Part shown: positions 1 through 64,000 of the stretch, piece after piece
How the letters are laid out: every line of letters starts with the position of its first letter
Numbering within the stretch: the first letter of the stretch is position 1
Assembly: GCA_028284325.1 (NCBI GenBank)
Contig: JANQRX010000011.1
Location: forward strand, 11,792 to 75,791
Direction: 5' to 3'
Source: Bauldia sp.
GTDB lineage: Bacteria > Pseudomonadota > Alphaproteobacteria > Rhizobiales > Kaistiaceae
DNA: 64,000 nt
The notes under the pieces: model-generated
Database searches by the model: none
What the model was told of the DNA's origin: nothing
What the model saw: the letters and a program-made list of their open reading frames with translations, nothing else
Position numbers and translations under genes: made by a program

Positions 1-649
1 CGCCGGGGTAGTAGAACCGCGTGTAGACCTCGTCGGACACGAGCCACAGGCCGTGCTTCTCGCAGAAGGCGACAATGGCGTCGATCTCGTCGGCGGTCGC
101 GGTCCAGCCGGTGGGGTTGGCCGGTGTGTTGACGTAGATGACGCGCGTGCGCGGCCCGACCGCGTCGAAGACCCGGTCGAGGTCGAGGCGCCACCCGTCC
201 GGCGCGTAGGACATGGGCACCGGCACCACCGTCGCGCCGGCGATGCCCGCCGCCGCGAGGATGTTCGGCCATGCAGGCGTGGGCACCACGACCTCGTCGC
301 CGGCGCCGGCGGTCATGCGCATAGCGAGTTCGATGGCGTGCATGCCGGAAGCGGTGACGAAGAAGCGGTCGGCAGCGAAGCTCCGTCCGTGGAGACGGGT
401 GTGGTAGCGCGCCAGCGCCTCCCGCAGCTCCGGAATCCCCAGTTGCTGGGTGTAGAACGTCTCGCCGGCGCGCATCGATCTTTCCGCGGCCTCGACGATG
501 AAGTCCGGCGTCGGCGTGTCGCCTTCGCCCACCCACAGCCGCACCACGTCGTCGCGCCCGCGACCATGGGCAATGACATCGTAGATGCCGCTGTTCGGCG
601 CGCGCACCGCTTCGTCGCGCAGCGCGCCCAGGAGCGATCCCTCGGCCAT
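1..649 (-). CDS. PLP-dependent aminotransferase (class I/II), 3' end cut by window edge
   Basis: My own minus-strand translation from the ATG at 649-647 gives MAEGSLLGALRDEAVRAPNSGIYDV...VIYVNTPANPTGW...KHGLWLVSDEVYTRFYYPG. It stays in frame to position 1. It is absent from the ORF track because it runs off the window. Confidence 0.8.
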   Translation of the reverse strand, partial: MAEGSLLGALRDEAVRAPNSGIYDVIAHGRGRDDVVRLWVGEGDTPTPDFIVEAAERSMRAGETFYTQQLGIPELREALARYHTRLHGRSFAADRFFVTASGMHAIELAMRMTAGAGDEVVVPTPAWPNILAAAGIAGATVVPVPMSYAPDGWRLDLDRVFDAVGPRTRVIYVNTPANPTGWTATADEIDAIVAFCEKHGLWLVSDEVYTRFYYPG

Positions 650-677
650 GCCGACCCTCCCTGTCCCGACGCGTGTC

Positions 678-1091
678 CTAGCTCTTGGCGAGCAGGTCGC
701 GGATTTCGGTGAGCAGCTTCTCCTCGGCGCTCGGCTCCGGCGGCGCGGGCGGCGCCTCTTCCTGCTCGCGCCGCATCCGGTTCATGGCCTTGACCAGCAG
801 GAACAGCACCCAGGCCACGATCAGGAAGTTGATCGTCAGGGTGATGAAGTTGCCGTAGGCGACCGTGGCGCCGGCTTCGCGGGCTGCGTCGAGCGTGGTC
901 TGCGGTTCGCCGGACAGCTGGACGAAGAGCTGGGTGAAGTCGGTGCCGCCGGTCAGCAGGCCGACGAAGGGCATGATGATGTCGTTGACGACCGATTTCA
1001 CCAGCGCACCGAAGGCGGTTCCGATAATAATGCCGATGGCCAGATCGACCATGTTGCCCTTCAATGCGAACTCGCGAAATTCCTTGAGCAT
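678..1091 (-). CDS. mscL: large-conductance mechanosensitive channel MscL
   Basis: 137 aa. N-terminus [24 protein letters not shown] is the canonical MscL signature. Two TM segments and a charged C-terminal helix. Confidence 0.95.
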
Positions 1092-1306
1092 GGTGTCCCT
1101 CCTCTCCCCGTTGACCCTCGCGCCGTTGATCGTTTCGCACCGTCCGGTCGCGAACCGGCGGCCGGTGGGTCGTCCGCCCGATTCGGACGGTGGCCCGTCA
1201 GTCTTGCCGGAGCAGCGCGGGGCCGCAAGCCGGCGCTTTGCGTGTCCGGTCGAAAGTGCGAGTCTTGCCGTCGCGCAAATTGATTCGGCACTGCGGCGGG
1301 CCGAGG

Positions 1307-1552
1307 ATGAGCGACGACCGACAGACCCAGTGGTGGCAGAAGTCCGAACTTCTCACCGGGACATCCCTGGTGGCGCTGCTGTTCGTCGTCCTGATCCCGC
1401 TCACGGTGCGGGTCGAGAGCCTCGCCTTCGGCGTGCCACTCGGCTACTTCCTGGCGGTCATCGTGGTGCCGGTAGCGATTGCCGGATCCATCTTTGCGAT
1501 CGCCGGCCGGCAGGAGCGCATGGAGCGCCGCCGCCGCGCGCCGGGGGAGTGA
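1307..1552 (+). CDS. DUF4212-type small membrane subunit of a sodium:solute symporter
   Basis: ATG at 1307 inside ORF 1190..1552. About 81 aa with two TM segments, lying 15 nt upstream of the SSS permease. This pairing is typical of the DUF4212/VC_2705-type pair. Confidence 0.65.
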
Positions 1553-1567
1553 CGAACCGGCAGGACG

Positions 1568-3409
1568 GTGGCCATGGCCGGGCATAGCCGGCGCATCGAT
1601 GCCAACCGATCGGTCGGCGTCTACGGGGCCGTCTTCCTGCTCGCGCTGGTCGTGCTGGCGCTCCTGGGCCATTTCGGACTTCCCGACACCGCGATTGCCA
1701 CCGCGCTGATCGCGGTCATGCTGGTGTCGCTGGTGGTGGCGGCCTTCGGCGCGCGGACCATGAGCGCGTCCGCCTTCTTCGTCGTCGGCCGCAACCTGTC
1801 GGCGCCGGTCAACGGCGTGGCCATCGCCGCGGCCTTCATGTCGGGCGGCGTCTATCTCGGCCTCGCCGGCGCTTTCGCCGCCGACGGCGTCGGCGCGGTC
1901 GCGCTGACCGTCGGGTGGTCGGCGGGCTTCCTGCTGATGGCCGTCCTCATCGCCCCCTTCTTCCGCCGATCCGGCGCCTACGGCCTCGCCGGCCTCCTCG
2001 CCATCCGCTATGGCGGCCGGATCGTCCGGCTGACCGCCGTCATGGTGATGACCATCGCTCTGATGTGCGCGCTCGCCGGCGCTTTCGGCGCCGCCGCGCT
2101 GGTGGGCGAGATCGGCTTCGGATGGGCCCCGGCGACGTCGGTGACCGTCCTTGCGGTCGTGACCGCGCTGATCGTGCTGCCCGGCGGAATGCGATCGACA
2201 ACCGCGGCGGCGCTGCTCCAGTATCTGACGCTGACGATCGCGCTGCTCGCGCCGGCGGTCCTGATTTCGGCGTCACGGTCCGCCGGCCCCCTGCCCCATC
2301 TCGGCTTCGGCTTCGCCGCCCAGCAGGCCGATGCGATCGCCGCGACGCTCGGCAGCGACATTGCCGCACCATCGATCGGCCCCATGCTCGCGGCCGTGCC
2401 CTCCGGCGTGATCGACTTTGCGCTGACGGTCCTGGCGCTGGCTGCCGCGGTCGCGAGTCTGCCCCACCTCCTCAATCGCGCCGCCACCGTACCCGACGGC
2501 GATCTCGCACGGCGCAGCATCGGCTGGGGGCTGGTATTCATCCTCGCGGTGATCCTGGTGGCGCCGGCCTATGCCGCCTTCGCGCGCCTCGGCCTCCTGG
2601 CCGACCTCACCGGCACCCGCCTGCTCGACCTCCCGGCCTGGCTGATCGACCTCGGCCGGCAGGGGCTGGTGGACGTCTGCGGTCGGCCGCTGCTGAGTCA
2701 CGGCGCCGTCTTCTCCGCCTGTCCCCTGCCCGACGGCGGGGCCACGGTGCTCCGCGCCGGCGACATCGCACTCTCCACCGACGTGTTCGTGCTGGGCTGG
2801 CCGGCCGTTCTCGGCCTGCCGCCAGTCGCGACGGCGCTGATCGCGGTCGGGGCGCTGGCCGCGCTTTCCGGCGTCGCCGGCATGCTGGCGATCACCGTTG
2901 CCAACGGGCTCGGCCACGACCTCTACGGGCGCATCCTGGCGCCGCGGGCTTCGGCCGGACGACGCCTGATCGCAACGCGGATCGCCGTCGTCGTGGCCCT
3001 GGCGACGGCCGCGTGGATCGTCCTGCCGGATCCTGCCGACGCGCGCGGCCTGGCGACCTGGTCGCTCGCGATCAGCGCCGGCGGGCTCGCCCCGGCAACG
3101 GTCCTCGGCATCTGGTGGCAGCGCGCCAACGTCATCGGCGCCGTCGCCGGGATGATCGCCGGCGCCGCGCTCGCCCTCATGATGCTGATGCAGACCTACG
3201 GCTTCGGCGCGCCGGCGATGTGGCCGCTGGACGTCACCGCCTACGGCCTGTCGCCCTTCACCATCGGCTTCTTCGCGGCCGCGATCGGAAGCGGCGTGGT
3301 GGCCGCCGTCAGTGCCGTGAGCCCGCCGCCGTCGCTGGCTCGCCTCGCGGTGCTCGACGCCATCCGGCAGCCGGACGCGACCCTGCCGCTGATCGACGAG
3401 CAGGACTGA
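1568..3409 (+). CDS. sodium:solute symporter family permease (cation/acetate symporter-like)
   Basis: 613 aa, polytopic and very hydrophobic with Gly/Ala-rich TM helices. Follows the small DUF4212-like gene. Start is GTG 1568 or ATG 1574. Confidence 0.8.
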   Translation: MAMAGHSRRIDANRSVGVYGAVFLLALVVLALLGHFGLPDTAIATALIAVMLVSLVVAAFGARTMSASAFFVVGRNLSAPVNGVAIAAAFMSGGVYLGLAGAFAADGVGAVALTVGWSAGFLLMAVLIAPFFRRSGAYGLAGLLAIRYGGRIVRLTAVMVMTIALMCALAGAFGAAALVGEIGFGWAPATSVTVLAVVTALIVLPGGMRSTTAAALLQYLTLTIALLAPAVLISASRSAGPLPHLGFGFAAQQADAIAATLGSDIAAPSIGPMLAAVPSGVIDFALTVLALAAAVASLPHLLNRAATVPDGDLARRSIGWGLVFILAVILVAPAYAAFARLGLLADLTGTRLLDLPAWLIDLGRQGLVDVCGRPLLSHGAVFSACPLPDGGATVLRAGDIALSTDVFVLGWPAVLGLPPVATALIAVGALAALSGVAGMLAITVANGLGHDLYGRILAPRASAGRRLIATRIAVVVALATAAWIVLPDPADARGLATWSLAISAGGLAPATVLGIWWQRANVIGAVAGMIAGAALALMMLMQTYGFGAPAMWPLDVTAYGLSPFTIGFFAAAIGSGVVAAVSAVSPPPSLARLAVLDAIRQPDATLPLIDEQD

Positions 3410-3417
3410 CGCCGTCG

Positions 3418-4377
3418 ATGACCGAAGCCCGCCTCTATCCGGCGCCCACACCGTACGCGACCCATCGGCTTCGCGTCTCCGATCTGCACGAACTCCACGT
3501 CGAGGAGTGCGGCCGCCCGGACGGCAAGCCGGTCGTCATCCTCCACGGCGGACCGGGCGCCGGCATCAGCGCGCCGATGCGCCGTTTCCACGATCCGGAC
3601 GCCTATCGGCTCATCCTGTTCGACCAGCGTGGCTGCGGGCGCTCGACCCCGCATGCGGAGCTGCGCGAGAACACCACTGCCGATCTCGTCGCCGACATGG
3701 AGGTGATCCGCCGCCATCTCGGCATCGAGCGCTGGCAGGTGTTCGGCGGCTCGTGGGGCGCGTGCCTGGGGCTCGCCTACGCCGAGGCGCATCCCGACCG
3801 CGTGAGCGAACTCGTCGTGCGCGGCACCTTCATGATGCGGCGCCGGGAACTGCACTGGTTCTATCAGCACGGCGCGTCCGAGATCATGCCGGAGGCGTTC
3901 GAACGTTTCGTTGCGCCCATCCCGGAGGCGGAGCGCGGCGACCTGATGTCGGCCTATCACCGCAGACTGACGGGCGAGGACCGCGATGCGATGCATCGCT
4001 GCGCCACGGCGTGGACGATCTGGGAGGCGGAGACCATCTCGCTCCTGCCCGATCCGGCCCGCGTGGCGGCGTGGAGCGACCCCGACTACGCGCTCGCCTT
4101 TGCCCGGATCGAGAACCACTACTTCATGCATGGCGGCTTTCTCGACCGCGACGACCAGTTGCTCGCCGGCGCGGCGGCGCTGGCCGACATCCCCGGCGTG
4201 ATCATCCACGGGCGCTACGACCTCTGCACGCCGCTCGCCAACGCCTGGGACCTCCACCGGGCGTGGCCGCGGGCGGAGCTGCGGATCGTCGATGACGCGG
4301 GCCATGCCATGACCGAACCTGGCATCGCGCGCGAGCTGCGCCGCGCCACCGATCTCTACCGGGACCAGGCTGTCTAG
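3418..4377 (+). CDS. pip: prolyl aminopeptidase (proline iminopeptidase)
   Basis: ATG at 3418 within ORF 1915..4377. Motifs HGGPG and FGGSWG (alpha/beta-hydrolase nucleophile elbow) and the typical Pip N-terminus LYPAPTPY. 319 aa. Confidence 0.9.
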   Translation: MTEARLYPAPTPYATHRLRVSDLHELHVEECGRPDGKPVVILHGGPGAGISAPMRRFHDPDAYRLILFDQRGCGRSTPHAELRENTTADLVADMEVIRRHLGIERWQVFGGSWGACLGLAYAEAHPDRVSELVVRGTFMMRRRELHWFYQHGASEIMPEAFERFVAPIPEAERGDLMSAYHRRLTGEDRDAMHRCATAWTIWEAETISLLPDPARVAAWSDPDYALAFARIENHYFMHGGFLDRDDQLLAGAAALADIPGVIIHGRYDLCTPLANAWDLHRAWPRAELRIVDDAGHAMTEPGIARELRRATDLYRDQAV

Positions 4378-4829
4378 GACTCGCGGGGCCGCAGGCCGCG
4401 CACCAGCGTGCGGAACCGTTCCATCACCTCGACGGCGAAACCACGCCGCGTCTCGGCGGCCGCGGTCTCGGCCGGCGCTACCGCCTGACCTGCCTCGGGT
4501 CGCGGTTGGCCGACCACCGCCTCGGCGAGGGCCTCCACGCGCTGGCGTAGTTCTTCGAGGGCGTCCTCGACGGCGTCGAGCCGGACTTCGGCGGGCGCGC
4601 CGACGTCGGGTATCGGCTCGCAGAACCACCTGCCGTCGCGCCGGCTGCAATGGGACACCGCGCCGGTGCGGGTATCCATGCGCACGAAGCCGGTTTCGCT
4701 GGGGGCGATGTTGAAACGACCGGGCGCGGCATCCTGGGCGGCAGCCGGCCCGGCAACGCCCAGAAGCACGGCCGTCGCGACAACGCGACACGCGGCCGTG
4801 GCCGTCCGCTTCCCGTAACGCAACACCAT
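4374..4829 (-). CDS. hypothetical secreted protein
   Basis: 151 aa. Signal-peptide-like N-terminus ending AAAQD, two Cys, and an Ala/Glu-rich C-terminal helix. No family recognised. Confidence 0.5.
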   Translation of the reverse strand: MVLRYGKRTATAACRVVATAVLLGVAGPAAAQDAAPGRFNIAPSETGFVRMDTRTGAVSHCSRRDGRWFCEPIPDVGAPAEVRLDAVEDALEELRQRVEALAEAVVGQPRPEAGQAVAPAETAAAETRRGFAVEVMERFRTLVRGLRPRES

Positions 4830-4915
4830 CCCGGCAGTTTACCACAACCGGCGCGGTTTGCCCGCGAGGGGTCGTGCGTCTAGGTTTTGAGAGAGGGGGT
4901 GGGGAGTCGTCCGAC

Positions 4916-5257
4916 GTGAGTCTCGTCTACAAGATCTGTCCGCGCGCGGTGTGGCAGGCGGCGATGACCGCCGGCCGCTACGACGGTTCCGACGACGACC
5001 GGCGCGACGGCTTCATCCATCTCTCGACCGCCGATCAGGTGCCGGGGACGCTGGCGGACCATTTCGCCGGCGAGCGCGATCTGGTCGTCGTGGCCTATGC
5101 GGCGGACGATCTCGGCGCCGCGCTCAGGTTCGAACCGTCGCGCGGGGGCGCGCTGTTTCCCCACCAGTACGGCCCCTTGCCGACCGCCAAGGCACTGTGG
5201 GTGCGCGCTATCGGCGACGACACCGGTAGCGGCCACATCCTGCCGGCGCTTGCATGA
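4916..5257 (+). CDS. DUF952 domain protein
   Basis: GTG at 4916, preceded by a GGGGTGGGGAG purine tract. Motifs YKI...W, DGFIHLST and LFPHQYGPL match my memory of the DUF952 family. Confidence 0.7.
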   Translation: MSLVYKICPRAVWQAAMTAGRYDGSDDDRRDGFIHLSTADQVPGTLADHFAGERDLVVVAYAADDLGAALRFEPSRGGALFPHQYGPLPTAKALWVRAIGDDTGSGHILPALA

Positions 5258-5270
5258 CGGGGCGCGGCGC

Positions 5271-6335
5271 GTGAGCCTTTACGGACGCTTCGCCCGGCCG
5301 CTGCTGTTCGCGCTGGAACCGGAGAAGGCGCACCGGGCGGCGATCGCAGCCCTCCGCGCCGGCATCACCCCCCGCGCGCCGGCGCCGGACCCGCGGCTTG
5401 AACGGTCCATCCTCGGCCTCACCTTTCCGTCGCCGATCGGCATGGCGGCCGGCTTCGACAAGGACGCCGAGGTGCCGGACGCTACGCTCGCGCTCGGCTT
5501 CGGCTTCGTCGAGGTGGGCACGGTGACCCCGCGCCCGCAGGCCGGTAATCCGCGGCCGCGGCAGTTCCGCCTCCGTGACGACCGGGCGATCATCAACCGT
5601 ATGGGCTTCAACAATGCCGGGTTCGATGCGGTCCTGCAGCGGCTCGAAGCGCGGCGGCAGGCAGGCATCGTCGGCGTCAACATCGGCGCCAACAAGGACA
5701 GCGCCGACCGCATCGCCGACTATGCGGCCGGCGTCGCCCGCTTTGCGCCGGTCGCCGACTATCTGACGGTCAACATCTCGTCGCCCAACACGCCGGGGCT
5801 GCGCGACCTGCAAGCCGGCGACCGCCTCGACGCGCTCCTGTCGGCGGTCACGGAAGCCCGCGCCGCCGCCGACCGCCGCGTGCCGCTGCTGGTCAAGGTC
5901 GCCCCCGACCTCGAGGCCGGCGAGGTGCTGAACCTGGTCGCGACGGTGGTGCGTCACGGCATTGACGGCATGATCGTCGCCAACACGACGCTCGACCGTA
6001 CCGGTCTTTCGGACAGGCGGGCACGGGAAGACGGCGGGCTCTCAGGCCAACCGCTGTTTGTGCGTTCCACGCGGTTGCTGGCGCGTGTCCGCCGCCTCGC
6101 CGGCGACCGGCTGGTGCTGATCGGCGCGGGCGGCGTCGATTCGGCGGACACGTCCTGGGACAAGCTCGCCGCCGGCGCCGATCTGGTGCAGCTCTACACC
6201 GGCCTCGTCTACGAGGGGCCGACCCTGCCGGCGCGGATCAACGCCGGACTCGCGGCCCGGCTTGACGAGGAAGGCTACGACTCCATCGCCGATGTCGTGG
6301 GCACGCGCACCGACGCCTGGCAGACGGACAATTAG
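5271..6335 (+). CDS. pyrD: dihydroorotate dehydrogenase (quinone), class 2
   Basis: GTG at 5271 within ORF 5097..6335. Motifs GFVEVGTVTPRPQAGNPRPR, NISSPNTPGLR and GGLSG. Confidence 0.9.
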   Translation: MSLYGRFARPLLFALEPEKAHRAAIAALRAGITPRAPAPDPRLERSILGLTFPSPIGMAAGFDKDAEVPDATLALGFGFVEVGTVTPRPQAGNPRPRQFRLRDDRAIINRMGFNNAGFDAVLQRLEARRQAGIVGVNIGANKDSADRIADYAAGVARFAPVADYLTVNISSPNTPGLRDLQAGDRLDALLSAVTEARAAADRRVPLLVKVAPDLEAGEVLNLVATVVRHGIDGMIVANTTLDRTGLSDRRAREDGGLSGQPLFVRSTRLLARVRRLAGDRLVLIGAGGVDSADTSWDKLAAGADLVQLYTGLVYEGPTLPARINAGLAARLDEEGYDSIADVVGTRTDAWQTDN

Positions 6336-6607
6336 TACTGCGGACCGCCGCGGCCGAGGTTGAGGATTCTGAGCACCAGCCACACGGGCACGACGATCAC
6401 GGCGCCGAGCAGCAGGTAGCGCCACATCCATTCGAAGGCGCCGAAGCCGAGATTGTAGATTCGCTCCAGGAGCTCGGTGAACGAGGCCACCAGGTCGTAG
6501 GGCGACAGACCAAGGGCGCTGAGGACCACGCCGACCACGAAGGAGATGATCACCAGACGCAGGAAGATCGTCAGCGGCGGGCCGCCGAGAAAACGGTTGA
6601 GCGTCAT
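6332..6607 (-). CDS. small integral membrane protein (2 TM), function unknown
   Basis: ATG at 6607 (MTLNRFLGGPP...). 91 aa with two hydrophobic helices. Convergent 4-nt overlap with the pyrD stop. Confidence 0.55.
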   Translation of the reverse strand: MTLNRFLGGPPLTIFLRLVIISFVVGVVLSALGLSPYDLVASFTELLERIYNLGFGAFEWMWRYLLLGAVIVVPVWLVLRILNLGRGGPQY

Positions 6608-6746
6608 GACTTTCGCACCTCGCTGCGGGTGGCGGATGGTCGGCCTCTTATATGGCGAGAAAAAGCGACCGTCCAATGGCCGGATTGTCGCTCATCCGGC
6701 GACTCGATTCGCTGTGCTAGACTTGAGCTGGCTCGAAAGGACGACC

Positions 6747-7055
6747 ATGAACAAAGTCCCGGACGACAAGCGCGTTGACGAACTCTACGAGAAGCTTCAC
6801 GGCGAGCATCGCCCAAGGGGGGCGTGGGACAGAGAAGGCCGCCATGAAGCTCAGCAAATAGTCTATATCGAAGATAGCTGCCGCAGCGTCCTCGCGGTCA
6901 TCGAGAAGATGCGCATGCGCGACATCTACGACGATAGCGATGATGCCCCGCTCCCATCTGACCTTATCGATGAGCTGAAGTCCGAAATACACTTCCTGAA
7001 AACCGTAATTGGGGACAAGAAGTTCCTTCGCTCGCTGGACTTCGCGAACCGCTAG
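6747..7055 (+). CDS. hypothetical acidic protein, 102 aa, in a low-GC patch
   Basis: ATG at 6747. Third-codon positions are mostly G/C on this strand, which favours it over the overlapping minus ORF 6717..7091. No family recognised. Confidence 0.45.
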   Translation: MNKVPDDKRVDELYEKLHGEHRPRGAWDREGRHEAQQIVYIEDSCRSVLAVIEKMRMRDIYDDSDDAPLPSDLIDELKSEIHFLKTVIGDKKFLRSLDFANR

Positions 7056-7188
7056 GTCGTCCTGCTCCTCGCCTTGTGAAAAAGGCGCCACTCATGCGGC
7101 TTGCCGCTGCACCCCGGCTCGGATAGCCTGCAGCCCAATTCGCAGTCGTTCTCCGTGCTAGTTGGCGTAGCGCAGAATCATTGCGAAC

Positions 7189-7263
7189 GCGGGTGTAGTT
7201 CAGTGGTAGAACGACAGCTTCCCAAGCTGTATGTCGTCGGTTCGATTCCGATCACCCGCTCCA
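7189..7263 (+). tRNA. tRNA-Gly (anticodon CCC)
   Basis: Folded by hand. Acceptor GCGGGTG/CACCCGC, D-arm GTTC-AGTGGTA-GAAC, anticodon arm ACAGC-TTCCCAA-GCTGT, T-arm GTCGG-TTCGATT-CCGAT, encoded CCA. 75 nt. Confidence 0.93.
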
Positions 7264-7346
7264 GCCTTCACCGCACGGGCGCCTCAAGACGTTGATTGTT
7301 CCAGCTTCGCACTGCCCCATCGGGCTGGGCCAACTGTGCGAACCGA

Positions 7347-8084
7347 CTACGTGCTCCCGGACATGTTCGACGCGGTGATGGCCGCCAAGGTCGAGCCGAT
7401 CCTGTCCACCTCACCGGAACCACTGGCGAACAGAACGGTCGATATGGCCGCATCCAGCCTCTGATTGGCGCGCCTGAAGGGAACCGCGACCTCCAGCGTA
7501 CGGTCGTGATCGTCACCGCCAAAGAGGGCATAACCGGCCTTTCGCTGACGGGTCAGGCGCTCGTCGAGTTCACGCTGTTTCACGTCATCCAGGCCCTCGA
7601 CCAGCAGGTCGACCTCGTAGCGCGGCATGGCGCCGATCATCGCCACACCGGGAGCGGTGTCCCACAGATTCATCCTGCTCCCGATCGGCGACGACATGGT
7701 GACCCGGTCGCCCGACGCCACATTGAACACCGTGACGGCGAAGTTGCCCGAGCGGACGGACAGGAGTGATGAGTGGCCGGTTTCCTTGACGATCCGCGCC
7801 ATCAAGGGCGCCGATGATTCGATCAGATGCTGTGTCGACGGCGCGTCCGACGCTATGCGAAAGAGCTTGTCGCCGAGCACCACCTTCTCCTGGTCGCCCA
7901 CGCGCACAACATAGCCGCGTTCGACCAGCCGGTTGAGGACGCGATAAAGCTCGCCCCGCGTCCGCCCCAGCGCGCGCGAAATATCGTAGATCGAAAGCGG
8001 ATCGTCAGACGCCGCCATCAACTCGAGAACGTCCAGCCCCTTGTCGAGCGCGGGCGCGTTCGATTTCCTGCTAGCTTCCGTCAT
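7347..8084 (-). CDS. IclR family transcriptional regulator
   Basis: ATG at 8084 (MTEASRKSNAPALDKGLDVLELM...). N-terminal wHTH DISRALGRTRGELYRVLNRLVERGYV plus a C-terminal IclR effector-domain-like region. Confidence 0.85.
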   Translation of the reverse strand: MTEASRKSNAPALDKGLDVLELMAASDDPLSIYDISRALGRTRGELYRVLNRLVERGYVVRVGDQEKVVLGDKLFRIASDAPSTQHLIESSAPLMARIVKETGHSSLLSVRSGNFAVTVFNVASGDRVTMSSPIGSRMNLWDTAPGVAMIGAMPRYEVDLLVEGLDDVKQRELDERLTRQRKAGYALFGGDDHDRTLEVAVPFRRANQRLDAAISTVLFASGSGEVDRIGSTLAAITASNMSGST

Positions 8085-8214
8085 GCCTATCTCTTTATCA
8101 AAACGCCATCGCCGCGCGACCTTCTGGCCAACCATATGCGGCGGCGGATGTACCCGCCATTGCGTCGCGTCGGGAGCGGTGGCCCGGCATCAACCGGTGT
8201 CGATAGCACACACG

Positions 8215-9078
8215 CTAACCATATGCCTTCGAGAGCGAAGGTTCGCCCCCCGGAGGCTGCAGTTCGGCCCACCGCTGGCCGACCCGCGGAATGGAATCGA
8301 TCAGGAGCCGCGTATAGGGGTGAGACGGGTTTGCGAAGACGTCGCGCGGCACGCCGTGCTCGACGAGCACGCCCTTCTGCATGATCACGAGATCATCCGC
8401 CAGATAGTACGCCGTCGAGAGATCGTGCGTGATGTACAGAAACGACACGCCCCGGGTCGTCTTGAGGTCGTTGAACAGATTGATGATGTTCATGCGCACC
8501 GAGGCGTCGACCATGCTCACCGGCTCGTCGGCGACGATCAGCTCCGGGTCCGAGATCAGCGCTCTGGCAACGGCGATGCGCTGCAGTTCGCCGCCGGAGA
8601 ACTGATGGATGTACTTGCCTGAAACGCGCTCCAGAGACAGGCCCACGTCGTGCAGGACGACCTCGACAGCCTTGTCGATCGACGCCTTGTCCTTGCAGCC
8701 CTTCAGGTTGATGGCCGTCCGGCGGAGGTAGAAGTCGACCGTGAGATAGTTGCTGAAGGCATCGAACGGGTTCTGGGAAATCGACTGAATCCGCCGGCGC
8801 AGCTGTTTGTGCGGCATGCCCCGGTGGCCTGGCTGGTGGATGGCATCACCGGCGAGTTCAATCGTCCCATTTTCGGGAACCTCAAGCCGCAACACGAGCT
8901 TCGCCAACGTCGTCTTGCCGCTTCCGGACTCCCCGACGACCGCCAGGATCGACGGCTCGCCCCGCATCTCAAGGCTGACATCGCGCACAGCATCGACCCG
9001 CAGGCGCGAAAACAGCCCACCCGGTCGGAAGGTCTTGCTGACACCGGTAACGCGCAGCAGCGGCCGGGCCTCAGGCAT
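8215..9078 (-). CDS. ABC transporter ATP-binding protein (oligopeptide/dipeptide DppF/OppF type)
   Basis: Walker A GESGSGKTT, signature FSGGELQR, Walker B LIVADEP. 8-nt overlap with the upstream ATPase gene. Confidence 0.9.
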   Translation of the reverse strand: MPEARPLLRVTGVSKTFRPGGLFSRLRVDAVRDVSLEMRGEPSILAVVGESGSGKTTLAKLVLRLEVPENGTIELAGDAIHQPGHRGMPHKQLRRRIQSISQNPFDAFSNYLTVDFYLRRTAINLKGCKDKASIDKAVEVVLHDVGLSLERVSGKYIHQFSGGELQRIAVARALISDPELIVADEPVSMVDASVRMNIINLFNDLKTTRGVSFLYITHDLSTAYYLADDLVIMQKGVLVEHGVPRDVFANPSHPYTRLLIDSIPRVGQRWAELQPPGGEPSLSKAYG

Positions 9079-10027
9079 TGTCGCCTCCCAGCGGGTGATG
9101 ACACGCGACCGTCATGTTGCCGAGATTGCGGGGCTCGGGATCCTCGTTCCGGCAACGGTCGGTCGCCGCCGGACAACGCGCGGCGAAACGGCAGCCGTCA
9201 GGCGGATCCCACAGATTCGGCGGACGCCCCGCCAGCCCCTTGCGCCGGCCGTGATCGCCGGCGCGCGGCAGGGCTTCGACCAAGGCGGCCGTGTAGGGGT
9301 GCCGCGGCTGCGCGAAAAGCTCCCGCGTCGGTCCGATCTCGACGATCTTGCCGGCGTAAGCGATCGCCAGCCGGTCGGTGATCTGGAAATGCACCCCGAG
9401 GTCATGGGACACCAGCACCAGGGCGTTGTTCTGTTCGCGCTGGATGCCGTGCAGCAGCAACAGGATTCGTTTCTGGACAACGACGTCGAGCGCCGAGGTC
9501 GGCTCGTCGGCGAGAATGAGGGCGGGGCGCGGGAAGGCGGCCATCCCGATCAGCACCCTCTGCAGCATCCCGCCGGACAGCTGGTGGGGGTAGGACCGGA
9601 AGACCGATGCCGGCAAGCCGAGGTGCTCAAAGAACTTCGTCAGCTCCTCCCGCCGGGACGCGGACGCCGCACGCCTTTTCCTGGAGGACGCCGAGTCCAG
9701 CACCTGGTCCTCGACGCGCATCACGGGATTAAGCGTGTTGAGGACCTGGGGGATGTACGTGATGCGATCCCACCAAAGGGATTTGACGTCATCCGGGCCA
9801 ATGGTTCCGTTGTCCGACTGCCATTCCGCGACGCCGTCGAACAGGTGCAGGCCGTTGCCGATCTGGCCATAGATCAGCTTGACCAGCGTGGTCTTGCCGC
9901 AGCCGGATTCGCCGGCGATGCCGAGTATCTCGTTGTCGCCGACGTCCAGCGAAACGCCGTCGACGGCGACCACGGTCGCGCCCGTACGCATCCGGTACCC
10001 TGCCCTGACATCGCGCAACCGGATCAT
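9071..10027 (-). CDS. ABC transporter ATP-binding protein (DppD/OppD type)
   Basis: ATG at 10027 (MIRLRDVRAGY...) inside ORF 9071..10876. Walker A GESGCGKTT, signature LSGGMLQR, and a C-terminal Cys-rich oligopeptide-type tail. ATGA overlap with the permease stop. Confidence 0.9.
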   Translation of the reverse strand: MIRLRDVRAGYRMRTGATVVAVDGVSLDVGDNEILGIAGESGCGKTTLVKLIYGQIGNGLHLFDGVAEWQSDNGTIGPDDVKSLWWDRITYIPQVLNTLNPVMRVEDQVLDSASSRKRRAASASRREELTKFFEHLGLPASVFRSYPHQLSGGMLQRVLIGMAAFPRPALILADEPTSALDVVVQKRILLLLHGIQREQNNALVLVSHDLGVHFQITDRLAIAYAGKIVEIGPTRELFAQPRHPYTAALVEALPRAGDHGRRKGLAGRPPNLWDPPDGCRFAARCPAATDRCRNEDPEPRNLGNMTVACHHPLGGDNA

Positions 10028-10854
10028 TGGGCCACCAACCTGCCGCGAATGGCGGCCGACCGCTGGGACAGCCCGGACGACGTCAGGAACAGCCCGACGA
10101 AGAGAATGACCATCGCGAGCACGGGTGTCCCATACCACCACCAGCGCCCCGCAAGGATGGCCTGGAACGTCAGCGACCAGTAGAGCATGGTGCCGAGCGT
10201 GGTCTGCCCGGCGCTCGACAGGCCGATCACGGCGATGCTCGTCTCGAAGATGAGCGCCACGAGGACCGTGTTGATGAGATTGGCCAGCGCCCATGATGTC
10301 AGATAGGGCGCGAACTGCCAGACGATCACCCGTAGGCGAGACTCGCCGGACATCCACGCCGTGTGCACGAAGCCCCGCTCCCGCAGGCTGAGCGCCACCG
10401 AGCGCACCTGCCGCGCCGGGAACGGCCAGTTGAAGGCAACCAGCACCACGGCGACCACGGCCAGCGAAAGCTGACCGCGCATGATGGCCGCCACGAGGAT
10501 GAGCACCGGCAGGAGCGGAATAGCGATCATCGAGTCGGTGAAGAACGACACGACCCTGTCGAAGAGGCCGCCGATATAGCCAGCCGCCAGCCCGATCAGC
10601 ACGCCTATCACGGTTGCAGCGACGCCTACGGTAATCCCCAGAAGGAGCGAGTTGCGGACCGACCACGTCGCCAGCCAGAACACGTCCTGGCCCTGGCTCG
10701 TCGTCCCGAGCAGGTGTTCCAGGCCCGGCCGCCGGTTGCGCCCGATCGCTTGCCAGGCCGTCGGATCCTCGGGCGCAAATCCCGGAAGTATGAAGCCGAC
10801 GACGGCAAAGGTCGCCAGGATCACCAGTCCCAACACAAGCCGAACGTTCATCAT
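10024..10854 (-). CDS. ABC transporter permease (DppC/OppC type)
   Basis: 276 aa, six predicted TM helices, typical BPD-transporter inner-membrane component. Confidence 0.9.
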   Translation of the reverse strand: MMNVRLVLGLVILATFAVVGFILPGFAPEDPTAWQAIGRNRRPGLEHLLGTTSQGQDVFWLATWSVRNSLLLGITVGVAATVIGVLIGLAAGYIGGLFDRVVSFFTDSMIAIPLLPVLILVAAIMRGQLSLAVVAVVLVAFNWPFPARQVRSVALSLRERGFVHTAWMSGESRLRVIVWQFAPYLTSWALANLINTVLVALIFETSIAVIGLSSAGQTTLGTMLYWSLTFQAILAGRWWWYGTPVLAMVILFVGLFLTSSGLSQRSAAIRGRLVAQ

Positions 10855-11849
10855 CGATACCGGATTCGAGGATCAATGAACGGATACGTCAGGTCGACCA
10901 GGAAGATCGCGCCGGCAACCGCGATGATCGAGATCTGGATGACCCCCATCATCAGATTGTAGTCGCCCTGGACGACAGCGCTGAAGATCAAGGTACCCAG
11001 ACCGGGATACTGGAAGAGTATTTCCGTGAGAATGGACCCACTGAATATCAGTCCGATCTGGATCGCCAGGACCGTGACCTGCGGCAACAGCGTATTGCGC
11101 AGGATGTATTGCGTCAGAACGCGATGTTCAGCCACCCCGCGCAACCGCGCAAAGCGAACGAACTCCTCCTCCTGCACCCCGGACGACAACGCCTTCACCG
11201 AAATCACCCACCACCCCATGAGGCCGATGACGATCGAAAGAGCAGGCAGCGTGGAGTTGTAGATGACGTTCCACACGAACTGCAGCGTCCACGGCTCGCC
11301 AATCACCACCGCCGACAGCGGAAATACCCGAAAGGTGTAGCTGAGGACGATGCTGAGACCGAGCGCCAGGACGTAGTACGGCAGCGGATAGACGAAGATG
11401 GCGACGAACTCGACAGCTTTCGACAAGCGGCGATTGGGATAGACCCCCGCGAGCAGGCCGATGACGTTGCCCACGACCCAGCCGATGACGGTGGACGTGA
11501 TCAGAAGCCCGATCGTCCACGGCACGGCCCGGCCGATGAGTTCGCTTACCGGGGTCGGGAACGACGAGAACGACGGCCCAAAATCGAAACTGACGAAGTT
11601 CCGGTAGAGGTAGCGACCGTACTGCTCCCAAATGGATCCGTGCAGACCGAACGCATCCGAGAGCACGCGGCGCATCTCATCCAGCGCTGCCTCGCTCATG
11701 ATGGTGCCCTGCGACGTCATCGACCCGATCAACGCCTCGATCGGGTCGGTCGGAATGAGCCGCATGAGGACGAACACGACGGTCACCCCCACCCACACGA
11801 CGAGGACGAAGTTCAGAAGCCGTACGAGGATGAATCGAAGCGTACCCAC
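10851..11849 (-). CDS. ABC transporter permease (DppB/OppB type)
   Basis: 332 aa. N-terminus MGTLRFILVRLLNFVLVVWVGVTVVF is typical of DppB-like permeases. 4-nt overlap with the next gene. Confidence 0.9.
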   Translation of the reverse strand: MGTLRFILVRLLNFVLVVWVGVTVVFVLMRLIPTDPIEALIGSMTSQGTIMSEAALDEMRRVLSDAFGLHGSIWEQYGRYLYRNFVSFDFGPSFSSFPTPVSELIGRAVPWTIGLLITSTVIGWVVGNVIGLLAGVYPNRRLSKAVEFVAIFVYPLPYYVLALGLSIVLSYTFRVFPLSAVVIGEPWTLQFVWNVIYNSTLPALSIVIGLMGWWVISVKALSSGVQEEEFVRFARLRGVAEHRVLTQYILRNTLLPQVTVLAIQIGLIFSGSILTEILFQYPGLGTLIFSAVVQGDYNLMMGVIQISIIAVAGAIFLVDLTYPFIDPRIRYR

Positions 11850-11885
11850 GATCCTGCCGCCCGGACTAGAAGACCAGCCCCGACC

Positions 11886-12995
11886 TTAAATCACCTCCAG
11901 GTAATCGCGATGGGGCAGTTCCGGGAACGGCGCGGTCGGCAACGTCTGGTACCAGAATGACGTCGAGGCGATGTCGTCCTGCAGGGGCAGATACCGCCGC
12001 TCGTTCAGTTCGGTTCGCCAGCCGAGGGCCTGGATGGTGACCCGCAACCGTTCGCGGAAGCGGATCGGGTCCGTGACGTGCCAGCGGTACATGCCGAACC
12101 GCTGCTGCGACGCATAGGCGCCGTCCGGACGAATGATCTGATGTAAACCGCTATACGGCGTCGTGAACGACGTGTAGGCGCGGGGCATGGTGTCTTCGCA
12201 CGTGCCTATGTCGAAGTTGTGCGACCCGCAGAAATAGTCTTCCGTGCCCGTGCCGCAAATCGTCGGATAGGCATCGTCATCATCGAGGAAGAACTTGATC
12301 TCGCCTTCGCCCCACCAGCCCGAATTGTTGACCCCCCAGGCGACGTAGGTCCCGACAAATTGACCCTGACCGACAATGCCGTCGAGGAGCGTGTGGTCGG
12401 TCTTGTAGGGAACCGGATTGGTACGGCGGAACTGCGCGTGGAAATATGCGCACTGTTCGGGAACATCGGCCAGCGCGTAGTTGATCTGATAGTAGACCGT
12501 GGTGTCCTCTTCGTCCCGGTTCTGCAACGTCAGCCGTGCACGCTTGCGGAACGGCATCTCCCAATAGCAATTGAAGCCGCGCGCCGGGTTCACGCACACT
12601 GCCAGGGACGACACCTGGGCAAACCGCTCCCAACCGCTGCAGAAGAAGTCGCCGATCGGGGCCTCAACGGATGGATGCTCCTGATCGTCCCAGTAGATTC
12701 GCAGGATCAGGTCGCGGAGCTTCGCGTTGCCCAGGCAGGTGATCCAGATCTGCTGAATGGCTCCCTGTCCGCTGATGTCGGCAAGCTCGGCCGTTTCGCC
12801 GGGAAGGAGTTCGATCGAAGGCGAAATCTTCCACCCCTGGCCCAAATCGCGGGCGGGGCGCGCGCCTGTCCCCTCTGTGGCGCGGCCACCGCCGCCCACC
12901 TCGCCGTGCGGATTTTCCGGCGAGATCGATCGGGATTCTGCCGTCGAAAGCTGCGACAGATTTCCTATGTGCGTTCCAAGTCCGTCGAATGACAT
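11886..12995 (-). CDS. DUF2961 / glycoside hydrolase family 172-like protein
   Basis: 369 aa. The jelly-roll-type motif WGEGEIKFFLDDD...CGTGTEDYFCG is the DUF2961 hallmark as I recall it. No signal peptide. Confidence 0.75.
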   Translation of the reverse strand: MSFDGLGTHIGNLSQLSTAESRSISPENPHGEVGGGGRATEGTGARPARDLGQGWKISPSIELLPGETAELADISGQGAIQQIWITCLGNAKLRDLILRIYWDDQEHPSVEAPIGDFFCSGWERFAQVSSLAVCVNPARGFNCYWEMPFRKRARLTLQNRDEEDTTVYYQINYALADVPEQCAYFHAQFRRTNPVPYKTDHTLLDGIVGQGQFVGTYVAWGVNNSGWWGEGEIKFFLDDDDAYPTICGTGTEDYFCGSHNFDIGTCEDTMPRAYTSFTTPYSGLHQIIRPDGAYASQQRFGMYRWHVTDPIRFRERLRVTIQALGWRTELNERRYLPLQDDIASTSFWYQTLPTAPFPELPHRDYLEVI

Positions 12996-13253
12996 AACGA
13001 GCCCCGTTCTGGTCGATACCGGGTTCTTTTAACGTTGGGTGACCCGGGCCTATCTTCGATTGAAAACCTAGTGTCGTCGAACAGTCCTGATCGGTGTGCC
13101 GACCATCAGATGCCGCGACGTGCGTGTCCGGTTTCGGGTCATCGGCGCCGGGATGACCTTCGGTCGCGGCCGGCGCCGATGATTTTCGCGTTCGGAACCG
13201 CAGGGCGCAGCCGGAAATCTGCTCCGCCAACGCCCTGCAGCACTGGTCGACGT

Positions 13254-15161
13254 CTACGAGCCCGAGGGTTCGATCTCGCCCACGATCACCTTGAAGGTGG
13301 TCCACCACCACCATGGACCCTCGTAGTAGTTCTCCGAACTCGGGAAGTTCTTCCAATAGGTCGTGTTGACCGGAACGAACTTCGACGTACCGACCATGTC
13401 GATCACCGGCATGCCGACGACCAGCTCCTGCAGAACCTCGGTCCAAAGCGGCACGATTTGCGGGTCGTCGGAGGGCAGTGCGACGATCTGGTCTATGAGC
13501 GCGGAGATCTCAGGCGTCGAGTAGCGCTCGCGGTTGTTGCCCGTCGACACGCCGACGTCCTTCACATAACGCTCATGCCAGGTCTCCAGCCCATGGAAAA
13601 GATCCGGGGCAACCGCGCAGGAATTCGGCCACCAATACGACCCGGCCTGATAGTCACCGGTGTTGTAGTTGGTCCAGAACGGTCCGCCCTGCAGCTGCTG
13701 GACCTCGACGTTGACCCCGAAGGCACGCCACACATTGGCGACCGCGAACGCCAGCCGCTGCGAGAGCACCTCGAAGTCGGCCGGGGCGTTGATGAACAGC
13801 GTCCACGGCGTGCCGTCCGGCAGCAGCCATTTGCCGTCATCATCCCGCGAGAAACCGACACTTTCCAGGAGCTCTGCTGCCTTCTCGGTGTCCTGCTTCC
13901 ACCAGCCGACGCCGAAGAGAGCGCGCAGCTCCTCGTCGGTCTCCGGCAGTCCTTCCGCCCCGTCGGCCCGAAGCCACTCCGCGATGCGCAGCGCAACGTC
14001 CGGATCGAACGGCTTGTACCCGTCCGGCAGGGCGAAGTCGCCCAGCCAGTCGGCCATGGGCTGATGATAGGTTTCCATCAGCACCTGGATCGGCGGCGCA
14101 TTCAAAGGCGAGACCCGCAACATGCCATTGAAGGTGTTGATGCTGACATCGACGATGTTCGTCGCCAGCGCCAGCGCCCAGCGCACCTGCCATTGGTCGT
14201 AGGGCGCGACTCGCGTGTTGAAGTGGATGCCGCGCTCGCACGGATCATCCATGTTGGCCCATGGGAAGCCGGGGAACCACACCTCGGTGTTCGGATTGGC
14301 GTTCCTCAGGACGTCCCAGCCGTCCGGCGAGATGTCCATGAGGACATCCAGGTCGTTCTGGGCCATGGCCAGCACACGCTTCTCCTCCGGACCGTAGAAG
14401 CGCCAGAGAATGTAGTTCGGCGCCGGCTCCCGGCCGTTGTTGAGCACGGCCAGATCGCTGTCAGCCCAATCGTCGCGCTTCTTCCACAGCTTCCAGTTCC
14501 CGTTCGGGTCCCCATCCACCACGACATATGGCGCCGTCGTCACCGGGGGGTAGAAATCGAACGCCATGACATCTTCGTCGCGGAAGACATGCTCGGGCAC
14601 CACGCGGAAGCTCGGCCCCCAGATCACCGACCCGAAGACCTTTTCGAAACGCGGCAGCGGCTTTGTGGTTTTGACGCGGACCGTCAGGTCGTCCACCTTC
14701 GTCATGCTTTCGAGGTTGTCGACCACGACCCCGCGGATTGGAATGTCCTCGTTGTCGAGGAGCATCTGCGCCGTGAAGACAACGTCGTCCGCGTTGAACG
14801 ACTCGCCGTCGCTCCAGGTGATCCCTGCGCGGAGCTTGATCTCGAACTCGGTGAAGTCGTCGTTGAGCGCCTTCGGCATCTCCGCCGCCAGGAACGGGAA
14901 CATCTCGCCGGTCGGCGTGTGGATTTCCCATAGCGGACTGAACGCCATCTGGTTGCCGCCCTGCCCCATATTGGTGATGCTTGCATATGGGTTCGCCTTG
15001 AACGGGCTGGTGACCGTCCCGCCGAGCTGATCGACGATGAGCGTTTCGGCCCGCGGCGTGCCGACCTCGGTTGTTTGCGCGGCCGCGGGGGCTTGCATGA
15101 CAAGCCCGATTACGCCGGCCGCGATCGCGAGCCCAAAGAGTTTATGCTGGATTGCCGACAT
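13254..15161 (-). CDS. ABC transporter substrate-binding protein, family 5 (peptide/oligosaccharide type)
   Basis: ATG at 15161, preceded by GAGGGAGGAACAG. Signal peptide MSAIQHKLFGLAIAAGVIGLVMQAPAAAQ. About 635 aa, the size and composition of a family-5 SBP. Confidence 0.88.
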   Translation of the reverse strand: MSAIQHKLFGLAIAAGVIGLVMQAPAAAQTTEVGTPRAETLIVDQLGGTVTSPFKANPYASITNMGQGGNQMAFSPLWEIHTPTGEMFPFLAAEMPKALNDDFTEFEIKLRAGITWSDGESFNADDVVFTAQMLLDNEDIPIRGVVVDNLESMTKVDDLTVRVKTTKPLPRFEKVFGSVIWGPSFRVVPEHVFRDEDVMAFDFYPPVTTAPYVVVDGDPNGNWKLWKKRDDWADSDLAVLNNGREPAPNYILWRFYGPEEKRVLAMAQNDLDVLMDISPDGWDVLRNANPNTEVWFPGFPWANMDDPCERGIHFNTRVAPYDQWQVRWALALATNIVDVSINTFNGMLRVSPLNAPPIQVLMETYHQPMADWLGDFALPDGYKPFDPDVALRIAEWLRADGAEGLPETDEELRALFGVGWWKQDTEKAAELLESVGFSRDDDGKWLLPDGTPWTLFINAPADFEVLSQRLAFAVANVWRAFGVNVEVQQLQGGPFWTNYNTGDYQAGSYWWPNSCAVAPDLFHGLETWHERYVKDVGVSTGNNRERYSTPEISALIDQIVALPSDDPQIVPLWTEVLQELVVGMPVIDMVGTSKFVPVNTTYWKNFPSSENYYEGPWWWWTTFKVIVGEIEPSGS

Positions 15162-15557
15162 CTGTTCCTCCCTCACCTTTGGTTTGATGTCACTACGCAT
15201 GCTCCGAACCCTCCATTTCGGCGCCGTCGTTATCTATTCCGGGTTATTGAAGCGCCTCACTTTCCAGTCGGCTCGGAGCCATCCAAACTGCGAACCCGCT
15301 CGGGCAAGATGACCAACCTCGAACCCACGCAACGCGATCAACATCAACGCGGTCATGCCCGACGCGTTGCGCGCATATATAAACTAGCTGTTCCTATTTG
15401 ACCAGATATCCGGCGCCACATATGGCGATGAAATCGCCGACGCGGCCTAATCCGTTGGTCTTGTTGCCTTTGTTGGCTGGCTTGCGGTCAGTCCGTTCAG
15501 GGACGTGGGTGCCGGCCGATACCGATCGAGTAGAACCACCGATTTCGCTGAGTCGGT

Positions 15558-15598
15558 TGGTTGGCCGGGGCAGGATCCGAACTTGCGACCTTCAGGTT
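15558..15598 (-). pseudogene. decayed 3' half of an initiator tRNA-Met-like gene (att-type relic)
   Basis: The reverse complement reads AACCTGAAGGTCGCAAGTTCGGATCCTGCCCCGGCCAACCA. The canonical alphaproteobacterial tRNA-fMet 3' half, from memory, is AACCTGAAGGTCGCAGGTTCAAATCCTGCCCCCGCAACCA. Homology starts in the anticodon loop. The T-stem is broken and there is a 1-nt indel. No 5' half is present. Confidence 0.4.
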
Positions 15599-15773
15599 GG
15601 TACCCATGACGGTCAGCGCTCGCGATGATGGCCGGCCGAGACAGAACGCTGTTGTGGGGGACGGAGTGGGTGGCGACCTGCAGGCGGTCGCCGACAAAAC
15701 GGAGCCTCGAAAAGAAGCGAGAGCATCCGGGGAGCAAGCCCCACCTAACCCCCTGAGATCATCACCACCGATC

Positions 15774-15823
15774 ACAGCTTCCCAAGCCGCATGTCGTCGG
15801 TTCGATTCCGATCACCCGCTCCA
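15774..15823 (+). repeat. direct repeat of tRNA-Gly(CCC) 3' half (attR-like)
   Basis: acagcttcccaagcCgCatgtcgtcggttcgattccgatcacccgctcca versus 7214-7263. There are two T>C differences, at 15788 and 15790. Confidence 0.9.
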
Positions 15824-15868
15824 GACATCCCGTCTCACACACGCCTCAAGACGTTGATCATCTGAAAC

Positions 15869-16861
15869 TCAGGCGTCCGCGGGGTAGACGACGTCGGCCG
15901 GCTGTCCGGCGGTCAGGGAGGAAAGTGCCGCGAGCTGGATCGCCAGCGAAATCGACGCCTTGCCGATGGGGCTCTCCGGCGGTGCACGGCCGTCGATGGT
16001 GTTGATGAAGGCCTGGTGTTCGCGCTCATAGACCGGATCGCGGTCAGTGGAGAACGTCTCGTGTGTCGCCTGACCGTCGGCATGAATGTCGAGGTTGCCG
16101 CCGTTGAAATCGAGCATCGCCGACCCGCGCGACCCGATCAGATGGTAGCGGTGGACTTCCGGCTCCTGCAGGTAGTCGAAATGGGTGTATGCCGAAAACG
16201 GCGCGTCGTAGCTGTACTGCACCGACACCAGATCGGGATCGGACGTCGGTGATCGATTGCCGCCGCGCATGCCCGAAGCGAACACCGACCGGGGCCGCAA
16301 TCCGGACAGCCAGACGATGGCGTCCGGCTGATGCACATAGTCCAGGAGCAGCGCACCAAACGTCGCCGACTGGTAACGCGATATGGAGTTGGTCAGCGTG
16401 CGATAGCTGCCGACATGGCAGGCGACGTGCAGGAGGTCACCGAAGCGCCTTTCCTCCACCAGCCGCTTGAGCCGGAGCATGCCGGGATGGAAGTGCAGGT
16501 GAAACCCGTAGCACAGCACCCGATCGCCATCGCGGCTCTGGTCAAGCAGGTCTTTCGCGTCGGCCAGGGAATCGCTGACCGGTTTCTCGCACAGGACGTG
16601 ACATCGCGCCTCCAGCGCCGAGCGACACTGTTCCACGTGAAGATGGTGCGGTGTCGCGATCACCATCGCGTCCGGACCGGTGTCGATCACCTCGTCCCAG
16701 GTACGGCAGAAGGCGAGCGCCCGGCCGTCGAGTTTCTTCTCGGCCGCAGAAAGCGCCTGCCCGGACGAATCCATCACCACGACCGAAACATCACGCCGCT
16801 TCGACAAAAGGCGAGCATGACGGAGACCGATCGAGCCAAGGCCGACAACAGCAACTTTCAC
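15869..16861 (-). CDS. Gfo/Idh/MocA family oxidoreductase
   Basis: GTG at 16861 (VKVAVVGLGSIGLRHARLL Rossmann start) within ORF 15869..17026. EKP motif (LCEKPV). 330 aa. Confidence 0.85.
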   Translation of the reverse strand: MKVAVVGLGSIGLRHARLLSKRRDVSVVVMDSSGQALSAAEKKLDGRALAFCRTWDEVIDTGPDAMVIATPHHLHVEQCRSALEARCHVLCEKPVSDSLADAKDLLDQSRDGDRVLCYGFHLHFHPGMLRLKRLVEERRFGDLLHVACHVGSYRTLTNSISRYQSATFGALLLDYVHQPDAIVWLSGLRPRSVFASGMRGGNRSPTSDPDLVSVQYSYDAPFSAYTHFDYLQEPEVHRYHLIGSRGSAMLDFNGGNLDIHADGQATHETFSTDRDPVYEREHQAFINTIDGRAPPESPIGKASISLAIQLAALSSLTAGQPADVVYPADA

Positions 16862-16871
16862 AGAAGCAATC

Positions 16872-17690
16872 CTACTTCCAAACAGAGAAGCCGCCGTCGA
16901 CAACGAGATTATGCCCGTTGACGTAGTCCGAGGCGGCGGCGGCAAGAAACAGGGCGGCGCCCTTGATGTCGACGGTGTCACGTCCCATGCGGCCGACCGG
17001 AACCTTTCGCGCGTAGTCCGCGACAAACCTGTCCGGGAGCCGGCGCGGCCCGAACCCTCCTGGCGAAATCGCGTTCACACATATGCCGTGTGGTCCGAGC
17101 CATGCCGCCAGATCCCGCGTCGCGCCGATCACCCCGGCCTTGGCGGCGGCATAGTCGATCGGCTGGCCGGCCATGCCGGCGTCGGCATAGATCTGCCGGT
17201 CACGGCCGACCAGGCCGGCGATCGACGCGATGTTGATGATCTTGCCGGTCCCGCGGGTCATCATGCCGTCGGCAACCGCGCGGCACATGAGCAGCGTGCC
17301 GGTGAGGTTCACCTCGATCATGCGCCGGATCACCGCCGTGTCGCGCCGCGTGAGCTCCGCCGCCGACTCGCTCGATCCGCCGCCGGCATTGTTGATCAGG
17401 ATATCGATCGGCCCGAGCCGTTCCGTCGCCGTCGCTGCCGCGCCCGCAACCGACTCGTCGCGGGTGACGTCAAGCTCGATCCCGATCGCGTGCCCACCGC
17501 CGTTTACCAGGCGCTCAGCGGCTGCGATGGCCCTGGCACGGTCACGCGAGGTTACGGCGACACGGGCACCGGCCTCGCTCAAGGCCTCGGCCATGTCGTA
17601 GCCGAGGAAGGAGGCGCCGCCGGTGATGAGCGCGTTCCGTCCGGTCAGGTCGAACAGCGCCGGGACGCGCGGCTGATCACTCGTCTGCAT
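16872..17690 (-). CDS. SDR family oxidoreductase (gluconate 5-dehydrogenase-like)
   Basis: ATG at 17690 (MQTSDQPR...). TGGASFLG cofactor motif, NNAG, and the YAAAK catalytic YxxxK. 272 aa. Confidence 0.88.
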   Translation of the reverse strand: MQTSDQPRVPALFDLTGRNALITGGASFLGYDMAEALSEAGARVAVTSRDRARAIAAAERLVNGGGHAIGIELDVTRDESVAGAAATATERLGPIDILINNAGGGSSESAAELTRRDTAVIRRMIEVNLTGTLLMCRAVADGMMTRGTGKIINIASIAGLVGRDRQIYADAGMAGQPIDYAAAKAGVIGATRDLAAWLGPHGICVNAISPGGFGPRRLPDRFVADYARKVPVGRMGRDTVDIKGAALFLAAAASDYVNGHNLVVDGGFSVWK

Positions 17691-17823
17691 TGGTCCCCAA
17701 TCCGCGCGCCCATGACCCGGAGCGATGCCGGTGCAGATCAATCCCACAGGAAATCTGAAGCACTGATTGCACATTATTGCCACGCGCCGCGGCCTTGAAT
17801 TAGTCTCAGGCGTCAGAAATCTA

Positions 17824-18858
17824 ATGAATTGCGACAACCAGACCGCGAAACCGGCGATGGCGAAAGACAGTCCGAAACTCCCGCGCCACTTCGTCATAGC
17901 CGTCGAGCCGGAGTTCTCGTTCAATTCGTACATTCTTCTCACCGAGGTTCTGCGCATCGCGAACCAGAACACCGGCCGGAACCTGGTGGCGTGGCAAACC
18001 GTGGCGGCGGATCGAAACCCGGTCCGCGCCACCAACGGCATGTGGATCGACATCGACACGCCGTTCTCGGACGTCGAGGACGCCGACGTGGTGATCGTCG
18101 TGGGCGGCAACCTCCCGACGCAAACGCTCCACCCCAAACTGCTCGACCCGTTGCGGCGCATGGCACGACACGGAAAGCTCGTCGGGGCGACTAATGCCGG
18201 AACGTTTGCACTGGCGCGCGCCGGTCTCCTCGACGGTTACGAGTTCACCACCCACTGGGAAACGCGCTCGACCTTCAGCGAGCATTTTCCCGAGCTCGTG
18301 CCGTCGTCCGCCATCTATGTTCACGATCGCGACCGCTTCACCTGCGCCGGTGGAACGTCGACCATCGACGCGGCCCTGGATATCCTGTCGGACTATTTCG
18401 GCCCGGAACTCTCGGCCGAAATCGCCAACGGCGTCGTGCATCACATTCGCCCGGCCTCCACGCCACAATTGAATCGCGATCGCAAGCCCAATCCGGCATC
18501 GCTGTCGCGGCGCATCGTTCAGCTCATGGAGGCCAACATCGAGAGTCCGCTGTCCACCGACGAGCTGGCGCAGCGGCTCGACATCAATCGGCGCACGCTG
18601 GAGCGGAAATGCTTCAAGGGTCTCGGACAGACGCCATCGAAGCTCTATCTGAAGATCAGGCTCCAGGCCGCCCGCAATCTCCTGTTCTACGACGACCTGC
18701 CGGTCGGCGAAGTCGCACTCATCTGCGGGTTCACCTATCCCAGCGTTTTCAGCCGGGCCTTCAAGAAGCAGTTCTCGATCTCGCCGCAGAAGTTCCGGGC
18801 CAACTTCCGGATGCAGCAGGGCAAGTCCATGCGGCCGGAGCTGTCACGCGAGCTCTAG
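17824..18858 (+). CDS. GlxA-type AraC family transcriptional regulator (DJ-1/PfpI-like N-domain + HTH)
   Basis: Class-I glutamine-amidotransferase-like N-terminal domain followed by a C-terminal AraC HTH (LSTDELAQRLDINRRTLERKCF...ICGFTYPSVFSRAFKKQF). The start is uncertain: 17767, 17824 or 17857. Confidence 0.85.
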   Translation: MNCDNQTAKPAMAKDSPKLPRHFVIAVEPEFSFNSYILLTEVLRIANQNTGRNLVAWQTVAADRNPVRATNGMWIDIDTPFSDVEDADVVIVVGGNLPTQTLHPKLLDPLRRMARHGKLVGATNAGTFALARAGLLDGYEFTTHWETRSTFSEHFPELVPSSAIYVHDRDRFTCAGGTSTIDAALDILSDYFGPELSAEIANGVVHHIRPASTPQLNRDRKPNPASLSRRIVQLMEANIESPLSTDELAQRLDINRRTLERKCFKGLGQTPSKLYLKIRLQAARNLLFYDDLPVGEVALICGFTYPSVFSRAFKKQFSISPQKFRANFRMQQGKSMRPELSREL

Positions 18859-19803
18859 GAGTTCCTGGCCCGCCTCGCTTGCGTGATACGCGCGCAACTC
18901 ACCGCGGGCCGTACCGCCCAGCGTCGCAAACGGCCTGCGACAGACGCCGACGTCGATGCCCTGCAATGACAGCAGATACTTGGTGCTGGCGAGCACGCCG
19001 TAGGGGATCATGATCCTCACCAGGTCACAGACCTTGGCCTGCTCGATCCTTGCGGCATCGAGGTCGCCGGCCGCGGCAAGCTCGTGCACGCGGCGGATAC
19101 GTCGGCCCTGCACGCAGTAGGTCGTGCCGATCCCCGCGTCCGCCCCCATGACCAGACCGGCCAGAAGGATCTCGTCGTAGCCGTTGAACAGCACGGCCCG
19201 CGGATGCGAACGCCGAAGTCCGTTCAGATGGAAGAGGTTGTGGTCGGTGTATTTCACGCCGGCAACGTTATCGATATCCAGCAGGCCCGCGAGTCTGGCC
19301 GGCTCCAGCCGAACGTTGGCCGTCGAGGGGGCGTAGTAGACCACCATGGGCAGGTCAGTCGCGCGCGTAAGCTCGGAAACGTAGGTATGCAGCTCGTCGG
19401 CGGAGAACCCGTAGTAGTGCGGCAGGGTTGACGACAGCGCGTGGAATCCAAGCGCCGCGGCGGCCTCGGCCATACGCTGCGCGGCGGTCAGCGAAACGGC
19501 GCCGACCTGGGCGATCAGATGGGTTTCCGGCGCGGCGGCCTGACAGACAACCCGGAACGTCTCGATCCGTTCCGCGTCGGTCAGCATCATGACTTCGGCC
19601 GATCCGCCGCCGGCATAGACCCCGCCAATCCCCTGGCCTTCGCCATGGCGGATCAGTTGCGCCAAAACATCGAGGTCGAGTGTTTCGTCGTCGCGAAACG
19701 GCGACAACGCGGCGGCGTGCAGCGTGCGCATGGCCGGCCTGGTCGTCCCGGCCTCAGCCGCTTTCGCGTCCGGATCGCCGGATGGAGGAATCGGCGTGCT
19801 CAT
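18844..19803 (-). CDS. dihydrodipicolinate synthase/N-acetylneuraminate lyase family (class I aldolase)
   Basis: 319 aa. GVYAGGGSAE motif and Schiff-base lysine context VAGVKYTD. Last gene of the ABC operon (ATGA overlap with the ATPase gene). Confidence 0.85.
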   Translation of the reverse strand: MSTPIPPSGDPDAKAAEAGTTRPAMRTLHAAALSPFRDDETLDLDVLAQLIRHGEGQGIGGVYAGGGSAEVMMLTDAERIETFRVVCQAAAPETHLIAQVGAVSLTAAQRMAEAAAALGFHALSSTLPHYYGFSADELHTYVSELTRATDLPMVVYYAPSTANVRLEPARLAGLLDIDNVAGVKYTDHNLFHLNGLRRSHPRAVLFNGYDEILLAGLVMGADAGIGTTYCVQGRRIRRVHELAAAGDLDAARIEQAKVCDLVRIMIPYGVLASTKYLLSLQGIDVGVCRRPFATLGGTARGELRAYHASEAGQELLELA

Positions 19804-20912
19804 CGGTTCGTCGTTCCACCATTGGCGACGGCGACGCCGTTGCGATCGAAGACGTGACAGAGACCGGCATCGAGGCCGAGTTCGATGTCGTCATAGGCGC
19901 GCGACGCGGCCGCACGGCCCTGCTTGCGAACGATCAGCGGGCCGGCGGGATTGTCGGGTGCATAGAGATACGCTTCGTCGCCCAGTTTCTCCACCGAGCC
20001 GACCGTGGTGCGCAGCCTCGCCCCCGATTCGTCCGGTTCGACGAAATGCTCGGGGCGTATCCCGATACTGACTTGATCGCCCACCTGCATGCCGTCCGTC
20101 GGGCAGTCGAAACGGAGCGGATCGCCGAGCTGCCCGTCGATCGCAACGCCGATCCCGGCCGCCGTCAGTTCCCTGAGTTCACCGGACAGGAAGTTCATCT
20201 TCGGTGATCCGATGAATCCGGCGACGAACCTGTTGCCCGGCCGTTCGTAAAGCTCGGTCGGCGTTCCGACCTGCTCGATGACGCCATCGCGCAGAACGAC
20301 GATGCGATCGGCCATCGTCATGGCTTCGATCTGGTCATGAGTGACGTAGATCGACGTGACGCCCAGATCGCGATGCAGGTTCGTCAGTTCGACCCGCATC
20401 TGCACGCGAAGCTCGGCATCGAGATTGGACAGCGGTTCGTCGAAAAGAAACACCTTCGGCTTGCGGACGATACACCTGCCGATCGCCACCCGCTGGCGCT
20501 GGCCGCCGGACAGCTCTCGCGGCTTTCGATCCAGCAGGTCCTCCAGGCGGAGCGTGCGGGCGATCTCCTCGACCTGGGCCCGGCGCTGCCGCCTCGGCAC
20601 GCCTTCCATGCGCAGCGCGAAGCTCATGTTGTCGGCCACGGTCATGTGCGGATAGAGCGCGTAGGACTGGAACACCATCGCGACCTGCCGTGCGGAGGGC
20701 GAGATGCCGCGCATGGACCGCCCGTCGATGCTCAGCTCTCCGTCCGTCAGCACCTCCAGCCCGGATATGAGCCGCAGGAGGGTCGACTTGCCGCAACCGG
20801 ACGGCCCGACGAACACGACGAACTCGCCCTCCTCCACATCGAGGTCCACCCCGTGGATCACATCCACTGGTCCGAACGACTTTCTGACGTTGCGCAACTC
20901 GACCATGCTCAT
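19800..20912 (-). CDS. carbohydrate ABC transporter ATP-binding protein (UgpC/MalK type)
   Basis: Walker [10 protein letters not shown], signature LSGGQRQR, Walker [12 protein letters not shown], and a C-terminal TOBE-like regulatory domain. Confidence 0.92.
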   Translation of the reverse strand: MSMVELRNVRKSFGPVDVIHGVDLDVEEGEFVVFVGPSGCGKSTLLRLISGLEVLTDGELSIDGRSMRGISPSARQVAMVFQSYALYPHMTVADNMSFALRMEGVPRRQRRAQVEEIARTLRLEDLLDRKPRELSGGQRQRVAIGRCIVRKPKVFLFDEPLSNLDAELRVQMRVELTNLHRDLGVTSIYVTHDQIEAMTMADRIVVLRDGVIEQVGTPTELYERPGNRFVAGFIGSPKMNFLSGELRELTAAGIGVAIDGQLGDPLRFDCPTDGMQVGDQVSIGIRPEHFVEPDESGARLRTTVGSVEKLGDEAYLYAPDNPAGPLIVRKQGRAAASRAYDDIELGLDAGLCHVFDRNGVAVANGGTTNR

Positions 20913-20923
20913 CGGAACAAGTC

Positions 20924-22048
20924 CTAGCCAATCTTCAGAACGGTTTGATGGATCGCGGTGACGTCGTCCGTCCGCGCGTAGTAGATGGCGACGACCTCGC
21001 CATCGCGGCGCACGCAGGCGGTGGGATAGCCCAGATCCATGTTCGGCAGGTCCCGAACGACGACCGGATCGTCCCAGTCGAACGTCATGCCGTCATCACC
21101 GGAGACGTAAAGGCGAATCCCGTACGGCGGAACGCGGCGGCCGACGATGACGGCCACGCGTCCGTCGGCGAGGCGAAACGGATTGGCCGGATACTCCGGA
21201 ACGCCAAGCGCCTCCGGCGCCGACCAGGTTGCGCCGCTGTCGTCGGAGACGACCCGGTACAGGCTGCGCGTCGTGAGTTCGCGCAGGAACAGGATCACCC
21301 GACCCTCATCGGTGACGATGCCGCCGGGTTCCTCGAAGTCGAGACCCTGTTCCTCCGCGACCACAAACGGCGCCGACCAGCTCGCACCGCCATCTGTCGA
21401 CTTGATGCCGAACGTCACGTGGTTGCGCGGCGCGTCGCTCAGCGCCAGGAAGATGCTCCCGTCGGGCAGGATCTGGCCGCCACGCATGCCATAGGCGCCC
21501 ATGTACGGCTGGAACGCGACCGGGTGCGCCTGCCGGAACGTTCGGCCGCCATCGTGGGAGACGCGAACCCACATCTCGCCGTTGCCGCGATACCAGGGGA
21601 ACAGGCGCTCGGCGCTGTCCTCGCTCGAAAACCAGTCGCCGATCTCCTGGGACTCGACCACCGACCGCAGAACGTCGCGTGGCCCCATGGTCGTCGCGCC
21701 GACGAGCCCGGCCTCGACCACCGGCGCCGGGTACCAGTGGAACCGCCACTGGTTCAGCATCACCGAAGAACCGCCGAGCGCGGTCAGGCCCGCGCATTCG
21801 GTGCCCGTCCAACTGTAGTCGGGCACCGGCGTCGGCGGCGACCACGAGCGGCCTTCATCGTCCGAGCGGGTCACATAGTTGGCGAACAATGGCTCCTGCG
21901 GCGGGTGGAGGATGCACGCGCGGCGCGGCGCCCGATTGAACACCATCACCCAGGCGCCGTCCTCGAGCACGACCGCGTGCGGGTGGGCGCAATAGGCGAG
22001 CGGCTCGGCATGAACGACGCTGTGCTGGAGGATGTCGGCGTTGGGCAT
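20924..22048 (-). CDS. BNR/Asp-box repeat protein (sialidase-fold glycosidase-like), cytoplasmic
   Basis: Five Asp-boxes: SDDEGRSWS, SHDGGRTF, STDGGASWS, SDDSGATWS and SGDDGMTF. No signal peptide and no obvious RIP motif. Confidence 0.75.
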   Translation of the reverse strand: MPNADILQHSVVHAEPLAYCAHPHAVVLEDGAWVMVFNRAPRRACILHPPQEPLFANYVTRSDDEGRSWSPPTPVPDYSWTGTECAGLTALGGSSVMLNQWRFHWYPAPVVEAGLVGATTMGPRDVLRSVVESQEIGDWFSSEDSAERLFPWYRGNGEMWVRVSHDGGRTFRQAHPVAFQPYMGAYGMRGGQILPDGSIFLALSDAPRNHVTFGIKSTDGGASWSAPFVVAEEQGLDFEEPGGIVTDEGRVILFLRELTTRSLYRVVSDDSGATWSAPEALGVPEYPANPFRLADGRVAVIVGRRVPPYGIRLYVSGDDGMTFDWDDPVVVRDLPNMDLGYPTACVRRDGEVVAIYYARTDDVTAIHQTVLKIG

Positions 22049-22055
22049 CTGTCGT

Positions 22056-22934
22056 CTACTGCTTGATCCCGCCCTGCGAGATGCCGGAGATGAAGTGTTT
22101 CTGGAGCAGGAAGAACACGACCAGGCTGGGAATGCTCAGCATGGTGATCGCCGCCATCGCAACCGCATAGCCTTCGATCTGGGTATGGGTTCCGACGTTG
22201 GGCGCGAACTGCGCAATCCCGACCGGCAGGGTCTTCATGCTCTCGTCGAAGGTGACCAGCAGCGGCCACAGGAAGTTGTTCCAGTTGAGGGTGAAGATGA
22301 TCACCGCGGCGGCGACGGCCGGCGCACGGGCGAGCGGAAAGGCGATCAGCCAGAAGGCGCGCATGATGTTGGCGCCGTCCATGCGCGCCGCGTCCAGCAG
22401 CTCTTGCGGAAACGACAGGAAGAACTGCCGGAAGATGTAGAGGCTGAGCACATTGGCGATCATCGGCAGGATCAGCGCCTGGTAGGTGCTGGCCCACCCG
22501 ACCTTCACGAAGGCGAGCAGCATCGGCACGACCGACACCTCGGTCGGCACCATCAGCGACGCCAGAAAGACCATGAAGATCGCCCCGCGGCCGGGAAACC
22601 GCATGCGGGCCAGGGCGAAGCCGGCCATGGCGCCGAAGACGACGCAGAAGAACGTGGCGATGATCGCCTGGACCGCGCTGTTGAGCGCCCAGCGCAGAAC
22701 CGGCAGTTCGAACACCTGGATGAAGTTGTCGATGGTCACCCGGCGGGGAATCCACTCGATGTGCGTGGTCAGGACATCCTCGGGATACTTGAACGACGTG
22801 GTGACCATCCACAGGAACGGTGACGCCCAGGCGAGGAGAAACAGCATGCCGCCGATCCAGATCGGGATGTCGACGACGCGCAGGCCCCGCTCGTGCAGAT
22901 ATGTGCTGATCCGCTCCACCAGCGCCGCCATCAC
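22056..22934 (-). CDS. carbohydrate ABC transporter permease (CUT1)
   Basis: EAA loop LLDAARMDGANIMRAFWLIAFPLARP. Six TM helices. Confidence 0.9.
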   Translation of the reverse strand: MMAALVERISTYLHERGLRVVDIPIWIGGMLFLLAWASPFLWMVTTSFKYPEDVLTTHIEWIPRRVTIDNFIQVFELPVLRWALNSAVQAIIATFFCVVFGAMAGFALARMRFPGRGAIFMVFLASLMVPTEVSVVPMLLAFVKVGWASTYQALILPMIANVLSLYIFRQFFLSFPQELLDAARMDGANIMRAFWLIAFPLARAPAVAAAVIIFTLNWNNFLWPLLVTFDESMKTLPVGIAQFAPNVGTHTQIEGYAVAMAAITMLSIPSLVVFFLLQKHFISGISQGGIKQ

Positions 22935-23839
22935 ACCGTCTCCCGGAGAACGGTGCGATGCAGGAGGGTGACGACAAGGATGAGGATGAACAGGAGCACG
23001 CCGATCGCCGAGGCGTAGCCGAACAGGTAACGCTCGATGGCAACGTTGTAGATGTAGTGGATGGGTGAGGCTGACGCGCCGGCCGGCCCGCCATTGGTCA
23101 TCACGTAGACCTGGCTGAAGATGCGCAGCGTGGCGATGAGCTGCAACGTCACGACCATCGACAGCGCCGGCCGTATCAGCGGCAGCGTGACGAACCAGAA
23201 ACGTTTGATCCGGTTCGCCCCATCCATTTCGGCCGCTTCAAGCAGGTCCTTGGGCACGTCCTGTAACGCCGCCAGAAAGAGGACGAAAGCGAGCCCCATG
23301 TCCCACCAGACCGAGGCGATCGAGACGCCGAAAATCACCCATTCGGCCGACGTCAGCCACGGGATCGGATCGACCCCCACCCGACCGAGATAGACGTTGA
23401 TCAGCCCGTACCTTGTGTCGAGCAGCCAGACCCACACCAACCCGATGACGGTTGCCGAGACGACGTGGGGCGCAAAGAACAGCGTGCGCGCGATGCCGGT
23501 CAGGGGGTAGCCGGCGTTCACGAACAGGGCCGCACCGAGCCCCAGGACGACCACCCCCGGAACGATGAGCAATCCGTAGATCAGGACGTTGGTGAACGCC
23601 TGGTGGATCCAGGGATCGCTCAGGGCCTGCAGATAGTTGGCGGCGCCAACCCAGTCGGGGCTGCCGATGATGTTCCACTCGGTCAGCGAAACGAACAGGC
23701 CGAACAGGATCGGCCCGACATTGAACAGCAGAAACGGGACCGCAAAGAAGGCGACGAACAGATAGCCCGTCCACTCGATCGGTTCCGCCTGTTTCATCCG
23801 GTGACCGCGCTGGTCGATCGCGGCGTGCTCGTCCTGCAT
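22931..23839 (-). CDS. carbohydrate ABC transporter permease (CUT1)
   Basis: EAA loop LLEAAEMDGANRIKRFWFVTLPLIRP. 4-nt overlap with the next permease gene. Confidence 0.9.
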   Translation of the reverse strand: MQDEHAAIDQRGHRMKQAEPIEWTGYLFVAFFAVPFLLFNVGPILFGLFVSLTEWNIIGSPDWVGAANYLQALSDPWIHQAFTNVLIYGLLIVPGVVVLGLGAALFVNAGYPLTGIARTLFFAPHVVSATVIGLVWVWLLDTRYGLINVYLGRVGVDPIPWLTSAEWVIFGVSIASVWWDMGLAFVLFLAALQDVPKDLLEAAEMDGANRIKRFWFVTLPLIRPALSMVVTLQLIATLRIFSQVYVMTNGGPAGASASPIHYIYNVAIERYLFGYASAIGVLLFILILVVTLLHRTVLRETV

Positions 23840-23856
23840 CGATTGGTACTCAAAAT

Positions 23857-23886
23857 GCCGTCCGGAAGATTACTCCCCCGGACGGC
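23857..23886 (-). other. intercistronic stem-loop after the SBP gene
   Basis: GCCGTCCGG (23857-23865) pairs with CCGGACGGC (23878-23886), giving a 9-bp GC stem. It lies between the SBP stop (23916) and the permease start (23839). Confidence 0.45.
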
Positions 23887-23915
23887 AAGATCACACGCCA
23901 AAGGCGTCGCCGAAC

Positions 23916-25295
23916 TCAGCCCTTGTCGAGATTGGCCTGCCAGTGGGCCTTGAGTTCCGCCATCACCTGCTCGGGCGTCTTGATGCCCGTCCAGGCGCCG
24001 TCGAGGGTCTTCTGCAGGAAGCCGCCGCCAGCGTAGATCGCGAACTCCGGCGAGGTGGTCACCGGCACGTCGGCGATGGTGGCGAATTCGAGCCCGTCGA
24101 TGAAGGCCTGGCGGTACTGCGGCGGATGGGCGTCGCTGATGTAGCGCGGATCGGCCGCGATCGACTTGCGCGGCGTTCCCCCGCGGCCCTTGGTGACCCA
24201 GAGCAGCGAGTTGTCGGACAGCCACTTCATCGCCGCCATCGTCTGCTCGTAACGGCTGGTATCGGACTGGACGTACATCTCCAGACCACCCATGTCGAAC
24301 CAGGTGACCTGCTTCTCGCCGACCTTCGGGAACAGGGCGGTCTTGAAGTTCAGCCCCTGCTGGATGTAGCCGTTGAGGGTCCACGGGCCGGTCCAGAAGA
24401 TCGAGCCCTGTCCGGTTCCGAAGCCCTTGTAGCGATCGGTCACCTCGCGGGTCGACACCTTGTGCTTGTCGAACAGGTCGATCACCCATTCCATCGCCCG
24501 GATGCCGGCCTCCTCGTTCACGCAGGCGGTCTTCAGGTCCGCGCTGGCGCGTTCGAAGCCCATCTGTGCGGAGACGATGCCCCAGGTGACGCTCGGATGG
24601 ATGTCGCTGCCCGTCATCATGATGCCGGAACGCGTGATCCCGGAGCTGTCGCTGCGGGTCATGGCCTTGGCCCACTCGATCAGCTCGTCGCCATCCTTCG
24701 GCGCGCTCTCCGGATCGAGACCGGAATCGACGACGTGATCCAGGTTGATCTCCGGCTGCATGCTCATGAGATCCATGGGCACGCACCATTTCGAATCGCC
24801 GTGTTGCGGATACCTGGTCTTGCTGACCGCAAAATCGTTGAAGTCGCCCCAGTCGAGACCGACCTGCATGGAGACCTCGTCGAGCGGAACTACGACGCCG
24901 TCGTTGATCTGCTGCAGCCGCCGACCGGTCTGACACCAGCCGAAGTCGGGCGCCTTGCCCGAAGCGGCGGCGGCCAGAACCTTGGTCATGTACTGGCTTC
25001 CGGTGACGACCTCGGAGCGGATCTGAACGCCCTTGTTCTTGTGGGCGTCGTTGAAGTTCTGGATCATCTGCGCCCAGACCTCACCGTCGGACGCGGTGAG
25101 CCAGCTCCATGTCACCAGCTCGATGGAATTCTGTGCCAGGGCCGGCATCGGGAACGTGCCCGTCGCGGCCGTGAGGCCGGCCACGCCGGCCGCCGAGGCG
25201 GCGCCTCCCAGAAAACGGCGTCGGTCGATCTGGCGTGTCCCGGCGCCGTTCGAACTCGGGCCGGCGCTCTTCCCGGATTTCGATTTCACAGTCAT
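23916..25295 (-). CDS. carbohydrate ABC transporter substrate-binding protein with Tat-type signal
   Basis: ATG at 25295, preceded by GGAGGAG. N-terminus ...TRQIDRRRFLGGAASAAGVAG...ALAQ is a twin-arginine signal. 459 aa. Confidence 0.88.
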   Translation of the reverse strand: MTVKSKSGKSAGPSSNGAGTRQIDRRRFLGGAASAAGVAGLTAATGTFPMPALAQNSIELVTWSWLTASDGEVWAQMIQNFNDAHKNKGVQIRSEVVTGSQYMTKVLAAAASGKAPDFGWCQTGRRLQQINDGVVVPLDEVSMQVGLDWGDFNDFAVSKTRYPQHGDSKWCVPMDLMSMQPEINLDHVVDSGLDPESAPKDGDELIEWAKAMTRSDSSGITRSGIMMTGSDIHPSVTWGIVSAQMGFERASADLKTACVNEEAGIRAMEWVIDLFDKHKVSTREVTDRYKGFGTGQGSIFWTGPWTLNGYIQQGLNFKTALFPKVGEKQVTWFDMGGLEMYVQSDTSRYEQTMAAMKWLSDNSLLWVTKGRGGTPRKSIAADPRYISDAHPPQYRQAFIDGLEFATIADVPVTTSPEFAIYAGGGFLQKTLDGAWTGIKTPEQVMAELKAHWQANLDKG

Positions 25296-25697
25296 TGGCT
25301 CCTCCGTTGTCGCCTCATGCCGCCAGCGAAAATCGCAACATCGCCGCTGCGCACGGGGTCGAGACTTGGCAAAGCGTAGACACGGCTCCGGGGAGCAACT
25401 GTGCAAAATACGACAGGGATTTATCAGAATTCTACAGGGGGCGCGGCGCAGGGTCTCGCGGCTCAGTGACCTGTTCGAACTGGTCACGGGCATGGGATAC
25501 TGCGACCACAACATTACATGAGTTGCGGCAAGCGTGGGACACTCGACCCGGCCTCCGCAGAACACTTCAGAAGAAGGCACGGTCCGAGTACCAGAAGAGG
25601 TGCGCCCCGAGTAACCGGACGAATACGACGATCCACATCACACTTGCCGAGACGGGCATTCGATCGACACAAGCCGTCTGCTAGGAAGGATGGACCA

Positions 25698-26393
25698 ATG
25701 CCAGCTGGGCGTCCCGCAAAAGTCGACCACGTCCGAGAAGCGTTCCTGCGCGAAGTGGACCAAGCCATCTCGCTAGTTGACGCGATCGGAGCTATTCCTG
25801 CCAAAGTTAGACCGTCGAACAACGTCGGGCTTCACCCTAAACACGCTGGTCAAGTGGCGGGTCTCGCCTTTATGGGCTTAGTGGCCTCGTGGGAGGAGTT
25901 CTTAGAAAGGACGTTGGTTCGCTACTTGACCGGCGCCAAGACAGATAGCGGCTACTCTCCAACACTTAGGGCCGGGCGAGCTCCGACAATTGAGAATGCC
26001 TATAAACTTCTTTCCCTTGACCCAGAATACAAGCCGGAGAAGTCCTTTCTGAAGGTCACGGACACCCGATGGGTGCGAATGGTGGCCGATTTCTATTTTT
26101 CTCGTCATCCCTACGGTGTCCTTCAGAACCAAACTGGCCTGCTGAAACACGCCAGCAAAATCCGCAATCGGATTGCTCACGGTTCAACTAAATGCAAAAC
26201 GGAGTTCAAGGACACCGCCATCTACTTCTTGCGGCCTCCAAATAATCGTTTGAAGCAAGGATTTGGACCGGCCGCACTCCTCCAGAGCCCGGTGCAACGT
26301 CATTTCGGTCAGCAGGCGGTTAATGCCCAGACGAGCCACCTCGCCGCGTATGCTGATTTCTTTCGATCAATGGCCAGATCGATTGTCCCTTAG
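25698..26393 (+). CDS. HEPN-motif protein (putative RNase / abortive-infection-like), family unresolved
   Basis: ATG at 25698 after AGGAAGGA. 231 aa and soluble. The C-terminal LLKHASKIRNRIAHGS contains the Rx4H HEPN catalytic motif. Local GC is about 45-58% on lines I counted, against about 67% in the flanks. Confidence 0.55.
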   Translation: MPAGRPAKVDHVREAFLREVDQAISLVDAIGAIPAKVRPSNNVGLHPKHAGQVAGLAFMGLVASWEEFLERTLVRYLTGAKTDSGYSPTLRAGRAPTIENAYKLLSLDPEYKPEKSFLKVTDTRWVRMVADFYFSRHPYGVLQNQTGLLKHASKIRNRIAHGSTKCKTEFKDTAIYFLRPPNNRLKQGFGPAALLQSPVQRHFGQQAVNAQTSHLAAYADFFRSMARSIVP

Positions 26394-26436
26394 TGGGCGT
26401 CGTGTCAGTTCATGTCGCGTGCCCGCGCCACTTCGC

Positions 26437-29400
26437 TCATTGCCCGGCCAGCAGGGCGGCGTTGCCGCCCGCCGCCGTCGTGTCGACGCACAGATGGCGC
26501 TCGAAGACCGCATGGGACCTGTCCGGCCGGGTCGTGACCAGCGGGATGATGGGCCCGGCCCGCGCGGCCAGCGCCTTCGCATAGGCCCGGGCGCGCGCGG
26601 CATCCCCCCACCACAGCGCGGCCGAGAAACCGCCGCATGCGGCAAGCGCCTCCGGCGAGAGGTTGCCCTCGACCTCGACGGCCTCGCCGCCCTCCGCCCG
26701 GATCGCGTCGGCCTGCGCAGCGGCGGCCACCGATCCGGGGCCAAGACAGAGGACCGGCGGGCGCGCGCAGAACCGTAAGAGGTTCAACTCGCCGGTGGGG
26801 CCGGGCATGAGCCGGTCGTCGAGGTGCCGTTCGGCCGCGTCGCAGGCCTGACCGACGGTCGGCGCGGACGTGTCTGACGACCATGCGCCTACGTCGCCAA
26901 TGCCCGGTTCGGACGCGAAGAACCGATCGAGATAGAGCGGCCCGCCGGCTTTCGGACCGGTCCCCGACAGGCCCTCGCCGCCGAACGGCTGGCAGCCGAC
27001 GACGGCGCCGATCTGGTTGCGGTTCACGTAGATGTTGCCGACGCGGAGCGCCTCGCCCACCGACTGCACGCGGTCGTTGATGCGCGTATGCAGTCCGAAG
27101 GTGAGACCGAACCTCCTCGCGTTGATCTCGTCGACCACCGCGCCGATGTCCTGCGACCGGAATGTCGCGACGTGGAGAACGGGGCCGAAGACCTCGCGCT
27201 CCACCTCGGCGATCCCGTCCACCCGGATCAGCACCGGCGGCACGAGGAACCCGCGGTCGGGCACGTCGCGTTTGTGGATGACGGCGTCGCCGCGCGAGGC
27301 GATGTAGGCCATGATGTCGTCGCGGGCCTCGCCGTCGATGACCGGTCCGATATCGGTCGCGACGTGCCACGGGTCGCCGATGGTGAGTTCGTCCATCGCG
27401 CCCCTGATCATCTCGATCATCTGCGGCGCGCAGTCCTCCTGAAGGTAGAGGCAGCGCAGCGCCGAGCACCTCTGTCCCGCCGACTGGAATGCCGAGGCTA
27501 TGACGTCGCGCGTGCCCTGCTCCGGCAAGGCGGTGCTGTCGACGATCATCGCGTTGATCCCGCCGGTCTCCGCGATGAGCGGCGTCCCCGGTGCGAGGTG
27601 TTCAGCCATGGCGCGGGCGATGGTCTTGGCCGTTTCGGTGGAACCGGTGAAGACGACGCCGCGCACGCGCGCGTCCGAGGTGATGGCCGTGCCCACCGTC
27701 GCGCCGCCGCCGGGCAGAAGCTGCAGCGCCGAACGCGGTACGCCCGCCCGGTGCAACAGGTCGACGGCCAGGGTCGCGATGATGGCCGTCTGTTCGGCCG
27801 GCTTCGCGAGCACGGCGTTACCCGCCATCAGCGCCGCCGCGATCTGGCCAGTGAAGATCGCCAGCGGAAAGTTCCATGGGCTGATGGCCGACACGAGACC
27901 GCGCGGGGGCCGCGTGTCGGTCTCACCCTCGGCCGCGTAGTAGCGCAGGAAATCGACGGCCTCGCGCAATTCGCCGACCGCATCGGGGATCGTCTTGCCG
28001 GCCTCGCGGGCGAGGACGGCCAGGATCGGACCGTAGCTGTCCTCGTAGAGGTCGGCGGCGCGACGCAGCACCGTTGCGCGCTCGTGCGCGGGCGCGGTCC
28101 AGATCGCCGCATCATCAAGGGCGCGGGCAACCGTGTCCGCGTCGGCCTCCGTCACATGGGCTATGGGTTCGCCGGACGCCGGGTCGATGACGGCGCGCGT
28201 CGCGCCCGTCGGCGGTGACACGGTCAGCGGGCGCGCGTCGGGAAGGACCACCTCCCGCGCCGCGTCGATCCCGGCCAGGACCCCCTCGTCGGACAGGTCG
28301 AAGCCGCGCGAGTTCGCGCGGCCGGCACCGACAATGGCCGAAGGCGGTTTCAGCCCGGCAGGCGGCTCGGCCGCCGGCAAGGCCTCGAACGGGTCCCGGG
28401 CAATGTCCTCGGCGCGGACGTTCGTGTCCACGATCTGGTGGACGAAGGACGAGTTGGCGCCGTTCTCCAGAAGCCGACGCACGAGGTAGGCGAGCAGATC
28501 GCGATGCTCACCGACCGGCGCGTAGATCCGGCACCTGCATCCGGTCTCCTTTATGACCATGTCGTGCAGGTTTTCGCCCATGCCGTGCAGGCGCTGGAAC
28601 TCGAACGGCCGGCCTTCCGCCAGCTCCAGCACGGCGGCGACGGTGTGGGCGTTGTGCGTGGCGAACTGCGGAAAGATGCGGTCGCCGAGGCCGAAGAGCT
28701 TGCTGGCCAGACAGATATACGCGACATCCGTGGCCGCCTTGGAGGTGAAGAGCGGGAAATCCGGCATGCCGGCGACCTGCGCAAGCTTCATCTCCGTGTC
28801 CCAGTAGGCGCCCTTGACCAGCCGGATGTTGATCCTGCGGTCATGGCGGGAGGCCATGTCGTGGAGCGCGTCGATCGCCGGGCCGGCGCGCTTGCCGTAG
28901 GCCTGAACGACCATGCCGAGGCCGTCCCAGCCCGCGAACGCGGGATCCGCAAGCAGTTCCTCGAACAGCTTCAGCGAGATCACGAGGCGGTCCTGTTCCT
29001 CCGCATCGATGTGGAGCGCGATGCCGGCGTCCTTCGCGTCGCGGGCAAGGCGATGGAGAACGGGGAGAAGCTCCGCCATCACCCGCCGCTCCTGCGCCAC
29101 CTCGAAGCGGGGATGGAGGGCCGACAGCTTGACGGAAAGCCCCGGATTGTCGGCGGTCGTGTCGTGCGCGGCGTGCCGGCCGATCGCGGCGATGGCCGAG
29201 GCATAGGCTTGGGCGTAGTGCTCCGCGTCCGCCCTGGTCCGGGCGGCCTCGCCCAGCATGTCGAAGGAGTAGGTGTAGCCCCTCGCCTCCTGCGCCTCGC
29301 CACGCTTGATCGCCGCCTCGATGCTCTCGCCCAGGACGAACTGACGCCCCAGTTCCTTCATCGCGCCGGCGACGGCGGCCCGGATCACCGGCTCGCCAAG

Positions 29401-29844
29401 GCGCTTGACCGCGCCGCGCAGCACACCGGCGATGCCCGGCTGGTCGTCGTCAAGCACCCGGCCCGTCAGCAGCAGAGCCCAGGTGGAGGCGTTGACCATG
29501 GCCGAGGCGGCCTGGCCGAGGTGCCGGCTCCACCCGCCGGGCGCGATCTTGTCCTCGATCAGCGCGTCGATGGTCACGTCGTCGGGGATCCGCAGCATCG
29601 CCTCGGCAAGACACATCAGCGCCAGACCCTCGCGCGTCGACAGGCCGTACTCGGCCAGGAAACTCTCCATCACGGAGGGCTTCGCCTCGGTGCGGATGCG
29701 GTTCACCAGGGCGACGGCCCGCGCCGACACGGCGCGGCGCACCGCCGCCGGGATCGCCGCGTCGGCAACGAGACGGTTCAGCACGTCGGTTTCAGGGGCG
29801 AATTTCGCGGCGAAGCCGAGATCGGCGAAAGCGGGAGCGGACAT
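26437..29844 (-). CDS. putA: bifunctional proline dehydrogenase / L-glutamate gamma-semialdehyde dehydrogenase PutA
   Basis: 1135 aa. N-terminal PRODH barrel region. ALDH motifs FTGSTETAK and ETGGINAMIVDST, with catalytic Cys in GQRCSALR. No RHH DNA-binding domain. Confidence 0.95.
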   Translation of the reverse strand: MSAPAFADLGFAAKFAPETDVLNRLVADAAIPAAVRRAVSARAVALVNRIRTEAKPSVMESFLAEYGLSTREGLALMCLAEAMLRIPDDVTIDALIEDKIAPGGWSRHLGQAASAMVNASTWALLLTGRVLDDDQPGIAGVLRGAVKRLGEPVIRAAVAGAMKELGRQFVLGESIEAAIKRGEAQEARGYTYSFDMLGEAARTRADAEHYAQAYASAIAAIGRHAAHDTTADNPGLSVKLSALHPRFEVAQERRVMAELLPVLHRLARDAKDAGIALHIDAEEQDRLVISLKLFEELLADPAFAGWDGLGMVVQAYGKRAGPAIDALHDMASRHDRRINIRLVKGAYWDTEMKLAQVAGMPDFPLFTSKAATDVAYICLASKLFGLGDRIFPQFATHNAHTVAAVLELAEGRPFEFQRLHGMGENLHDMVIKETGCRCRIYAPVGEHRDLLAYLVRRLLENGANSSFVHQIVDTNVRAEDIARDPFEALPAAEPPAGLKPPSAIVGAGRANSRGFDLSDEGVLAGIDAAREVVLPDARPLTVSPPTGATRAVIDPASGEPIAHVTEADADTVARALDDAAIWTAPAHERATVLRRAADLYEDSYGPILAVLAREAGKTIPDAVGELREAVDFLRYYAAEGETDTRPPRGLVSAISPWNFPLAIFTGQIAAALMAGNAVLAKPAEQTAIIATLAVDLLHRAGVPRSALQLLPGGGATVGTAITSDARVRGVVFTGSTETAKTIARAMAEHLAPGTPLIAETGGINAMIVDSTALPEQGTRDVIASAFQSAGQRCSALRCLYLQEDCAPQMIEMIRGAMDELTIGDPWHVATDIGPVIDGEARDDIMAYIASRGDAVIHKRDVPDRGFLVPPVLIRVDGIAEVEREVFGPVLHVATFRSQDIGAVVDEINARRFGLTFGLHTRINDRVQSVGEALRVGNIYVNRNQIGAVVGCQPFGGEGLSGTGPKAGGPLYLDRFFASEPGIGDVGAWSSDTSAPTVGQACDAAERHLDDRLMPGPTGELNLLRFCARPPVLCLGPGSVAAAAQADAIRAEGGEAVEVEGNLSPEALAACGGFSAALWWGDAARARAYAKALAARAGPIIPLVTTRPDRSHAVFERHLCVDTTAAGGNAALLAGQ

Positions 29845-29894
29845 GGCGTGAGCCGTCGGGGTGTTGGGACGTCCGCCAAGGATACTTGATCATT

Positions 29895-29913
29895 TTTGGT
29901 CGATGTGACCAAA
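29895..29913. promoter_or_regulatory. inverted repeat TTTGGTC-N5-GACCAAA in the putA/Lrp divergent intergenic region (candidate Lrp/PutR operator)
   Basis: Perfect 7-bp arms read directly from the sequence. TGGTCGA recurs at 29915-29921. Confidence 0.45.
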
Positions 29914-29944
29914 CTGGTCGAATCTTGAAGTTGAACCGTACAAA

Positions 29945-30427
29945 ATGAGCACCGAGAGCAGACCACACCACGACCTCGACCCCACCAACCGGCGCATCCT
30001 CGAAGAGCTTGTGGCCAATGCACGGATTCCCATGACCGAGCTCGCCAGGGCGGTCGGTCTGTCCAAAACGCCGGTCGCGGCGCGGATCAGGCACATGGAA
30101 GAGTCGGGCCTGATCACCGGCTATCGCGCGATCCTGTCGCCGCTGAAGCTCGGTCTCACCAACGTCACCTATGTCGAGGTGCGGGTTTCCGACACCCGGC
30201 AGAAGGCGCTCGAGACGTTCAACGCGGCGGTCAGGCTCATTCCCGAGGTGGAGGAATGCTACATGATCGCCGGCGGCTTCGATTATCAGATCAAGCTGCG
30301 GTCGCGCGACATGCCGCACTTCCGCCGGATCATGGCGGAGAAGATCTCGACCCTTCCGTACGTGACCTCGACGACGAGCTATGTCGCCATGGAGGCCGTG
30401 GTCGAGCAGAAATGGCTCAGCCTCTGA
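29945..30427 (+). CDS. putR: Lrp/AsnC family transcriptional regulator (PutR-like)
   Basis: 160 aa. HTH LDPTNRRILEELVANARIPMTELARAVGLSKTPVAARIRHMEESGLI plus a RAM/ACT-like C-terminal domain. Divergent from putA, as for PutR in other alphaproteobacteria. Confidence 0.85.
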   Translation: MSTESRPHHDLDPTNRRILEELVANARIPMTELARAVGLSKTPVAARIRHMEESGLITGYRAILSPLKLGLTNVTYVEVRVSDTRQKALETFNAAVRLIPEVEECYMIAGGFDYQIKLRSRDMPHFRRIMAEKISTLPYVTSTTSYVAMEAVVEQKWLSL

Positions 30428-30489
30428 CCGCCGCGGCGTATCCGGTGTCGCGGACGACCCGTCGAGCGCCGGCCATCGTGATCGGAGCT

Positions 30490-31512
30490 CTAAAAACTCG
30501 ACCGCTGGACCAGCGTGGAGTCGATCAGGACGTGCTCGGCGGTGCGCCGTCCCTCGATACGCGTCAGCAACGTCTGCGCGGCCACTTCACCCAGATGACG
30601 TCCATTCTGGTCGACGGTTGACAGGTCGATCAGCGGCATCGCGGCGATGGGAGAGTTGTCGTAACCGACGACGGCCAGATCGTCCGGCACACGCAACCCG
30701 GACGATCTGGCGACGTTGATGAGAGGCACCGCATGCAGATCGCTCCAGCAGAAGACGGCGCCGGGTCTGTCCGGGGCGGACAGAAGCTGTTCGAGACCGT
30801 CCATCGTGTCATCGTCGGGAACGTCCATGCGCAGGACCCGGGCGCGATCGGCCAGGCCGGCCGCCGACATGGCATCGAGATAACCGCGTTCACGCAGCAC
30901 GTAATCGTGGGCATCGGTTCCCTCCCTCTCCGGGAGGCTCAGCATCGCCACGTCTCCATGACCCCGGGCCAGCATCGCCTCGACGGCGCGGCGGGCGCCT
31001 GACCGGTCATCCGAATTCACCGTATCGAAGTTTCGCGCCCCGGGTTCGTGGTGGCTGATCAGGACCATGGGTACCTGCTGCGCAAAATGGTCGAGCAGGT
31101 CACCGGTCAAGCGTGGCGCGATGAGCAGAAGCCCGTCCATCCGCATGTCCATCATCGATTCGATGAGTGAACTCTCGATGTGAAGCGTTGCCTGACCGAC
31201 ACCGATCAGCGCCTGATAGCTGGCCGGTCCGAGGGTGGCCTGCACACCGGCGACGACGCCCGGCAGGAACGGGTTCGAGATTTCGACCAGCAGGATGCCG
31301 ATCGTGTAGGTCCGGCCCCGCATGGCACGCGCAGCCGTGCTCGGCCGGTAACCCAGCCTGTCGATGGACTCCAGGACATTGGTGCGCAGGGCCGTGCTCA
31401 CCCCGTAGGCGTTGCGCAGCACCTTTGAAACAGCCGCAACCGAGACACCGGCGTCCTCGGCCACTGTCCGGATCGTCACCTTGTTCTTTCGACCGGGCCG
31501 TTCGCCGACCAT
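30490..31512 (-). CDS. LacI family transcriptional regulator
   Basis: ATG at 31512. HTH VTIRTVAEDAGVSVAAVSKVLRN plus a periplasmic-binding-protein-like effector domain. Confidence 0.88.
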   Translation of the reverse strand: MVGERPGRKNKVTIRTVAEDAGVSVAAVSKVLRNAYGVSTALRTNVLESIDRLGYRPSTAARAMRGRTYTIGILLVEISNPFLPGVVAGVQATLGPASYQALIGVGQATLHIESSLIESMMDMRMDGLLLIAPRLTGDLLDHFAQQVPMVLISHHEPGARNFDTVNSDDRSGARRAVEAMLARGHGDVAMLSLPEREGTDAHDYVLRERGYLDAMSAAGLADRARVLRMDVPDDDTMDGLEQLLSAPDRPGAVFCWSDLHAVPLINVARSSGLRVPDDLAVVGYDNSPIAAMPLIDLSTVDQNGRHLGEVAAQTLLTRIEGRRTAEHVLIDSTLVQRSSF

Positions 31513-31580
31513 GGATTCGCAGTCTCCCGCCGCCTGTCCTGGCAACCTAATCAGAACCCCCTTGCGTCGCAAAGAAAAAT

Positions 31581-31608
31581 GTAGAATGTTCTACGTAGAA
31601 CGGTCTAC
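31581..31608. promoter_or_regulatory. two adjacent palindromes GTAGAAtgTTCTAC and GTAGAAcggTCTAC (candidate LacI operators)
   Basis: Read directly from the sequence. They lie between the LacI start (31512, minus) and the GH78 start (31630, plus). Confidence 0.55.
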
Positions 31609-31629
31609 ACTCTTGTCGACCCGGATTCT

Positions 31630-33984
31630 GTGGAGCGAAAGCGGTTGAACGTCGGGAGTCGCAGTGTTGCCGCAGCCGAAGCCGCCAGGGCCGGTCGGGT
31701 GTGGTCGGCGAGGATGGTGGCGCCGGCCTGCGACCCCGGACAGGGCGGACGGGCAAGCTTCGTTTCGCGCCGGTTCGATCTCGATACCGCCGACTCTTCG
31801 CCGATCCTGCACATCTCGGCGCAGGGCCTGTACCGGACTTTCGTCAACGGGCAGCGGATCGGCAACGACCTGCTGACGCCGGGCTGGACCTGCTACGACA
31901 ACCGCCTCGCCTATCAGAGCTACGATCTCTCCGGCCACGCCGTCGCTGGCGAGAACGCAATCGTTATCTGGCTGGCGGACGGCTGGTTCCGGTCTCCGAT
32001 CATGTGGCGGTCCAGCGAGATCACCAACTGCTGGGGCAAGCGCGTCGGTACGATCGCGGAGGTCGAACTCGACGGCAACGTCGTCCTGACGACCGACACC
32101 GACTGGCGGAGCGGACTGCTCCCGGTGACCCGGTCCGGAATCTACTACGGCGAGGACTATGACGCCCGGCTGGAGACACTCAAGGAGTCTCACGGCGTCG
32201 ACGCCATCGACTTCGACATTTCAAGGCTCGTGCCACACGAGATTGCGCCGGTGCGGGAACTTGCGCCGATCCCTCCGAGGCGGAGCTGGTCCGACGCCGA
32301 GGGGCGCATGATCCTCGATTTCGGCCAGAACGTAGCCGGCTATGTGCGGTACCGGGTGCGCGGTGAAGCAGGATCGACCGTTCAGGTGGAGCATTCGGAG
32401 GTCCTGGATCCGGACGGCGCCCTCGACAACCGCAATTATCGCGGCGCGCGCGGTGCGACCCGCTACACGCTGAAAGGTGACGGCGAGGAGAGCTACGCGC
32501 CAAGCTTCACCTGGATGGGCTACCGTTACGCGCGCATCTCCGTCGAGGGACAGGCCGAGGTCGACGCCATAACGTCGGTGCCGATCTCGTCGGTGCCCGA
32601 GGCGGCCGGCGGTTTCGTCTGCGCCGTGCCGGCCGTGAACACGCTGGTCGACAACACGATCTGGTCGCAGCGCGCCAATTTCATCGAGGTGCCGACCGAC
32701 TGCCCGCAGCGCGACGAGCGGCTGGGCTGGACCGGTGACGTCCAGGTCTTCGCCGGCACCGCATGCTGGCTCGCCGACTGCGAGCGATTCTTACGGAAGT
32801 TCCTCCGCGACGTCAGGCACGATCAGCGCGACAACGGCGCCATATCGCATGTCTCTCCGGACCCGACGCGCCTTCACCCGCAACGGTTCGACGGCGACTG
32901 GGCCGGCTCCACGGGATGGGGCGACGTCATCACCATCCTGCCCTGGCAGCTCTATCTGCACTACGGCCGGACCGAGGTGCTGCACGAAAGCCTCCCGGCG
33001 ATGGTTCGCTGGATCGACTACCTTTGGTCGGTCTCCGACGGCCCGATCATCCGGCCAAGCCCAACCTGGGGCAAACGCGGCTTCACATTCGGCGACTGGC
33101 TTCAGCCTCGCGGTAACAACCACAAGCCGCAACCGACGATCGCCGACGACTGCGTGGCGACCCTCTACCATTTCATCTCGACCGACCTCGTCGCCCGGAT
33201 CGCCGGCATCGTCGGCGATCATGCGACCGCTCAACGGGCGGGCGAGCGTGCCGACGCGATCCGACAGGCCTTCGAGCACGAGTACTTCAGCGCATCAGGA
33301 CGCCTCGCCCACAACGATCAGACATCCTACGCGCTCGCCTTCCTCCACGACCTCGTACCGGCGCGACACGTCGGCGCCGCCAAGGACTATTTCCGCCGTG
33401 TGATCGAAGACGCCGATTACTGCATCGGCACCGGTTTCGTCGGTACGCCGGCGCTGCTTCCGGCGCTCACCAAATGCGGCATGGCCGACATCGCCGAGAA
33501 GATGCTCCTCAACCGCAGGATGCCCGGCTGGCTGTACCAGGTGGACCGAGGCGCGACGACCGTCTGGGAGCGTTGGGACGCGATCCGCCCGGACGGCACG
33601 CTCCAGGACCCGGTCATGAACAGCTTCAACCACTACGCCTATGGAGCTGTGTGCCAGTGGCTGTTCGAGGATGTCGCCGGCGTGAAGCCCACGGAAGACG
33701 GTCCCGGTTTCGATTCCGTGCGGATCCGTCCGACCGTCCTGCCGAAGCTCGGGCACGTCGCCATGTGGCACGACTGCCGCCATGGCCGCATCGAGGCCGG
33801 TTGGCGCATCGAGGGCAATCGCGTCGCCTACAGCCTGACGCTGCCTCCTGGTGCGGCGGGCGTCATTCCATCCGGAGCGTTCTCGGGGCTCACCTTGCAC
33901 GGCCAGCCGCTGGAGATCCCGCGCGTGGGACTGAAGCTCGCCGCCGGAGCACATGTGATCGGCTTCGACCTGGAGCAACCCTGA
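31630..33984 (+). CDS. alpha-L-rhamnosidase (glycoside hydrolase family 78)
   Basis: Hallmark DCPQRDERLGWTGD plus flanking GH78 N-terminal and six-hairpin regions. Start is GTG 31630 or ATG 31714. Confidence 0.85.
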   Translation: MERKRLNVGSRSVAAAEAARAGRVWSARMVAPACDPGQGGRASFVSRRFDLDTADSSPILHISAQGLYRTFVNGQRIGNDLLTPGWTCYDNRLAYQSYDLSGHAVAGENAIVIWLADGWFRSPIMWRSSEITNCWGKRVGTIAEVELDGNVVLTTDTDWRSGLLPVTRSGIYYGEDYDARLETLKESHGVDAIDFDISRLVPHEIAPVRELAPIPPRRSWSDAEGRMILDFGQNVAGYVRYRVRGEAGSTVQVEHSEVLDPDGALDNRNYRGARGATRYTLKGDGEESYAPSFTWMGYRYARISVEGQAEVDAITSVPISSVPEAAGGFVCAVPAVNTLVDNTIWSQRANFIEVPTDCPQRDERLGWTGDVQVFAGTACWLADCERFLRKFLRDVRHDQRDNGAISHVSPDPTRLHPQRFDGDWAGSTGWGDVITILPWQLYLHYGRTEVLHESLPAMVRWIDYLWSVSDGPIIRPSPTWGKRGFTFGDWLQPRGNNHKPQPTIADDCVATLYHFISTDLVARIAGIVGDHATAQRAGERADAIRQAFEHEYFSASGRLAHNDQTSYALAFLHDLVPARHVGAAKDYFRRVIEDADYCIGTGFVGTPALLPALTKCGMADIAEKMLLNRRMPGWLYQVDRGATTVWERWDAIRPDGTLQDPVMNSFNHYAYGAVCQWLFEDVAGVKPTEDGPGFDSVRIRPTVLPKLGHVAMWHDCRHGRIEAGWRIEGNRVAYSLTLPPGAAGVIPSGAFSGLTLHGQPLEIPRVGLKLAAGAHVIGFDLEQP

Positions 33985-34017
33985 CATTTGTCTGACCCCG
34001 GATGATCCGGGGGCAAC

Positions 34018-35313
34018 ATGAGGAGGAGAAGGATGACATCAAAACCGATCAGTACGATCATGCTGACTGCGGCGCTTTCGCTCGCCGGTGGCAGTCTCGC
34101 GGCTGAGGAGCTCACCCTGCTTGTCGGCAGCAATCCCGATTCCATCGCCATCGCCGAGGCGCTGACCGCTGCCTACAGCGAAAGAAACCCGGACGTCACA
34201 TTCGAGATCGAGACCCGACCGGGCGGCAGCGAGGGCGACAACATCGTCAAGACGCGCCTCGCCACGGGGGAGATGACCGATATCTTCCTGTACAATTCCG
34301 GGTCGCTCCTGCAGGCCCTGCGGCCGGCGCGCACGCTCGTGCCCCTGGACAATATCCCGAACCGCCGGAACATCCTCGACAGCTTCATGCGGACGGTGTC
34401 GGACGATGCGGGCAGCATCTACGGCGTGCCCGTGGAGACCGCGATGGCAGGAGGCATCCTCTATCACGTGCCGACCTACCGGCAGCTCGGTCTGGAGGTC
34501 CCGCAGACCTGGGCCGCATTCATGGCGAACAACGCCCGCATCGCCGAACTGACCGACAAGGCGCCCGTCATACAGACCTACCGGGATACGTGGACGTCCC
34601 AGCTCTTCGTGCTGTCCGACTACTTCAACGTTCAGGCCGAGGAGCCGGATTTCGACACGCGCTACACCAACAACGAGGCGAAGTACGCGTCGACGCCGGC
34701 CGCGTTGAAGGGCTTCGAACGGCTGCAGCAAGCCTTCGAAGCCGGCTACTTCAACGCCGATTTCGGCGCCGCCGACTACAATGACGGCCTGCGCATGGTG
34801 GCCACGGGCGAAGGCGTGCACTACCCGATGCTGACCTTCGCCGTTGCCGGAATCCAGCAGAACCACCCCGACGAGCTCGACGACGTGGGCTTCTTCGCGC
34901 AACCCGGCGACAGTACGGACGTCAACGGGCTGACCGTGTGGATGCCCTCCGCCTACTATGTCGCAAAGGGGGGAGATCACGTGGACACCGCCAAGGACTT
35001 CGTCAACTTCGTCGCCACGGTCGAAGCCTGCGAGATCATGACCGAAGCCGTCGGCGCAACCGGCCCCTATCTGATCAAGGGTTGCACGCTGCCGCAGAGC
35101 GTGCCCGCCGCGGTTGCCGACATGATGCCCTACTTCGCCGAGGAAGGTCGTACCGCCCCGGCGCTCGAATTCCTCTCGCCCATCAAGGGACCTGCCCTGG
35201 AGCAGATCACGGTCGAGGTCGGCTCGGGCATCCGTGGCGCGGGCAGCGGCGCGGAACTGTACGATCGCGATGTGGAGAAGCAGGCTCGCCAACTCGGCCT
35301 GCCGAATTGGTAA
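34018..35313 (+). CDS. carbohydrate ABC transporter substrate-binding protein
   Basis: 431 aa. Signal peptide ...MLTAALSLAGGSLAAEE. Followed by two CUT1 permease genes. Confidence 0.88.
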   Translation: MRRRRMTSKPISTIMLTAALSLAGGSLAAEELTLLVGSNPDSIAIAEALTAAYSERNPDVTFEIETRPGGSEGDNIVKTRLATGEMTDIFLYNSGSLLQALRPARTLVPLDNIPNRRNILDSFMRTVSDDAGSIYGVPVETAMAGGILYHVPTYRQLGLEVPQTWAAFMANNARIAELTDKAPVIQTYRDTWTSQLFVLSDYFNVQAEEPDFDTRYTNNEAKYASTPAALKGFERLQQAFEAGYFNADFGAADYNDGLRMVATGEGVHYPMLTFAVAGIQQNHPDELDDVGFFAQPGDSTDVNGLTVWMPSAYYVAKGGDHVDTAKDFVNFVATVEACEIMTEAVGATGPYLIKGCTLPQSVPAAVADMMPYFAEEGRTAPALEFLSPIKGPALEQITVEVGSGIRGAGSGAELYDRDVEKQARQLGLPNW

Positions 35314-35335
35314 CCTCCGGCCGGAAAGCGACGTC

Positions 35336-35362
35336 CCGGCCCCCTCGCCATGAGGGGGCCGG
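35336..35362 (+). other. intercistronic stem-loop after the SBP gene
   Basis: CCGGCCCCCTC (35336-35346) pairs with GAGGGGGCCGG (35352-35362), giving an 11-bp stem with a 5-nt loop. Confidence 0.5.
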
Positions 35363-35380
35363 CGACGGCTGACATCACCG

Positions 35381-36241
35381 ATGCGCCGCCAATCCCCCTA
35401 TCCCTACTGGTTCGTCCTGCCGGCGGCAGTGGTCTTCGTCGTTCTGTTCCTCGTGCCCACCGGCGCGTCGTTCTGGTTCAGCCTGACCAACTGGGACCTG
35501 TTCGAGGCCCGTTTCATCGGGCTTGAAAACTATCGTCAGTTTCTGTCCGAGCCGTTCCTTCTACGGGGCCTGACGAACACGATCATCTTCGCCCTCGTCA
35601 CCTCCGGCGCCAAGACCGTCCTGGGGCTCCTGCTCGCGGTGCTGCTGACTTCGGGCATCTTTGCGCAGGGTTTCCTGCGGTCGGTCGTCTTCTTCCCGGT
35701 CCTTGTCTCGACGATCGGCATCGGCCTGCTCTTCGCCGAGATGATGCATCCCACCCAGGGCGTCATCAACGTGGCGCTGGGCGCCGTGGGGGTCGGCGGT
35801 CCGGGATGGCTGACCAATCCCGCGTTGGCGCTCTACTCGGTGGCGCTGGTGGACATCTGGCGTGGCGTCGGGCTGGCCACGCTCATCTACATCGCCGGCC
35901 TCGCCTCGATCAGCCCCGAATACTATGAGGCCGCCAAGATCGACGGCGCCACGCCGTTCCAACAATTCCGGCACGTCACCATTCCGCTCGTGTGGCCGGC
36001 GACGACCACCGTCATGATCCTCTCGCTCATCGGTGGCCTCCGCCTCTTCGACCTGATCTGGGCAATGACGCGCGGCGGCCCGGGTTTTTCGTCCGACGTC
36101 CTCGCGAGCGTCATCTACAAGCAGTACCAGGCTGGCTTCTACGGCCTGTCGACGGCAGGCAACGTCATCCTCTTCCTGCTGATAGCGACCATCGTCGCAC
36201 CGTTGGCTTACTGGCTCAACCGAAGGGCACTGGACCTGTGA
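35381..36241 (+). CDS. carbohydrate ABC transporter permease (CUT1)
   Basis: EAA loop YYEAAKIDGATPFQQFRHVTIPLVWP. Confidence 0.9.
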   Translation: MRRQSPYPYWFVLPAAVVFVVLFLVPTGASFWFSLTNWDLFEARFIGLENYRQFLSEPFLLRGLTNTIIFALVTSGAKTVLGLLLAVLLTSGIFAQGFLRSVVFFPVLVSTIGIGLLFAEMMHPTQGVINVALGAVGVGGPGWLTNPALALYSVALVDIWRGVGLATLIYIAGLASISPEYYEAAKIDGATPFQQFRHVTIPLVWPATTTVMILSLIGGLRLFDLIWAMTRGGPGFSSDVLASVIYKQYQAGFYGLSTAGNVILFLLIATIVAPLAYWLNRRALDL

Positions 36242-37062
36242 CCCGGCGGCAACTCGTGGTCGGCCTGGCTTCGTTCGCGGTGGCCTTCGTCGTGTTCGTC
36301 ACGCCGTTCATCTTCGTCGCGCTCAATGCGGCGAAGACCGCGGCCGGCGCAGCGACGCTTGATTTCTCGCTGCCGAAGGAGTGGCAGTTGTGGACGAATC
36401 TGGTCGAGGTCGTGCAGGCGCGCGACTACATGCTGCTGCTCGCCTACTTCAACTCCATCGTCATCACGGTGGCCGCCATCACGCTGCTGGTCATCTTCGG
36501 CGCGATGGTGGGTTACGTGCTGCAGCGGCGGCGATCCCGCTGGAATTCGGTGATCTACGGGTTCGTGCTGGCGGGTCTGATGATCCCGCCCGCCGTGGTG
36601 CCGACGATCTGGGTGCTCCAGGAGCTCGGCCTGTTCAAGACGTTGCACGGCATGGTCCTGATCCAGGTGGCCTACGGGCTCGGGTTCACCGTGCTCCTCT
36701 ACCGCGCCTTCATCTCCACGATCCCGCGCGATCTGGACGAGGCTGCCATCATCGACGGCGCAAAGCCGTTCCAGGTGTTCATCCGGATCATCCTGCCGCT
36801 CCTCAAGCCGGTGACCGTGACCCTCATCGTCGTCCAGTCGATCACGATCTTCAACGACTTCACACATCCGCTGTACTATCTGCCGGGCCGGGCCAACGTC
36901 ACCGTCCAGCTGACGCTCTACAATTTCCAGAGTCAGTTCGTCAGCCAGATCAACCTGCTGTTCATGAACATCCTGCTCGTGACCATTCCCCCGCTGCTCG
37001 TCTTCATCTTCTTCAATCGCCAGATCGTTGCCGGCATGACATCGGGTGCGATCAAGGGATAA
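36238..37062 (+). CDS. carbohydrate ABC transporter permease (CUT1)
   Basis: GTG at 36238 (GTGA overlap with the upstream stop) within ORF 35992..37062. EAA loop LDEAAIIDGAKPFQVFIRIILPLLKP. Confidence 0.88.
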   Translation: MTRRQLVVGLASFAVAFVVFVTPFIFVALNAAKTAAGAATLDFSLPKEWQLWTNLVEVVQARDYMLLLAYFNSIVITVAAITLLVIFGAMVGYVLQRRRSRWNSVIYGFVLAGLMIPPAVVPTIWVLQELGLFKTLHGMVLIQVAYGLGFTVLLYRAFISTIPRDLDEAAIIDGAKPFQVFIRIILPLLKPVTVTLIVVQSITIFNDFTHPLYYLPGRANVTVQLTLYNFQSQFVSQINLLFMNILLVTIPPLLVFIFFNRQIVAGMTSGAIKG

Positions 37063-37096
37063 CCGGCAGCGTTGTGCCGGCCGGCCAACGTGTTGA

Positions 37097-39759
37097 CTAC
37101 GACCTCGCCAGCGCGGCAAGAACGTGCGGCGCGAGGGGGTTGGCGAGCGCTTGCTCGCTGCTGAAGTTGAAGGTGCTGACGGTCAGCCAGCCTTCGCCAA
37201 GCGCGGTCCGTTTGCTGATGGCGGCCGCCTTGTGAACCCAACCGACGACGATGCCGGCGTCGACCAGACCTCCGAAGGCCGTCGAGCGAAATCCGGTCAG
37301 CACATGCTCGGGCAGCAGGCCCGTCCAGTGTTCGTCGAGCATCGGTCCGTTGGCGAACACCGACCACGGTCCGTCGGCACGTCGCCAGCAGAAGGCGCCC
37401 ATCCAGCCTCCGCCCCACGGTGAGCCCTCACGCGCCTTCACCACCATCTTGGGAAAGTTGACGAGATCGGGCACCGGCAGGTCGCGGTCCGGATCCGTCA
37501 GGGCGTCCGTGTCGTTGGCGATGAGCAGCGCCCGGCCCCCCGACAGCAGCGTCCGGCGAACGTCCTGGCCCAGCCGTGTCGCGAAAGCGATCTCACCACC
37601 GATGGGATATCCAGCGGCGTCGAGCAGCCGCTCGGCACCCTCATCCAGCGGACGAAGTCCCGGCACGTCGCTGATCGGCGGTACGACGCAGAACTCGTGC
37701 GTGTTATCTCCGATCGGCTGTCCGTCGACCACTGCGCTGAGCTCGAGCTGCAAGGTCGTGATTGTCTCGACGGCAGGTGCTTCGATGTCGAGCACGGCCT
37801 CCGCGCCGCCGCTCGCCGCCGGCTCGACCGCAACGTCCCCGCTCGTGGCACCGAAACGCCACGCAAGCCGTGCGCGCGCCGGGATCGGCGCCGCGCCGGT
37901 CAACCGCACCGGCACCCGCAGCCTCTCGCCGGACGAGCACGCGGTCCGCGCGGGCAGCGCCACAGGCAGGACCGGTATGTGAAGGGCGGCCAGCCGGTCG
38001 CCGAAGACACGCACATTGTTGCGCGCGTCCATCAGGCCGTTGGCCTCCCAGTGGGTGTCGTTGAGCTCGGTGATTACGTAGCCGGAGATCGGTGCGGCCG
38101 CGCGCAGGGTTTCGATCTGATGCTTCAAGCCGCGAAACTGCGTCTCCTGGCATTGATCGATGAAGCGATCGAGATCGCCGAAGACCCGGCCGAGGCGGGC
38201 GTCGCGAAACCGGGCGCGCAGGCCGCGCGGACAGCCGGCGCCGTCGCTCCACTCGTGACCGCTGTCGAACCACCACGGCTCACGGCCATCCTCGTCACGC
38301 AAACGGTCGGGGCGCGGCAGCCCCCACACGCCGAACTCCGAACAGATGAGCGGTTCGTCGCCGGTGCGTTCCCCGTCGCCGTGCGGCGAGAAGGACCACG
38401 CCGCCCGGCCGGCAAACTCTGCCGTGATGCGCTGAAAGGCCCCGTTGTGCTGCGGCCAGCCGCCGTACCAGTGGAAGTCCTCGATATCCGTCTTGATGTG
38501 ATAGTTGCGCGGGAAGCAGGCCGAGTTGTCGACCAGCAGGCTTTGCGGCAGCAGCGGCTTCAGCCGGTCGAAGCTCTCGGCCAGCCAGCGGCGGTCGTCC
38601 GGGTTGTCGTCGAGGTCGATGCCCCAGCCCTCATTGGCAATGCTCCAGATGCAGATCGACGGATGATGACCGTGCTGGCGGACGGCGCTTTCAAACGTCT
38701 GGCGCAGTTGTCGGCGCGCGGATGCCTGGAAATGCTCCATGTACGGCATGTCCAGCCAGACGAGCAGACCAAGTTCGTCGGCCAGTTCGAAGTAGCGTGA
38801 GTCGGGAATCTTGACGTGGCAGCGCAGAAGATTGAGCCCAAGCGCCTTGGCGCGCGTGAAGCGCTCCCTGAGGAAGGCGGTGTCCGGCGGCCGGCATTCC
38901 TCGTCGGGATACCAGTCCTGATCGAGCGCGCCGAAGATGTACAACGGCTCGCCGTTGAGCCACAGACGGCCGCCCCACCGCGCGAAATAGCGGAACCCGA
39001 TCGGGCGCACGTGGCGGTCGTCGCCCGCGGACACGTGCAGTTCGTAGAGCGCCGGCCGGTCGGGCGACCAGAGTTCGGCTTCCGGGACCGGCAGGTCCAC
39101 GCCGAACTGTTCGGCGACGGTCACACGACGTTCGGCCAGGATCGCACCATCGCGCATCACCTGCAGCTGGAGGTCTTTACGCGCCGGCTGCGACAGGCAC
39201 CCGCGGACCGTGACGGCACGTTTATGGCGATCGGCCGTGCAGGCGACCGCCAGATCCTGAAGATGCATCTGGTCGCGGGCCTCGATGCGCACCTCCCGCC
39301 AGATGCCGCCCTGGATGCCGTACCAGTCCTGCTTGCCGTGCAGCGCGGCGCCGAAACCCCCATCGGCGTAGTCGGCGTCGTCGGGAACGGTGACTTCGAC
39401 CTCGAGGTCGAAGCCATCCCGCACCGCCGTATCGGTGATGTCGATCTCGAACGGCGTCCAGGGGTTGTCGTGACGGCCGACCTCGCGGCCGTCGATGCGA
39501 ACACGGGCGTGGTGGAAGATCCCGTCGAAGACGAGGTGAAGGCGCCGCGTCGACCACGACGGGGGCAGGTCCACGCGCCGTCGGTAGACGCCTGTGCCGG
39601 TCGCGTTGCGCAGATCCTCGAACTGGCTCTGCCAGATGCCCGGCACGCGGATGCGTTGATCGTCAAGTTGCGCGGTCGGCCCGGTGAACGCGAAACGCCA
39701 CAAACCGCCGAGGTCCAGGGTCGCCGGGCCGTTGAGCCCGTGCACGCCGTCCGCTTCCT

Positions 39760-39766
<7 letters not shown>
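37097..39766 (-). CDS. glycoside hydrolase family 2 protein (beta-galactosidase/mannosidase/glucuronidase-like)
   Basis: ATG at 39766 ([14 protein letters not shown]...) inside the 1326-aa ORF 37097..41077. Sugar-binding jelly-roll N-terminal domain, acid/base SIANEGWG, and nucleophile context CSEFG. 889 aa. Confidence 0.82.
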
Positions 39767-40847
<1,081 letters not shown>

Positions 40848-40851
<4 letters not shown>

Positions 40852-42236
40852 CGGGCGGTCCGCCCGCTGGCAGGCGCGCCCGTCCCGGCGCCGATCGTCC
40901 CCACCGCATTGGCGGCGACCTTTTCCCGGAACAGAGGAACCAGATCGGTCTCGATCCGCGCAAACGTCTCGTCGAAACCGCGCCGCAGTTCGTAGAGCCC
41001 CATGGGCGCCATCCAGTCGTCCGGCCGCACGGCGTCGAACGAGCGGATTGGTGCCTTGCGCAGCGCCTCGGCCACATGATCGGGGTCGAGCCGGCCGGGG
41101 CCGCGACGAGTGATAAACTCTTCGACCGGCCGCCCGGCCCGGTACACCCAGTCGATCAGGTCGAACACCGGAAACCAGGTGAAGCCGACCAGCGGCACGC
41201 CTTGCCCGCGTATCCGGCCGACGGCACCGGTCGCCGCCTCGAGCCAGTCGATCCGCTCCGCGACCGAGCCGTTCAGGCTCGTCTCGGTGATCATCACCGG
41301 TTTGCCGTAACGTTCCGCAAACGCCCTGACCGAGCGCTCCAGCCCGACGACACCGCCGTCGATCGCCTGGCGCGCGGGCCGGCCGTCGCGCATGACCAGG
41401 CGCTGGACCGAGAACTGCGGGTAGTAGTTGGTGCCGACGACATCGAGGATTTGCGGCCTTGCCCGGTGCCAGGCGAGATCGTCGGCGCTCATGCCGTGAC
41501 GAAGGAGCCAGTCGGCGAGCAGGTGGGCGTCGTCGACCGCGCCGACGACGAGATCCGAGCCGATGAAGGTCTTGGCCGTTTCCAGCTCGGCCTGCGGCAT
41601 CAGGTCCGGCGTGTCCGGCTCGACCTCGCCGGCGGCGTCGACCTGAACGATGACGGCCGCGCCGTCGGCCGCGCGGATCGCCTCGATGGAGCGGGTCATG
41701 CCGCGGGCGATGTTGCGGATCAGCTTCACCTGACCGTCGTCGCCGCGCAGATAGGGCGGCCAGATGCCGTCGCGGCCGGCGAACTCGCTGCAGATCAGCG
41801 TCTCGTTGAACGGCGTGTAGTGGTGGAGCAGCGGCTTGAAGCGCTCGGCGAAGGCCGCCGCCCAGTCGGCGACGTGGTTCTCGTAGTCGGTGTTCAGGAA
41901 CTGGTTGTCGAGCCACAGCGGCACGCCGTAGTGCATCAGGTCGGCGATGACGAGGATGCCTTTTTCGGCCGCATAGTCGAGCACGCGATCGGACCAGTCC
42001 CAGTCGAAGCGGCCCTTGTCCGGCTCGCACTTGTACCAGGGCAGCCCGTAGCGCAGGGCCTGCACGCCGAGCGCCGCGCAGCGATCGATGTCCTCGCGCC
42101 AGAACTGATAGTGATGGGTCAGCGCATACTCGTCGAGCAGGCGCTCGCCCGCGCGTTCGGTCTGGCCGATGAAGGTGTTCTCGATGCCGACGGCCCAGAC
42201 GAAGCCCTCCGGCGACAGGTCGAACGGCGCCGCCAT
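40848..42236 (-). CDS. glycoside hydrolase family 1-like protein
   Basis: ATG at 42236 ([22 protein letters not shown]...). TPFNET (acid/base NE) and MITETS (nucleophile E) contexts. 462 aa. Confidence 0.78.
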
Positions 42237-43102
42237 CAGCCCTTGATCCCGCTCATGGCGATTCCCTGGATGAAGTAGCGCTGCGCAAACAGGAACGCGA
42301 CCAGCAGCGGCAGCAGCGTCAGGGTCGCCCCGGCCATGACCACGCCGTACTCGACGACGTGCTGGCCGACGAACAGCGCCAGACCGGCCGGCAGCGTGCG
42401 CATGTCGGGCGACGACGTAATCAGCAGCGGCCAGAGGAAGTCGTTCCAGTTGTACATGAAGTGGAAAATCGCGAGCGTCGCCAGCGCCGGGCCGGACAGC
42501 GGCAGGATGATCTTCCGGTAGATGGCAAACTCCGACGCGCCGTCGATGCGCGCCGCCTCGTCGAGCTCCTTCGGCAGCGTCATGAAGAACTGGCGGAGCA
42601 GGAAGATGCCGAACGCGTTGGTCGCACGCGGCACGATCAGGCCCGAATAGCTGTCGAGCATGCCGAGGTCGTGAACGATGACGAACAACGGGATGAACAT
42701 CACCTGGAACGGCAGCATCAGCGCGACCAGGATCGCCACGAAGATCACGTCGCGGCCGGGAAAGCGGAGTCGCGACAGCGCGTAGGCCGCCATGGAGTCG
42801 AGGAGCAGCGAGATGATGGTGACGCCGCCGGCCATGATGATCGAGTTGAGCAGCAGCCGGGCGAACGGGATGCGGCTCCAGACGTTCTGGTAGTTCTCCA
42901 GCGTCCAGGTCTCCGGCATCAGCCGCGGCGGAAACTGCGCGATCTGTGCCTCCGGCTTGAACGACGTCAGGATCATCCAGACGAACGGGAAGAGGACGGC
43001 GAGCGCGATCACCGCGAGGACCGCCAATGTCATGAGCGTCCACAGACGCGACTGCACCGCGACACCGCGCCGTGCCGGCGGATTGAGCGTGATCGCCGCC
43101 AT
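42236..43102 (-). CDS. carbohydrate ABC transporter permease (CUT1)
   Basis: ATG at 43102. EAA loop [26 protein letters not shown]. Confidence 0.9.
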
Positions 43103-44040
43103 CACTCCCGCCCCGTCCGGGTGAACCAGAGCTGGATCACGGTGAGGACCAGCACGATCGCAAACAGTACGAAGCCGATGCTCGCGGCGTAGCTGAGATC
43201 GAACTGGGTGATCCCTTGCCGGTAGATGAACGTCACCAGCGTCTCGGTCGAGAACAGCGGCCCGCCATTGGGCGTCAGCACGAAGACCGGGTCGAACACC
43301 TGGAACGCGGCGATGATCGAGATCACGAAGACGAACACGTTGGTCGCCTTGAGCTGCGGCCAGGTGATCGACCAGAACTGCCGCCAACGGCCGGCGTTGT
43401 CGATGCGCGCCGCCTCGTAGAGTTCCTCGGGGATCGCCTGAAGACCCGCCAGGTAGATGACCATGTTGAAGCCGATGTTCTTCCACAACGCGACGACGAT
43501 GACGGCGGGCATCGCCCAGTCCGGGTCGCGCAACGGGCTGAACCGCGGGAAGCCGAAGAAGCTCAGCCAGTAGGTCAGGATGCCGATGTCCGGATCGAGC
43601 AGGAAACGCCAGGCCAGTGCCATGATGGCGAAGGAGGCGATCACCGGCAGGAAGATCGCGGCGCGGAAGAACGCCCGGAACGGGATGGCGGCGTTCAGGG
43701 CAAGCGCCAGCGCCAGCGGAATGGCGACGCCCAGCGGCACGACGAAGGCCGTGAAGTAGACCGTGTTCCAGAACGCGTTCCACGCCCGCGGGTCGCGCCA
43801 CATCTTTTCGTAGTTCGCCAGTCCCACAAAATTCTGGTGCTCGGCACCGAAGCGCCATTCGTGGAGGCTGAGCACCACCGACTGCACGATCGGCCAGAAC
43901 ACGAAGATGGCCAGCACGACGAAGCTGGGCGCCAGGAACATCATCGCCGTGACGGTCTGGCGATGACGGCCGGCCACGCCGCGCCGGCGGGTGCCGCGTT
44001 GTCCGACTTGCCGGGAACTTGCCGCCATGACGCTCGGCAC
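43102..44040 (-). CDS. carbohydrate ABC transporter permease (CUT1)
   Basis: EAA loop LYEAARIDNAGRWRQFWSITWPQLK. The start may be internal (MMFLAPSF...). Confidence 0.88.
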   Translation of the reverse strand: MPSVMAASSRQVGQRGTRRRGVAGRHRQTVTAMMFLAPSFVVLAIFVFWPIVQSVVLSLHEWRFGAEHQNFVGLANYEKMWRDPRAWNAFWNTVYFTAFVVPLGVAIPLALALALNAAIPFRAFFRAAIFLPVIASFAIMALAWRFLLDPDIGILTYWLSFFGFPRFSPLRDPDWAMPAVIVVALWKNIGFNMVIYLAGLQAIPEELYEAARIDNAGRWRQFWSITWPQLKATNVFVFVISIIAAFQVFDPVFVLTPNGGPLFSTETLVTFIYRQGITQFDLSYAASIGFVLFAIVLVLTVIQLWFTRTGRE

Positions 44041-44055
44041 CCTTCGTGTGCGAAC

Positions 44056-44080
44056 GGGAGCGGGACACGTGCCCGCTCCC
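44056..44080 (-). other. intercistronic stem-loop after the SBP gene
   Basis: GGGAGCGGG (44056-44064) pairs with CCCGCTCCC (44072-44080), giving a 9-bp stem. Confidence 0.45.
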
Positions 44081-44099
44081 CTCGCCTGACCCGGCCCGC

Positions 44100-45326
44100 C
44101 TACTGCAGCAAGGAGCCGAGCTGCTCGCTCGCCGCGTTCGCGGCATCCTCGACGCTCGCCCGACCCAGCGTGATGGTCTGGATCAGCGGCGTGAAGACAT
44201 CATCGTTGATCTGGCTGAACTTGTCCTGTCCGGCCAGATTGAACCGCGATTGCGGAACGACTGCGGCGAACTTCGCCGCCCACGGATTGGTCAGTTCGGT
44301 GCTGGTCGACAGATCGGTCCGCGACGGCGGAAAGCCGGTCTCGTTGGCCAGGCGCAGCTGGGCTTCCTTGGAGTTCCAGTGCGCCAAGAACTTGATGGCG
44401 GCTTCCGGATCGTCGGTGTCCTTGTTGACCAGCAGCACGATGGTGTCGCCGAGCGTTACCGGACCGGCGGGGCCGACGGGGATCGGCGTCACGTCGTAGT
44501 TGAGGCCCGCGGCGGTGAAGCCGTTGGTCATCCACGGCCCGGTGATGCCCATGGCGGCCTTGCCGGTCTCGAACAGCTTGTCGGCCTCGGCGCCGGTCAG
44601 CCCGACCGGCGAGATCTTCTCGTTGACCACGAGGCCGGACCACAGTTCCAGCGCCTCGATCGCCGCCGGCTCCGACAAGCCCGACGCACCCTCGACGACG
44701 ATGTCGGCGCCGTTCCCCCACAACAGGATCGGCCAGTTGGGGATCGTCTGGTGGTCCGGCAACGTCAGCCCGTACTGGGCCTCGCCCTCACTGATGGTCG
44801 TGGCCCTGATCGCCTCGATCCACGCATCCCACGTCGCCGGCGGATTGTCCGGGTCGAGGCCGGCTTCGGCGAACAGGTCCTTGTTGTAGTACATCAGCAG
44901 CGTCGCGTAGTTGATCGGCGTGGCGTAGTACCTGCCGTCAACCTGCAGGACCGAGCGCAGCCCCTCCGACCAGTTGGCCGGGTCGAGATCGTTCTCCGCC
45001 GTCAGATGGTCGGTCAGGTCCATGATCAGGCCGGATTTGGCGAACTGCGGCAGAAACGCGAAATTGATGCCCACCACGTCGGGGCCGGAGCCGCTGCCGA
45101 GTGCGGTCAGCAGCTTCTGCATCAGGCTGTCCCACGGCACGATGTCCATGGCCACCGGGGTATCCGGGTTGGCCGCCGAGAACTCGGCGGTCACCGCTTC
45201 GATGGTCGGCCGATCGGGACCGGTGAAACCGTTCCAGAAGGTGAGCTCGCCGGCCTGGGTGGCAAGCGGCAGCGTCAATGCGGCGGACAGCGCGGCGCCC
45301 GTCGCCGCTTTGATCCATGCGTTCAT
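44100..45326 (-). CDS. carbohydrate ABC transporter substrate-binding protein
   Basis: 408 aa. Signal peptide MNAWIKAATGAALSAALTLPLATQA. Confidence 0.9.
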   Translation of the reverse strand: MNAWIKAATGAALSAALTLPLATQAGELTFWNGFTGPDRPTIEAVTAEFSAANPDTPVAMDIVPWDSLMQKLLTALGSGSGPDVVGINFAFLPQFAKSGLIMDLTDHLTAENDLDPANWSEGLRSVLQVDGRYYATPINYATLLMYYNKDLFAEAGLDPDNPPATWDAWIEAIRATTISEGEAQYGLTLPDHQTIPNWPILLWGNGADIVVEGASGLSEPAAIEALELWSGLVVNEKISPVGLTGAEADKLFETGKAAMGITGPWMTNGFTAAGLNYDVTPIPVGPAGPVTLGDTIVLLVNKDTDDPEAAIKFLAHWNSKEAQLRLANETGFPPSRTDLSTSTELTNPWAAKFAAVVPQSRFNLAGQDKFSQINDDVFTPLIQTITLGRASVEDAANAASEQLGSLLQ

Positions 45327-45411
45327 CGTTCCTCCTTCCCGACGCGCGTCGGATATCAGGATTGCTAGCCATAATGTTCCGCCGGGCGGACAGTCTTCCT
45401 GTCGCCCGTCG

Positions 45412-45460
45412 CTAAATATTTTATTTATTTTTTTATCAACGGCAAGTTATATTTTCAATG
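45412..45460. promoter_or_regulatory. extreme AT-rich tract in the divergent promoter region
   Basis: ctaaatattttatttatttttttatcaacggcaagttatattttcaatg lies between the SBP operon start (45326) and the LacI start (45498). Roughly 20% GC in a genome of about 67% GC. Confidence 0.4.
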
Positions 45461-45497
45461 TCCCGTGAAGCGGGTATGACAGGATCGGAGTTCACCC

Positions 45498-46529
45498 GTG
45501 TCGAAACGCCAACGAGCACCCACCATGCGCGATGTCGCGCGGCGCGCCGGGGTATCCCAGGCCACGGTGTCGCTCGTGCTGAACGCGGTGGCCGGCGTGC
45601 GCATCTCCGAGGAGACCCGGCGGCGCGTGATCGATGCTGCCGACAAGCTGAACTACCGGCGTTCGCCGCGCATCCGCGCCGAATCCCGCGCCGCCAGCGT
45701 CATCGGCCTGGTCATCGACGACGTGGCCTCCAGTCCATTTGCCGCGCCCCTGCTCGACGGCGCGCGCGAGGCGGCGTGGGAGCACGACGGCGTGGTGACC
45801 GTGGTCACCACCCGCAATCATGGCCCGATCGAAGAAGCGGCCATGCGCGCGATGCTGAGCCTGCCGGTGGAGGGCATCGTCTACGCCACGCTGTTCACCC
45901 GTGAGGTCACGCCGCCGCCCCTGGTCGGCGGCCTGCCGCTGGTCCTTCTCAACTGTTACGACGCGGACAACGCTTACGCCTCAGTCGTTCCGGACGACTT
46001 TGCCGGGGCCGCGGCGCTGACCAACGCACTGCTCGCCGCCGGCCATCGTCGCATCGGCCACATCGCCGGCGAGGCCTGGCTCGACGCCGGCCGGGCGCGG
46101 CTGGCGGGCTACCGCGACGCGCTGACGAAGCGCGGAATCGACTTTGACGACACCCTCATCCAGAATCTCGGTTCGGCGGTCTCGGCCGGGCGCAACGGCG
46201 CCCACGCGCTGCTCGACCTCCACGAACCACCGACCGCCATCTTCTGTTTCAACGATCGCCTCGCCATCGGCGCGATCGGTGCCGCTACCGAACGCGGTCT
46301 CAGCGTTCCCGAAGACCTGTCGGTCGTCGGCTTCGACAACGATCCGTTCGCCTCCGCCGTTTTCCCCGACGGACTCACCACCGCGCTCCTGCCGCACGAG
46401 GACATGGCGCGCTGGGCCGTGCACCGGCTGATGGACCTTCGCCACGGCCGCAAGGCCGGCCTGGTCGAGCAGATCAGGCTTGGCTGCCCGATCGTGCGCG
46501 CCAATTCCATCGCCGCCCCTAGGGCGTAA
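45498..46529 (+). CDS. LacI family transcriptional regulator
   Basis: HTH PTMRDVARRAGVSQATVSLVLN. Start is GTG 45498 or ATG 45525. Confidence 0.88.
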   Translation: MSKRQRAPTMRDVARRAGVSQATVSLVLNAVAGVRISEETRRRVIDAADKLNYRRSPRIRAESRAASVIGLVIDDVASSPFAAPLLDGAREAAWEHDGVVTVVTTRNHGPIEEAAMRAMLSLPVEGIVYATLFTREVTPPPLVGGLPLVLLNCYDADNAYASVVPDDFAGAAALTNALLAAGHRRIGHIAGEAWLDAGRARLAGYRDALTKRGIDFDDTLIQNLGSAVSAGRNGAHALLDLHEPPTAIFCFNDRLAIGAIGAATERGLSVPEDLSVVGFDNDPFASAVFPDGLTTALLPHEDMARWAVHRLMDLRHGRKAGLVEQIRLGCPIVRANSIAAPRA

Positions 46530-46565
46530 CGACGGCAGCCGACGTGGCGCGAGGCCCTGGCGGGC

Positions 46566-47567
46566 TCAGTCGACCACGAAGCCGTGGGCGAACGGATCGC
46601 GGTCGTCGATAAAGATGGTGTTGATCCCGGTCATGCGCGCCCAACCGCTGACAGACGGCACGATCGCCGGGAAGTTGCCCACCGTGGTCTCGGCTTCGAC
46701 CCGGCCGCGGAACAGCGATCCGATGATGCTCTCATGCACGAAGTCGTCGCCGACGCCGAGATCGCCCCGCGCCGCGAGCTGGGCCATGCGCGCCGAAGTC
46801 CCCGTGCCGCAGGGCGACCTGTCGATCGCCTTGGCGCCGTAGAAGACGGCGTTGCGCGCATCGGCTTCCGGGTCGCGTGGTGCGCCGGTCCAGAGGATGT
46901 GCGACAGGCCGGCGATCTCCGGCCGCTCGGGATGCTCGAACGTATACGCCGCGTTCAGCGCGTCGCGGAGCAGCGGGCTCCAGCCGATGAGGTCGACCGC
47001 GCGGTGGTCGGCCATGTCGCGGAACGCGTCTTGCGGCTCGACGATGGCGTAGAAATTGCCGCCATAGGCCACGTCGACGGTCACCTCGCCGAGTCCGGGA
47101 CAATCGGCGGTCAACCCGCTTGCGAAGCGGAAGGACGGCACGTTGGTCAGCCGCACCTCCTCGACGAACCGGCCCTCCTGACGATAGGTCACCGCCACCG
47201 GGCCGGCCGGCGTGTCGAGGACGAGCTTCCCCGGCTCGCGCGCTGTGACGAGCCCGTGCTCGATGGCCATGGTGACCGTGCCGATGGTGCCGTGGCCGCA
47301 CATGGGCAGGCAGCCGGAGGTCTCGATGAACAGGACACCGATGTCGCAATCGTCGCGGGTGGTCGGGTAGAGCATCGCGCCCGACATCATGTCGTGGCCG
47401 CGCGGTTCGAACATCAGGCCGGTGCGGATCCAGTCGTACTCGGCGAGGAAATGCGCCCGCCGCTCCAGCATGGTGTTGCCCTCAAGCGACGGCGCACCAC
47501 CGGCGACCAGGCGCACCGGATTGCCGCAGGTGTGTCCGTCGATACACATGAAGGTGTGCTGGGCCAT
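46566..47567 (-). CDS. 4-hydroxyproline 2-epimerase (proline racemase superfamily, Cys/Cys)
   Basis: 333 aa. Both catalytic thiols are present (SGCLPMCGHG and DRSPCGTGTSARMA). Neighbours are D-amino-acid dehydrogenase-type and DapA-type genes, as in known Hyp clusters. Confidence 0.82.
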   Translation of the reverse strand: MAQHTFMCIDGHTCGNPVRLVAGGAPSLEGNTMLERRAHFLAEYDWIRTGLMFEPRGHDMMSGAMLYPTTRDDCDIGVLFIETSGCLPMCGHGTIGTVTMAIEHGLVTAREPGKLVLDTPAGPVAVTYRQEGRFVEEVRLTNVPSFRFASGLTADCPGLGEVTVDVAYGGNFYAIVEPQDAFRDMADHRAVDLIGWSPLLRDALNAAYTFEHPERPEIAGLSHILWTGAPRDPEADARNAVFYGAKAIDRSPCGTGTSARMAQLAARGDLGVGDDFVHESIIGSLFRGRVEAETTVGNFPAIVPSVSGWARMTGINTIFIDDRDPFAHGFVVD

Positions 47568-47580
47568 GGGCGTCCTTAGA

Positions 47581-48831
47581 CTAGAACCTGTCCGGCCTGA
47601 ACGGCGTCAGATCGATAGCCGATCCGCGTCCGGTCACCAAGTCGGCGACCAGCTCCGCGGTCGCGGCCGATTGGGTGAGGCCCAGATGGCCATGGCCGAA
47701 GGCGTAGACGACGCGGGGGTCGCGCGTGGCTGGCCCGATCACCGGCAGGCTGTCCGGCAGAGATGGCCGGAACCCCATCCAGCGACGCCCCTCACCGACC
47801 TTCAGGTCGGGAAGAAACGCCCTGGCCTTGGCCAGCATGGCCGCCGCGCGGCGGTGGTTGGGCGGCAGGTCGAGACCGCCGAGCTCCACGCCGCCGCCGA
47901 TCCGGATGCCGGTCGCCAGGCGTGTCACGACGAAGCCGTGGCCGCCGAAGGTGATCTGCGGTCCAAGGTCGAAGGCGTCGAGCGGCAGCGTGACGTTGTA
48001 GCCGCGCTCGGTTTCGAGCGGGATGCGGTCGCCCAGCGTGCGCGCGAGACGGTGGGACCAGGCGCCGGCGCACACCACAACATGATCCGCCGACAGGGTG
48101 GCGCCATCGGCCAGCCGGACCGTGGCCCTCTCGCCGCGGCCTTCGAGCGCGACGGCGTCGGCGATCTGCAGCGTTCCGTCGCGTCGCTGGAAGATGGCGC
48201 CGAGGCGTCGGCAGAAATCCGCCGGATCGTCGATGTGGTACCACTCCGGTGTCAGCGTCGCGGCCTTGAAGCGGGGGTGCAGGCCGGGCTGGACGGCGGC
48301 GATATCGGCCGCACCGTGGATGTGCTCGAAGGCGATCCCGTGATCGGCGCGAGCGTCCCAGTACCGCCGGACGGCATCCAGTTCCGCTTCGGATTCATAG
48401 ACCTCCAGATTGCCGCTCCGCGTGAGCGCCTGACGCAGGCCTACATCGTCGAGGAGCGGAAACAGGCGCTCCCGGGCGAGATTGTTGAGCGCCGCCTGCG
48501 CCACCACACCGGCGGCGACCCGATGCGGGCGGCTCGCGCGCCAGAACCGCAGGAGCCACGGGGTGATCTGCGGCGCGTACCGCCACGGCACCGCCAGCGG
48601 GCCGTTGGGATCGAGAAGCCATTTGGGCGCCTTGCGCATGATGCCGGGCGAGGCCAGCGGCAGCACGTCGGAGAAGGCGAACGCGCCGGCATTGCCCGCA
48701 GAGGCTTGCGCCGCGACGCCGGTGCGCTCGACCAGCGTCACCGACAGGCCACGCCGCTGGAGAGCGAGCGCCGCGGTGAGCCCGATCACACCCGCGCCGA
48801 TGACGATGACGTCGGGTTTGCGTTCACTCAT
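47581..48831 (-). CDS. FAD-dependent oxidoreductase (D-amino-acid / D-hydroxyproline dehydrogenase-like)
   Basis: ATG at 48831 ([22 protein letters not shown], GxGxxG). 416 aa, DAO family size. Confidence 0.85.
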
Positions 48832-49865
48832 CCGCGCGGCCGCGGCCAGGTGTCGGCGAGGCGGTAGCCCTCGGGCCAGGGATCGTCGGGGTCGAGCATG
48901 TATTGATGCGTGCCGGTGATCCACGCCCGCCCCGCCACCGAGGTCACCACGGCGGGACGGCCCACCAGTTCGACCTCCTGCTCGACACGACAACGGAAGC
49001 GCGACCCGATGATCGACTCGCCGACGAACGCGTCGCCGACACCGAGCTGTCCGCGGGCATGCAGCACCGCCATGCGCGCCGAGCAGCCGGTGCCGGTCGG
49101 CGAGCGATCGAGCTTGCCGGGATCGATCGCGACCGCGTTGCGGCCGACGAGCACGCCGTCCTCGTCCACCGGCGGCAGCGTGAACTGGCAGAACGAAATG
49201 TGCGCCCAGTCCGGATTCTCAGGATGGACGAAACCGATCTGCTCGTTGGCGGCCGCGGTGATCGCGACGCCCAGGGCCGCGAGATCGGCGGCCTCGTCGG
49301 CGACGAGCGCAAAGCCCAGGGCGGTGGCATCGACGAGGACGAAGCTGTCGCCACCATAGGCGACATCAACGGTGAGCGTCCCCCTGCCCGCGACATCCAG
49401 CGGCACATCGAGCGCCGTCACGAAGGCGGGCACGTTGCGGATGGCGATCGCGTGCGCCTTGCCGTCCGCACAGTCTGCCGTCACCTCCACCAGCCCGGCC
49501 GGCGCTTCGAGATGGAAGCGGGTCACCGGCTCCTCCATCGCCACCAGCCCGGTATCGAGCAGGACGGTGGCGACGCACATCGCGTTGGAGCCCGACATGG
49601 GCGGCGTGTGCTCCGGTTCCATGATGATGAAGCCCATCGCGGCGCGAGGGTCCTTGGGCGGCACCAGCAGGTTGACGTGGCGAAACACACCGCCGCGCGG
49701 CTCGTTCAGGACGAAATTCCGCAGACGCTGGTCGGACGCGATGAACCGCGACTGTTCCCACAGCGTCGCGCCCGGCGGCGGTGCGACGCCGCCCACGATC
49801 ACGTCGCCGACCTCGCCCTCCGCGTGGGCGCTGACGACATGGACGATCGTGGTCGAGCGGACCAT
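48828..49865 (-). CDS. proline racemase superfamily paralogue lacking both catalytic cysteines (Ser/Thr pair)
   Basis: 345 aa. The aligned catalytic positions read PPMSGSNAM (Ser) and [14 protein letters not shown] (Thr). The epimerase two genes away has PMCGHG and DRSPCGTG. Confidence 0.8.
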
Positions 49866-49875
49866 TGGCCGTTCG

Positions 49876-50835
49876 CTACGCGTCGAGCGCGGCCACCTCG
49901 GGCCGTTGCGCCCATTCCTGGTACCAGTTGGTGAACAGCTCGAGCTGCGCCTCGGCGTAGCCGCGCTGGCTGTCCGACAGCGTGTCGTCCGGGTTGAGGT
50001 TGCCGGCGAACGCCGCGTCGCCCTTCATGACGAGGAGGTGCTTGTAATAGAGCACCAGATCGGCGCCTTCGTCGAAGGACGACAGGACGCCGAGCGCGTC
50101 GTCGAGCGCCCGGGCCTGTTCGCGCGCGGCAACACTGCCGGCAGCGGCTTGCGCGCAGAGCTTCACCAGATGGAGGACCTCGTGGGGCAGCACGTTGCCG
50201 ATACCGGTGATGGCGCCCCTGGCGCCGCAGTTGACGTAGCCGTGGAAGACGCCGGTATCCACACCGACCAGCAGCATCAGGTCGGGATCGCGGCCGGTGA
50301 TGTGCTCGGCCGCGTAGCGCAGCGAATCCGGACCACCGAATTCCTTGAACCCGACCAGGTTCCTGTGGTCGCGGCGCAGGTCGAAGAACAGCTCCGCACG
50401 GGTCTGGAAGCCGTAATAGGGGCTGTTGTAGATGACCGCCGGCAGATCGCCGCCGGCGTTCAGGATTCCGGCGAAGTGCGCCCGCTGGGCCGCTGGCGAG
50501 GTGCCGCGCGACAGGACACGCGGGATCACCATCAGCCCGGCGGCGCCGACCTCGCGGGCATGGGCGGCGTGCGCGGCGGCACTCGCGGGGTTGACCGCGC
50601 CGGTGCCGACGACAACGGGCAGGCCCGCGGCGACCAGGCGCGCGACGCCCTCCTGCCTCTGCGCGTCGGTCAGCAGCGGCCAGTCCCCCATGGAGCCGCA
50701 ATACACCACCGCGCGCATGCCGGCCGCGATCAGCGTCTCGCCCTTGCGCACCAGCGCGTCGTAGTCCGGCGCGCCGTCGGCCTTGCAGGGCGTCATCAGG
50801 GCCGGCGCGCAACCGGCGAAGACATTGTCCGTCAC
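49876..50835 (-). CDS. DapA family protein (Delta1-pyrroline-4-hydroxy-2-carboxylate deaminase-like)
   Basis: GTG at 50835, 9 nt after AAGGAG. Motifs [13 protein letters not shown] and Lys context LVGFKEFGG. 319 aa. Lies in the Hyp gene context. Confidence 0.78.
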
Positions 50836-50855
50836 AACCAAAGTCTCCTTGCTCC

Positions 50856-51791
50856 TCACCGCGCGCGGCCGCTGGCACTGATGCCGATGGCGGCCAGGAT
50901 CACGAGCCCGGTGGTGAGATCGCGATAGAACGGATCGACGTTCAGAATGTTGAAGCCGTTGGCGATCAGCGCCAGCAGAAACACGCCGGCGATGCTGCGC
51001 CACACCGCGCCCGATCCGCCGTAGATGCTGGTGCCGCCCAGGATTACCGCAGCGATCGCCTGAAGCTCCATGCCGGTGCCGGCCGAGGCCTGCCCGAGGG
51101 CAACCCGCGAGGTGGTGATGATCGAGGCAAGCCCGGCGGCGAAACCGGCGATCGCAAAGGTGGCGATCTTGATGCGGTCGGTGCGAATGCCCGACAGGAT
51201 CGCCGCTTCCTCGTTGCCGCCGACCGAGAACACGCGGCGGCCGAAGGTCGTCCGGGTGAGCACGAACGACAGCACCAGCGCGAAGATCACCATGATCCAC
51301 ACGGCGTTGAAGACGCCCAGGAACTTGCCGCGTCCAAGCCAGATGAAATTGTCGAGCCGTGCCGAGATCAGGCGGCCGTCGGAGATCACCGTGGCGATGC
51401 CGCGGAAGATCAGGCTGGTGGCAATGGTCGCCAGGAAGGAATGGACGCTGAGCAGGGTGATCGCCAAGCCGTTGGCGTAGCCCAGCGCTAGGCCGACGAG
51501 CGGGGCAACCGCGAGCCCGACAAAGGGATCGACGTTGATGGCGAGCCAGGCCGAGACGACCGAGCCCATGGCGAAGATCGCACCGACCGAGAGATCGAAA
51601 CCGCCGGCGATGATCACCAGCGTCATGGCCGCGGCCATGATCGCCAGCGGCGCGTTCTGGTTCAGGATGTTGAGCAGGTTCTGGACCGTCAGGAAGCTGT
51701 CGGACAGCAGGCTGAGCGCGATCACGAGGATGACCATCATGATCAGGACGGCATAGCTCTGCAGGAAGCGGGCGAGCCGAACGCGGGTCAT
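50856..51791 (-). CDS. ABC transporter permease (CUT2, ribose/monosaccharide type)
   Basis: 311 aa, RbsC-like hydrophobic profile. 4-nt overlap with the ATPase gene. Confidence 0.9.
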   Translation of the reverse strand: MTRVRLARFLQSYAVLIMMVILVIALSLLSDSFLTVQNLLNILNQNAPLAIMAAAMTLVIIAGGFDLSVGAIFAMGSVVSAWLAINVDPFVGLAVAPLVGLALGYANGLAITLLSVHSFLATIATSLIFRGIATVISDGRLISARLDNFIWLGRGKFLGVFNAVWIMVIFALVLSFVLTRTTFGRRVFSVGGNEEAAILSGIRTDRIKIATFAIAGFAAGLASIITTSRVALGQASAGTGMELQAIAAVILGGTSIYGGSGAVWRSIAGVFLLALIANGFNILNVDPFYRDLTTGLVILAAIGISASGRAR

Positions 51792-53308
51792 GACGCCATG
51801 GCCTCGGCCTCTCCGCCCTGGTAGCGGAACAGTTTCGACAGGATCGCGGCTTCGTCGACGTCCTCGGGCACGATCTCCTCTACGGTCCGGCCGCGGTCGA
51901 CCAGATAGGCGCGGTGCGCCAGCCCCAGGACCTCGTCGATTTCACTGGAGATCAGCAGGATCGCGGCCCCGTTCTCGGCAAGCTCGGCGATGGCGTGGTG
52001 GATACGCTCACGCGCGCCGACATCCACGCCCCGGCTCGGTTCGTCGAGGATAACCAGCTTCGGATCGCGAAACAGCCACTTGCTGATGAGCACCTTCTGC
52101 TGGTTGCCGCCGGAGAAGTTGGCGATATTGGCCTCCGGATCCGGCGGCCGGACCTGCAAGTGCTCGATCAGGTCGCGCGTGCGGGTGCGCTCGTTGCGCT
52201 CGTCGACGACACCGCCGCGGGCCAGATGACGCAGATGCGGCAGCGTGATGTTGGCGCGCACGGTCAACGCCATCACCAGCCCCTGCCGCCGGCGGTCTTC
52301 AGGCACCAGCACCATGCCCATCTCGGCCGACCGCGCTACCGACCGCGTCGCATAATCCTGGCCGGCAAAGCGGACCTCGCCGGAACGCGCCGGGTCGGCG
52401 CCGACGATGGCGCGAACGATTTCGGTGCGCCCGCTGCCGACGAGGCCGATCAGGCCGACGATCTCACCGGCGCCGACCGTGATGGTGGCGCCGTTGGCGC
52501 CGGTGTCGCTTTCCAGGTCGCGGACCTCAAGCACCGTTTCCTGCGGCCGGACCGCATGGCGCGCGGGATAGACGGTCTCGGTCCGGCCCTCGCCGAGCAT
52601 GGCCGACACCAGGCTGCTCTTGGTTTCGTCGGAGGTCGCGCCGGTGCGCACCAGGTCGCCGTCGCGCAGGACGGTGATGCGATCGGTGGTGGCGAGGATA
52701 TCGTCGAGGAAGTGGGAGACGTAGACCACGGTGCGCCCCTCGTCGCGCAGCCGCTTCATGTCGACATGGAGCTGCTCGACCTCATCCTTCGACAGCGACG
52801 AGGTCGGCTCGTCCATGATGATGATCCTGGCGTCGCGGGCGAGCGCCCGCATGATCTCGATCTTCTGCCGGTCGGCGATGGGAAGATCGGAAACGACGGC
52901 GTTGGGATCGAGCCGGAAGCCGGTCCCCTGCATGAGATCGTTGAGCCGCGCTGCCTCATTGCCCGCGAGCACGCCCCAGCGGTTCTCCTCCAGCCCCATG
53001 AACACGTTCTGCGCGACCGTCAGGCCGGGCACGAGCTGCAGTTCCTGGTGCATGATGGCGACGCCGTTGGCGAGCGCGGTGGTGGGATCCCACACGGCCG
53101 GCTTCTCGCCGAACACCTCCAGACCGCCGGTGGTCGCGCGATAGTAGCCGCCGAGCACCTTGCCGAGCGTCGACTTGCCGGCCCCGTTCTCGCCCACGAG
53201 CCCGTGGATTTCGCCCTCGCCGATGGCAAGGTTCACGTCGCGCAGCACCGAGATGCCTCCGAAGGAGACCCCGATGTCGATGGCTCGAATGGCAGTGCGC
53301 CCGCTCAT
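51788..53308 (-). CDS. sugar-type ABC transporter ATP-binding protein (CUT2, duplicated ATPase)
   Basis: 506 aa with two fused nucleotide-binding domains. Walker A GENGAGKST, second-domain signature FSGGNQQK. Confidence 0.92.
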   Translation of the reverse strand: MSGRTAIRAIDIGVSFGGISVLRDVNLAIGEGEIHGLVGENGAGKSTLGKVLGGYYRATTGGLEVFGEKPAVWDPTTALANGVAIMHQELQLVPGLTVAQNVFMGLEENRWGVLAGNEAARLNDLMQGTGFRLDPNAVVSDLPIADRQKIEIMRALARDARIIIMDEPTSSLSKDEVEQLHVDMKRLRDEGRTVVYVSHFLDDILATTDRITVLRDGDLVRTGATSDETKSSLVSAMLGEGRTETVYPARHAVRPQETVLEVRDLESDTGANGATITVGAGEIVGLIGLVGSGRTEIVRAIVGADPARSGEVRFAGQDYATRSVARSAEMGMVLVPEDRRRQGLVMALTVRANITLPHLRHLARGGVVDERNERTRTRDLIEHLQVRPPDPEANIANFSGGNQQKVLISKWLFRDPKLVILDEPSRGVDVGARERIHHAIAELAENGAAILLISSEIDEVLGLAHRAYLVDRGRTVEEIVPEDVDEAAILSKLFRYQGGEAEAMAS

Positions 53309-53319
53309 GGCGCTCCCGG

Positions 53320-55029
53320 TCAGGTCCTGGGTTCCGATCCGGCGACGTCCGCGGTGAGGTCGGCGCCGACCTTGACACCATAGTCCTTCATGGCGCCCTC
53401 GACACTGACATAACCGCGACGCACATCCGTCACGACCTCCTCGAACGGGCGTTCACGCGCCACGCCGTTGCCGCCACCGCCGCCGGTCTGGGTCTCGACG
53501 ACGGTGCCCGCCGCAATCGGCCGGGCCCGCATCTTGAGCAGTTCCTCGACGGTGCCGTCGGGGTGGCGCACCTCCACATGCGGACCGGCGCCGTCCTCGC
53601 CGCCGTTCAGGCCCCAGGCCGGCGTCCGCGAGCGTTCGAACCAGATCGCCGCGTAGCAGTCCTCCAGCGTCCGGTAGCGCCGCACGACCCCGCAGCCGCC
53701 GCGATGGCGGCCGGCGCCGCCGGAATCTGTGCGGAAGGAGAACTCCTCCAGCCGCAGCGGGAACTTGATCTCCATGACCTCGCCCGGGATGTTGCGAAAG
53801 CCGCCATTGACCAGGTTGATGAGCGCGCTCTCGCCGTCACCGTCCGAACGTCCGCCCCAGCCGCCGGCCGTTGGCTCGATCGAAATCCACTGGCCGCGTC
53901 GGGGATCGACGGAGAAGAAGCCCATCACCATGGAGTCGCCGTAATGGGCGGCGGTCGACCGTTCGGGCATGGCTTCGGAGAGGCAGGAGATGAACAGGTC
54001 GGCGAGCAGCCCCAGCCCGGTGAAGTACCACTCGCAGGCCGCCGGTTCGCCGGCGTTGAACATGCATTCGTCAGGGATGATCACCGTCATGGTCTCGAAC
54101 GAACCGCCGGTGATCGCCCGGTCGGAGTTGATCATCGTCTTGTAGGCGAGCCGGAGCAGCGAGTGGGTCTGGCTCGCACCGCAGTTGACCGATCCGGGCA
54201 CGGGGCCGGACGTGCCGTTGAGATCGACGATCAGCTCCTCGCCCTTGACCGTCAGCGTCAGCGCGACCTTGACGGGCTCGTCGCCGACGCCGTCGTTGTC
54301 GAGATAACCCTCGCGCGACCAGGTGCCGTCGGGGATGGCGGCGATGGCCTCGCGGTCCATCCGCCGCGCCTGCTCGAAGATGTTCTGGCACGCGGCGCGA
54401 TAGGTCGCGGGTCCGATCTTGCCGATGAGCTGCTGCAGGCGCTGCTGGCCGGTGCGGATCGCGGCGATCTGCGCGCCGAGATCGCCGATCGAGGCATCGG
54501 GCAGCCGCGTGTTCAGCCGCAGGAGGTCGTACCATTCGCGGAGCGGCTCGCCCTTCCTGATGATGCGCGTGGGGCCCAGCCGTAGCCCCTCCTGGTAGAT
54601 GTTGGTCGACCCCATGATGGTGCCGGGGTCCATGGCGCCGATATCGTTCCAGTGGGCACGGGCGGCGCCGAAGCCGACAAGCTCGCCTTCATGGAACAGC
54701 GGTCCCACCGCCGTGATGTCGTGCAGATGGGTCCCCTGCAGGTAGCTGTCGTTCATGATGAACACGTCGCCCTCGGCGATGTCGTCGCCGTAGTAGTCCT
54801 TGACGTGCTTCACGCAGACATCGATGGCGCCGATGAACAGCGGCACGCCGGTCGACTGGCCGAGCATGTTGCCGTCGGCGTCCATGAGGGCGACGGCGCT
54901 GTCCTTGCCTTCGTAGATGACGGCGGAGTGGGCGGAGCGCCACAGCGAGGCGTTCATGTCCTCCGCGCATGAGATCACGAAGTTGCGGACGACTTCCGTG
55001 GTGACCGGATCGGCTGTCGCTTGCGTCAT
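53320..55029 (-). CDS. hydantoinase B / oxoprolinase family protein (HyuB)
   Basis: ATG at 55029 (MTQATADPVTTEVVRNFV...) inside ORF 53320..55989. 569 aa, typical HyuB N-terminus. ATGA overlap with the HyuA stop. Confidence 0.9.
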   Translation of the reverse strand: MTQATADPVTTEVVRNFVISCAEDMNASLWRSAHSAVIYEGKDSAVALMDADGNMLGQSTGVPLFIGAIDVCVKHVKDYYGDDIAEGDVFIMNDSYLQGTHLHDITAVGPLFHEGELVGFGAARAHWNDIGAMDPGTIMGSTNIYQEGLRLGPTRIIRKGEPLREWYDLLRLNTRLPDASIGDLGAQIAAIRTGQQRLQQLIGKIGPATYRAACQNIFEQARRMDREAIAAIPDGTWSREGYLDNDGVGDEPVKVALTLTVKGEELIVDLNGTSGPVPGSVNCGASQTHSLLRLAYKTMINSDRAITGGSFETMTVIIPDECMFNAGEPAACEWYFTGLGLLADLFISCLSEAMPERSTAAHYGDSMVMGFFSVDPRRGQWISIEPTAGGWGGRSDGDGESALINLVNGGFRNIPGEVMEIKFPLRLEEFSFRTDSGGAGRHRGGCGVVRRYRTLEDCYAAIWFERSRTPAWGLNGGEDGAGPHVEVRHPDGTVEELLKMRARPIAAGTVVETQTGGGGGNGVARERPFEEVVTDVRRGYVSVEGAMKDYGVKVGADLTADVAGSEPRT

Positions 55030-57050
55030 GATGCGGGCTCCCTCGTCAACGACAGATGGCCGCCGTCGATCAGACGCGCCTGCCAGCCGGGCGGGATCAG
55101 GGTCGTGGCCGTGGATTCCTCGATGATCGCCGGCCCCGCGACCTCGTCGCCCGCACTGATAGCGTTGCGGTCGAGGATCGCGGTCGACATGGCCTCGCCG
55201 CCGAACACCACCTTGCGCTCGCGCGCCGGCTTGGCCGGTTCGGCCGCCGGGGGTGCATTGTCCGGCCGCGGCAGCCGTCCGACCGCGGCGACGCGGATGT
55301 TGGCCATCTCGACGCGGTTCTCCGGGCTGTTGTGCCCGTATTGGCGGAGATACGCCTCGTCGAAGCTCTTCCGCACCGCGTCCATGTCGACCGCTCCGCC
55401 GGGCACGGGGATCGAGAGCACGTACTCCTGGCCGAAGTAGCGAAAGTCGATCAGGCGCTCGAAGGTGATCGCCTCGTCGGCCACCCCCTCCTCTCGCAGG
55501 TAGGCGCGCCCGCGATCCTCCAGGCCGGTAAAAGCCGCGTCCAGCGTCGCCGGCTCCATGAGATCCCAGAAGCTGTAGAGCGTTTCCTTGAAGTCGTGGC
55601 GCACGTCGGTCTGGAGCATCCCCCAGGCCGAGAACGCACCCGGATGGACCGGCACGATGACCTCGCCGATCATGAGCTCTTCGGCCAAGGCGGCGGCCTG
55701 CGCCGGGCCCGCGCCGCCGAAGGCGACCAGCGAGAAATCGCGCGGATCGATGCCGCGCTGCACGGTGATGGTTCGAATGGCGTCGGCCATCTTGGCGTTG
55801 ATGACGTCGATCACGCCTTGGGCCATCGCTTCGGCCGACAGCCCGAACGTCTCGCCCATGCCGGCAAGCGCGCGCCGTGCGGCCTCGACGTCCAGGGTGA
55901 TGTCGCCACCGAAGTTGGCGCTGTCGAGGCGGCCGAGCACGAGGTTGGCGTCGGAGACCGTCGGCTCGGCGCCGCCGCGACCGTAGCACACCGGGCCGGG
56001 ATCGGAGCCGGCCGATTGCGGGCCGACCCGCATGGCGCCGGCCTCCTGCCAGGCGATGGAGCCGCCGCCGGCGCCGATGACGTGGATGTCCACCACCGAC
56101 ATCTGGACCGGGAGTCCTTCCAGCTTGGTCTCATTCGACTGCGACGGCAGGCCGTCGATGATGAGGCTGGCATCGAAGGACGTGCCGCCCATGTCGACGC
56201 AGATGAGGTTCGGGCGCCCGATGCCCGCGGCGAGCGCCTTGCCGCCGGTGGCGCCGCCCACCGGCCCCGACAGCAGGGTCTGCAGCGGCGTCTCGCTGGC
56301 CGAGGCCACGGTCATGACGCCGCCATTCGATTCCATCACGTGTAGGCCCTGCCCCGCCGGCAGGCGATCCTTCAGGCTCTCGACCAGGGTCTGCAGATAG
56401 GTCTGCACCACCGGCGCGAGGTAGCTGTCCATGACCACGGTCGAGGTCCGCTCGAACTCGCGCCATTCGGGGGAGACCCGGTGGGAGAGGCCAATCGGGA
56501 TGCCGGGCAGCCGCTCGGCGAGATACGCCGCGGCGGCCTTCTCGTGCTCCGGATTGACGAAGGAGAACAGGAACGCGATGGCGATCGCCTCGTAGCCTTC
56601 CTTCCTGGTTGCCTCGACGAGTGCGTCGAGATCATCGGTGTTCAGCGGCTCGACCACCTCGCCGCTGCCGGCGATCCGGCCGCGCGCCGCATAGGTGTGC
56701 TCCAGTGTCGCCAGCGGCTCCGGCTTGTTCCAGCGGATGGAGAAGATCTCGCCGCGGTCATTGCCCTGGATGGTGTAGATGTCGCGGAAGTTCTCGTTGG
56801 TGAGCAACGCGACCTTGGCGCCGTTGCGGGTCAGAAGGGCGTTCAAACCCACCGTCGTGCCGTGCACGAAGAAGTCGATCTCGGCGTCCGCCGGAATGGC
56901 GGCGTGGATACCCTCCAGGACCGCCAGGGCCGGATTCTTCGGCGTCGACAGGACCTTGACGGCGCCACACGCGCCGGACTCCGCGTCCTGGAAGACGATG
57001 TCGGTGAAGGTGCCGCCGATATCGGCCGACACGCGGTAGGTGTTGGTCAA
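55026..57050 (-). CDS. hydantoinase A / oxoprolinase family protein (HyuA)
   Basis: 674 aa. N-terminal ADIGGTFTDIV ATPase (ASKHA-like) motif. Confidence 0.9.
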   Translation of the reverse strand: MTNTYRVSADIGGTFTDIVFQDAESGACGAVKVLSTPKNPALAVLEGIHAAIPADAEIDFFVHGTTVGLNALLTRNGAKVALLTNENFRDIYTIQGNDRGEIFSIRWNKPEPLATLEHTYAARGRIAGSGEVVEPLNTDDLDALVEATRKEGYEAIAIAFLFSFVNPEHEKAAAAYLAERLPGIPIGLSHRVSPEWREFERTSTVVMDSYLAPVVQTYLQTLVESLKDRLPAGQGLHVMESNGGVMTVASASETPLQTLLSGPVGGATGGKALAAGIGRPNLICVDMGGTSFDASLIIDGLPSQSNETKLEGLPVQMSVVDIHVIGAGGGSIAWQEAGAMRVGPQSAGSDPGPVCYGRGGAEPTVSDANLVLGRLDSANFGGDITLDVEAARRALAGMGETFGLSAEAMAQGVIDVINAKMADAIRTITVQRGIDPRDFSLVAFGGAGPAQAAALAEELMIGEVIVPVHPGAFSAWGMLQTDVRHDFKETLYSFWDLMEPATLDAAFTGLEDRGRAYLREEGVADEAITFERLIDFRYFGQEYVLSIPVPGGAVDMDAVRKSFDEAYLRQYGHNSPENRVEMANIRVAAVGRLPRPDNAPPAAEPAKPARERKVVFGGEAMSTAILDRNAISAGDEVAGPAIIEESTATTLIPPGWQARLIDGGHLSLTREPAS

Positions 57051-57122
57051 CGCCTCTGATCCCCGCCGTTGCAGGACGGCCGGAGGTGTCCCCGGCCGCC
57101 CGATTGTTTCTAGCCTACCGGC

Positions 57123-58118
57123 TTACTGCTCCCACTCGCCGCCGAAATCGGGGTTGGCGTCGAGCACGGCTTTGTCGATCATGGCCTCGAGCGGACCGGA
57201 GACATCCATGTTGATGGCGTTGGTCACCGGCTTGCCCTCGATGGCGTTGGCGATCTGCTCCATGGCCAGTTCGCCCATGGTCTTGGGGAAGTAGGCCAGG
57301 GTCGCGTCCCAGCGTCCCTCGCGGATCGCATCGATGGCGATGGCCGCCGCGCCCCCACCGGTGAGATAAAGGTCGGCGACGTCGTGGCCGGCGGCCTCAA
57401 GGGCGATCTCCACGCCCACCAGATGCTGGTCGGCATTCGACAGGACAGCATGGACGTCCGAGTTCGCCTGCAGGATGTCGGTCATCGCCTGCAGCGACGG
57501 ATCGGGCGAATACCAGCCCTCGCCGACGGCCACGACGTTGATGTTGGCGTGGTTGGCGAGAACGCTTTCGAAGGTCTCCAGACGCAGATTGTCGAAGGGG
57601 AAGATCTTCGCGCCGATGATGATCACGACGTTGCAGGGATCGCGGTCCGCGCAGAACTCCACGACGGCTTCGGCCTGCAGGGTCGCACCCGGAACCGGCG
57701 GCGACGCCACCGTCGCCGTGATGCCCTCGACCTGGGGCTCGAGCGTGTTGAGGTCGGGTCCGACCGGGAACAGCACCGTGGCGATCGGTACGCCGGCGGC
57801 GATCACCTGCTCGAACGCCCCGGCCACCCCGACGCTGTCGTTCGGCGCGACAATCATGCCGTCGAACTGGCCGCCCGCGAGGATGTCCTCGATCTGGTTG
57901 TACTGCACGGCAGCGTCGAACTGGCCGTCGAAGATCTCTGTCTCGTAGCCGAGCTCCTTGGCCTTGGCTTCGACGCCGGCATAGGTGGCCTGGTTGAATC
58001 CGTTCTGGGACGCCGCAGCGAAGTAGGCGACCCTCTTGGTCTGGGCTTCGGCAACGCCGGCCATCGCCGTCGCCGCCAACGCGGCACTCGCCACCAGGAT
58101 TCCGAGCGGTTTACTCAT
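57123..58118 (-). CDS. ABC transporter substrate-binding protein (type I periplasmic binding fold, sugar-type)
   Basis: ATG at 58118. Signal peptide MSKPLGILVASAALAATAMAGVAEAQ. 331 aa. Confidence 0.88.
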   Translation of the reverse strand: MSKPLGILVASAALAATAMAGVAEAQTKRVAYFAAASQNGFNQATYAGVEAKAKELGYETEIFDGQFDAAVQYNQIEDILAGGQFDGMIVAPNDSVGVAGAFEQVIAAGVPIATVLFPVGPDLNTLEPQVEGITATVASPPVPGATLQAEAVVEFCADRDPCNVVIIIGAKIFPFDNLRLETFESVLANHANINVVAVGEGWYSPDPSLQAMTDILQANSDVHAVLSNADQHLVGVEIALEAAGHDVADLYLTGGGAAAIAIDAIREGRWDATLAYFPKTMGELAMEQIANAIEGKPVTNAINMDVSGPLEAMIDKAVLDANPDFGGEWEQ

Positions 58119-58232
58119 CCGTTGCACTCCCTGTTTGATGAATTCGCTGGACGCGCTGAAATTATGCAAACATAATACAAACATAAAACCAAGCGGTATG
58201 CGACAGAAAAGTTGGCCGGAAACGTGATTGGA

Positions 58233-58955
58233 ATGGCATCGACACCGGCGCGCCGCGGTCGCCGCGGGGCGCTGCAGGTCTATGACCGGCTGCGCGACGA
58301 CATCCTCTGGCTCAGGCTCGAACCGGGGTCGGCGCTGGACGAAGTGGCGCTGGCCGAACGGTTCGAGGTGTCGCGCACCCCGGTGCGGGAGGCGCTGGTG
58401 ATGCTTGCTGGCGAGGGGCTGGTCCAGTTCCTGCCCAACCGCACCACGATCGTGGCGCCGATGCTCCTCAACAACACCGGCGACTATGTCGATGTCCTGC
58501 TGGTGCTCTCGCGCTCGGTGGCGCGGGCGGCGGCGCTCTCACGGAGGGCCGACGCGGATACGCTTGAGGGCTATGTCGACCAGTACCGGCGCGCGATCGT
58601 CGACGGCGACATGCCCGAAGCCGCGATCAAGGCCGCCAACACCTTCCAGCGTCACCTTGCCGAGCTCACCGGCAACATCTTCCTGATCCAGTATTTCGAC
58701 CAGATCCTCGACGCCGGCGTGCGCAGCCGGGTGCTGCACTACTTCCCCAATGCGTCGCGGGAGGAACTCCTGTCGACCGTGGATCAGTTCGAGGCCCTGG
58801 CGGCCGCCGTGCTCACCGGCGATGCCGATGCCAGCGACGAAGCCACTTCGCGCATCATCGCATTCGACGTCGCCGTCATCACGCGATCGCTGCAGCCGAG
58901 CTTCGGGGCAACGATGGACGTCGCGATCGCAGCGGGAGCACAAAACCTTGGATAA
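58233..58955 (+). CDS. GntR family transcriptional regulator (FadR/FCD type)
   Basis: wHTH LDEVALAERFEVSRTPVREALVMLAGEGLV plus an all-helical C-terminal domain. Start is uncertain: TTG 58212, GTG 58224 or ATG 58233. Confidence 0.85.
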   Translation: MASTPARRGRRGALQVYDRLRDDILWLRLEPGSALDEVALAERFEVSRTPVREALVMLAGEGLVQFLPNRTTIVAPMLLNNTGDYVDVLLVLSRSVARAAALSRRADADTLEGYVDQYRRAIVDGDMPEAAIKAANTFQRHLAELTGNIFLIQYFDQILDAGVRSRVLHYFPNASREELLSTVDQFEALAAAVLTGDADASDEATSRIIAFDVAVITRSLQPSFGATMDVAIAAGAQNLG

Positions 58956-60057
58956 GAGCGTGCTGCACAAGCGCATCGGACGCGCCGCCGAACTGGCCGC
59001 GGAATCCGGCCTTGCCGGGTTCGCCTTCGTCCCCGGCCCGAACTTCCTCTATCTGACCGGGCTCAACTTTCATCTCATGGAGCGCCCCACCCTGCTCGTG
59101 GTGACGGCGCAGGCTGATGTTCTCGGCGTGATGCCGGAACTGGAGCGCCTGAAATGGACGGGGACCTTTCCCGACGCCCGCACGTTCTACTGGCAGGACA
59201 GCGACGGTTTCGAGGCGGCCTTCGGCACGCTTGCGGCCGAACTCGGGCCGGTTGCGCTCGGCGTCGAGGGCGACCGCATGCGCGTCTTCGAGGGCGATGC
59301 GCTTCGTCGGGTTTTCGGTGGCGACCAGGTCAGCGACGCCAGTGCATCCCTGGTTCCGCTCCGCATCTGCAAGGACGCCGACGAAATCGACCGGCTGGCG
59401 CGCGCCATCGTCATCTCCGAGCAGGCCCTCGGCGAGACGCTGGACGGGGTGCGCATCGGCGACACCGAACGTTCCATCGTCGCGCGGCTGCAGGCCGCCA
59501 TGCTGGCCCACGACGCCCACGGTTTCGCCTTCTCACCGATCGCGTTGGTGGGCGGCAAGGCGGCCAATCCCCATGGTATGCCCGACGACACCCCGATCGC
59601 GGCCGGGGACGCCCTGCTGATCGATTTCGGCGCCCACTTCGCGGGCTTCAACGCCGACATCACCCGCACCACCTTCTGCGGCCACGTCTCCGACGAGCAC
59701 GCCGCGATCTACGAAACGGTCCTCGCCGCCAACGAAACGGGCCGGGCTACGGCCGCGCCGGGCGTCACGGCCGATCAGTTGGACACCACCACCACGGCCG
59801 TTCTCAAGGCCTCGTCATTCGCGGACCTCATCGTCCACAAGACCGGCCACGGGCTCGGGCTCGACGTCCACGAAGCGCCTTACATCATGGTCGGCAATCA
59901 TCAGGAACTCGCCGCCGGCATGGTGTTGACCATCGAACCCGGGCTCTACCGCGAGGGCGATGTCGGCATCCGCATCGAGGATAACGTCGTTATCACCGAC
60001 GACGGTGCGCGGTCGCTGACGCAGTTCGACCGGTCCCTTCGCATCGTCGGCGCCTGA
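58948..60057 (+). CDS. M24 family metallopeptidase (Xaa-Pro dipeptidase/aminopeptidase-like)
   Basis: TTG 58948 (GGGAG 9 nt upstream) or GTG 58960. All five metal ligand contexts are present: LIDFG, NADITRT, GHGLG, TIEPG and RIEDN. Confidence 0.85.
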   Translation: MDKSVLHKRIGRAAELAAESGLAGFAFVPGPNFLYLTGLNFHLMERPTLLVVTAQADVLGVMPELERLKWTGTFPDARTFYWQDSDGFEAAFGTLAAELGPVALGVEGDRMRVFEGDALRRVFGGDQVSDASASLVPLRICKDADEIDRLARAIVISEQALGETLDGVRIGDTERSIVARLQAAMLAHDAHGFAFSPIALVGGKAANPHGMPDDTPIAAGDALLIDFGAHFAGFNADITRTTFCGHVSDEHAAIYETVLAANETGRATAAPGVTADQLDTTTTAVLKASSFADLIVHKTGHGLGLDVHEAPYIMVGNHQELAAGMVLTIEPGLYREGDVGIRIEDNVVITDDGARSLTQFDRSLRIVGA

Positions 60058-60058
60058 G

Positions 60059-60553
60059 ATGGCGACGGGCGAGGACAGCGCGGCGGCTCGCTTCGCCGAC
60101 ATCGCCGCGACGGAGGAGTCGGGACAGATCTTCGCGGCGCTCGACCGGATGGCGCAGGATCTTGTCGGCGCCCGGCTGGTGTCGTGCTCCGTGTTCGACG
60201 AAGCCACATGGCAGGCGCGGCGCGTCTACACCAACAACCCGGACGTCTATCCGCTGTCCGGCCTGAAGGCCGTCACGCCCAGCCGGTGGACTGAGACCGT
60301 GCTCGACAACGGGCAGATCTTCGTCGCCAACTCCATCGACGAGATCGCCGAGGTCTTCCCCGACCACCCGACCATTGCTGGGCTCGGCCTGGGCGCGGCC
60401 ATGAACCTTCCCGTCCGGCTTGCCGGCGCGTTTCTGGGCACCGTCAATCTGCTGGACAAACCCGGCGCCTACGGCCCGGATCAGCTCGAGGCGGCCAAGG
60501 ACCTCCGCCTTCCTGCGATCGCCGCCTTCTGCAGCCTGCATCACGGCGGGTGA
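60059..60553 (+). CDS. GAF domain-containing protein
   Basis: 164 aa. Starts 1 nt after the M24 stop. The fold assignment comes from general resemblance to small stand-alone GAF proteins (...LNLPVRLAGAFLGTVNLLD...), so confidence is moderate. Confidence 0.6.
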   Translation: MATGEDSAAARFADIAATEESGQIFAALDRMAQDLVGARLVSCSVFDEATWQARRVYTNNPDVYPLSGLKAVTPSRWTETVLDNGQIFVANSIDEIAEVFPDHPTIAGLGLGAAMNLPVRLAGAFLGTVNLLDKPGAYGPDQLEAAKDLRLPAIAAFCSLHHGG

Positions 60554-60561
60554 CCGCGACG

Positions 60562-60648
60562 CCCTACCGGTCGAACGGTGCGACCGTGACGCGTCGGCTG
60601 AGGAGGAAGGCGTCGGCCACATGGGCGAGCGGCTACAGATCCATGTCG
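60562..60648 (-). repeat. direct repeat copy A: displaced, decayed 3' end of the dehydrogenase gene
   Basis: 87 nt, 76/87 identical to 62150-62236. On the minus strand it reads DMDL*PLAHVADAFLLSRRVTVAPFDR*. The live gene end reads DMDLSPLAHVADAFLLGRRLTAAPFNW*. Confidence 0.9.
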
Positions 60649-62149
60649 CTGCCCGTCAACCGATCATGCGAAGGGCCGCTCCCTCGACTTCGTCCGTCCG
60701 CCTTGTCCAGCCCCTGCCGAACGTTTCCCAGGTCTTGAGCGAGCGGTAGTAGTCCATGCGAAGCTGGCTGAATCGGCGAACGACCCATGACGCATCGAGA
60801 CTGTCGACCGCGCCGACGGTGATCGGGCCGATCACGCCATCGGCATTGGCACCGCAAACGCGCTGAAGCAGCTTCGCAGATCGGCCCGGGCCGGCGTTGA
60901 CGCCGAAGTCGAACGTCACGAGATCGACGCCGTGCGGGAGGCTATCGCAGTTGAGCGGCTTCCAATACCTGGCCTCGTAGATGTTCCGCGCTTCTTCCTC
61001 GGTCAGGTCCTTCACGTCCTGCTTGGTGATGGCGGTACCGCGCCAGTCTTTCAGCGTGTTGAAGGTGATACCCATATTGGTGGCGCCGCCGGGATCGTTC
61101 GGGTGATCGACATAGCCGCCCTCCTTTTCCAGGATGATGGCGACACAACGCTTGAAGTTCGACGGTTTTGGCTGCTCGGGGACCGGCTCGACCCGGACTG
61201 ACCTTTCCTTGAGAATCGCCTCCGTCTGCTCCGCCTGGCGCTCGATGATTCTCGCCGACTCGCTGGCGGTCTTGGCCTGTATCTCGACGGCCGCGAAATC
61301 CTTGTTGCGTGAGCCCTGCGACGACCCGAGCCAGAAGCTGATCACGGTGGCGAAACCCGCGGTCAGCGCACCGATGGCGATGTTGACGATCTGCGAGACT
61401 TCTTTGACGAGTTCATTGGTCGACGGGTTGAACCAATTGCTGACCAGAACAGCGAGAATCCAGAAGAAGCCGACAGAGACGACCAGCGAGATGACGACCG
61501 GCCCCCAGGCAAAGGGATTGCGAGCCCTCGCCAAGTCAGCGAAGCTCGTCCGCGCGGCTTGCGTGTCCGCGATTTCCGCCTGGAACTTACGGAAATCGTC
61601 GTCCCGCAGTTTCGCGTCCTCCTCAAACCGCAGTCGCATCGCCTCCATTTCGGCTTTGCGCTGTGCCTCAGCCTGCTCGATCTGCAGTTTCTGCTCGGCG
61701 AGTTCGTGCTCGCGACGCTTTTGCTCTTCTTCCGCCGCTATTTCGGCAAGCTTGATTTTCAGTTCCTTCTCCGCGGCCGGATCGCTCTCGATCTTCTTCT
61801 GTGCGTCGGCCGGAACGGATGTTCCGGCAGCGTTGCTCACCGCTTTTGTCACGGCATCGACAACACCTGCGGAATCGCCGCCTATGACGGCTTTCAAGAT
61901 GTCCGGAAAAACCGACGCCGCGATCGCGACCAACGGATTCATGATGCCGCCCTCCCAAATACAATCTTGGGTTGACAGTAGTTAAAGTTGTGGCGGCGTG
62001 CAACCGTACGTGCCCCTTGGCTGGAGCGGCGGTTCGGATTGCGATCGACCGTTGCGCTTGGGCGTCGGACGACCCTTCGGGCCGGGGTGTGGCCAGGAGC
62101 GACCGACACCGTCCGTAGCGGAAACGGGCCCGCAGGCCCTACACCGACT
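60649..62149. mobile_element. 1.5-kb single-gene cassette between 87-bp direct repeats (no recombinase)
   Basis: Lies between repeat copies A and B. Contains only the holin-like/GH108 gene plus about 200 nt of upstream DNA. GC is lower than the flanks (48-63% on lines I counted). Confidence 0.45.
60656..61942 (-). CDS. fusion protein: holin-like N-terminal membrane/coiled-coil module + GH108 N-acetylmuramidase + PG_binding_3
   Basis: 428 aa. The N-terminal module is a Gly/Ala amphipathic head, a Glu/Lys/Gln coiled coil, and TM helices WGPVVISLVVSVGFFWILAVLV and IVNIAIGALTAGFATVISFWLG. The C-terminal part has the GH108 signature ILEKEGGYVDHPNDPGGATNMGIT followed by DGVIGPITVGAV, a peptidoglycan-binding region. 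RBS GGGAGGG. Confidence 0.8.
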   Translation of the reverse strand: MNPLVAIAASVFPDILKAVIGGDSAGVVDAVTKAVSNAAGTSVPADAQKKIESDPAAEKELKIKLAEIAAEEEQKRREHELAEQKLQIEQAEAQRKAEMEAMRLRFEEDAKLRDDDFRKFQAEIADTQAARTSFADLARARNPFAWGPVVISLVVSVGFFWILAVLVSNWFNPSTNELVKEVSQIVNIAIGALTAGFATVISFWLGSSQGSRNKDFAAVEIQAKTASESARIIERQAEQTEAILKERSVRVEPVPEQPKPSNFKRCVAIILEKEGGYVDHPNDPGGATNMGITFNTLKDWRGTAITKQDVKDLTEEEARNIYEARYWKPLNCDSLPHGVDLVTFDFGVNAGPGRSAKLLQRVCGANADGVIGPITVGAVDSLDASWVVRRFSQLRMDYYRSLKTWETFGRGWTRRTDEVEGAALRMIG

Positions 62150-62236
62150 CCCTACCAGTTGAACGGTGCGGCCGTGAGGCGGCGGCCGAGCAGGAAGGCG
62201 TCGGCCACATGGGCGAGTGGCGAGAGGTCCATGTCG
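62150..62236 (-). repeat. direct repeat copy B (functional 3' end of the dehydrogenase gene)
   Basis: See copy A. It includes the stop codon and 2 nt beyond it. Confidence 0.9.
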
Positions 62237-63090
62237 ATCCCCCCGGCGTGGACCAGCGCCGCCATCCGGGCATAGAGCCGCGGATACTCGCCCTGCAGCG
62301 CGTCGTCGCCGGCGGGCGCGGCCTGGACGTCGCCGTCGATCGCGAGTTTCGCCCCGCCCTCGGACAACAGCATGTAGCCGCCATTGGTCTCGGCCTCGAT
62401 GGTCCAGGTCTGGTCGCCCTCCTGGCGCCAGTCGAACGCGGCCGAGATGTCGGCGCCGTGCGGATGCGCGAAGGCAAGCGAGGCGGCGATGGGCGTCTCG
62501 CAATTCTCGGGGAACTCCAGCGTCGCCGCGGTCAGCCGGATCGGATCGGGCAGGATCCTGGTCACGATCGACAGCGCGTTGATGCCGGGATCGAAGACGC
62601 CGACGCCGCCGGCCTGCCAGATCCATTCCTGCCCCGGATGCCAGCGGCGCACGTCCTCCTTCCAGACGACCTTCAGCGACCGCAGATGCTTGTCCGCAAG
62701 CCAGGCCCTCGCCGCCTCGACCTGGGCGGCCTCACGCGAATGCCAGGTGGCGTAGATCGAAACGCCGGCCGCCCGTGCCATCGCCTCAAGCTGTTGGCAT
62801 TCGGACAGTGTCGCGCCGGGCGGCTTCTCCAGCATCACATGGCGGCCGGCCTGCAGCGCCGCTGCGGCGTAGTCGAAGCGCGGCACCGGCGGCATGCACA
62901 GGGACACGACCTCGACATCCGGACGGGCGGCCAGGAAGGTGTCCAGATCGGTGAAAGCCTCCACGCCGTCGACGCGGCCGTGGCGGGAAACCGTCGCCGC
63001 CAGCTCCCAGTCCGGCGACGCAGCGATGCTCGGCACGTGCTGATCGTGGGCAATCTTGCCGATACCGGCAAGGGCGATCTTCCGCGTCAT
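62152..63090 (-). CDS. Gfo/Idh/MocA family oxidoreductase (D-galactose/L-arabinose 1-dehydrogenase-like)
   Basis: ATG at 63090 (MTRKIALAGIGKIAHDQHVP) within ORF 62152..63693. LEKPP motif. 312 aa. Confidence 0.85.
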   Translation of the reverse strand: MTRKIALAGIGKIAHDQHVPSIAASPDWELAATVSRHGRVDGVEAFTDLDTFLAARPDVEVVSLCMPPVPRFDYAAAALQAGRHVMLEKPPGATLSECQQLEAMARAAGVSIYATWHSREAAQVEAARAWLADKHLRSLKVVWKEDVRRWHPGQEWIWQAGGVGVFDPGINALSIVTRILPDPIRLTAATLEFPENCETPIAASLAFAHPHGADISAAFDWRQEGDQTWTIEAETNGGYMLLSEGGAKLAIDGDVQAAPAGDDALQGEYPRLYARMAALVHAGGIDMDLSPLAHVADAFLLGRRLTAAPFNW

Positions 63091-63104
63091 CGGTGTTTCG
63101 TCCC

Positions 63105-64000
63105 TCAGAAGTGCCGGGGCGGCTCCGGCCTGTTGTCGACCACGGCTTCGATGGCCTCGGCCAGATCGTCGGTGAAACGGTCGCGCGCATCGAGGGCCGC
63201 AAGGTTGTCCTGGAGCTGCTCGAGGCGCGAGGCGCCGAGGATGACGGTCGAGACGTGCGGATTGCGCAGACACCACAGCAGCGCCATGTGGTGCAGCGGC
63301 AGGCCCGCGTCGTCGGCCAGCTTGGCGAGTTTCGCGACGATCGCCAGCCTGAGCCGCCCTTCCTCCGACTCCCAGCGCTCCTTCAGCCATTCGTAGCCCG
63401 GCAGGTTCATGCGGCTGTCGGCAGGCACGCCGTCGGCGTACTTGTTGGTGAGCACGCCGGAGGCGAGCGGCGACCAGATGGTGGTGCCGAGACCGACGAG
63501 GTCGTAGAGCGGCAGGTAGTCGCCCTCGACCTTGGTCCGTTCGAACAGATTGTACTCCGGCTGCTCCATCGTCGGCGGCGTCAGGCCGTTGGCGCGGGCA
63601 AAGCCCCAGGCCTCGGTGATCTGCTGCGCCGACCATTCCGACGTGCCCCAATAGAGGACCTTCCCCTGCGTCACCAGGTTGTGCATCGCCCACACGGTCT
63701 CTTCGATCGGCGTGTCGATGTCGGGCCGGTGGCAGAAGTAGAGGTCGAGGTAATCGACCTCCAGCCGCCGCAGCCCGGCGTGGCAGGCGTCGGTGATGTG
63801 CTTGCGCGACAGGCCCCGGTTCATCGGCCCCCGGCCGCCGAAGAACACCTTGGTCGACACGGCATAGGTATCGCGCGGCCAGGCCAGGCGCTTCAGTGCC
63901 TCGCCCATGACCTTTTCGGCGTTGCCCGCCTCGTAGCCCTCGGCGTTGTCGAAGAAATTGACGCCGCCATCATAGGCTTCGGCCATCATCGAGGTCGCCA
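63105..64000 (-). CDS. aldo/keto reductase (Kv-beta-like), 5' end beyond window
   Basis: Motifs FDNAEGY, LDLYFCHRPD and VSTVILGASR. The reading frame is still open at position 64000. Confidence 0.88.
   Translation of the reverse strand, partial: ATSMMAEAYDGGVNFFDNAEGYEAGNAEKVMGEALKRLAWPRDTYAVSTKVFFGGRGPMNRGLSRKHITDACHAGLRRLEVDYLDLYFCHRPDIDTPIEETVWAMHNLVTQGKVLYWGTSEWSAQQITEAWGFARANGLTPPTMEQPEYNLFERTKVEGDYLPLYDLVGLGTTIWSPLASGVLTNKYADGVPADSRMNLPGYEWLKERWESEEGRLRLAIVAKLAKLADDAGLPLHHMALLWCLRNPHVSTVILGASRLEQLQDNLAALDARDRFTDDLAEAIEAVVDNRPEPPRHF

Follow-up and report, generated by a model that had tools for sequence, protein, structure and literature searches.

How does a single gene come to lie between two copies of the 3' end of another gene when no recombinase is encoded beside it? 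The question is raised by a locus in a 64,000-nt stretch of Bauldia sp. DNA (hereafter the window), where a muramidase gene is bracketed by the live end of a dehydrogenase gene and by a decayed copy of that same end. The features on which the answer depends are the following.

60059 to 60553, forward strand: GAF-domain gene, convergent, bordering the relic.
60557 to 60654, reverse strand: copy A, the displaced, dead dehydrogenase 3' end, in the same frame and with the same terminal stop position as copy B, and with an internal TAG.
60605 to 60629, no strand: 25-nt identical block in copy A, partner of 62193 to 62217.
60656 to 61942, reverse strand: cargo gene, coding for a 428-aa muramidase of the GH108 type, predicted to be membrane-anchored; the sole gene between the repeats.
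61943 to 62144, reverse strand: spacer of 202 nt, separating the cargo gene from the live dehydrogenase end.
62145 to 62242, reverse strand: copy B, the live 3' end of the Gfo/Idh/MocA dehydrogenase gene (its final 29 sense codons together with one base of the codon before them, the TAG stop at 62152 to 62154, and 7 nt beyond).
62152 to 63093, reverse strand: target gene, a Gfo/Idh/MocA dehydrogenase of 313 aa.
62193 to 62217, no strand: 25-nt identical block in copy B, the putative crossover zone, partner of 60605 to 60629.

An earlier note on this DNA had described 60562-60648 and 62150-62236 as direct repeats identical at 76/87 positions, and a recount returned the same 11 mismatches at the same coordinates. 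Without gaps the repeat reaches 98 nt (60557-60654 versus 62145-62242, 84/98 or 86% identical) at a spacing of 1588 nt, its 14 mismatches being of mixed types. A self-BLAST gave it 114 bits, whereas the best score from 40 composition-preserving shuffles (58-64 kb) was 31 bits. The same structure was found, identical, in an independent Logan assembly (L081, SRR20820731), and is therefore no assembly artefact. The 25-nt core is identical at 25/25 positions between the copies, whereas the flanks are about 20% different. This core has just two occurrences in the 64-kb window, even with three mismatches tolerated (0 expected, 100 shuffles), and the repeat is not a dispersed REP-like family, an outcome that the earlier note had proposed to check. 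Orthologs of the dehydrogenase deviate from the core at 5-10 of its 25 positions, so that its identity marks exchange rather than conservation. Neither significant secondary structure nor an Rfam match was found in the repeats.

Analysis of frame and stops agrees with the earlier assignment of copy B as the live end and copy A as a relic with an in-frame TAG: copy A carries that internal stop (TCG to TAG) and six amino-acid changes, among them I to S and G to S. It starts 1 nt past the stop codon of the GH108 gene and ends 3 nt from that of the convergent GAF gene; with the site empty, the stops of the GAF and dehydrogenase genes would be about 10 nt apart. The copies differ at 6 synonymous and 7 non-synonymous sites, which could in principle reflect neutral decay of copy A together with synonymous drift of copy B, and the rare residues L18 and A34 are common to both. 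Such a pattern might be left by duplication of the target in situ at insertion, as a very long target-site duplication of which the unused copy then decayed. We hold this to be highly improbable, since no known transposition mechanism yields 98-160-bp duplications ending at a stop codon, and since a perfect 25-nt core amid about 20% divergence is not expected under uniform decay; at a second locus, described below, it is refuted. Transposons and insertion sequences were likewise rejected, as the duplication spans 98-160 nt (from two alleles at the second locus) and as a repeat scan showed no terminal inverted repeats and no transposase is present. A diversity-generating retroelement was discarded on the mixed types of the mismatches, the lack of a reverse transcriptase and the GH108 identity of the intervening gene.

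The payload is, as had been claimed, a single gene, the 428-aa reading frame together with its 202-nt spacer. The protein opens with predicted amphipathic helices, followed by a coiled coil (about residues 55-139) and two membrane helices (143-167 and 182-206), and its C-terminal part (263-427) comprises a GH108 muramidase and a PG_binding_3 domain. The match to Pfam Glyco_hydro_108 reached 108.9 bits (gathering cut-off 21.2; 1.9e-31), that to PG_binding_3 stayed under its gathering cut-off, and the C-terminal 165 residues matched the solved SagA structure 7dnp (E = 8.5e-15, TM-score 0.89, 44% identity) as well as NMB1012, TtsA and the phage endolysin family phrog_315. Pfam score and fold thus both place the cargo among the GH108 peptidoglycan hydrolases. 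Its N-terminal half gave no Pfam holin match; the N-terminal region matched only phrog_1544, of unknown function, and weakly the phrog_785 holin (E = 0.89) and a BFVD GTA '3-TM holin' (E = 0.18). Phage holin-endolysin and GTA lysis cassettes do not describe the gene, which is solitary and lies in cellular contexts. Judged from these domains, the cargo is probably a membrane-tethered GH108 peptidoglycan hydrolase, which could act either as a lysis protein or as a wall-remodelling enzyme. Its composition is foreign, with a GC content of 57-63% versus 68-71% in the flanks, and the cargo GC is below that of the host in three contexts. The spacer is GC-rich over the approximately 140 nt proximal to the dehydrogenase, where a hairpin (GGGCC-N4-GGCCC) lies at 62126-62139, and AT-rich over the approximately 60 nt proximal to the gene; it matches no Rfam family, resembles none of the spacers at other loci and contains no recognisable fossil of a gene.

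The interval bounded by the repeats encodes no recombinase, none lies within the 15 kb on its left or the 3 kb on its right, and phmmer with a tyrosine integrase gave no match in the window, so the earlier statement to that effect stands. Integration with a surrogate gene end is already well known for phages and islands that bring their own integrase, and the protein-coding target, which the earlier note had thought unusual, is not so in itself. In Escherichia coli, e14 and phage 21 use the 3' end of icd, where the live icd runs into the element and an icdC pseudogene lies at its far end (PMC13626634). The likeness extends to a surrogate end that is mostly synonymous or conservative, to a native end that forms a direct repeat as a displaced C-terminal pseudogene, and to an excision that would restore a chimeric but functional gene (PMC13626634). 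The locus could accordingly be the stump of a larger integrase-encoding element (a temperate phage, a GTA-like element or an island) whose attP, placed after the lysin gene, mimicked the dehydrogenase 3' end, and in which internal deletion left the lysin alone; e14 and phage 21 at icd show precisely this classical architecture (PMC13626634). A short identical core between diverged arms is typical of a site-specific att site, a relic starting 1-2 nt past the lysin stop suits a compact phage genome, and GH108 domains are common phage endolysins. We consider such a stump a possible but rather unlikely origin. e14, at 15 kb, is what remains of a prophage, encodes an integrase and an excisionase and excises by site-specific recombination, whereas here there are 1.6 kb, one non-recombinase gene and two unrelated targets without a common core. 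Compared with the e14/phage 21-icd class, flanking 3'-end repeats are present, but a recombinase is absent, as are other phage or island genes or their fossils; translations of the spacers (202 nt in the window, 314 nt at the second locus) gave no Pfam match with E below 0.9.

Whether the live end is the imported one was assessed by comparison with orthologs. The window tails are tied in their summed nucleotide distances to dehydrogenase orthologs (437 versus 446, tail side), and each carries two residues that are atypical against 120 orthologs, those of copy B being L31 and A33. An imported live end and a native relic are consistent with the window sequence but not proven by it, as the closest orthologs of the dehydrogenase reach only about 80% identity and lie in a different gene context. 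Indeed, the best non-self match of a protein search reached 80%, with P0122, P0124 and P0125 all in sugar-catabolism operons and not syntenic, and none of the 80 loci listed in a scan of genome contigs (identity at most 77%) has GAF, M24 or AKR neighbours; an empty or otherwise occupied site did not come to light among them. The stretch of copy B between the core and the stop may, by analogy with the second locus, represent the imported surrogate end. Homologs of the target dehydrogenase are annotated in some sources as D-galactose or L-arabinose 1-dehydrogenase.

A second case was found in a Hyphomicrobiales metagenome contig (L083), in which the dnaG-rpoD operon is followed after 314 nt by the cargo homolog P0004 (62% identical), and the last 160 nt of rpoD are repeated, starting 2 nt past the stop codon of that homolog. 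The arrangement was seen in three separate assemblies, and the GH108 gene is absent downstream of rpoD in both relatives compared with this contig. Between the two rpoD copies, the final 36 nt show 13 differences, each of them synonymous, and both tails therefore derive from functional rpoD genes. The displaced tail differs from that of the Rhodobiaceae relative L260 at 3/36 nt, against 11/36 for the live tail; furthermore, the A at CTG-A-GG is common to the relic and both relatives, where the live rpoD copy has C. These comparisons directly support reading the displaced copy as the lineage-typical native tail and the live rpoD tail as an imported synonymous variant. Codon usage had pointed to the relic tail as the foreign one, a hint that did not survive the outgroup comparison: the rare codons belong to the native rpoD tail of that lineage. 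The earlier idea of an incoming surrogate end that pushes the native one aside is consequently supported at an independent locus, and in the window it is in keeping with the data short of proof. In-situ duplication of the target is refuted at this locus, where the tail differences are synonymous in 13/13 cases and only one of the two copies agrees with the lineage.

The upstream part of the rpoD relic carries a 24-nt hairpin insert with a TGA, and in both cases a stop-introducing defect thus lies in the upstream part of the relic, by the TAG in the window and by this insert in L083; cassette insertion, the model discussed below, would assign that part to the element. The copy contributed by the element in L083 is a mosaic, host-like over 124 nt (2 mismatches) and foreign in the last 36 nt, a structure that a fixed-site integrase leaves unexplained and that repeated homologous exchanges explain. 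Shared motifs between the repeat pairs of the two loci scored 15-18, not above chance (null mean 16.7), and conserved DNA across the cargo stop codon was not found; in the absence of a shared motif, the targets are defined by homology to each gene rather than by a common recombinase site. Since the spacers are not conserved between the loci, they define no common element end. An IMEX of the XerCD/dif type was rejected, as the repeats are the coding 3' ends of two unrelated genes with no common 28-bp dif-like site. From the sequences of the two loci, it looks as if a single-gene insertion that spares the host gene, without an encoded recombinase, recurs at the dehydrogenase and at rpoD.

The recurrence bears on two of the alternatives. 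The stump hypothesis requires that insertions at two different genes were pared down, each independently, to exactly the same single gene, with no fossil remaining in the 202- or 314-nt spacers. The other alternative is a one-off recombinational capture, not a mobile element, of foreign chromosomal DNA belonging to a relative that already carried the muramidase gene behind a dehydrogenase gene. Homology would have served on one side and illegitimate or break-repair joining on the other, through homology-facilitated illegitimate recombination or through copying in double-strand-break repair, and the native end would have been duplicated as a by-product. The GC-rich, hairpin-bearing stretch of approximately 140 nt next to the live tail does resemble chromosomal DNA of a previous high-GC host, and the spacers are unrelated between the loci. 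Most homolog loci, moreover, lack repeats, as would be the case if ordinary flanking homology were the usual way for the gene to spread: by blastn or tblastx, no upstream/downstream repeat was found at about 25 other full-length homolog loci of a metagenome scan (36-58% identical), and no flanking repeat at L082 (68% identical), L246, L249, L263 or L264. Capture would nevertheless require two events to join within 2 nt of the cargo stop, with a duplication ending at or 7 nt past the host stop, and it would make the relic wholly native, so that both upstream stop defects would be later accidents. We judge it improbable.

Records covering at least 80% of the cargo protein numbered 0 among 50,697 phage records and 0 among 72,556 plasmid records, both of which hold the C-terminal domain only. 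The best 80 viral contigs contain the full-length gene in one instance (L166). This had the appearance of a phage-borne copy, with the GH108 gene followed by an integrase and then head genes, but a tRNA-Arg lies between the GH108 gene and the prophage genes, and the gene is therefore a host gene beside a tRNA-Arg-integrated prophage. With this sole apparent exception so explained, the full-length fusion is in no phage, plasmid or viral contig searched, which argues against the stump. Another viral contig (L167) ends within the cargo match, and the genes beside it are uninformative. Larger occupants of the two sites were sought in viral contigs through the window core and the imported rpoD tail, with 0 matches, which again argues against the stump. 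A viral contig with a conserved rpoD stretch (L265), taken as a candidate larger occupant, proved to be host flank beside a tRNA-integrated prophage, the tRNA and the prophage coming after host rpoD.

We therefore return to the insertion of a cassette of about 1.59 kb by a Campbell-type single crossover at the dehydrogenase 3' end, without an encoded recombinase, for which we see roughly even chances. The unit would have comprised a copy of the last ~90 nt of the dehydrogenase gene, the 200-nt spacer and the muramidase gene, presumably as a circular intermediate. One reciprocal crossover between the dehydrogenase-end copy of the unit and the chromosomal dehydrogenase gene, in or beside the 25-nt block now identical in both copies, would leave the dehydrogenase intact but ending in imported sequence, and its original end stranded 1.6 kb downstream, where it would decay right after the muramidase stop codon. 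The insertion unit would be the cassette itself rather than a larger element later trimmed, and the exchange would have been made by the homologous recombination system of the host, using the captured gene-end homology, or with lower probability by an integrase acting in trans. Against this model, RecA-dependent exchange would be working at its lower limit with 25 identical nt amid about 20% divergence, a pattern found more typically in a site-specific core. The relic starts 1-2 nt past the cargo stop in both cases, which suggests an evolved compact element boundary, of the kind that a phage attP beside the last gene would produce too. The model rests on two cases. We favour a recombinase-free cassette over a prophage stump; of the origins named in the earlier note, the evidence leans against a prophage remnant and towards a cassette-sized unit, without settling the matter.

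The product architecture is identical to that of laboratory Campbell-type integration of a non-replicating circle with a 3' gene fragment, which proceeds by host homologous recombination only and yields an intact gene, the inserted DNA and then a 5'-truncated, promoterless 3' fragment; that procedure is engineered, unlike the cassette. We know of no described natural, recurring counterpart of Campbell insertion-duplication with a dedicated cargo. CIMEs, such as the fda-site elements of Streptococcus thermophilus, are att-flanked islands without recombination genes of their own, and they rely on a related ICE. They resemble the present loci in having attL/attR-like repeats at a gene 3' end, no recombinase and a proposed movement in trans, but they are deletion derivatives with arbitrary leftover cargo and an att site shared with the cognate ICE, whereas here the same cargo family is found at different targets and a cognate element was not found in viral contigs. 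A more speculative extension, which we put forward tentatively and do not expect to hold in full, is a family of recombinase-free cassettes of 1.6-1.8 kb with a membrane-tethered muramidase, whose attachment site would be a captured host gene 3' end. Its members would enter and leave the chromosome through the homologous recombination of the host and would in every case rebuild the target gene, the essential rpoD included. With each host they would swap the inner part of the homologous stretch but retain the recoded terminal codons of the cassette, and they would reach new targets by capturing new gene ends.

If cassette insertion is correct, captured homology alone can act as a portable attachment site for a single-gene unit without a recombinase, at two unrelated genes, and provides a route of horizontal gene insertion that spares even essential genes. 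It would also account for some of the short C-terminal 'pseudogene fragments' that annotation flags beside orphan genes. If the locus is instead a prophage stump, it represents ordinary, but unusually clean, prophage decay.

The locus bears, in addition, on the way in which lysins of the phage type settle in Alphaproteobacteria as resident, perhaps domesticated, enzymes of the cell wall. Brucella abortus SagA, Salmonella Typhi TtsA, Neisseria NMB1012 and phage endolysins resemble the C-terminus of the cargo, which differs from them in a predicted 260-residue N-terminal addition of a coiled coil and two membrane helices. The endolysin-holin locus of RcGTA (rcc00555-rcc00556) is syntenic and vertically inherited in Rhodobacterales (PMC5026251), whereas the contexts of the cargo gene are variable, its five closest homologs lying in five different neighbourhoods.

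The earlier note had described direct repeats identical at 76 of 87 positions (60562-60648 and 62150-62236), and a recount at these coordinates returned the same 11 mismatches. Ungapped similarity reaches 98 nt (86% identity, spacing 1588 nt) and holds a perfectly identical 25-nt block (60605-60629 and 62193-62217). A search of the 64-kb window that tolerated three mismatches still gave only these two occurrences, with none expected in shuffles. The self-alignment of the repeat scored 114 bits, while 40 shuffles gave no more than 31, and a second assembly, made independently from this organism (L081, Logan SRR20820731), shows the identical structure. The features involved are the following:

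60557-60654: copy A, with the same frame and terminal stop as copy B
60656-61942, minus strand: cargo gene, 428 aa, GH108 muramidase domain at 1.9e-31; PG_binding_3 matched more weakly, below threshold
62145-62242, minus strand: copy B, the live dehydrogenase 3' end (last 29 sense codons, TAG stop at 62152-62154, and 7 nt)
stop at 62152-62154, minus strand: Gfo/Idh/MocA dehydrogenase gene, 313 aa, whose live end is copy B

The proposed reading of copy B as the live gene end and of copy A as a displaced relic was borne out. In copy A, TCG has become TAG at the seventh codon and six amino acids are changed, including a G to S replacement where glycine is nearly invariant. The relic starts 1 nt past the stop codon of the sole gene between the repeats, and its far end lies 3 nt away from the stop codon of the convergent GAF gene.

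The GH108 gene is indeed the only gene of the payload, as had been claimed; both a gene fossil and an Rfam match were sought in the 202-nt spacer, and neither was found. Its GC content is 57-63%, compared with 68-71% on either side. In the AlphaFold model (pLDDT 87.8), a long coiled coil is combined with two membrane helices and a C-terminal globular domain; the latter is structurally closest to Brucella SagA (44% identity, TM-score 0.89), with NMB1012 and TtsA next. The N-terminal half matched a single family, phrog_1544, a phage family without known function, and gave a weak match to the GTA '3-TM holin'. By homology, the product may act in lysis or wall remodelling. Consistent with the reported absence of a recombinase, the left 15 kb encode only metabolic and transport proteins, the right 3 kb (read from L081) carry genes for an aldo/keto reductase and LigA, and a phmmer search with a tyrosine integrase as query returned zero matches in the window. 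The sole tRNA gene of the window is tRNA-Gly(CCC), at 7189-7263.

An independent case, in a Hyphomicrobiales metagenome contig (L083), supports the integration footprint with a surrogate gene end that the earlier note had proposed. Here the dnaG-rpoD operon is followed, after 314 nt, by a cargo homolog (P0004, 62% identical), and a second copy of the last 160 nt of rpoD starts 2 nt past the stop codon of this homolog, an arrangement on which three separate assemblies agree. Two mismatches separate the rpoD copies over the first 124 nt, and the downstream copy also carries a 24-nt insert (6034-6057, GAGCCTGCCCCGGACTTGATCCGG) with a perfect 7-bp hairpin and an in-frame TGA, seen only in the element of L083, L084 and L086 among 264 loci. 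Their last 36 nt differ at 13 positions, all 13 synonymous. Tails so different that encode the same 12 residues must go back to two different functional rpoD genes, which rules out in-situ duplication followed by decay. L259, at 91% amino-acid identity, and L260 (Rhodobiaceae), at 84%, are the nearest relatives and served as outgroups; both lack a GH108 gene downstream of rpoD. Because the displaced tail differs from that of L260 at 3 of 36 positions and the live tail at 11 of 36, and because the displaced copy shares with the relatives the A of CTG-A-GG, which is C in the live copy, the sequence comparison identifies the displaced copy as the native rpoD end, live rpoD now ending in imported DNA. 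A single crossover joining the chromosome with a circle of gene-end copy, spacer and cargo yields exactly this polarity. A codon-usage test had pointed to the relic tail as the foreign one; it was overturned, since in the outgroup comparison the rare codons proved native to the rpoD tail of the lineage. Downstream of the relic, in or near small ORFs, L083 also carries a 36-nt direct repeat (6560-6595 and 7572-7607, 97% identity), its second copy cut by the contig end.

Applied to the window, the same scheme would make the stop-proximal part of copy A the native dehydrogenase end, that of copy B incoming DNA, and the upstream 25 nt of copy A, TAG included, incoming as well. The window data are consistent with this assignment but do not prove it. 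The relic has the ortholog-consensus V31 and V33, versus L31 and A33 in the live tail, A33 being unique among 120 orthologs; S28 and R38 of the relic occur in none of the 120. Nucleotide distances summed over 31 orthologs give a tie between the copies on the tail side (437 vs 446), and the relic is more derived on the upstream side (215 vs 188). The core is identical at 25 of 25 positions amid about 20% divergence, and since orthologs differ there at 5-10 positions, it marks a recombination exchange rather than conservation. The best dehydrogenase relatives among the matches listed are at most 80% identical and lie in sugar-catabolism operons without GAF or AKR neighbours, the closest orthologs (up to 80%) all in sugar ABC-transporter/DHDPS/lactonase or DGOK-aldolase operons; in the window (62152-63989) the gene adjoins aldo/keto reductase and LigA-type genes. 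Given these different settings, the target may be a relocated or transferred copy.

A textbook precedent exists for a prophage or island stump: Escherichia coli icd runs into e14, with an icdC pseudogene on its far side (PMC13626634). The shortness of the identical core and the close abutment of relic and cargo stop would suit such an element trimmed to one gene, yet two insertions that arose independently, at unrelated genes, must then each have been cut back, fossil-free, to the same gene. Moreover, the full-length protein occurs in 0 of 50,697 phage and 0 of 72,556 plasmid records, the best 80 viral contigs hold no phage-encoded full-length copy, and neither gene-end mimic was found in any viral contig; we thus regard this origin as the less likely one. 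The apparent exception, L166 (IMG/VR UViG_2585427600_000004), was rejected as a host gene beside a tRNA-Arg-integrated prophage: in 1-2650 the homolog is followed by a terminator hairpin, tRNA-Arg(CCG) (1309-1385), a convergent tyrosine integrase and phage head genes, the provirus boundary call having wrongly placed a resident host muramidase in the 'viral' contig. The conserved rpoD stretch occurs in a single viral contig, L265 (IMGVR_UViG_3300031088_000841), likewise a provirus call with host flank and unrelated to the cassette (11990-12416: genuine host rpoD 3' end, terminator, tRNA with CAT anticodon). A single site-specific recombinase acting in trans at both insertions is disfavoured, the two repeat pairs sharing no motif above chance.

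We favour insertion of a cassette-sized unit through host homologous recombination. The gene-end copy of the L083 element is a mosaic, host-like over 124 nt and foreign in the last 36 nt, a pattern not expected from an integrase with a fixed site. If the element had entered and left chromosomes repeatedly through homologous crossovers whose position varied, the interior of its homology would have been swapped with each host, and the terminal ~30 nt could not have been exchanged because homology ends at the stop codon. We hold this reading loosely, since the identical stretch of the window, 25 nt, lies at the lower limit of what RecA-dependent exchange needs. No model based on homology alone accounts for how tightly the relic abuts the cargo stop codon. 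A single capture event, through homology-facilitated illegitimate recombination or break repair, is less probable and would need the same junction coincidence twice. The insertion may be an autonomous homology-guided unit or an unusually clean stump. The architecture is that of e14/icd, already known; what is new is its reduction to one non-recombinase gene and its recurrence at different target genes.

Full-length cargo homologs occur as solitary genes on contigs of cellular or metagenome origin, and the five closest family members occupy five different neighbourhoods:

dehydrogenase / GAF (window)
rpoD / small ORF (L083)
gatA / ribonucleotide reductase
short-chain dehydrogenase
methyltransferases / HAD hydrolase

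The flanking repeats are known from two instances only, the window and L083, and are absent at ~25 more distant homolog loci and at a 68%-identical homolog (L082), so most copies are either old or arrived another way. A consensus promoter scan of the region upstream of the window cargo gave no match. A TTGACA-N17-TATAAT-like promoter is evident in an AT-rich stretch just upstream of most close homologs (L246 1060-1153, L263 420-511, L083 4620-4702, L082 9915-10000, L264 1105-1193). At another locus (L249 1540-2957, also L250), the homolog P0008 (48% identical) is immediately preceded by a tandem pair of methyltransferase genes, each encoding 232 aa.

Follow-up and report, generated by a model that had tools for sequence, protein, structure and literature searches.

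The gene at positions 60656-61942 (minus strand) of the window, i.e. the whole 64,000-nt stretch of DNA analysed here, encodes a protein of 428 aa that joins a membrane module of the phage family phrog_1544 to a GH108 muramidase and a peptidoglycan (PG)-binding tail. Holin-endolysin lysis is normally a two-gene affair. We see an even chance that this gene codes for a phage-derived protein that lyses cells or breaches the wall as one self-contained polypeptide, the fused design probably acting as a one-protein self-lysis or wall-opening device. The fusion family to which it belongs is an undescribed, widespread variant of holin-endolysin systems.

The reading frame runs from ATG to stop and occupies exactly 60656-61942 in the ORF list of the window; the identical 428-aa protein is called on the source contig. 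There are 344 homologues at E<1e-5, and among the 120 listed, query coverage is at least 92% and nearly always 100%. The gene consists of the following parts:

60656..61942, minus strand: complete gene of the fusion protein (module, GH108 domain and PG-binding tail), from the ORF and the contig gene call
61784..61942, minus strand: helical amphipathic head, residues 1-53 (MNPLVAIAASVFPDILK...), not transmembrane, from AF2 and the Hessa scale
61526..61783, minus strand: long Glu/Lys/Gln-rich helix, residues 54-139, with a conserved D-T-x-x-A-R at its end, from AF2 and alignments
61430..61516, minus strand: transmembrane (TM) helix 1, residues 143-171 (WGPVVISLVVSVGFFWILAVLV), from Hessa dGapp and AF2
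61298..61396, minus strand: TM helix 2 (Gly/Ala/Ser/Thr-rich) with the FWLGSSQGSRNKD motif, residues 183-215, from the Hessa scale and family identity
61157..61297, minus strand: linker, residues 216-262, helical and then proline-rich, poorly conserved, from AF2 and family identity
60890..61156, minus strand: GH108 catalytic domain, residues 263-351, with E274, D283 and T288, from Pfam PF05838 and the SagA alignment
60659..60889, minus strand: PG_binding_3-like helical domain, residues 352-428, from a weak PF09374 match and the SagA alignment

In the AF2 model (mean pLDDT 85.5), the head consists of helices 3-11, 15-20, 24-39 and 44-53 (pLDDT ~76-95). The best dGapp within its first 48 residues is +7.0 kcal/mol (family mean +8.0, Hessa scale), and P13 is invariant in the family alignments. 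Residues 55-139 are modelled as one continuous helix whose length varies among relatives; towards its end, A130 is invariant and R131 at least 90% conserved in the alignment of 39 modules, and both are invariant in an alignment of 35 members. A Hessa-scale scan finds exactly two membrane-competent segments in the window protein, namely TM1 (dGapp -2.8 kcal/mol, family mean -2.6) and the marginally hydrophobic TM2 (dGapp +1.0 kcal/mol, family mean +1.5). The second TM helix begins at residue 178 in the model and runs on to 249, followed by coil at residues 250-262. Residues 183-215, comprising TM2 and the FWLGSSQGSRNKD motif, are the most conserved stretch of the protein and include invariant residues: identity to the family is 0.79 in TM2 and 0.89 in the motif, compared to 0.65 in the catalytic domain and 0.21 in the linker. 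The membrane hairpin is closed by the invariant motif FWLGSSxGSxxKD. A generic anchor would not need such constraint, above that of the catalytic domain. A preliminary description of this DNA had proposed an amphipathic head, a long coiled coil and two or three TM helices; the layout agrees with the AF2 model, and the number of TM helices is two rather than three.

The C-terminal half is a predicted, active-looking N-acetylmuramidase with a PG-binding domain. Glyco_hydro_108 (PF05838) covers residues 268-351 with E=1.9e-31 and 108.9 bits (cut-off 21.2), and the GH108 signature EKEGGYVDHPNDPGGATNMGIT is present, as had been noted from the sequence before. The likewise expected PG_binding_3 domain (PF09374) scores E=3.3e-4 and 21.2 bits, just under the cut-off of 24.6; the tail aligns with the PG-binding domain of Brucella SagA, and PF09374 is annotated in most homologues. 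Altogether, residues 262-424 align with SagA including its PG-binding domain (E=4e-45), and in the fold search SagA is matched with 44% identity and a TM-score of 0.89 normalised to SagA length. E274, D283 and T288 align with Glu17, Asp26 and Thr31, SagA's catalytic residues (PMC8334348); E274 and D283 are invariant in the family and T288 is at least 90% conserved.

The N-terminal module belongs, by profile comparison, to phrog_1544, a phage lysis-cassette family that is listed in PHROGs with unknown function (E=4.2e-11, with residues 2-221 aligned to positions 4-195 of the 200 in the profile). All 39 of the 39 family modules tested match this profile (best E=2.9e-34), and the relatives of the module number ~4,480 at 50% clustering. 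The module is encoded on 173 viral contigs. Within the best 80 of these, 79 encode stand-alone modules (median ~173 aa), and a GH108 gene is found within two genes in 11. The PHROGs neighbour census is led by endolysins (phrog_315, 7, 181, 894, 9506, 317 and 1519) and also includes amidases and a chitinase type. For example, in Rhodoferax phage P26218 the last base of a gene for GH108 and PG-binding domains is the first base of the module gene; in Vibrio phage 1.256.O an M15 peptidase is followed by the module and a coiled-coil protein; and a Mu-like locus runs from GH108 through a 189-aa ORF and the module to a homologue of the DUF2730 releasin (PMC9239132). There is also a split version, in which module and GH108 are encoded by two separate genes, the module gene coming first. 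Further relatives include a P2/HP1-like Vibrio phage with a lipoprotein gene downstream of the module, and the locus L089, where three further small membrane proteins and a secreted protein of 92 aa flank the module. The proposed relation of the module to phage lysis therefore holds, as its stand-alone relatives adjoin endolysins of several enzyme classes. Among the 59 phage-record annotations listed, one reads holin, the others hypothetical or TMhelix protein.

Apart from GH108, fusion partners of the module include a PF11860 muramidase and an M15 peptidase. Fusions of 560-1040 aa carry GH19, GH24 or CHAP plus PG_binding_1 N-terminal of the module and GH108 C-terminal of it. These proteins have no N-terminal signal or anchor (dGapp +7 to +15, Hessa scale) and keep the two TM segments of the module; one of them (P0145) has an extra marginal segment with a dGapp of +2.6. 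Taken together, the module-hydrolase fusions involve at least five hydrolase types, some of them on both termini, and never a signal peptide.

The membrane module had been compared to the three-TM holins of gene transfer agents (GTAs). This membership is contradicted by the profile searches: at E<=10, neither the window protein, which has two TM segments and not three, nor 10 phage-type relatives match GTA_holin_3TM (PF11351) in Pfam, where very weak matches may be hidden by the HMMER filters. In a batch of 39 modules, PF11351 matches at most one member, at E>0.0055, given the top 25 of 121 families listed. For the window protein as well as the 39 modules and the 10 phage-type modules, matches to other Pfam holin families at E<=10 stay at noise level, and an NCBIfam scan of the module gives no match. 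A fold search of the module in PDB and BFVD returns nothing significant; the top match, a phage protein that carries a GTA holin label, reaches E=0.04 with TM-scores of 0.23-0.29, a non-significant value that makes it a lead rather than evidence. Neither the Pfam scans nor the PDB and BFVD fold search thus connect the module to experimentally proven holins. The physical features and the context are those of the holin class: two TM segments, basic tails in the stand-alone forms, and stand-alone relatives beside endolysins in phage lysis cassettes. The holin label of the module is one that we infer from context and physical features only. Of the earlier idea of a holin-like module fused to a muramidase, the fusion in one polypeptide and the relation to phage lysis are confirmed, and membership in a holin family is not.

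Two other lysis classes were considered and rejected. A SAR endolysin does not fit, as the N-terminus is a non-TM head (dGapp +7.0) and the TM segments lie at 143-205 after a soluble region of 140 residues. A two-component i-spanin (Rz-like) is at odds with the reversed order, the coil preceding the TM segments, and the chromosomal fusions have no adjacent lipoprotein gene. A search of PADLOC-DB for defence systems gave a noise-level coiled-coil match (LeoBC, E=0.002) for the window protein and nothing for five relatives.

The topology that would place the muramidase, which the preliminary description had left as a question, can be answered provisionally and by rule. Across 82 proteins, Lys and Arg residues average 2.56 ahead of TM1 and 2.60 behind TM2, with 0.90 in the loop. 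A strongly basic C-terminal tail after the last TM segment is typical of holins, and stand-alone modules carry such tails directly after TM2, e.g. SSKGSADKSKKLNLQGG and SSDGSRRKDMMMRGGK. With an even number of TM segments, the positive-inside rule predicts that the muramidase starts in the cytoplasm, and hydrolases on both sides of an even number of TM segments must likewise start there. Charge rules and fusion architectures hence predict an N-in/C-in topology. From a cytoplasmic start, the enzyme would need the module to reach the wall, which amounts to holin-like behaviour; both this action and the physiological role of the fusion protein are what we infer from the sequences compared here. 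The module would consist of a cytoplasmic amphipathic head and long helix, followed by a two-helix membrane hairpin. Lacking a signal peptide, the fusion protein would insert N-in/C-in, so that the muramidase would be made and held on the cytoplasmic face by a tether of ~50 residues, the linker. If the module then oligomerises or is triggered like holins, the inner membrane would be breached or locally rearranged, the tethered enzyme would next gain access to murein, and the cell would lyse itself or, if the dose is low, its wall would open locally.

The gene sits in a repeat-flanked cassette, as previously described. A direct repeat of 98 nt flanks it at 60557-60654 and 62145-62242 (86% identical, blastn E=3e-26) and has only these two copies in the window. 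The surrounding features are:

60557..60654, minus strand: left repeat copy, an oxidoreductase 3' end displaced as a pseudo-copy and interrupted by an in-frame stop, from the repeat comparison
61943..62144, minus strand: spacer of 202 nt carried with the gene, from the sequence and a hairpin fold
62145..62242, minus strand: right repeat copy, the functional 3' end of the GFO/IDH/MocA oxidoreductase gene, from the repeat comparison and orthologue C-termini
62152..63090, minus strand: insertion target, a GFO/IDH/MocA-family oxidoreductase of 312 aa, from the contig gene call and Pfam PF01408

The right copy comprises the last 29 codons of the oxidoreductase gene, its stop codon and 8 nt. It reads ...IDMDLSPLAHVADAFLLGRRLTAAPFNW*, matching the C-termini of the oxidoreductase orthologues (54-80% identical). 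The left copy begins 1 nt past the muramidase stop codon and reads SDMDL*PLAHVADAFLLSRRVTVAPFDR*; by a hand count on the aligned copies, the two differ in 6 synonymous and 7 non-synonymous codons. A 513-aa oxidoreductase ORF is a spurious upstream extension of the 312-aa gene. The third-position GC content (GC3) of the muramidase gene is 0.77, compared to 0.85-0.90 in its neighbours. On composition and repeat structure, the window copy is a horizontally acquired, low-GC3 unit of 1.59 kb, consisting of a spacer with a ribosome binding site, the gene and one repeat copy, and by the same comparison it is inserted within the last 98 nt of the oxidoreductase gene, whose reading frame stays intact because this end is duplicated. 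The insertion is recent; it may have occurred by Campbell-type integration of a circle or by homology-facilitated illegitimate recombination. An empty site was sought at 80 loci with oxidoreductase orthologues (54-80% identity), none of which is syntenic with the window. Flanking repeats are absent from 82 other family loci; the 98-nt repeat is thus specific to the window insertion, which rules it out as an att site or cassette signature of the family.

The spacer contains a strong Shine-Dalgarno sequence (GGGAGGG at 61950-61956), a GC hairpin at 62126-62139 just past the oxidoreductase stop, and weak -35/-10-like hexamers (TTTAAC at 61981-61986 and TTGTAT at 61959-61964). The latter form a putative promoter at best, since a consensus scan of the spacer gave no site passing its criteria. 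Only the proximal ~45 nt of upstream sequence are common to the closest relative (L001). The neighbours called are an aldo-keto reductase, the GFO/IDH/MocA oxidoreductase, a 164-aa protein, an M24 peptidase and a GntR regulator, and a sample of ten large ORFs from across the window consists of ordinary metabolic genes. Among these genes there is no prophage debris, in agreement with the earlier observation that no structural genes of a phage or GTA accompany the gene. The source is a coral metagenome, and its DNA runs are the only ones in which the sequence occurs.

The preliminary description had regarded the fusion as unusual. This holds only in the sense that it is undescribed: we found no account of the module or of the proteobacterial fusion in the literature, and the GH108 fusion occurs in at least 316 of ~185,000 species genomes, where it is sporadic and not part of the core. 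Besides Alphaproteobacteria such as Acetobacteraceae, the fused family extends to Beta- and Gammaproteobacteria. It is always a solo chromosomal gene among housekeeping genes, held at fixed chromosomal positions within several clades, and one relative lies inside the dcw cluster. No recurrent partner gene emerges when ~860 flanking ORFs are clustered and Pfam families are counted in 99 immediate neighbours, only clade-level synteny and housekeeping genes. We note that the fused family is sporadic and horizontally mobile, and that truncated relatives exist (P0121 with 270 aa, and L055 with 201 aa before a premature stop). That several clades have kept a potentially lethal gene by vertical descent over a long time counts against the lysis reading, as it calls for tight control. 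With respect to regulation, boxes of the alphaproteobacterial LexA type (GTTC-N7-GTTC) are found in 6 exact copies in 82 loci (0.5 expected), in Acetobacteraceae only, where the box overlaps a promoter-like element; one such locus has unrelated upstream sequence. As for other lysis genes, the boxes suggest damage-induced expression in this clade. A full CtrA box (TTAA-N7-TTAA) is present in none of the 82 upstream regions, and CtrA half-sites are found upstream in 3 Rhodobacteraceae loci (0.2 expected). No universal regulatory motif emerges across the 82 loci, with dyad enumeration being uninformative, and no regulator of the window copy is evident in the motif, upstream and promoter scans.

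Several known systems resemble the fusion in part. With lambda S/R-type cassettes it shares a signal-less muralytic enzyme and a small TM protein with a basic cytoplasmic C-terminal tail, as well as stand-alone relatives beside endolysins of many classes. However, both functions reside here in one polypeptide, the module adds a predicted cytoplasmic head and helix of ~140 residues to the classical holin and is without homology to proven holin families, and the gene is solo and chromosomal with no spanin or phage genes nearby. SAR endolysins and pinholins (P1 Lyz, phage 21 S68) are reminiscent in the weakly hydrophobic, Gly/Ala/Ser/Thr-rich TM2 and in an enzyme that is tethered before acting; SAR endolysins, however, carry the SAR helix right at the N-terminal end and have their enzyme in the periplasm already, whereas here the enzyme is preceded by two TM segments and a predicted cytoplasmic domain of 140 residues. 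A natural covalent holin-endolysin fusion has been reported only once before, the TpeE-family protein of Clostridium sporogenes in six genomes (Brüser & Mehner-Breitfeld 2022, PMC9527704), where it is the key argument for the proposal that cargo on a holin C-terminus is carried across the membrane. Both proteins have a holin-like membrane segment covalently before the endolysin and an amphipathic helix after the last TM segment. The TpeE fusion is Gram-positive with a single short TM segment, whereas the present family is proteobacterial and has two TM segments in addition to a large domain at the N-terminus; some of its forms bear hydrolases at both ends.

Among GH108 enzymes, SagA of Brucella abortus shares the GH108 and PG-binding domains, the catalytic Glu/Asp/Thr, membrane tethering and the lack of a signal peptide. 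Its order is opposite, with an N-terminal enzyme and a single C-terminal TM segment at 223-245. TtsA of Salmonella, a GH108 secretion-activator muramidase, has no TM helix. Both are without the phrog_1544 module, and their proposed roles, T4SS assembly and toxin export, are non-lytic. Counting against a lytic reading, SagA is an example of a membrane-tethered GH108 enzyme that can be non-lytic (PMC8334348).

It is rather unlikely that the window protein is an anchored housekeeping or remodelling muramidase, i.e. a tethered periplasmic enzyme that opens the wall for an envelope machine or during turnover with no holin-like action. TM1 would then be a signal-anchor, TM2 would not span the membrane and GH108 would be exported by Sec/YidC. 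The marginal TM2 allows for this, as the enzyme would be periplasmic if TM2 did not span. The closest solved relative, SagA, is tethered and proposed to open PG for the T4SS, and several clades pass the gene on stably amid housekeeping genes, with one relative lying within the dcw cluster. However, the SagA layout is the reverse, the Lys/Arg counts favour C-in, Sec export is implausible for relatives whose signal-less hydrolases lie N-terminal of the module, the stand-alone relatives are phage lysis-cassette genes, and neither the sporadic distribution nor the lack of a recurring secretion system or other partner nearby is in line with a housekeeping role. The small membrane proteins of L089, one of them possibly the real holin, together with the lipoprotein, coiled-coil and releasin genes that follow the module in phages and the single holin label among 59 records, would also allow the module to be an accessory of the lysis cassette (an antiholin or timing regulator, a releasin-like or an unconventional spanin-type protein) rather than a hole-former. 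In the fusion it would then only tether and regulate the enzyme while another factor breaches the membrane; a spanin-type protein would contact the outer layers through its long helix. We judge this distinctly improbable, given that the chromosomal fusions stand alone and lack a recurrent partner gene to supply the hole, that the coil precedes the TM segments in reverse of the i-spanin domain order, and that the fusions with an N-terminal signal-less hydrolase put the coil in the cytoplasm.

That the gene is a non-functional remnant with no current role, left by a decayed prophage or by random transfer, is very unlikely. The full-length ORF with intact catalytic residues and module motifs, the strong Shine-Dalgarno sequence, the conservation of full-length proteins in hundreds of species at fixed positions within clades and the absence of other prophage debris all argue against it; the recent, compositionally foreign insertion, the failure of the promoter scan and the truncated relatives would be in its favour. 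We give hardly any credence to a domesticated GTA lysis gene, an origin that had also been suggested, which would release RcGTA-like particles in a Rhodobacterales host. The host does belong to the Rhodobacterales, its PutA being 70-72% identical to those of Celeribacter, Paracoccus and Tropicimonas, an RcGTA-like structural cluster occurs in each of the 21 complete Rhodobacterales genomes examined (PMC5026251), and the non-significant GTA-holin fold match and the Rhodobacteraceae CtrA half-sites point the same way. Like the RcGTA pair rcc00555 (NF040573 muramidase) and rcc00556 (GTA_holin_3TM), the fusion brings together a muramidase of the GH108 type and a membrane protein of ~180 aa in an alphaproteobacterial host. 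As the preliminary description had stated, however, holin and endolysin of the GTA are separate genes, in fixed synteny near cycJ in 19 of 21 Rhodobacterales genomes (PMC5026251), and a homologous pair serves release in Dinoroseobacter shibae as in Rhodobacter capsulatus (PMC6473078). The window protein is fused, has the oxidoreductase and the 164-aa gene as neighbours instead of the cycJ/heme-lyase synteny used as a criterion (PMC5026251), does not match PF11351 and reaches 87.5 bits against NF040573 (cut-off 240). Moreover, the fused family is sporadic and mobile where the RcGTA pair is syntenic, it extends to Beta- and Gammaproteobacteria and Acetobacteraceae, and the window copy has neither a full CtrA box nor GTA genes among the sampled ORFs.

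Returning to the single-polypeptide lysis or wall-breaching protein, a bolder version, possible though doubtful, holds that the phrog_1544 module is a new holin-like 'auto-exporter' class that has been domesticated repeatedly as an autolysis or wall-opening switch. The two-TM hairpin with its cytoplasmic helical sensor or oligomerisation domain would move covalently attached wall hydrolases, folded and signal-less, through the inner membrane from one terminus or from both, and the switch would be under SOS control in Acetobacteraceae.

The proteobacterial fusion family, with at least 316 species carrying the GH108 fusion, is much larger than the six Clostridium genomes known before. Annotated only as 'GH108 family protein', its members leave the membrane module invisible in databases. 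The family makes testable by which route a tethered folded enzyme passes the inner membrane, what function the common phage family phrog_1544 has, and for what reason solo lysis genes persist among housekeeping genes. Altruistic lysis upon damage, setting free DNA, vesicles or particles, and opening the wall locally are candidate roles. For programmed lysis in Gram-negative hosts, a compact lysis cassette consisting of one gene would be of use, and if the auto-exporter reading is true, the family would be a widespread Gram-negative counterpart of the fusion that has been invoked for non-lytic holin transport.

The reading frame of the fusion gene had been delimited exactly in the preliminary description, since the start and stop codons coincide with positions 61942 and 60656. 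The gene and the features next to it are:

60557-60654, minus strand: left repeat copy, starting 1 nt past the muramidase stop codon
60656-61942, minus strand: fusion gene, 428-aa ORF from the ATG at 61942 to the stop at 60656
62126-62139, minus strand: hairpin GGGCC-TGCG-GGCCC, then GTTTCC, in the inserted spacer, 13 nt past the oxidoreductase stop
62145-62242, minus strand: right repeat copy, the genuine 3' end of the GFO/IDH/MocA oxidoreductase gene, which runs in the same direction as the fusion gene
63090 to 62152, minus strand: oxidoreductase, real gene of 312 aa (source-contig call and orthologue match)

The C-terminal part encodes a GH108 muramidase, as proposed earlier. Residues 268-351 match Glyco_hydro_108 in Pfam (E=1.9e-31), and the fusion protein matches phrog_315, 'endolysin', among the PHROGs profiles (E=1.5e-53). 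Residues 262-424 align with the crystallised Brucella abortus muramidase SagA, PG-binding domain included (E=4e-45); a fold search against SagA gives 44% identity and a TM-score of 0.89 (normalised to SagA's length). SagA's catalytic residues, Glu17, Asp26 and Thr31 (PMC8334348), correspond in the alignment to E274, D283 and T288; the former two are invariant among homologues and T288 is at least 90% conserved. The tail described as PG_binding_3-like is covered by the alignment with the PG-binding domain of SagA, but its PG_binding_3 score lies slightly under the Pfam cut-off.

An AlphaFold2 model of the fusion protein, built from 35 homologues (mean pLDDT 85.5), consists of the following parts:

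residues 3-53: head of short helices
residues 55-139: single 85-residue helix
residues 143-171: TM helix 1
up to residue 249: TM helix 2, helical on to this residue
C-terminal to residue 249: proline-rich linker, then the globular enzyme

A Hessa-scale scan of 82 family members yields exactly two membrane-competent segments, with mean insertion energies of -2.6 kcal/mol for TM1 and +1.5 for TM2. The earlier count of two to three TM helices therefore resolves to two; the 'Gly/Ala head' (+8.0 on the same scale) is not a TM helix. TM2 (identity 0.79) and the FWLGSSxGSxxKD motif (0.89) are the most conserved parts of the protein, compared to 0.65 for the catalytic domain, which points to a specific function in the membrane and not to anchoring.

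In profile scans the N-terminal membrane module falls into no Pfam and no NCBIfam family; by sequence it clearly belongs to phrog_1544, a family of phage proteins with no assigned function. A resemblance to 3-TM GTA holins, proposed in the preliminary description, is not reflected in the profiles: GTA_holin_3TM gives no match at E<=10 in the fusion protein or in 10 divergent phage-type relatives and is absent from the families listed for 39 relatives, and Pfam scans of these proteins at E<=10 contain no credible match to other holin models. An exhaustive profile search of 1.84 billion cluster representatives retrieves 4,480 module relatives. The best 150 of these comprise 74 stand-alone proteins (~175-300 aa), 40 with module and GH108, 12 larger GH108 proteins, and 24 with other or unidentified extensions.

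Stand-alone module genes in phages lie in lysis cassettes. The module is a separate gene in 79 of the 80 best viral loci, with a GH108 gene at most two genes away in 11 of the 80. In a PHROGs census of its neighbours, endolysins from several unrelated classes predominate, amidases and a chitinase type among them. The module gene of the cultured Rhodoferax phage P26218 begins on the last base of a GH108 and PG-binding gene, Vibrio phage 1.256.O carries an M15 peptidase upstream of the module, and a Mu-like locus places it between an endolysin and a homologue of the DUF2730 releasin (PMC9239132). A split form, in which a separate GH108 gene comes after the module gene, is also found. Phage module records (40 listed of 59) are annotated 'hypothetical' or 'TMhelix protein', with one exception ('holin'), and a literature search found no characterisation of the module. 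On one phage-like contig (L089:4977-6842) the module lies amid four small membrane or secreted proteins: on one side a 137-aa multi-TM protein, a 64-72-aa coil and TM protein and a 154-aa protein whose N-terminus is a TM helix, on the other a 92-aa secreted protein. Gene calling gave no recognisable endolysin at this locus, so this lysis cassette may be atypical.

The module is also joined to other wall hydrolases, namely to a PF11860 muramidase and, elsewhere, to an M15 peptidase. Proteins of 560-1040 aa carry GH19, GH24 or CHAP together with PG_binding_1 on the N-terminal side of the module and GH108 on the C-terminal side. All these fusions have no N-terminal signal or anchor and their TM segments are the two of the module (P0145 is an exception, with an additional marginal segment, dGapp +2.6). 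Six of the relatives (P0144, P0147, P0151, P0157, P0176 and P0180; 670-1040 aa) have wall hydrolases of as many as three kinds (GH19 or GH24, CHAP/NlpC, GH108), together with two PG-binding domains, grouped round the two-TM module, without a signal peptide; we know of no description of such a 'sandwich' architecture. One 718-aa gene (L252:8001-10157; CHAP-like, PG_binding_1, module, GH108) lies within the dcw cell-division cluster on the opposite strand, with ddl and murB on either side and a small GIY-YIG endonuclease gene adjoining. Another multi-hydrolase version (L253:8001-18031) is found near an AAA_25 protein, a BTAD regulator, a metacaspase-like Peptidase_C14, Y4kD_C and a second muramidase (PF11860, PG_binding_1, DUF2272), a neighbourhood that resembles an island for cell death or defence.

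The number of K and R residues averages 2.56 ahead of TM1, 0.90 in the loop between TM1 and TM2, and 2.60 past TM2 (n=82), and stand-alone modules carry a strongly basic tail directly after TM2, similar to the basic C-terminal tail of holins. Because the charge distribution follows the positive-inside pattern, and because signal-less hydrolases flank an even number of TM helices, we infer on these two independent grounds that the muramidase is cytoplasmic at synthesis, which is likewise the starting point of classical holin-dependent endolysins. The module would then build up in the inner membrane with its tethered cargo on the inside and, once triggered, rupture or rearrange the bilayer, whereby the muramidase would get to the murein. 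The main alternative is an anchored enzyme, with a marginal TM2 that fails to cross the membrane and a periplasmic muramidase. This alternative leans on SagA, the nearest enzyme relative, which is likewise membrane-tethered and has a proposed non-lytic role, but whose layout is opposite to that of the fusion protein. The charge rule, the fusion architectures and the conservation of TM2 and motif lead us to favour the holin-like model, to whose action, a chain of inferred steps, we assign an even chance. The architecture, family and insertion of the fusion gene are held with high confidence.

That the fusion is a domesticated GTA lysis gene, as suggested in the preliminary description, is unlikely. 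The only hints in this direction are a non-significant fold hit of the module to a protein labelled GTA holin and CtrA half-sites at three related loci. GTA release depends on a separate endolysin/holin pair in R. capsulatus (rcc00555/556) and in D. shibae (PMC6473078). Of 21 Rhodobacterales genomes, 19 carry rcc00555/556 homologues, which keep a conserved syntenic position adjoining cycJ and have been inherited from the Rhodobacterales ancestor onward (PMC5026251), whereas the fusion is sporadic and mobile, reaches Beta- and Gammaproteobacteria, and in the window has a neighbourhood unrelated to this cycJ setting. The fused gene also fails the family models of GTA holin and muramidase (GTA_holin_3TM and NF040573).

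The repeat-flanked cassette noticed earlier does exist: a 98-nt direct repeat (86% identity, blastn E=3e-26), with just two copies within the window, lies on both sides of the gene. The left copy encodes the same C-terminal peptide as the right one but with an in-frame stop, and the C-termini of orthologous oxidoreductases resemble both. Since the right copy is the true oxidoreductase 3' end and the left a displaced duplicate, the 1,588 bp made up of the spacer, the fusion gene and a single copy of the repeat constitute an insertion within the final 98 nt of the oxidoreductase gene, whose reading frame the duplicated end kept. GC3 of the fusion gene is 0.77, under every neighbour (0.85-0.90). 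The spacer contains the GC hairpin, weak -35/-10-like hexamers and a strong Shine-Dalgarno sequence, and only its proximal ~45 nt is similar to the sequence upstream of the gene in the closest relative; the hairpin may end transcription of the oxidoreductase gene and shield the muramidase gene. Flanking repeats are found in 0 of 82 other family loci, hence the repeat is a feature of this one acquisition, not of the family. Oxidoreductase orthologues (54-80% identity) lack synteny to the window and an empty site was not recovered; the unit may have entered by a single crossover that integrated a circular fragment, or by illegitimate recombination facilitated by homology. A 513-aa oxidoreductase ORF (62152-63693, minus strand) is a high-GC artefact, as orthologues fit 312 aa. 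The host is an uncultured member of the Rhodobacterales, with its sequence coming from a coral metagenome. Sampled large ORFs across the window are ordinary metabolic genes, in agreement with the orphan status (no phage or GTA structural genes) assigned before. A region of ~20 kb (6001-26000) starting near tRNA-Gly(CCC) (7189-7263) has a GC content of 0.61-0.64 versus 0.69-0.72 upstream and harbours DUF2961, SBP_bac_5, short-chain dehydrogenase and sugar ABC-transporter ATPase genes; it may be an acquired catabolic island.

The architecture is not unusual, contrary to the first impression: it occurs full-length in 344 protein clusters and in 316 species-representative genomes (Rhodobacterales, Hyphomicrobiales, Acetobacteraceae, Reyranella, Chromatiaceae and Accumulibacter), under the sole database name 'GH108 family protein'. 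The 120 clusters listed have at least 92% query coverage, nearly all 100%, and lengths of 398-475 aa, except for about ten forms of 650-720 aa with an extra PG_binding_1. In all genomes examined the fusion is a solo gene amid unrelated housekeeping genes, and a census of immediate neighbours contains no phage families. Neighbours recur solely inside clades (for example, in 10 Rhodobacteraceae loci the gene diverges from nuoA, and 8 Roseomonas loci share one fixed neighbour), which points to prolonged vertical inheritance, interrupted by horizontal transfer. Two contigs of one Rhodospirillales MAG (L065 and L078) each carry a fused gene, so some genomes may have more than one copy.

No family-wide regulatory motif is found upstream of the fusion genes (82 loci). 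In Acetobacteraceae (Roseomonas group) a GTTC-N7-GTTC box at -33, of the alphaproteobacterial LexA operator type, overlaps a conserved promoter-like element (L048, L056, L062, L066 and L071; L080 with one mismatch). L083 has the box at -40, over the -10 region, in unrelated upstream sequence. An exact box is present at 6 of the 82 loci (0.5 expected), and the recurrence in an unrelated upstream region suggests SOS-induced expression in this clade, a mode also shown by lysis genes of prophages and bacteriocins. Upstream of the window copy there is neither a LexA nor a CtrA box, and the fusion matches none of the PADLOC defence systems. The fusion may plausibly serve altruistic autolysis upon damage, the liberation of DNA, vesicles or particles, or a dose-limited local opening of the wall.

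Of the earlier interpretation, enzyme, repeat and orphan status are retained, whereas the 3-TM GTA holin identity, rarity and GTA origin are not. The fusion would work in the same way as a holin-endolysin pair, but as one polypeptide with an unclassified membrane module. The only other published natural holin-endolysin fusion found is the TpeE-type protein, rare and Gram-positive, with one TM helix and present in six C. sporogenes genomes (PMC9527704), as opposed to two TM helices and several hundred species here. The window copy thus represents a recently inserted member of a widespread, unannotated family of putative single-polypeptide holin-like/endolysin proteins.
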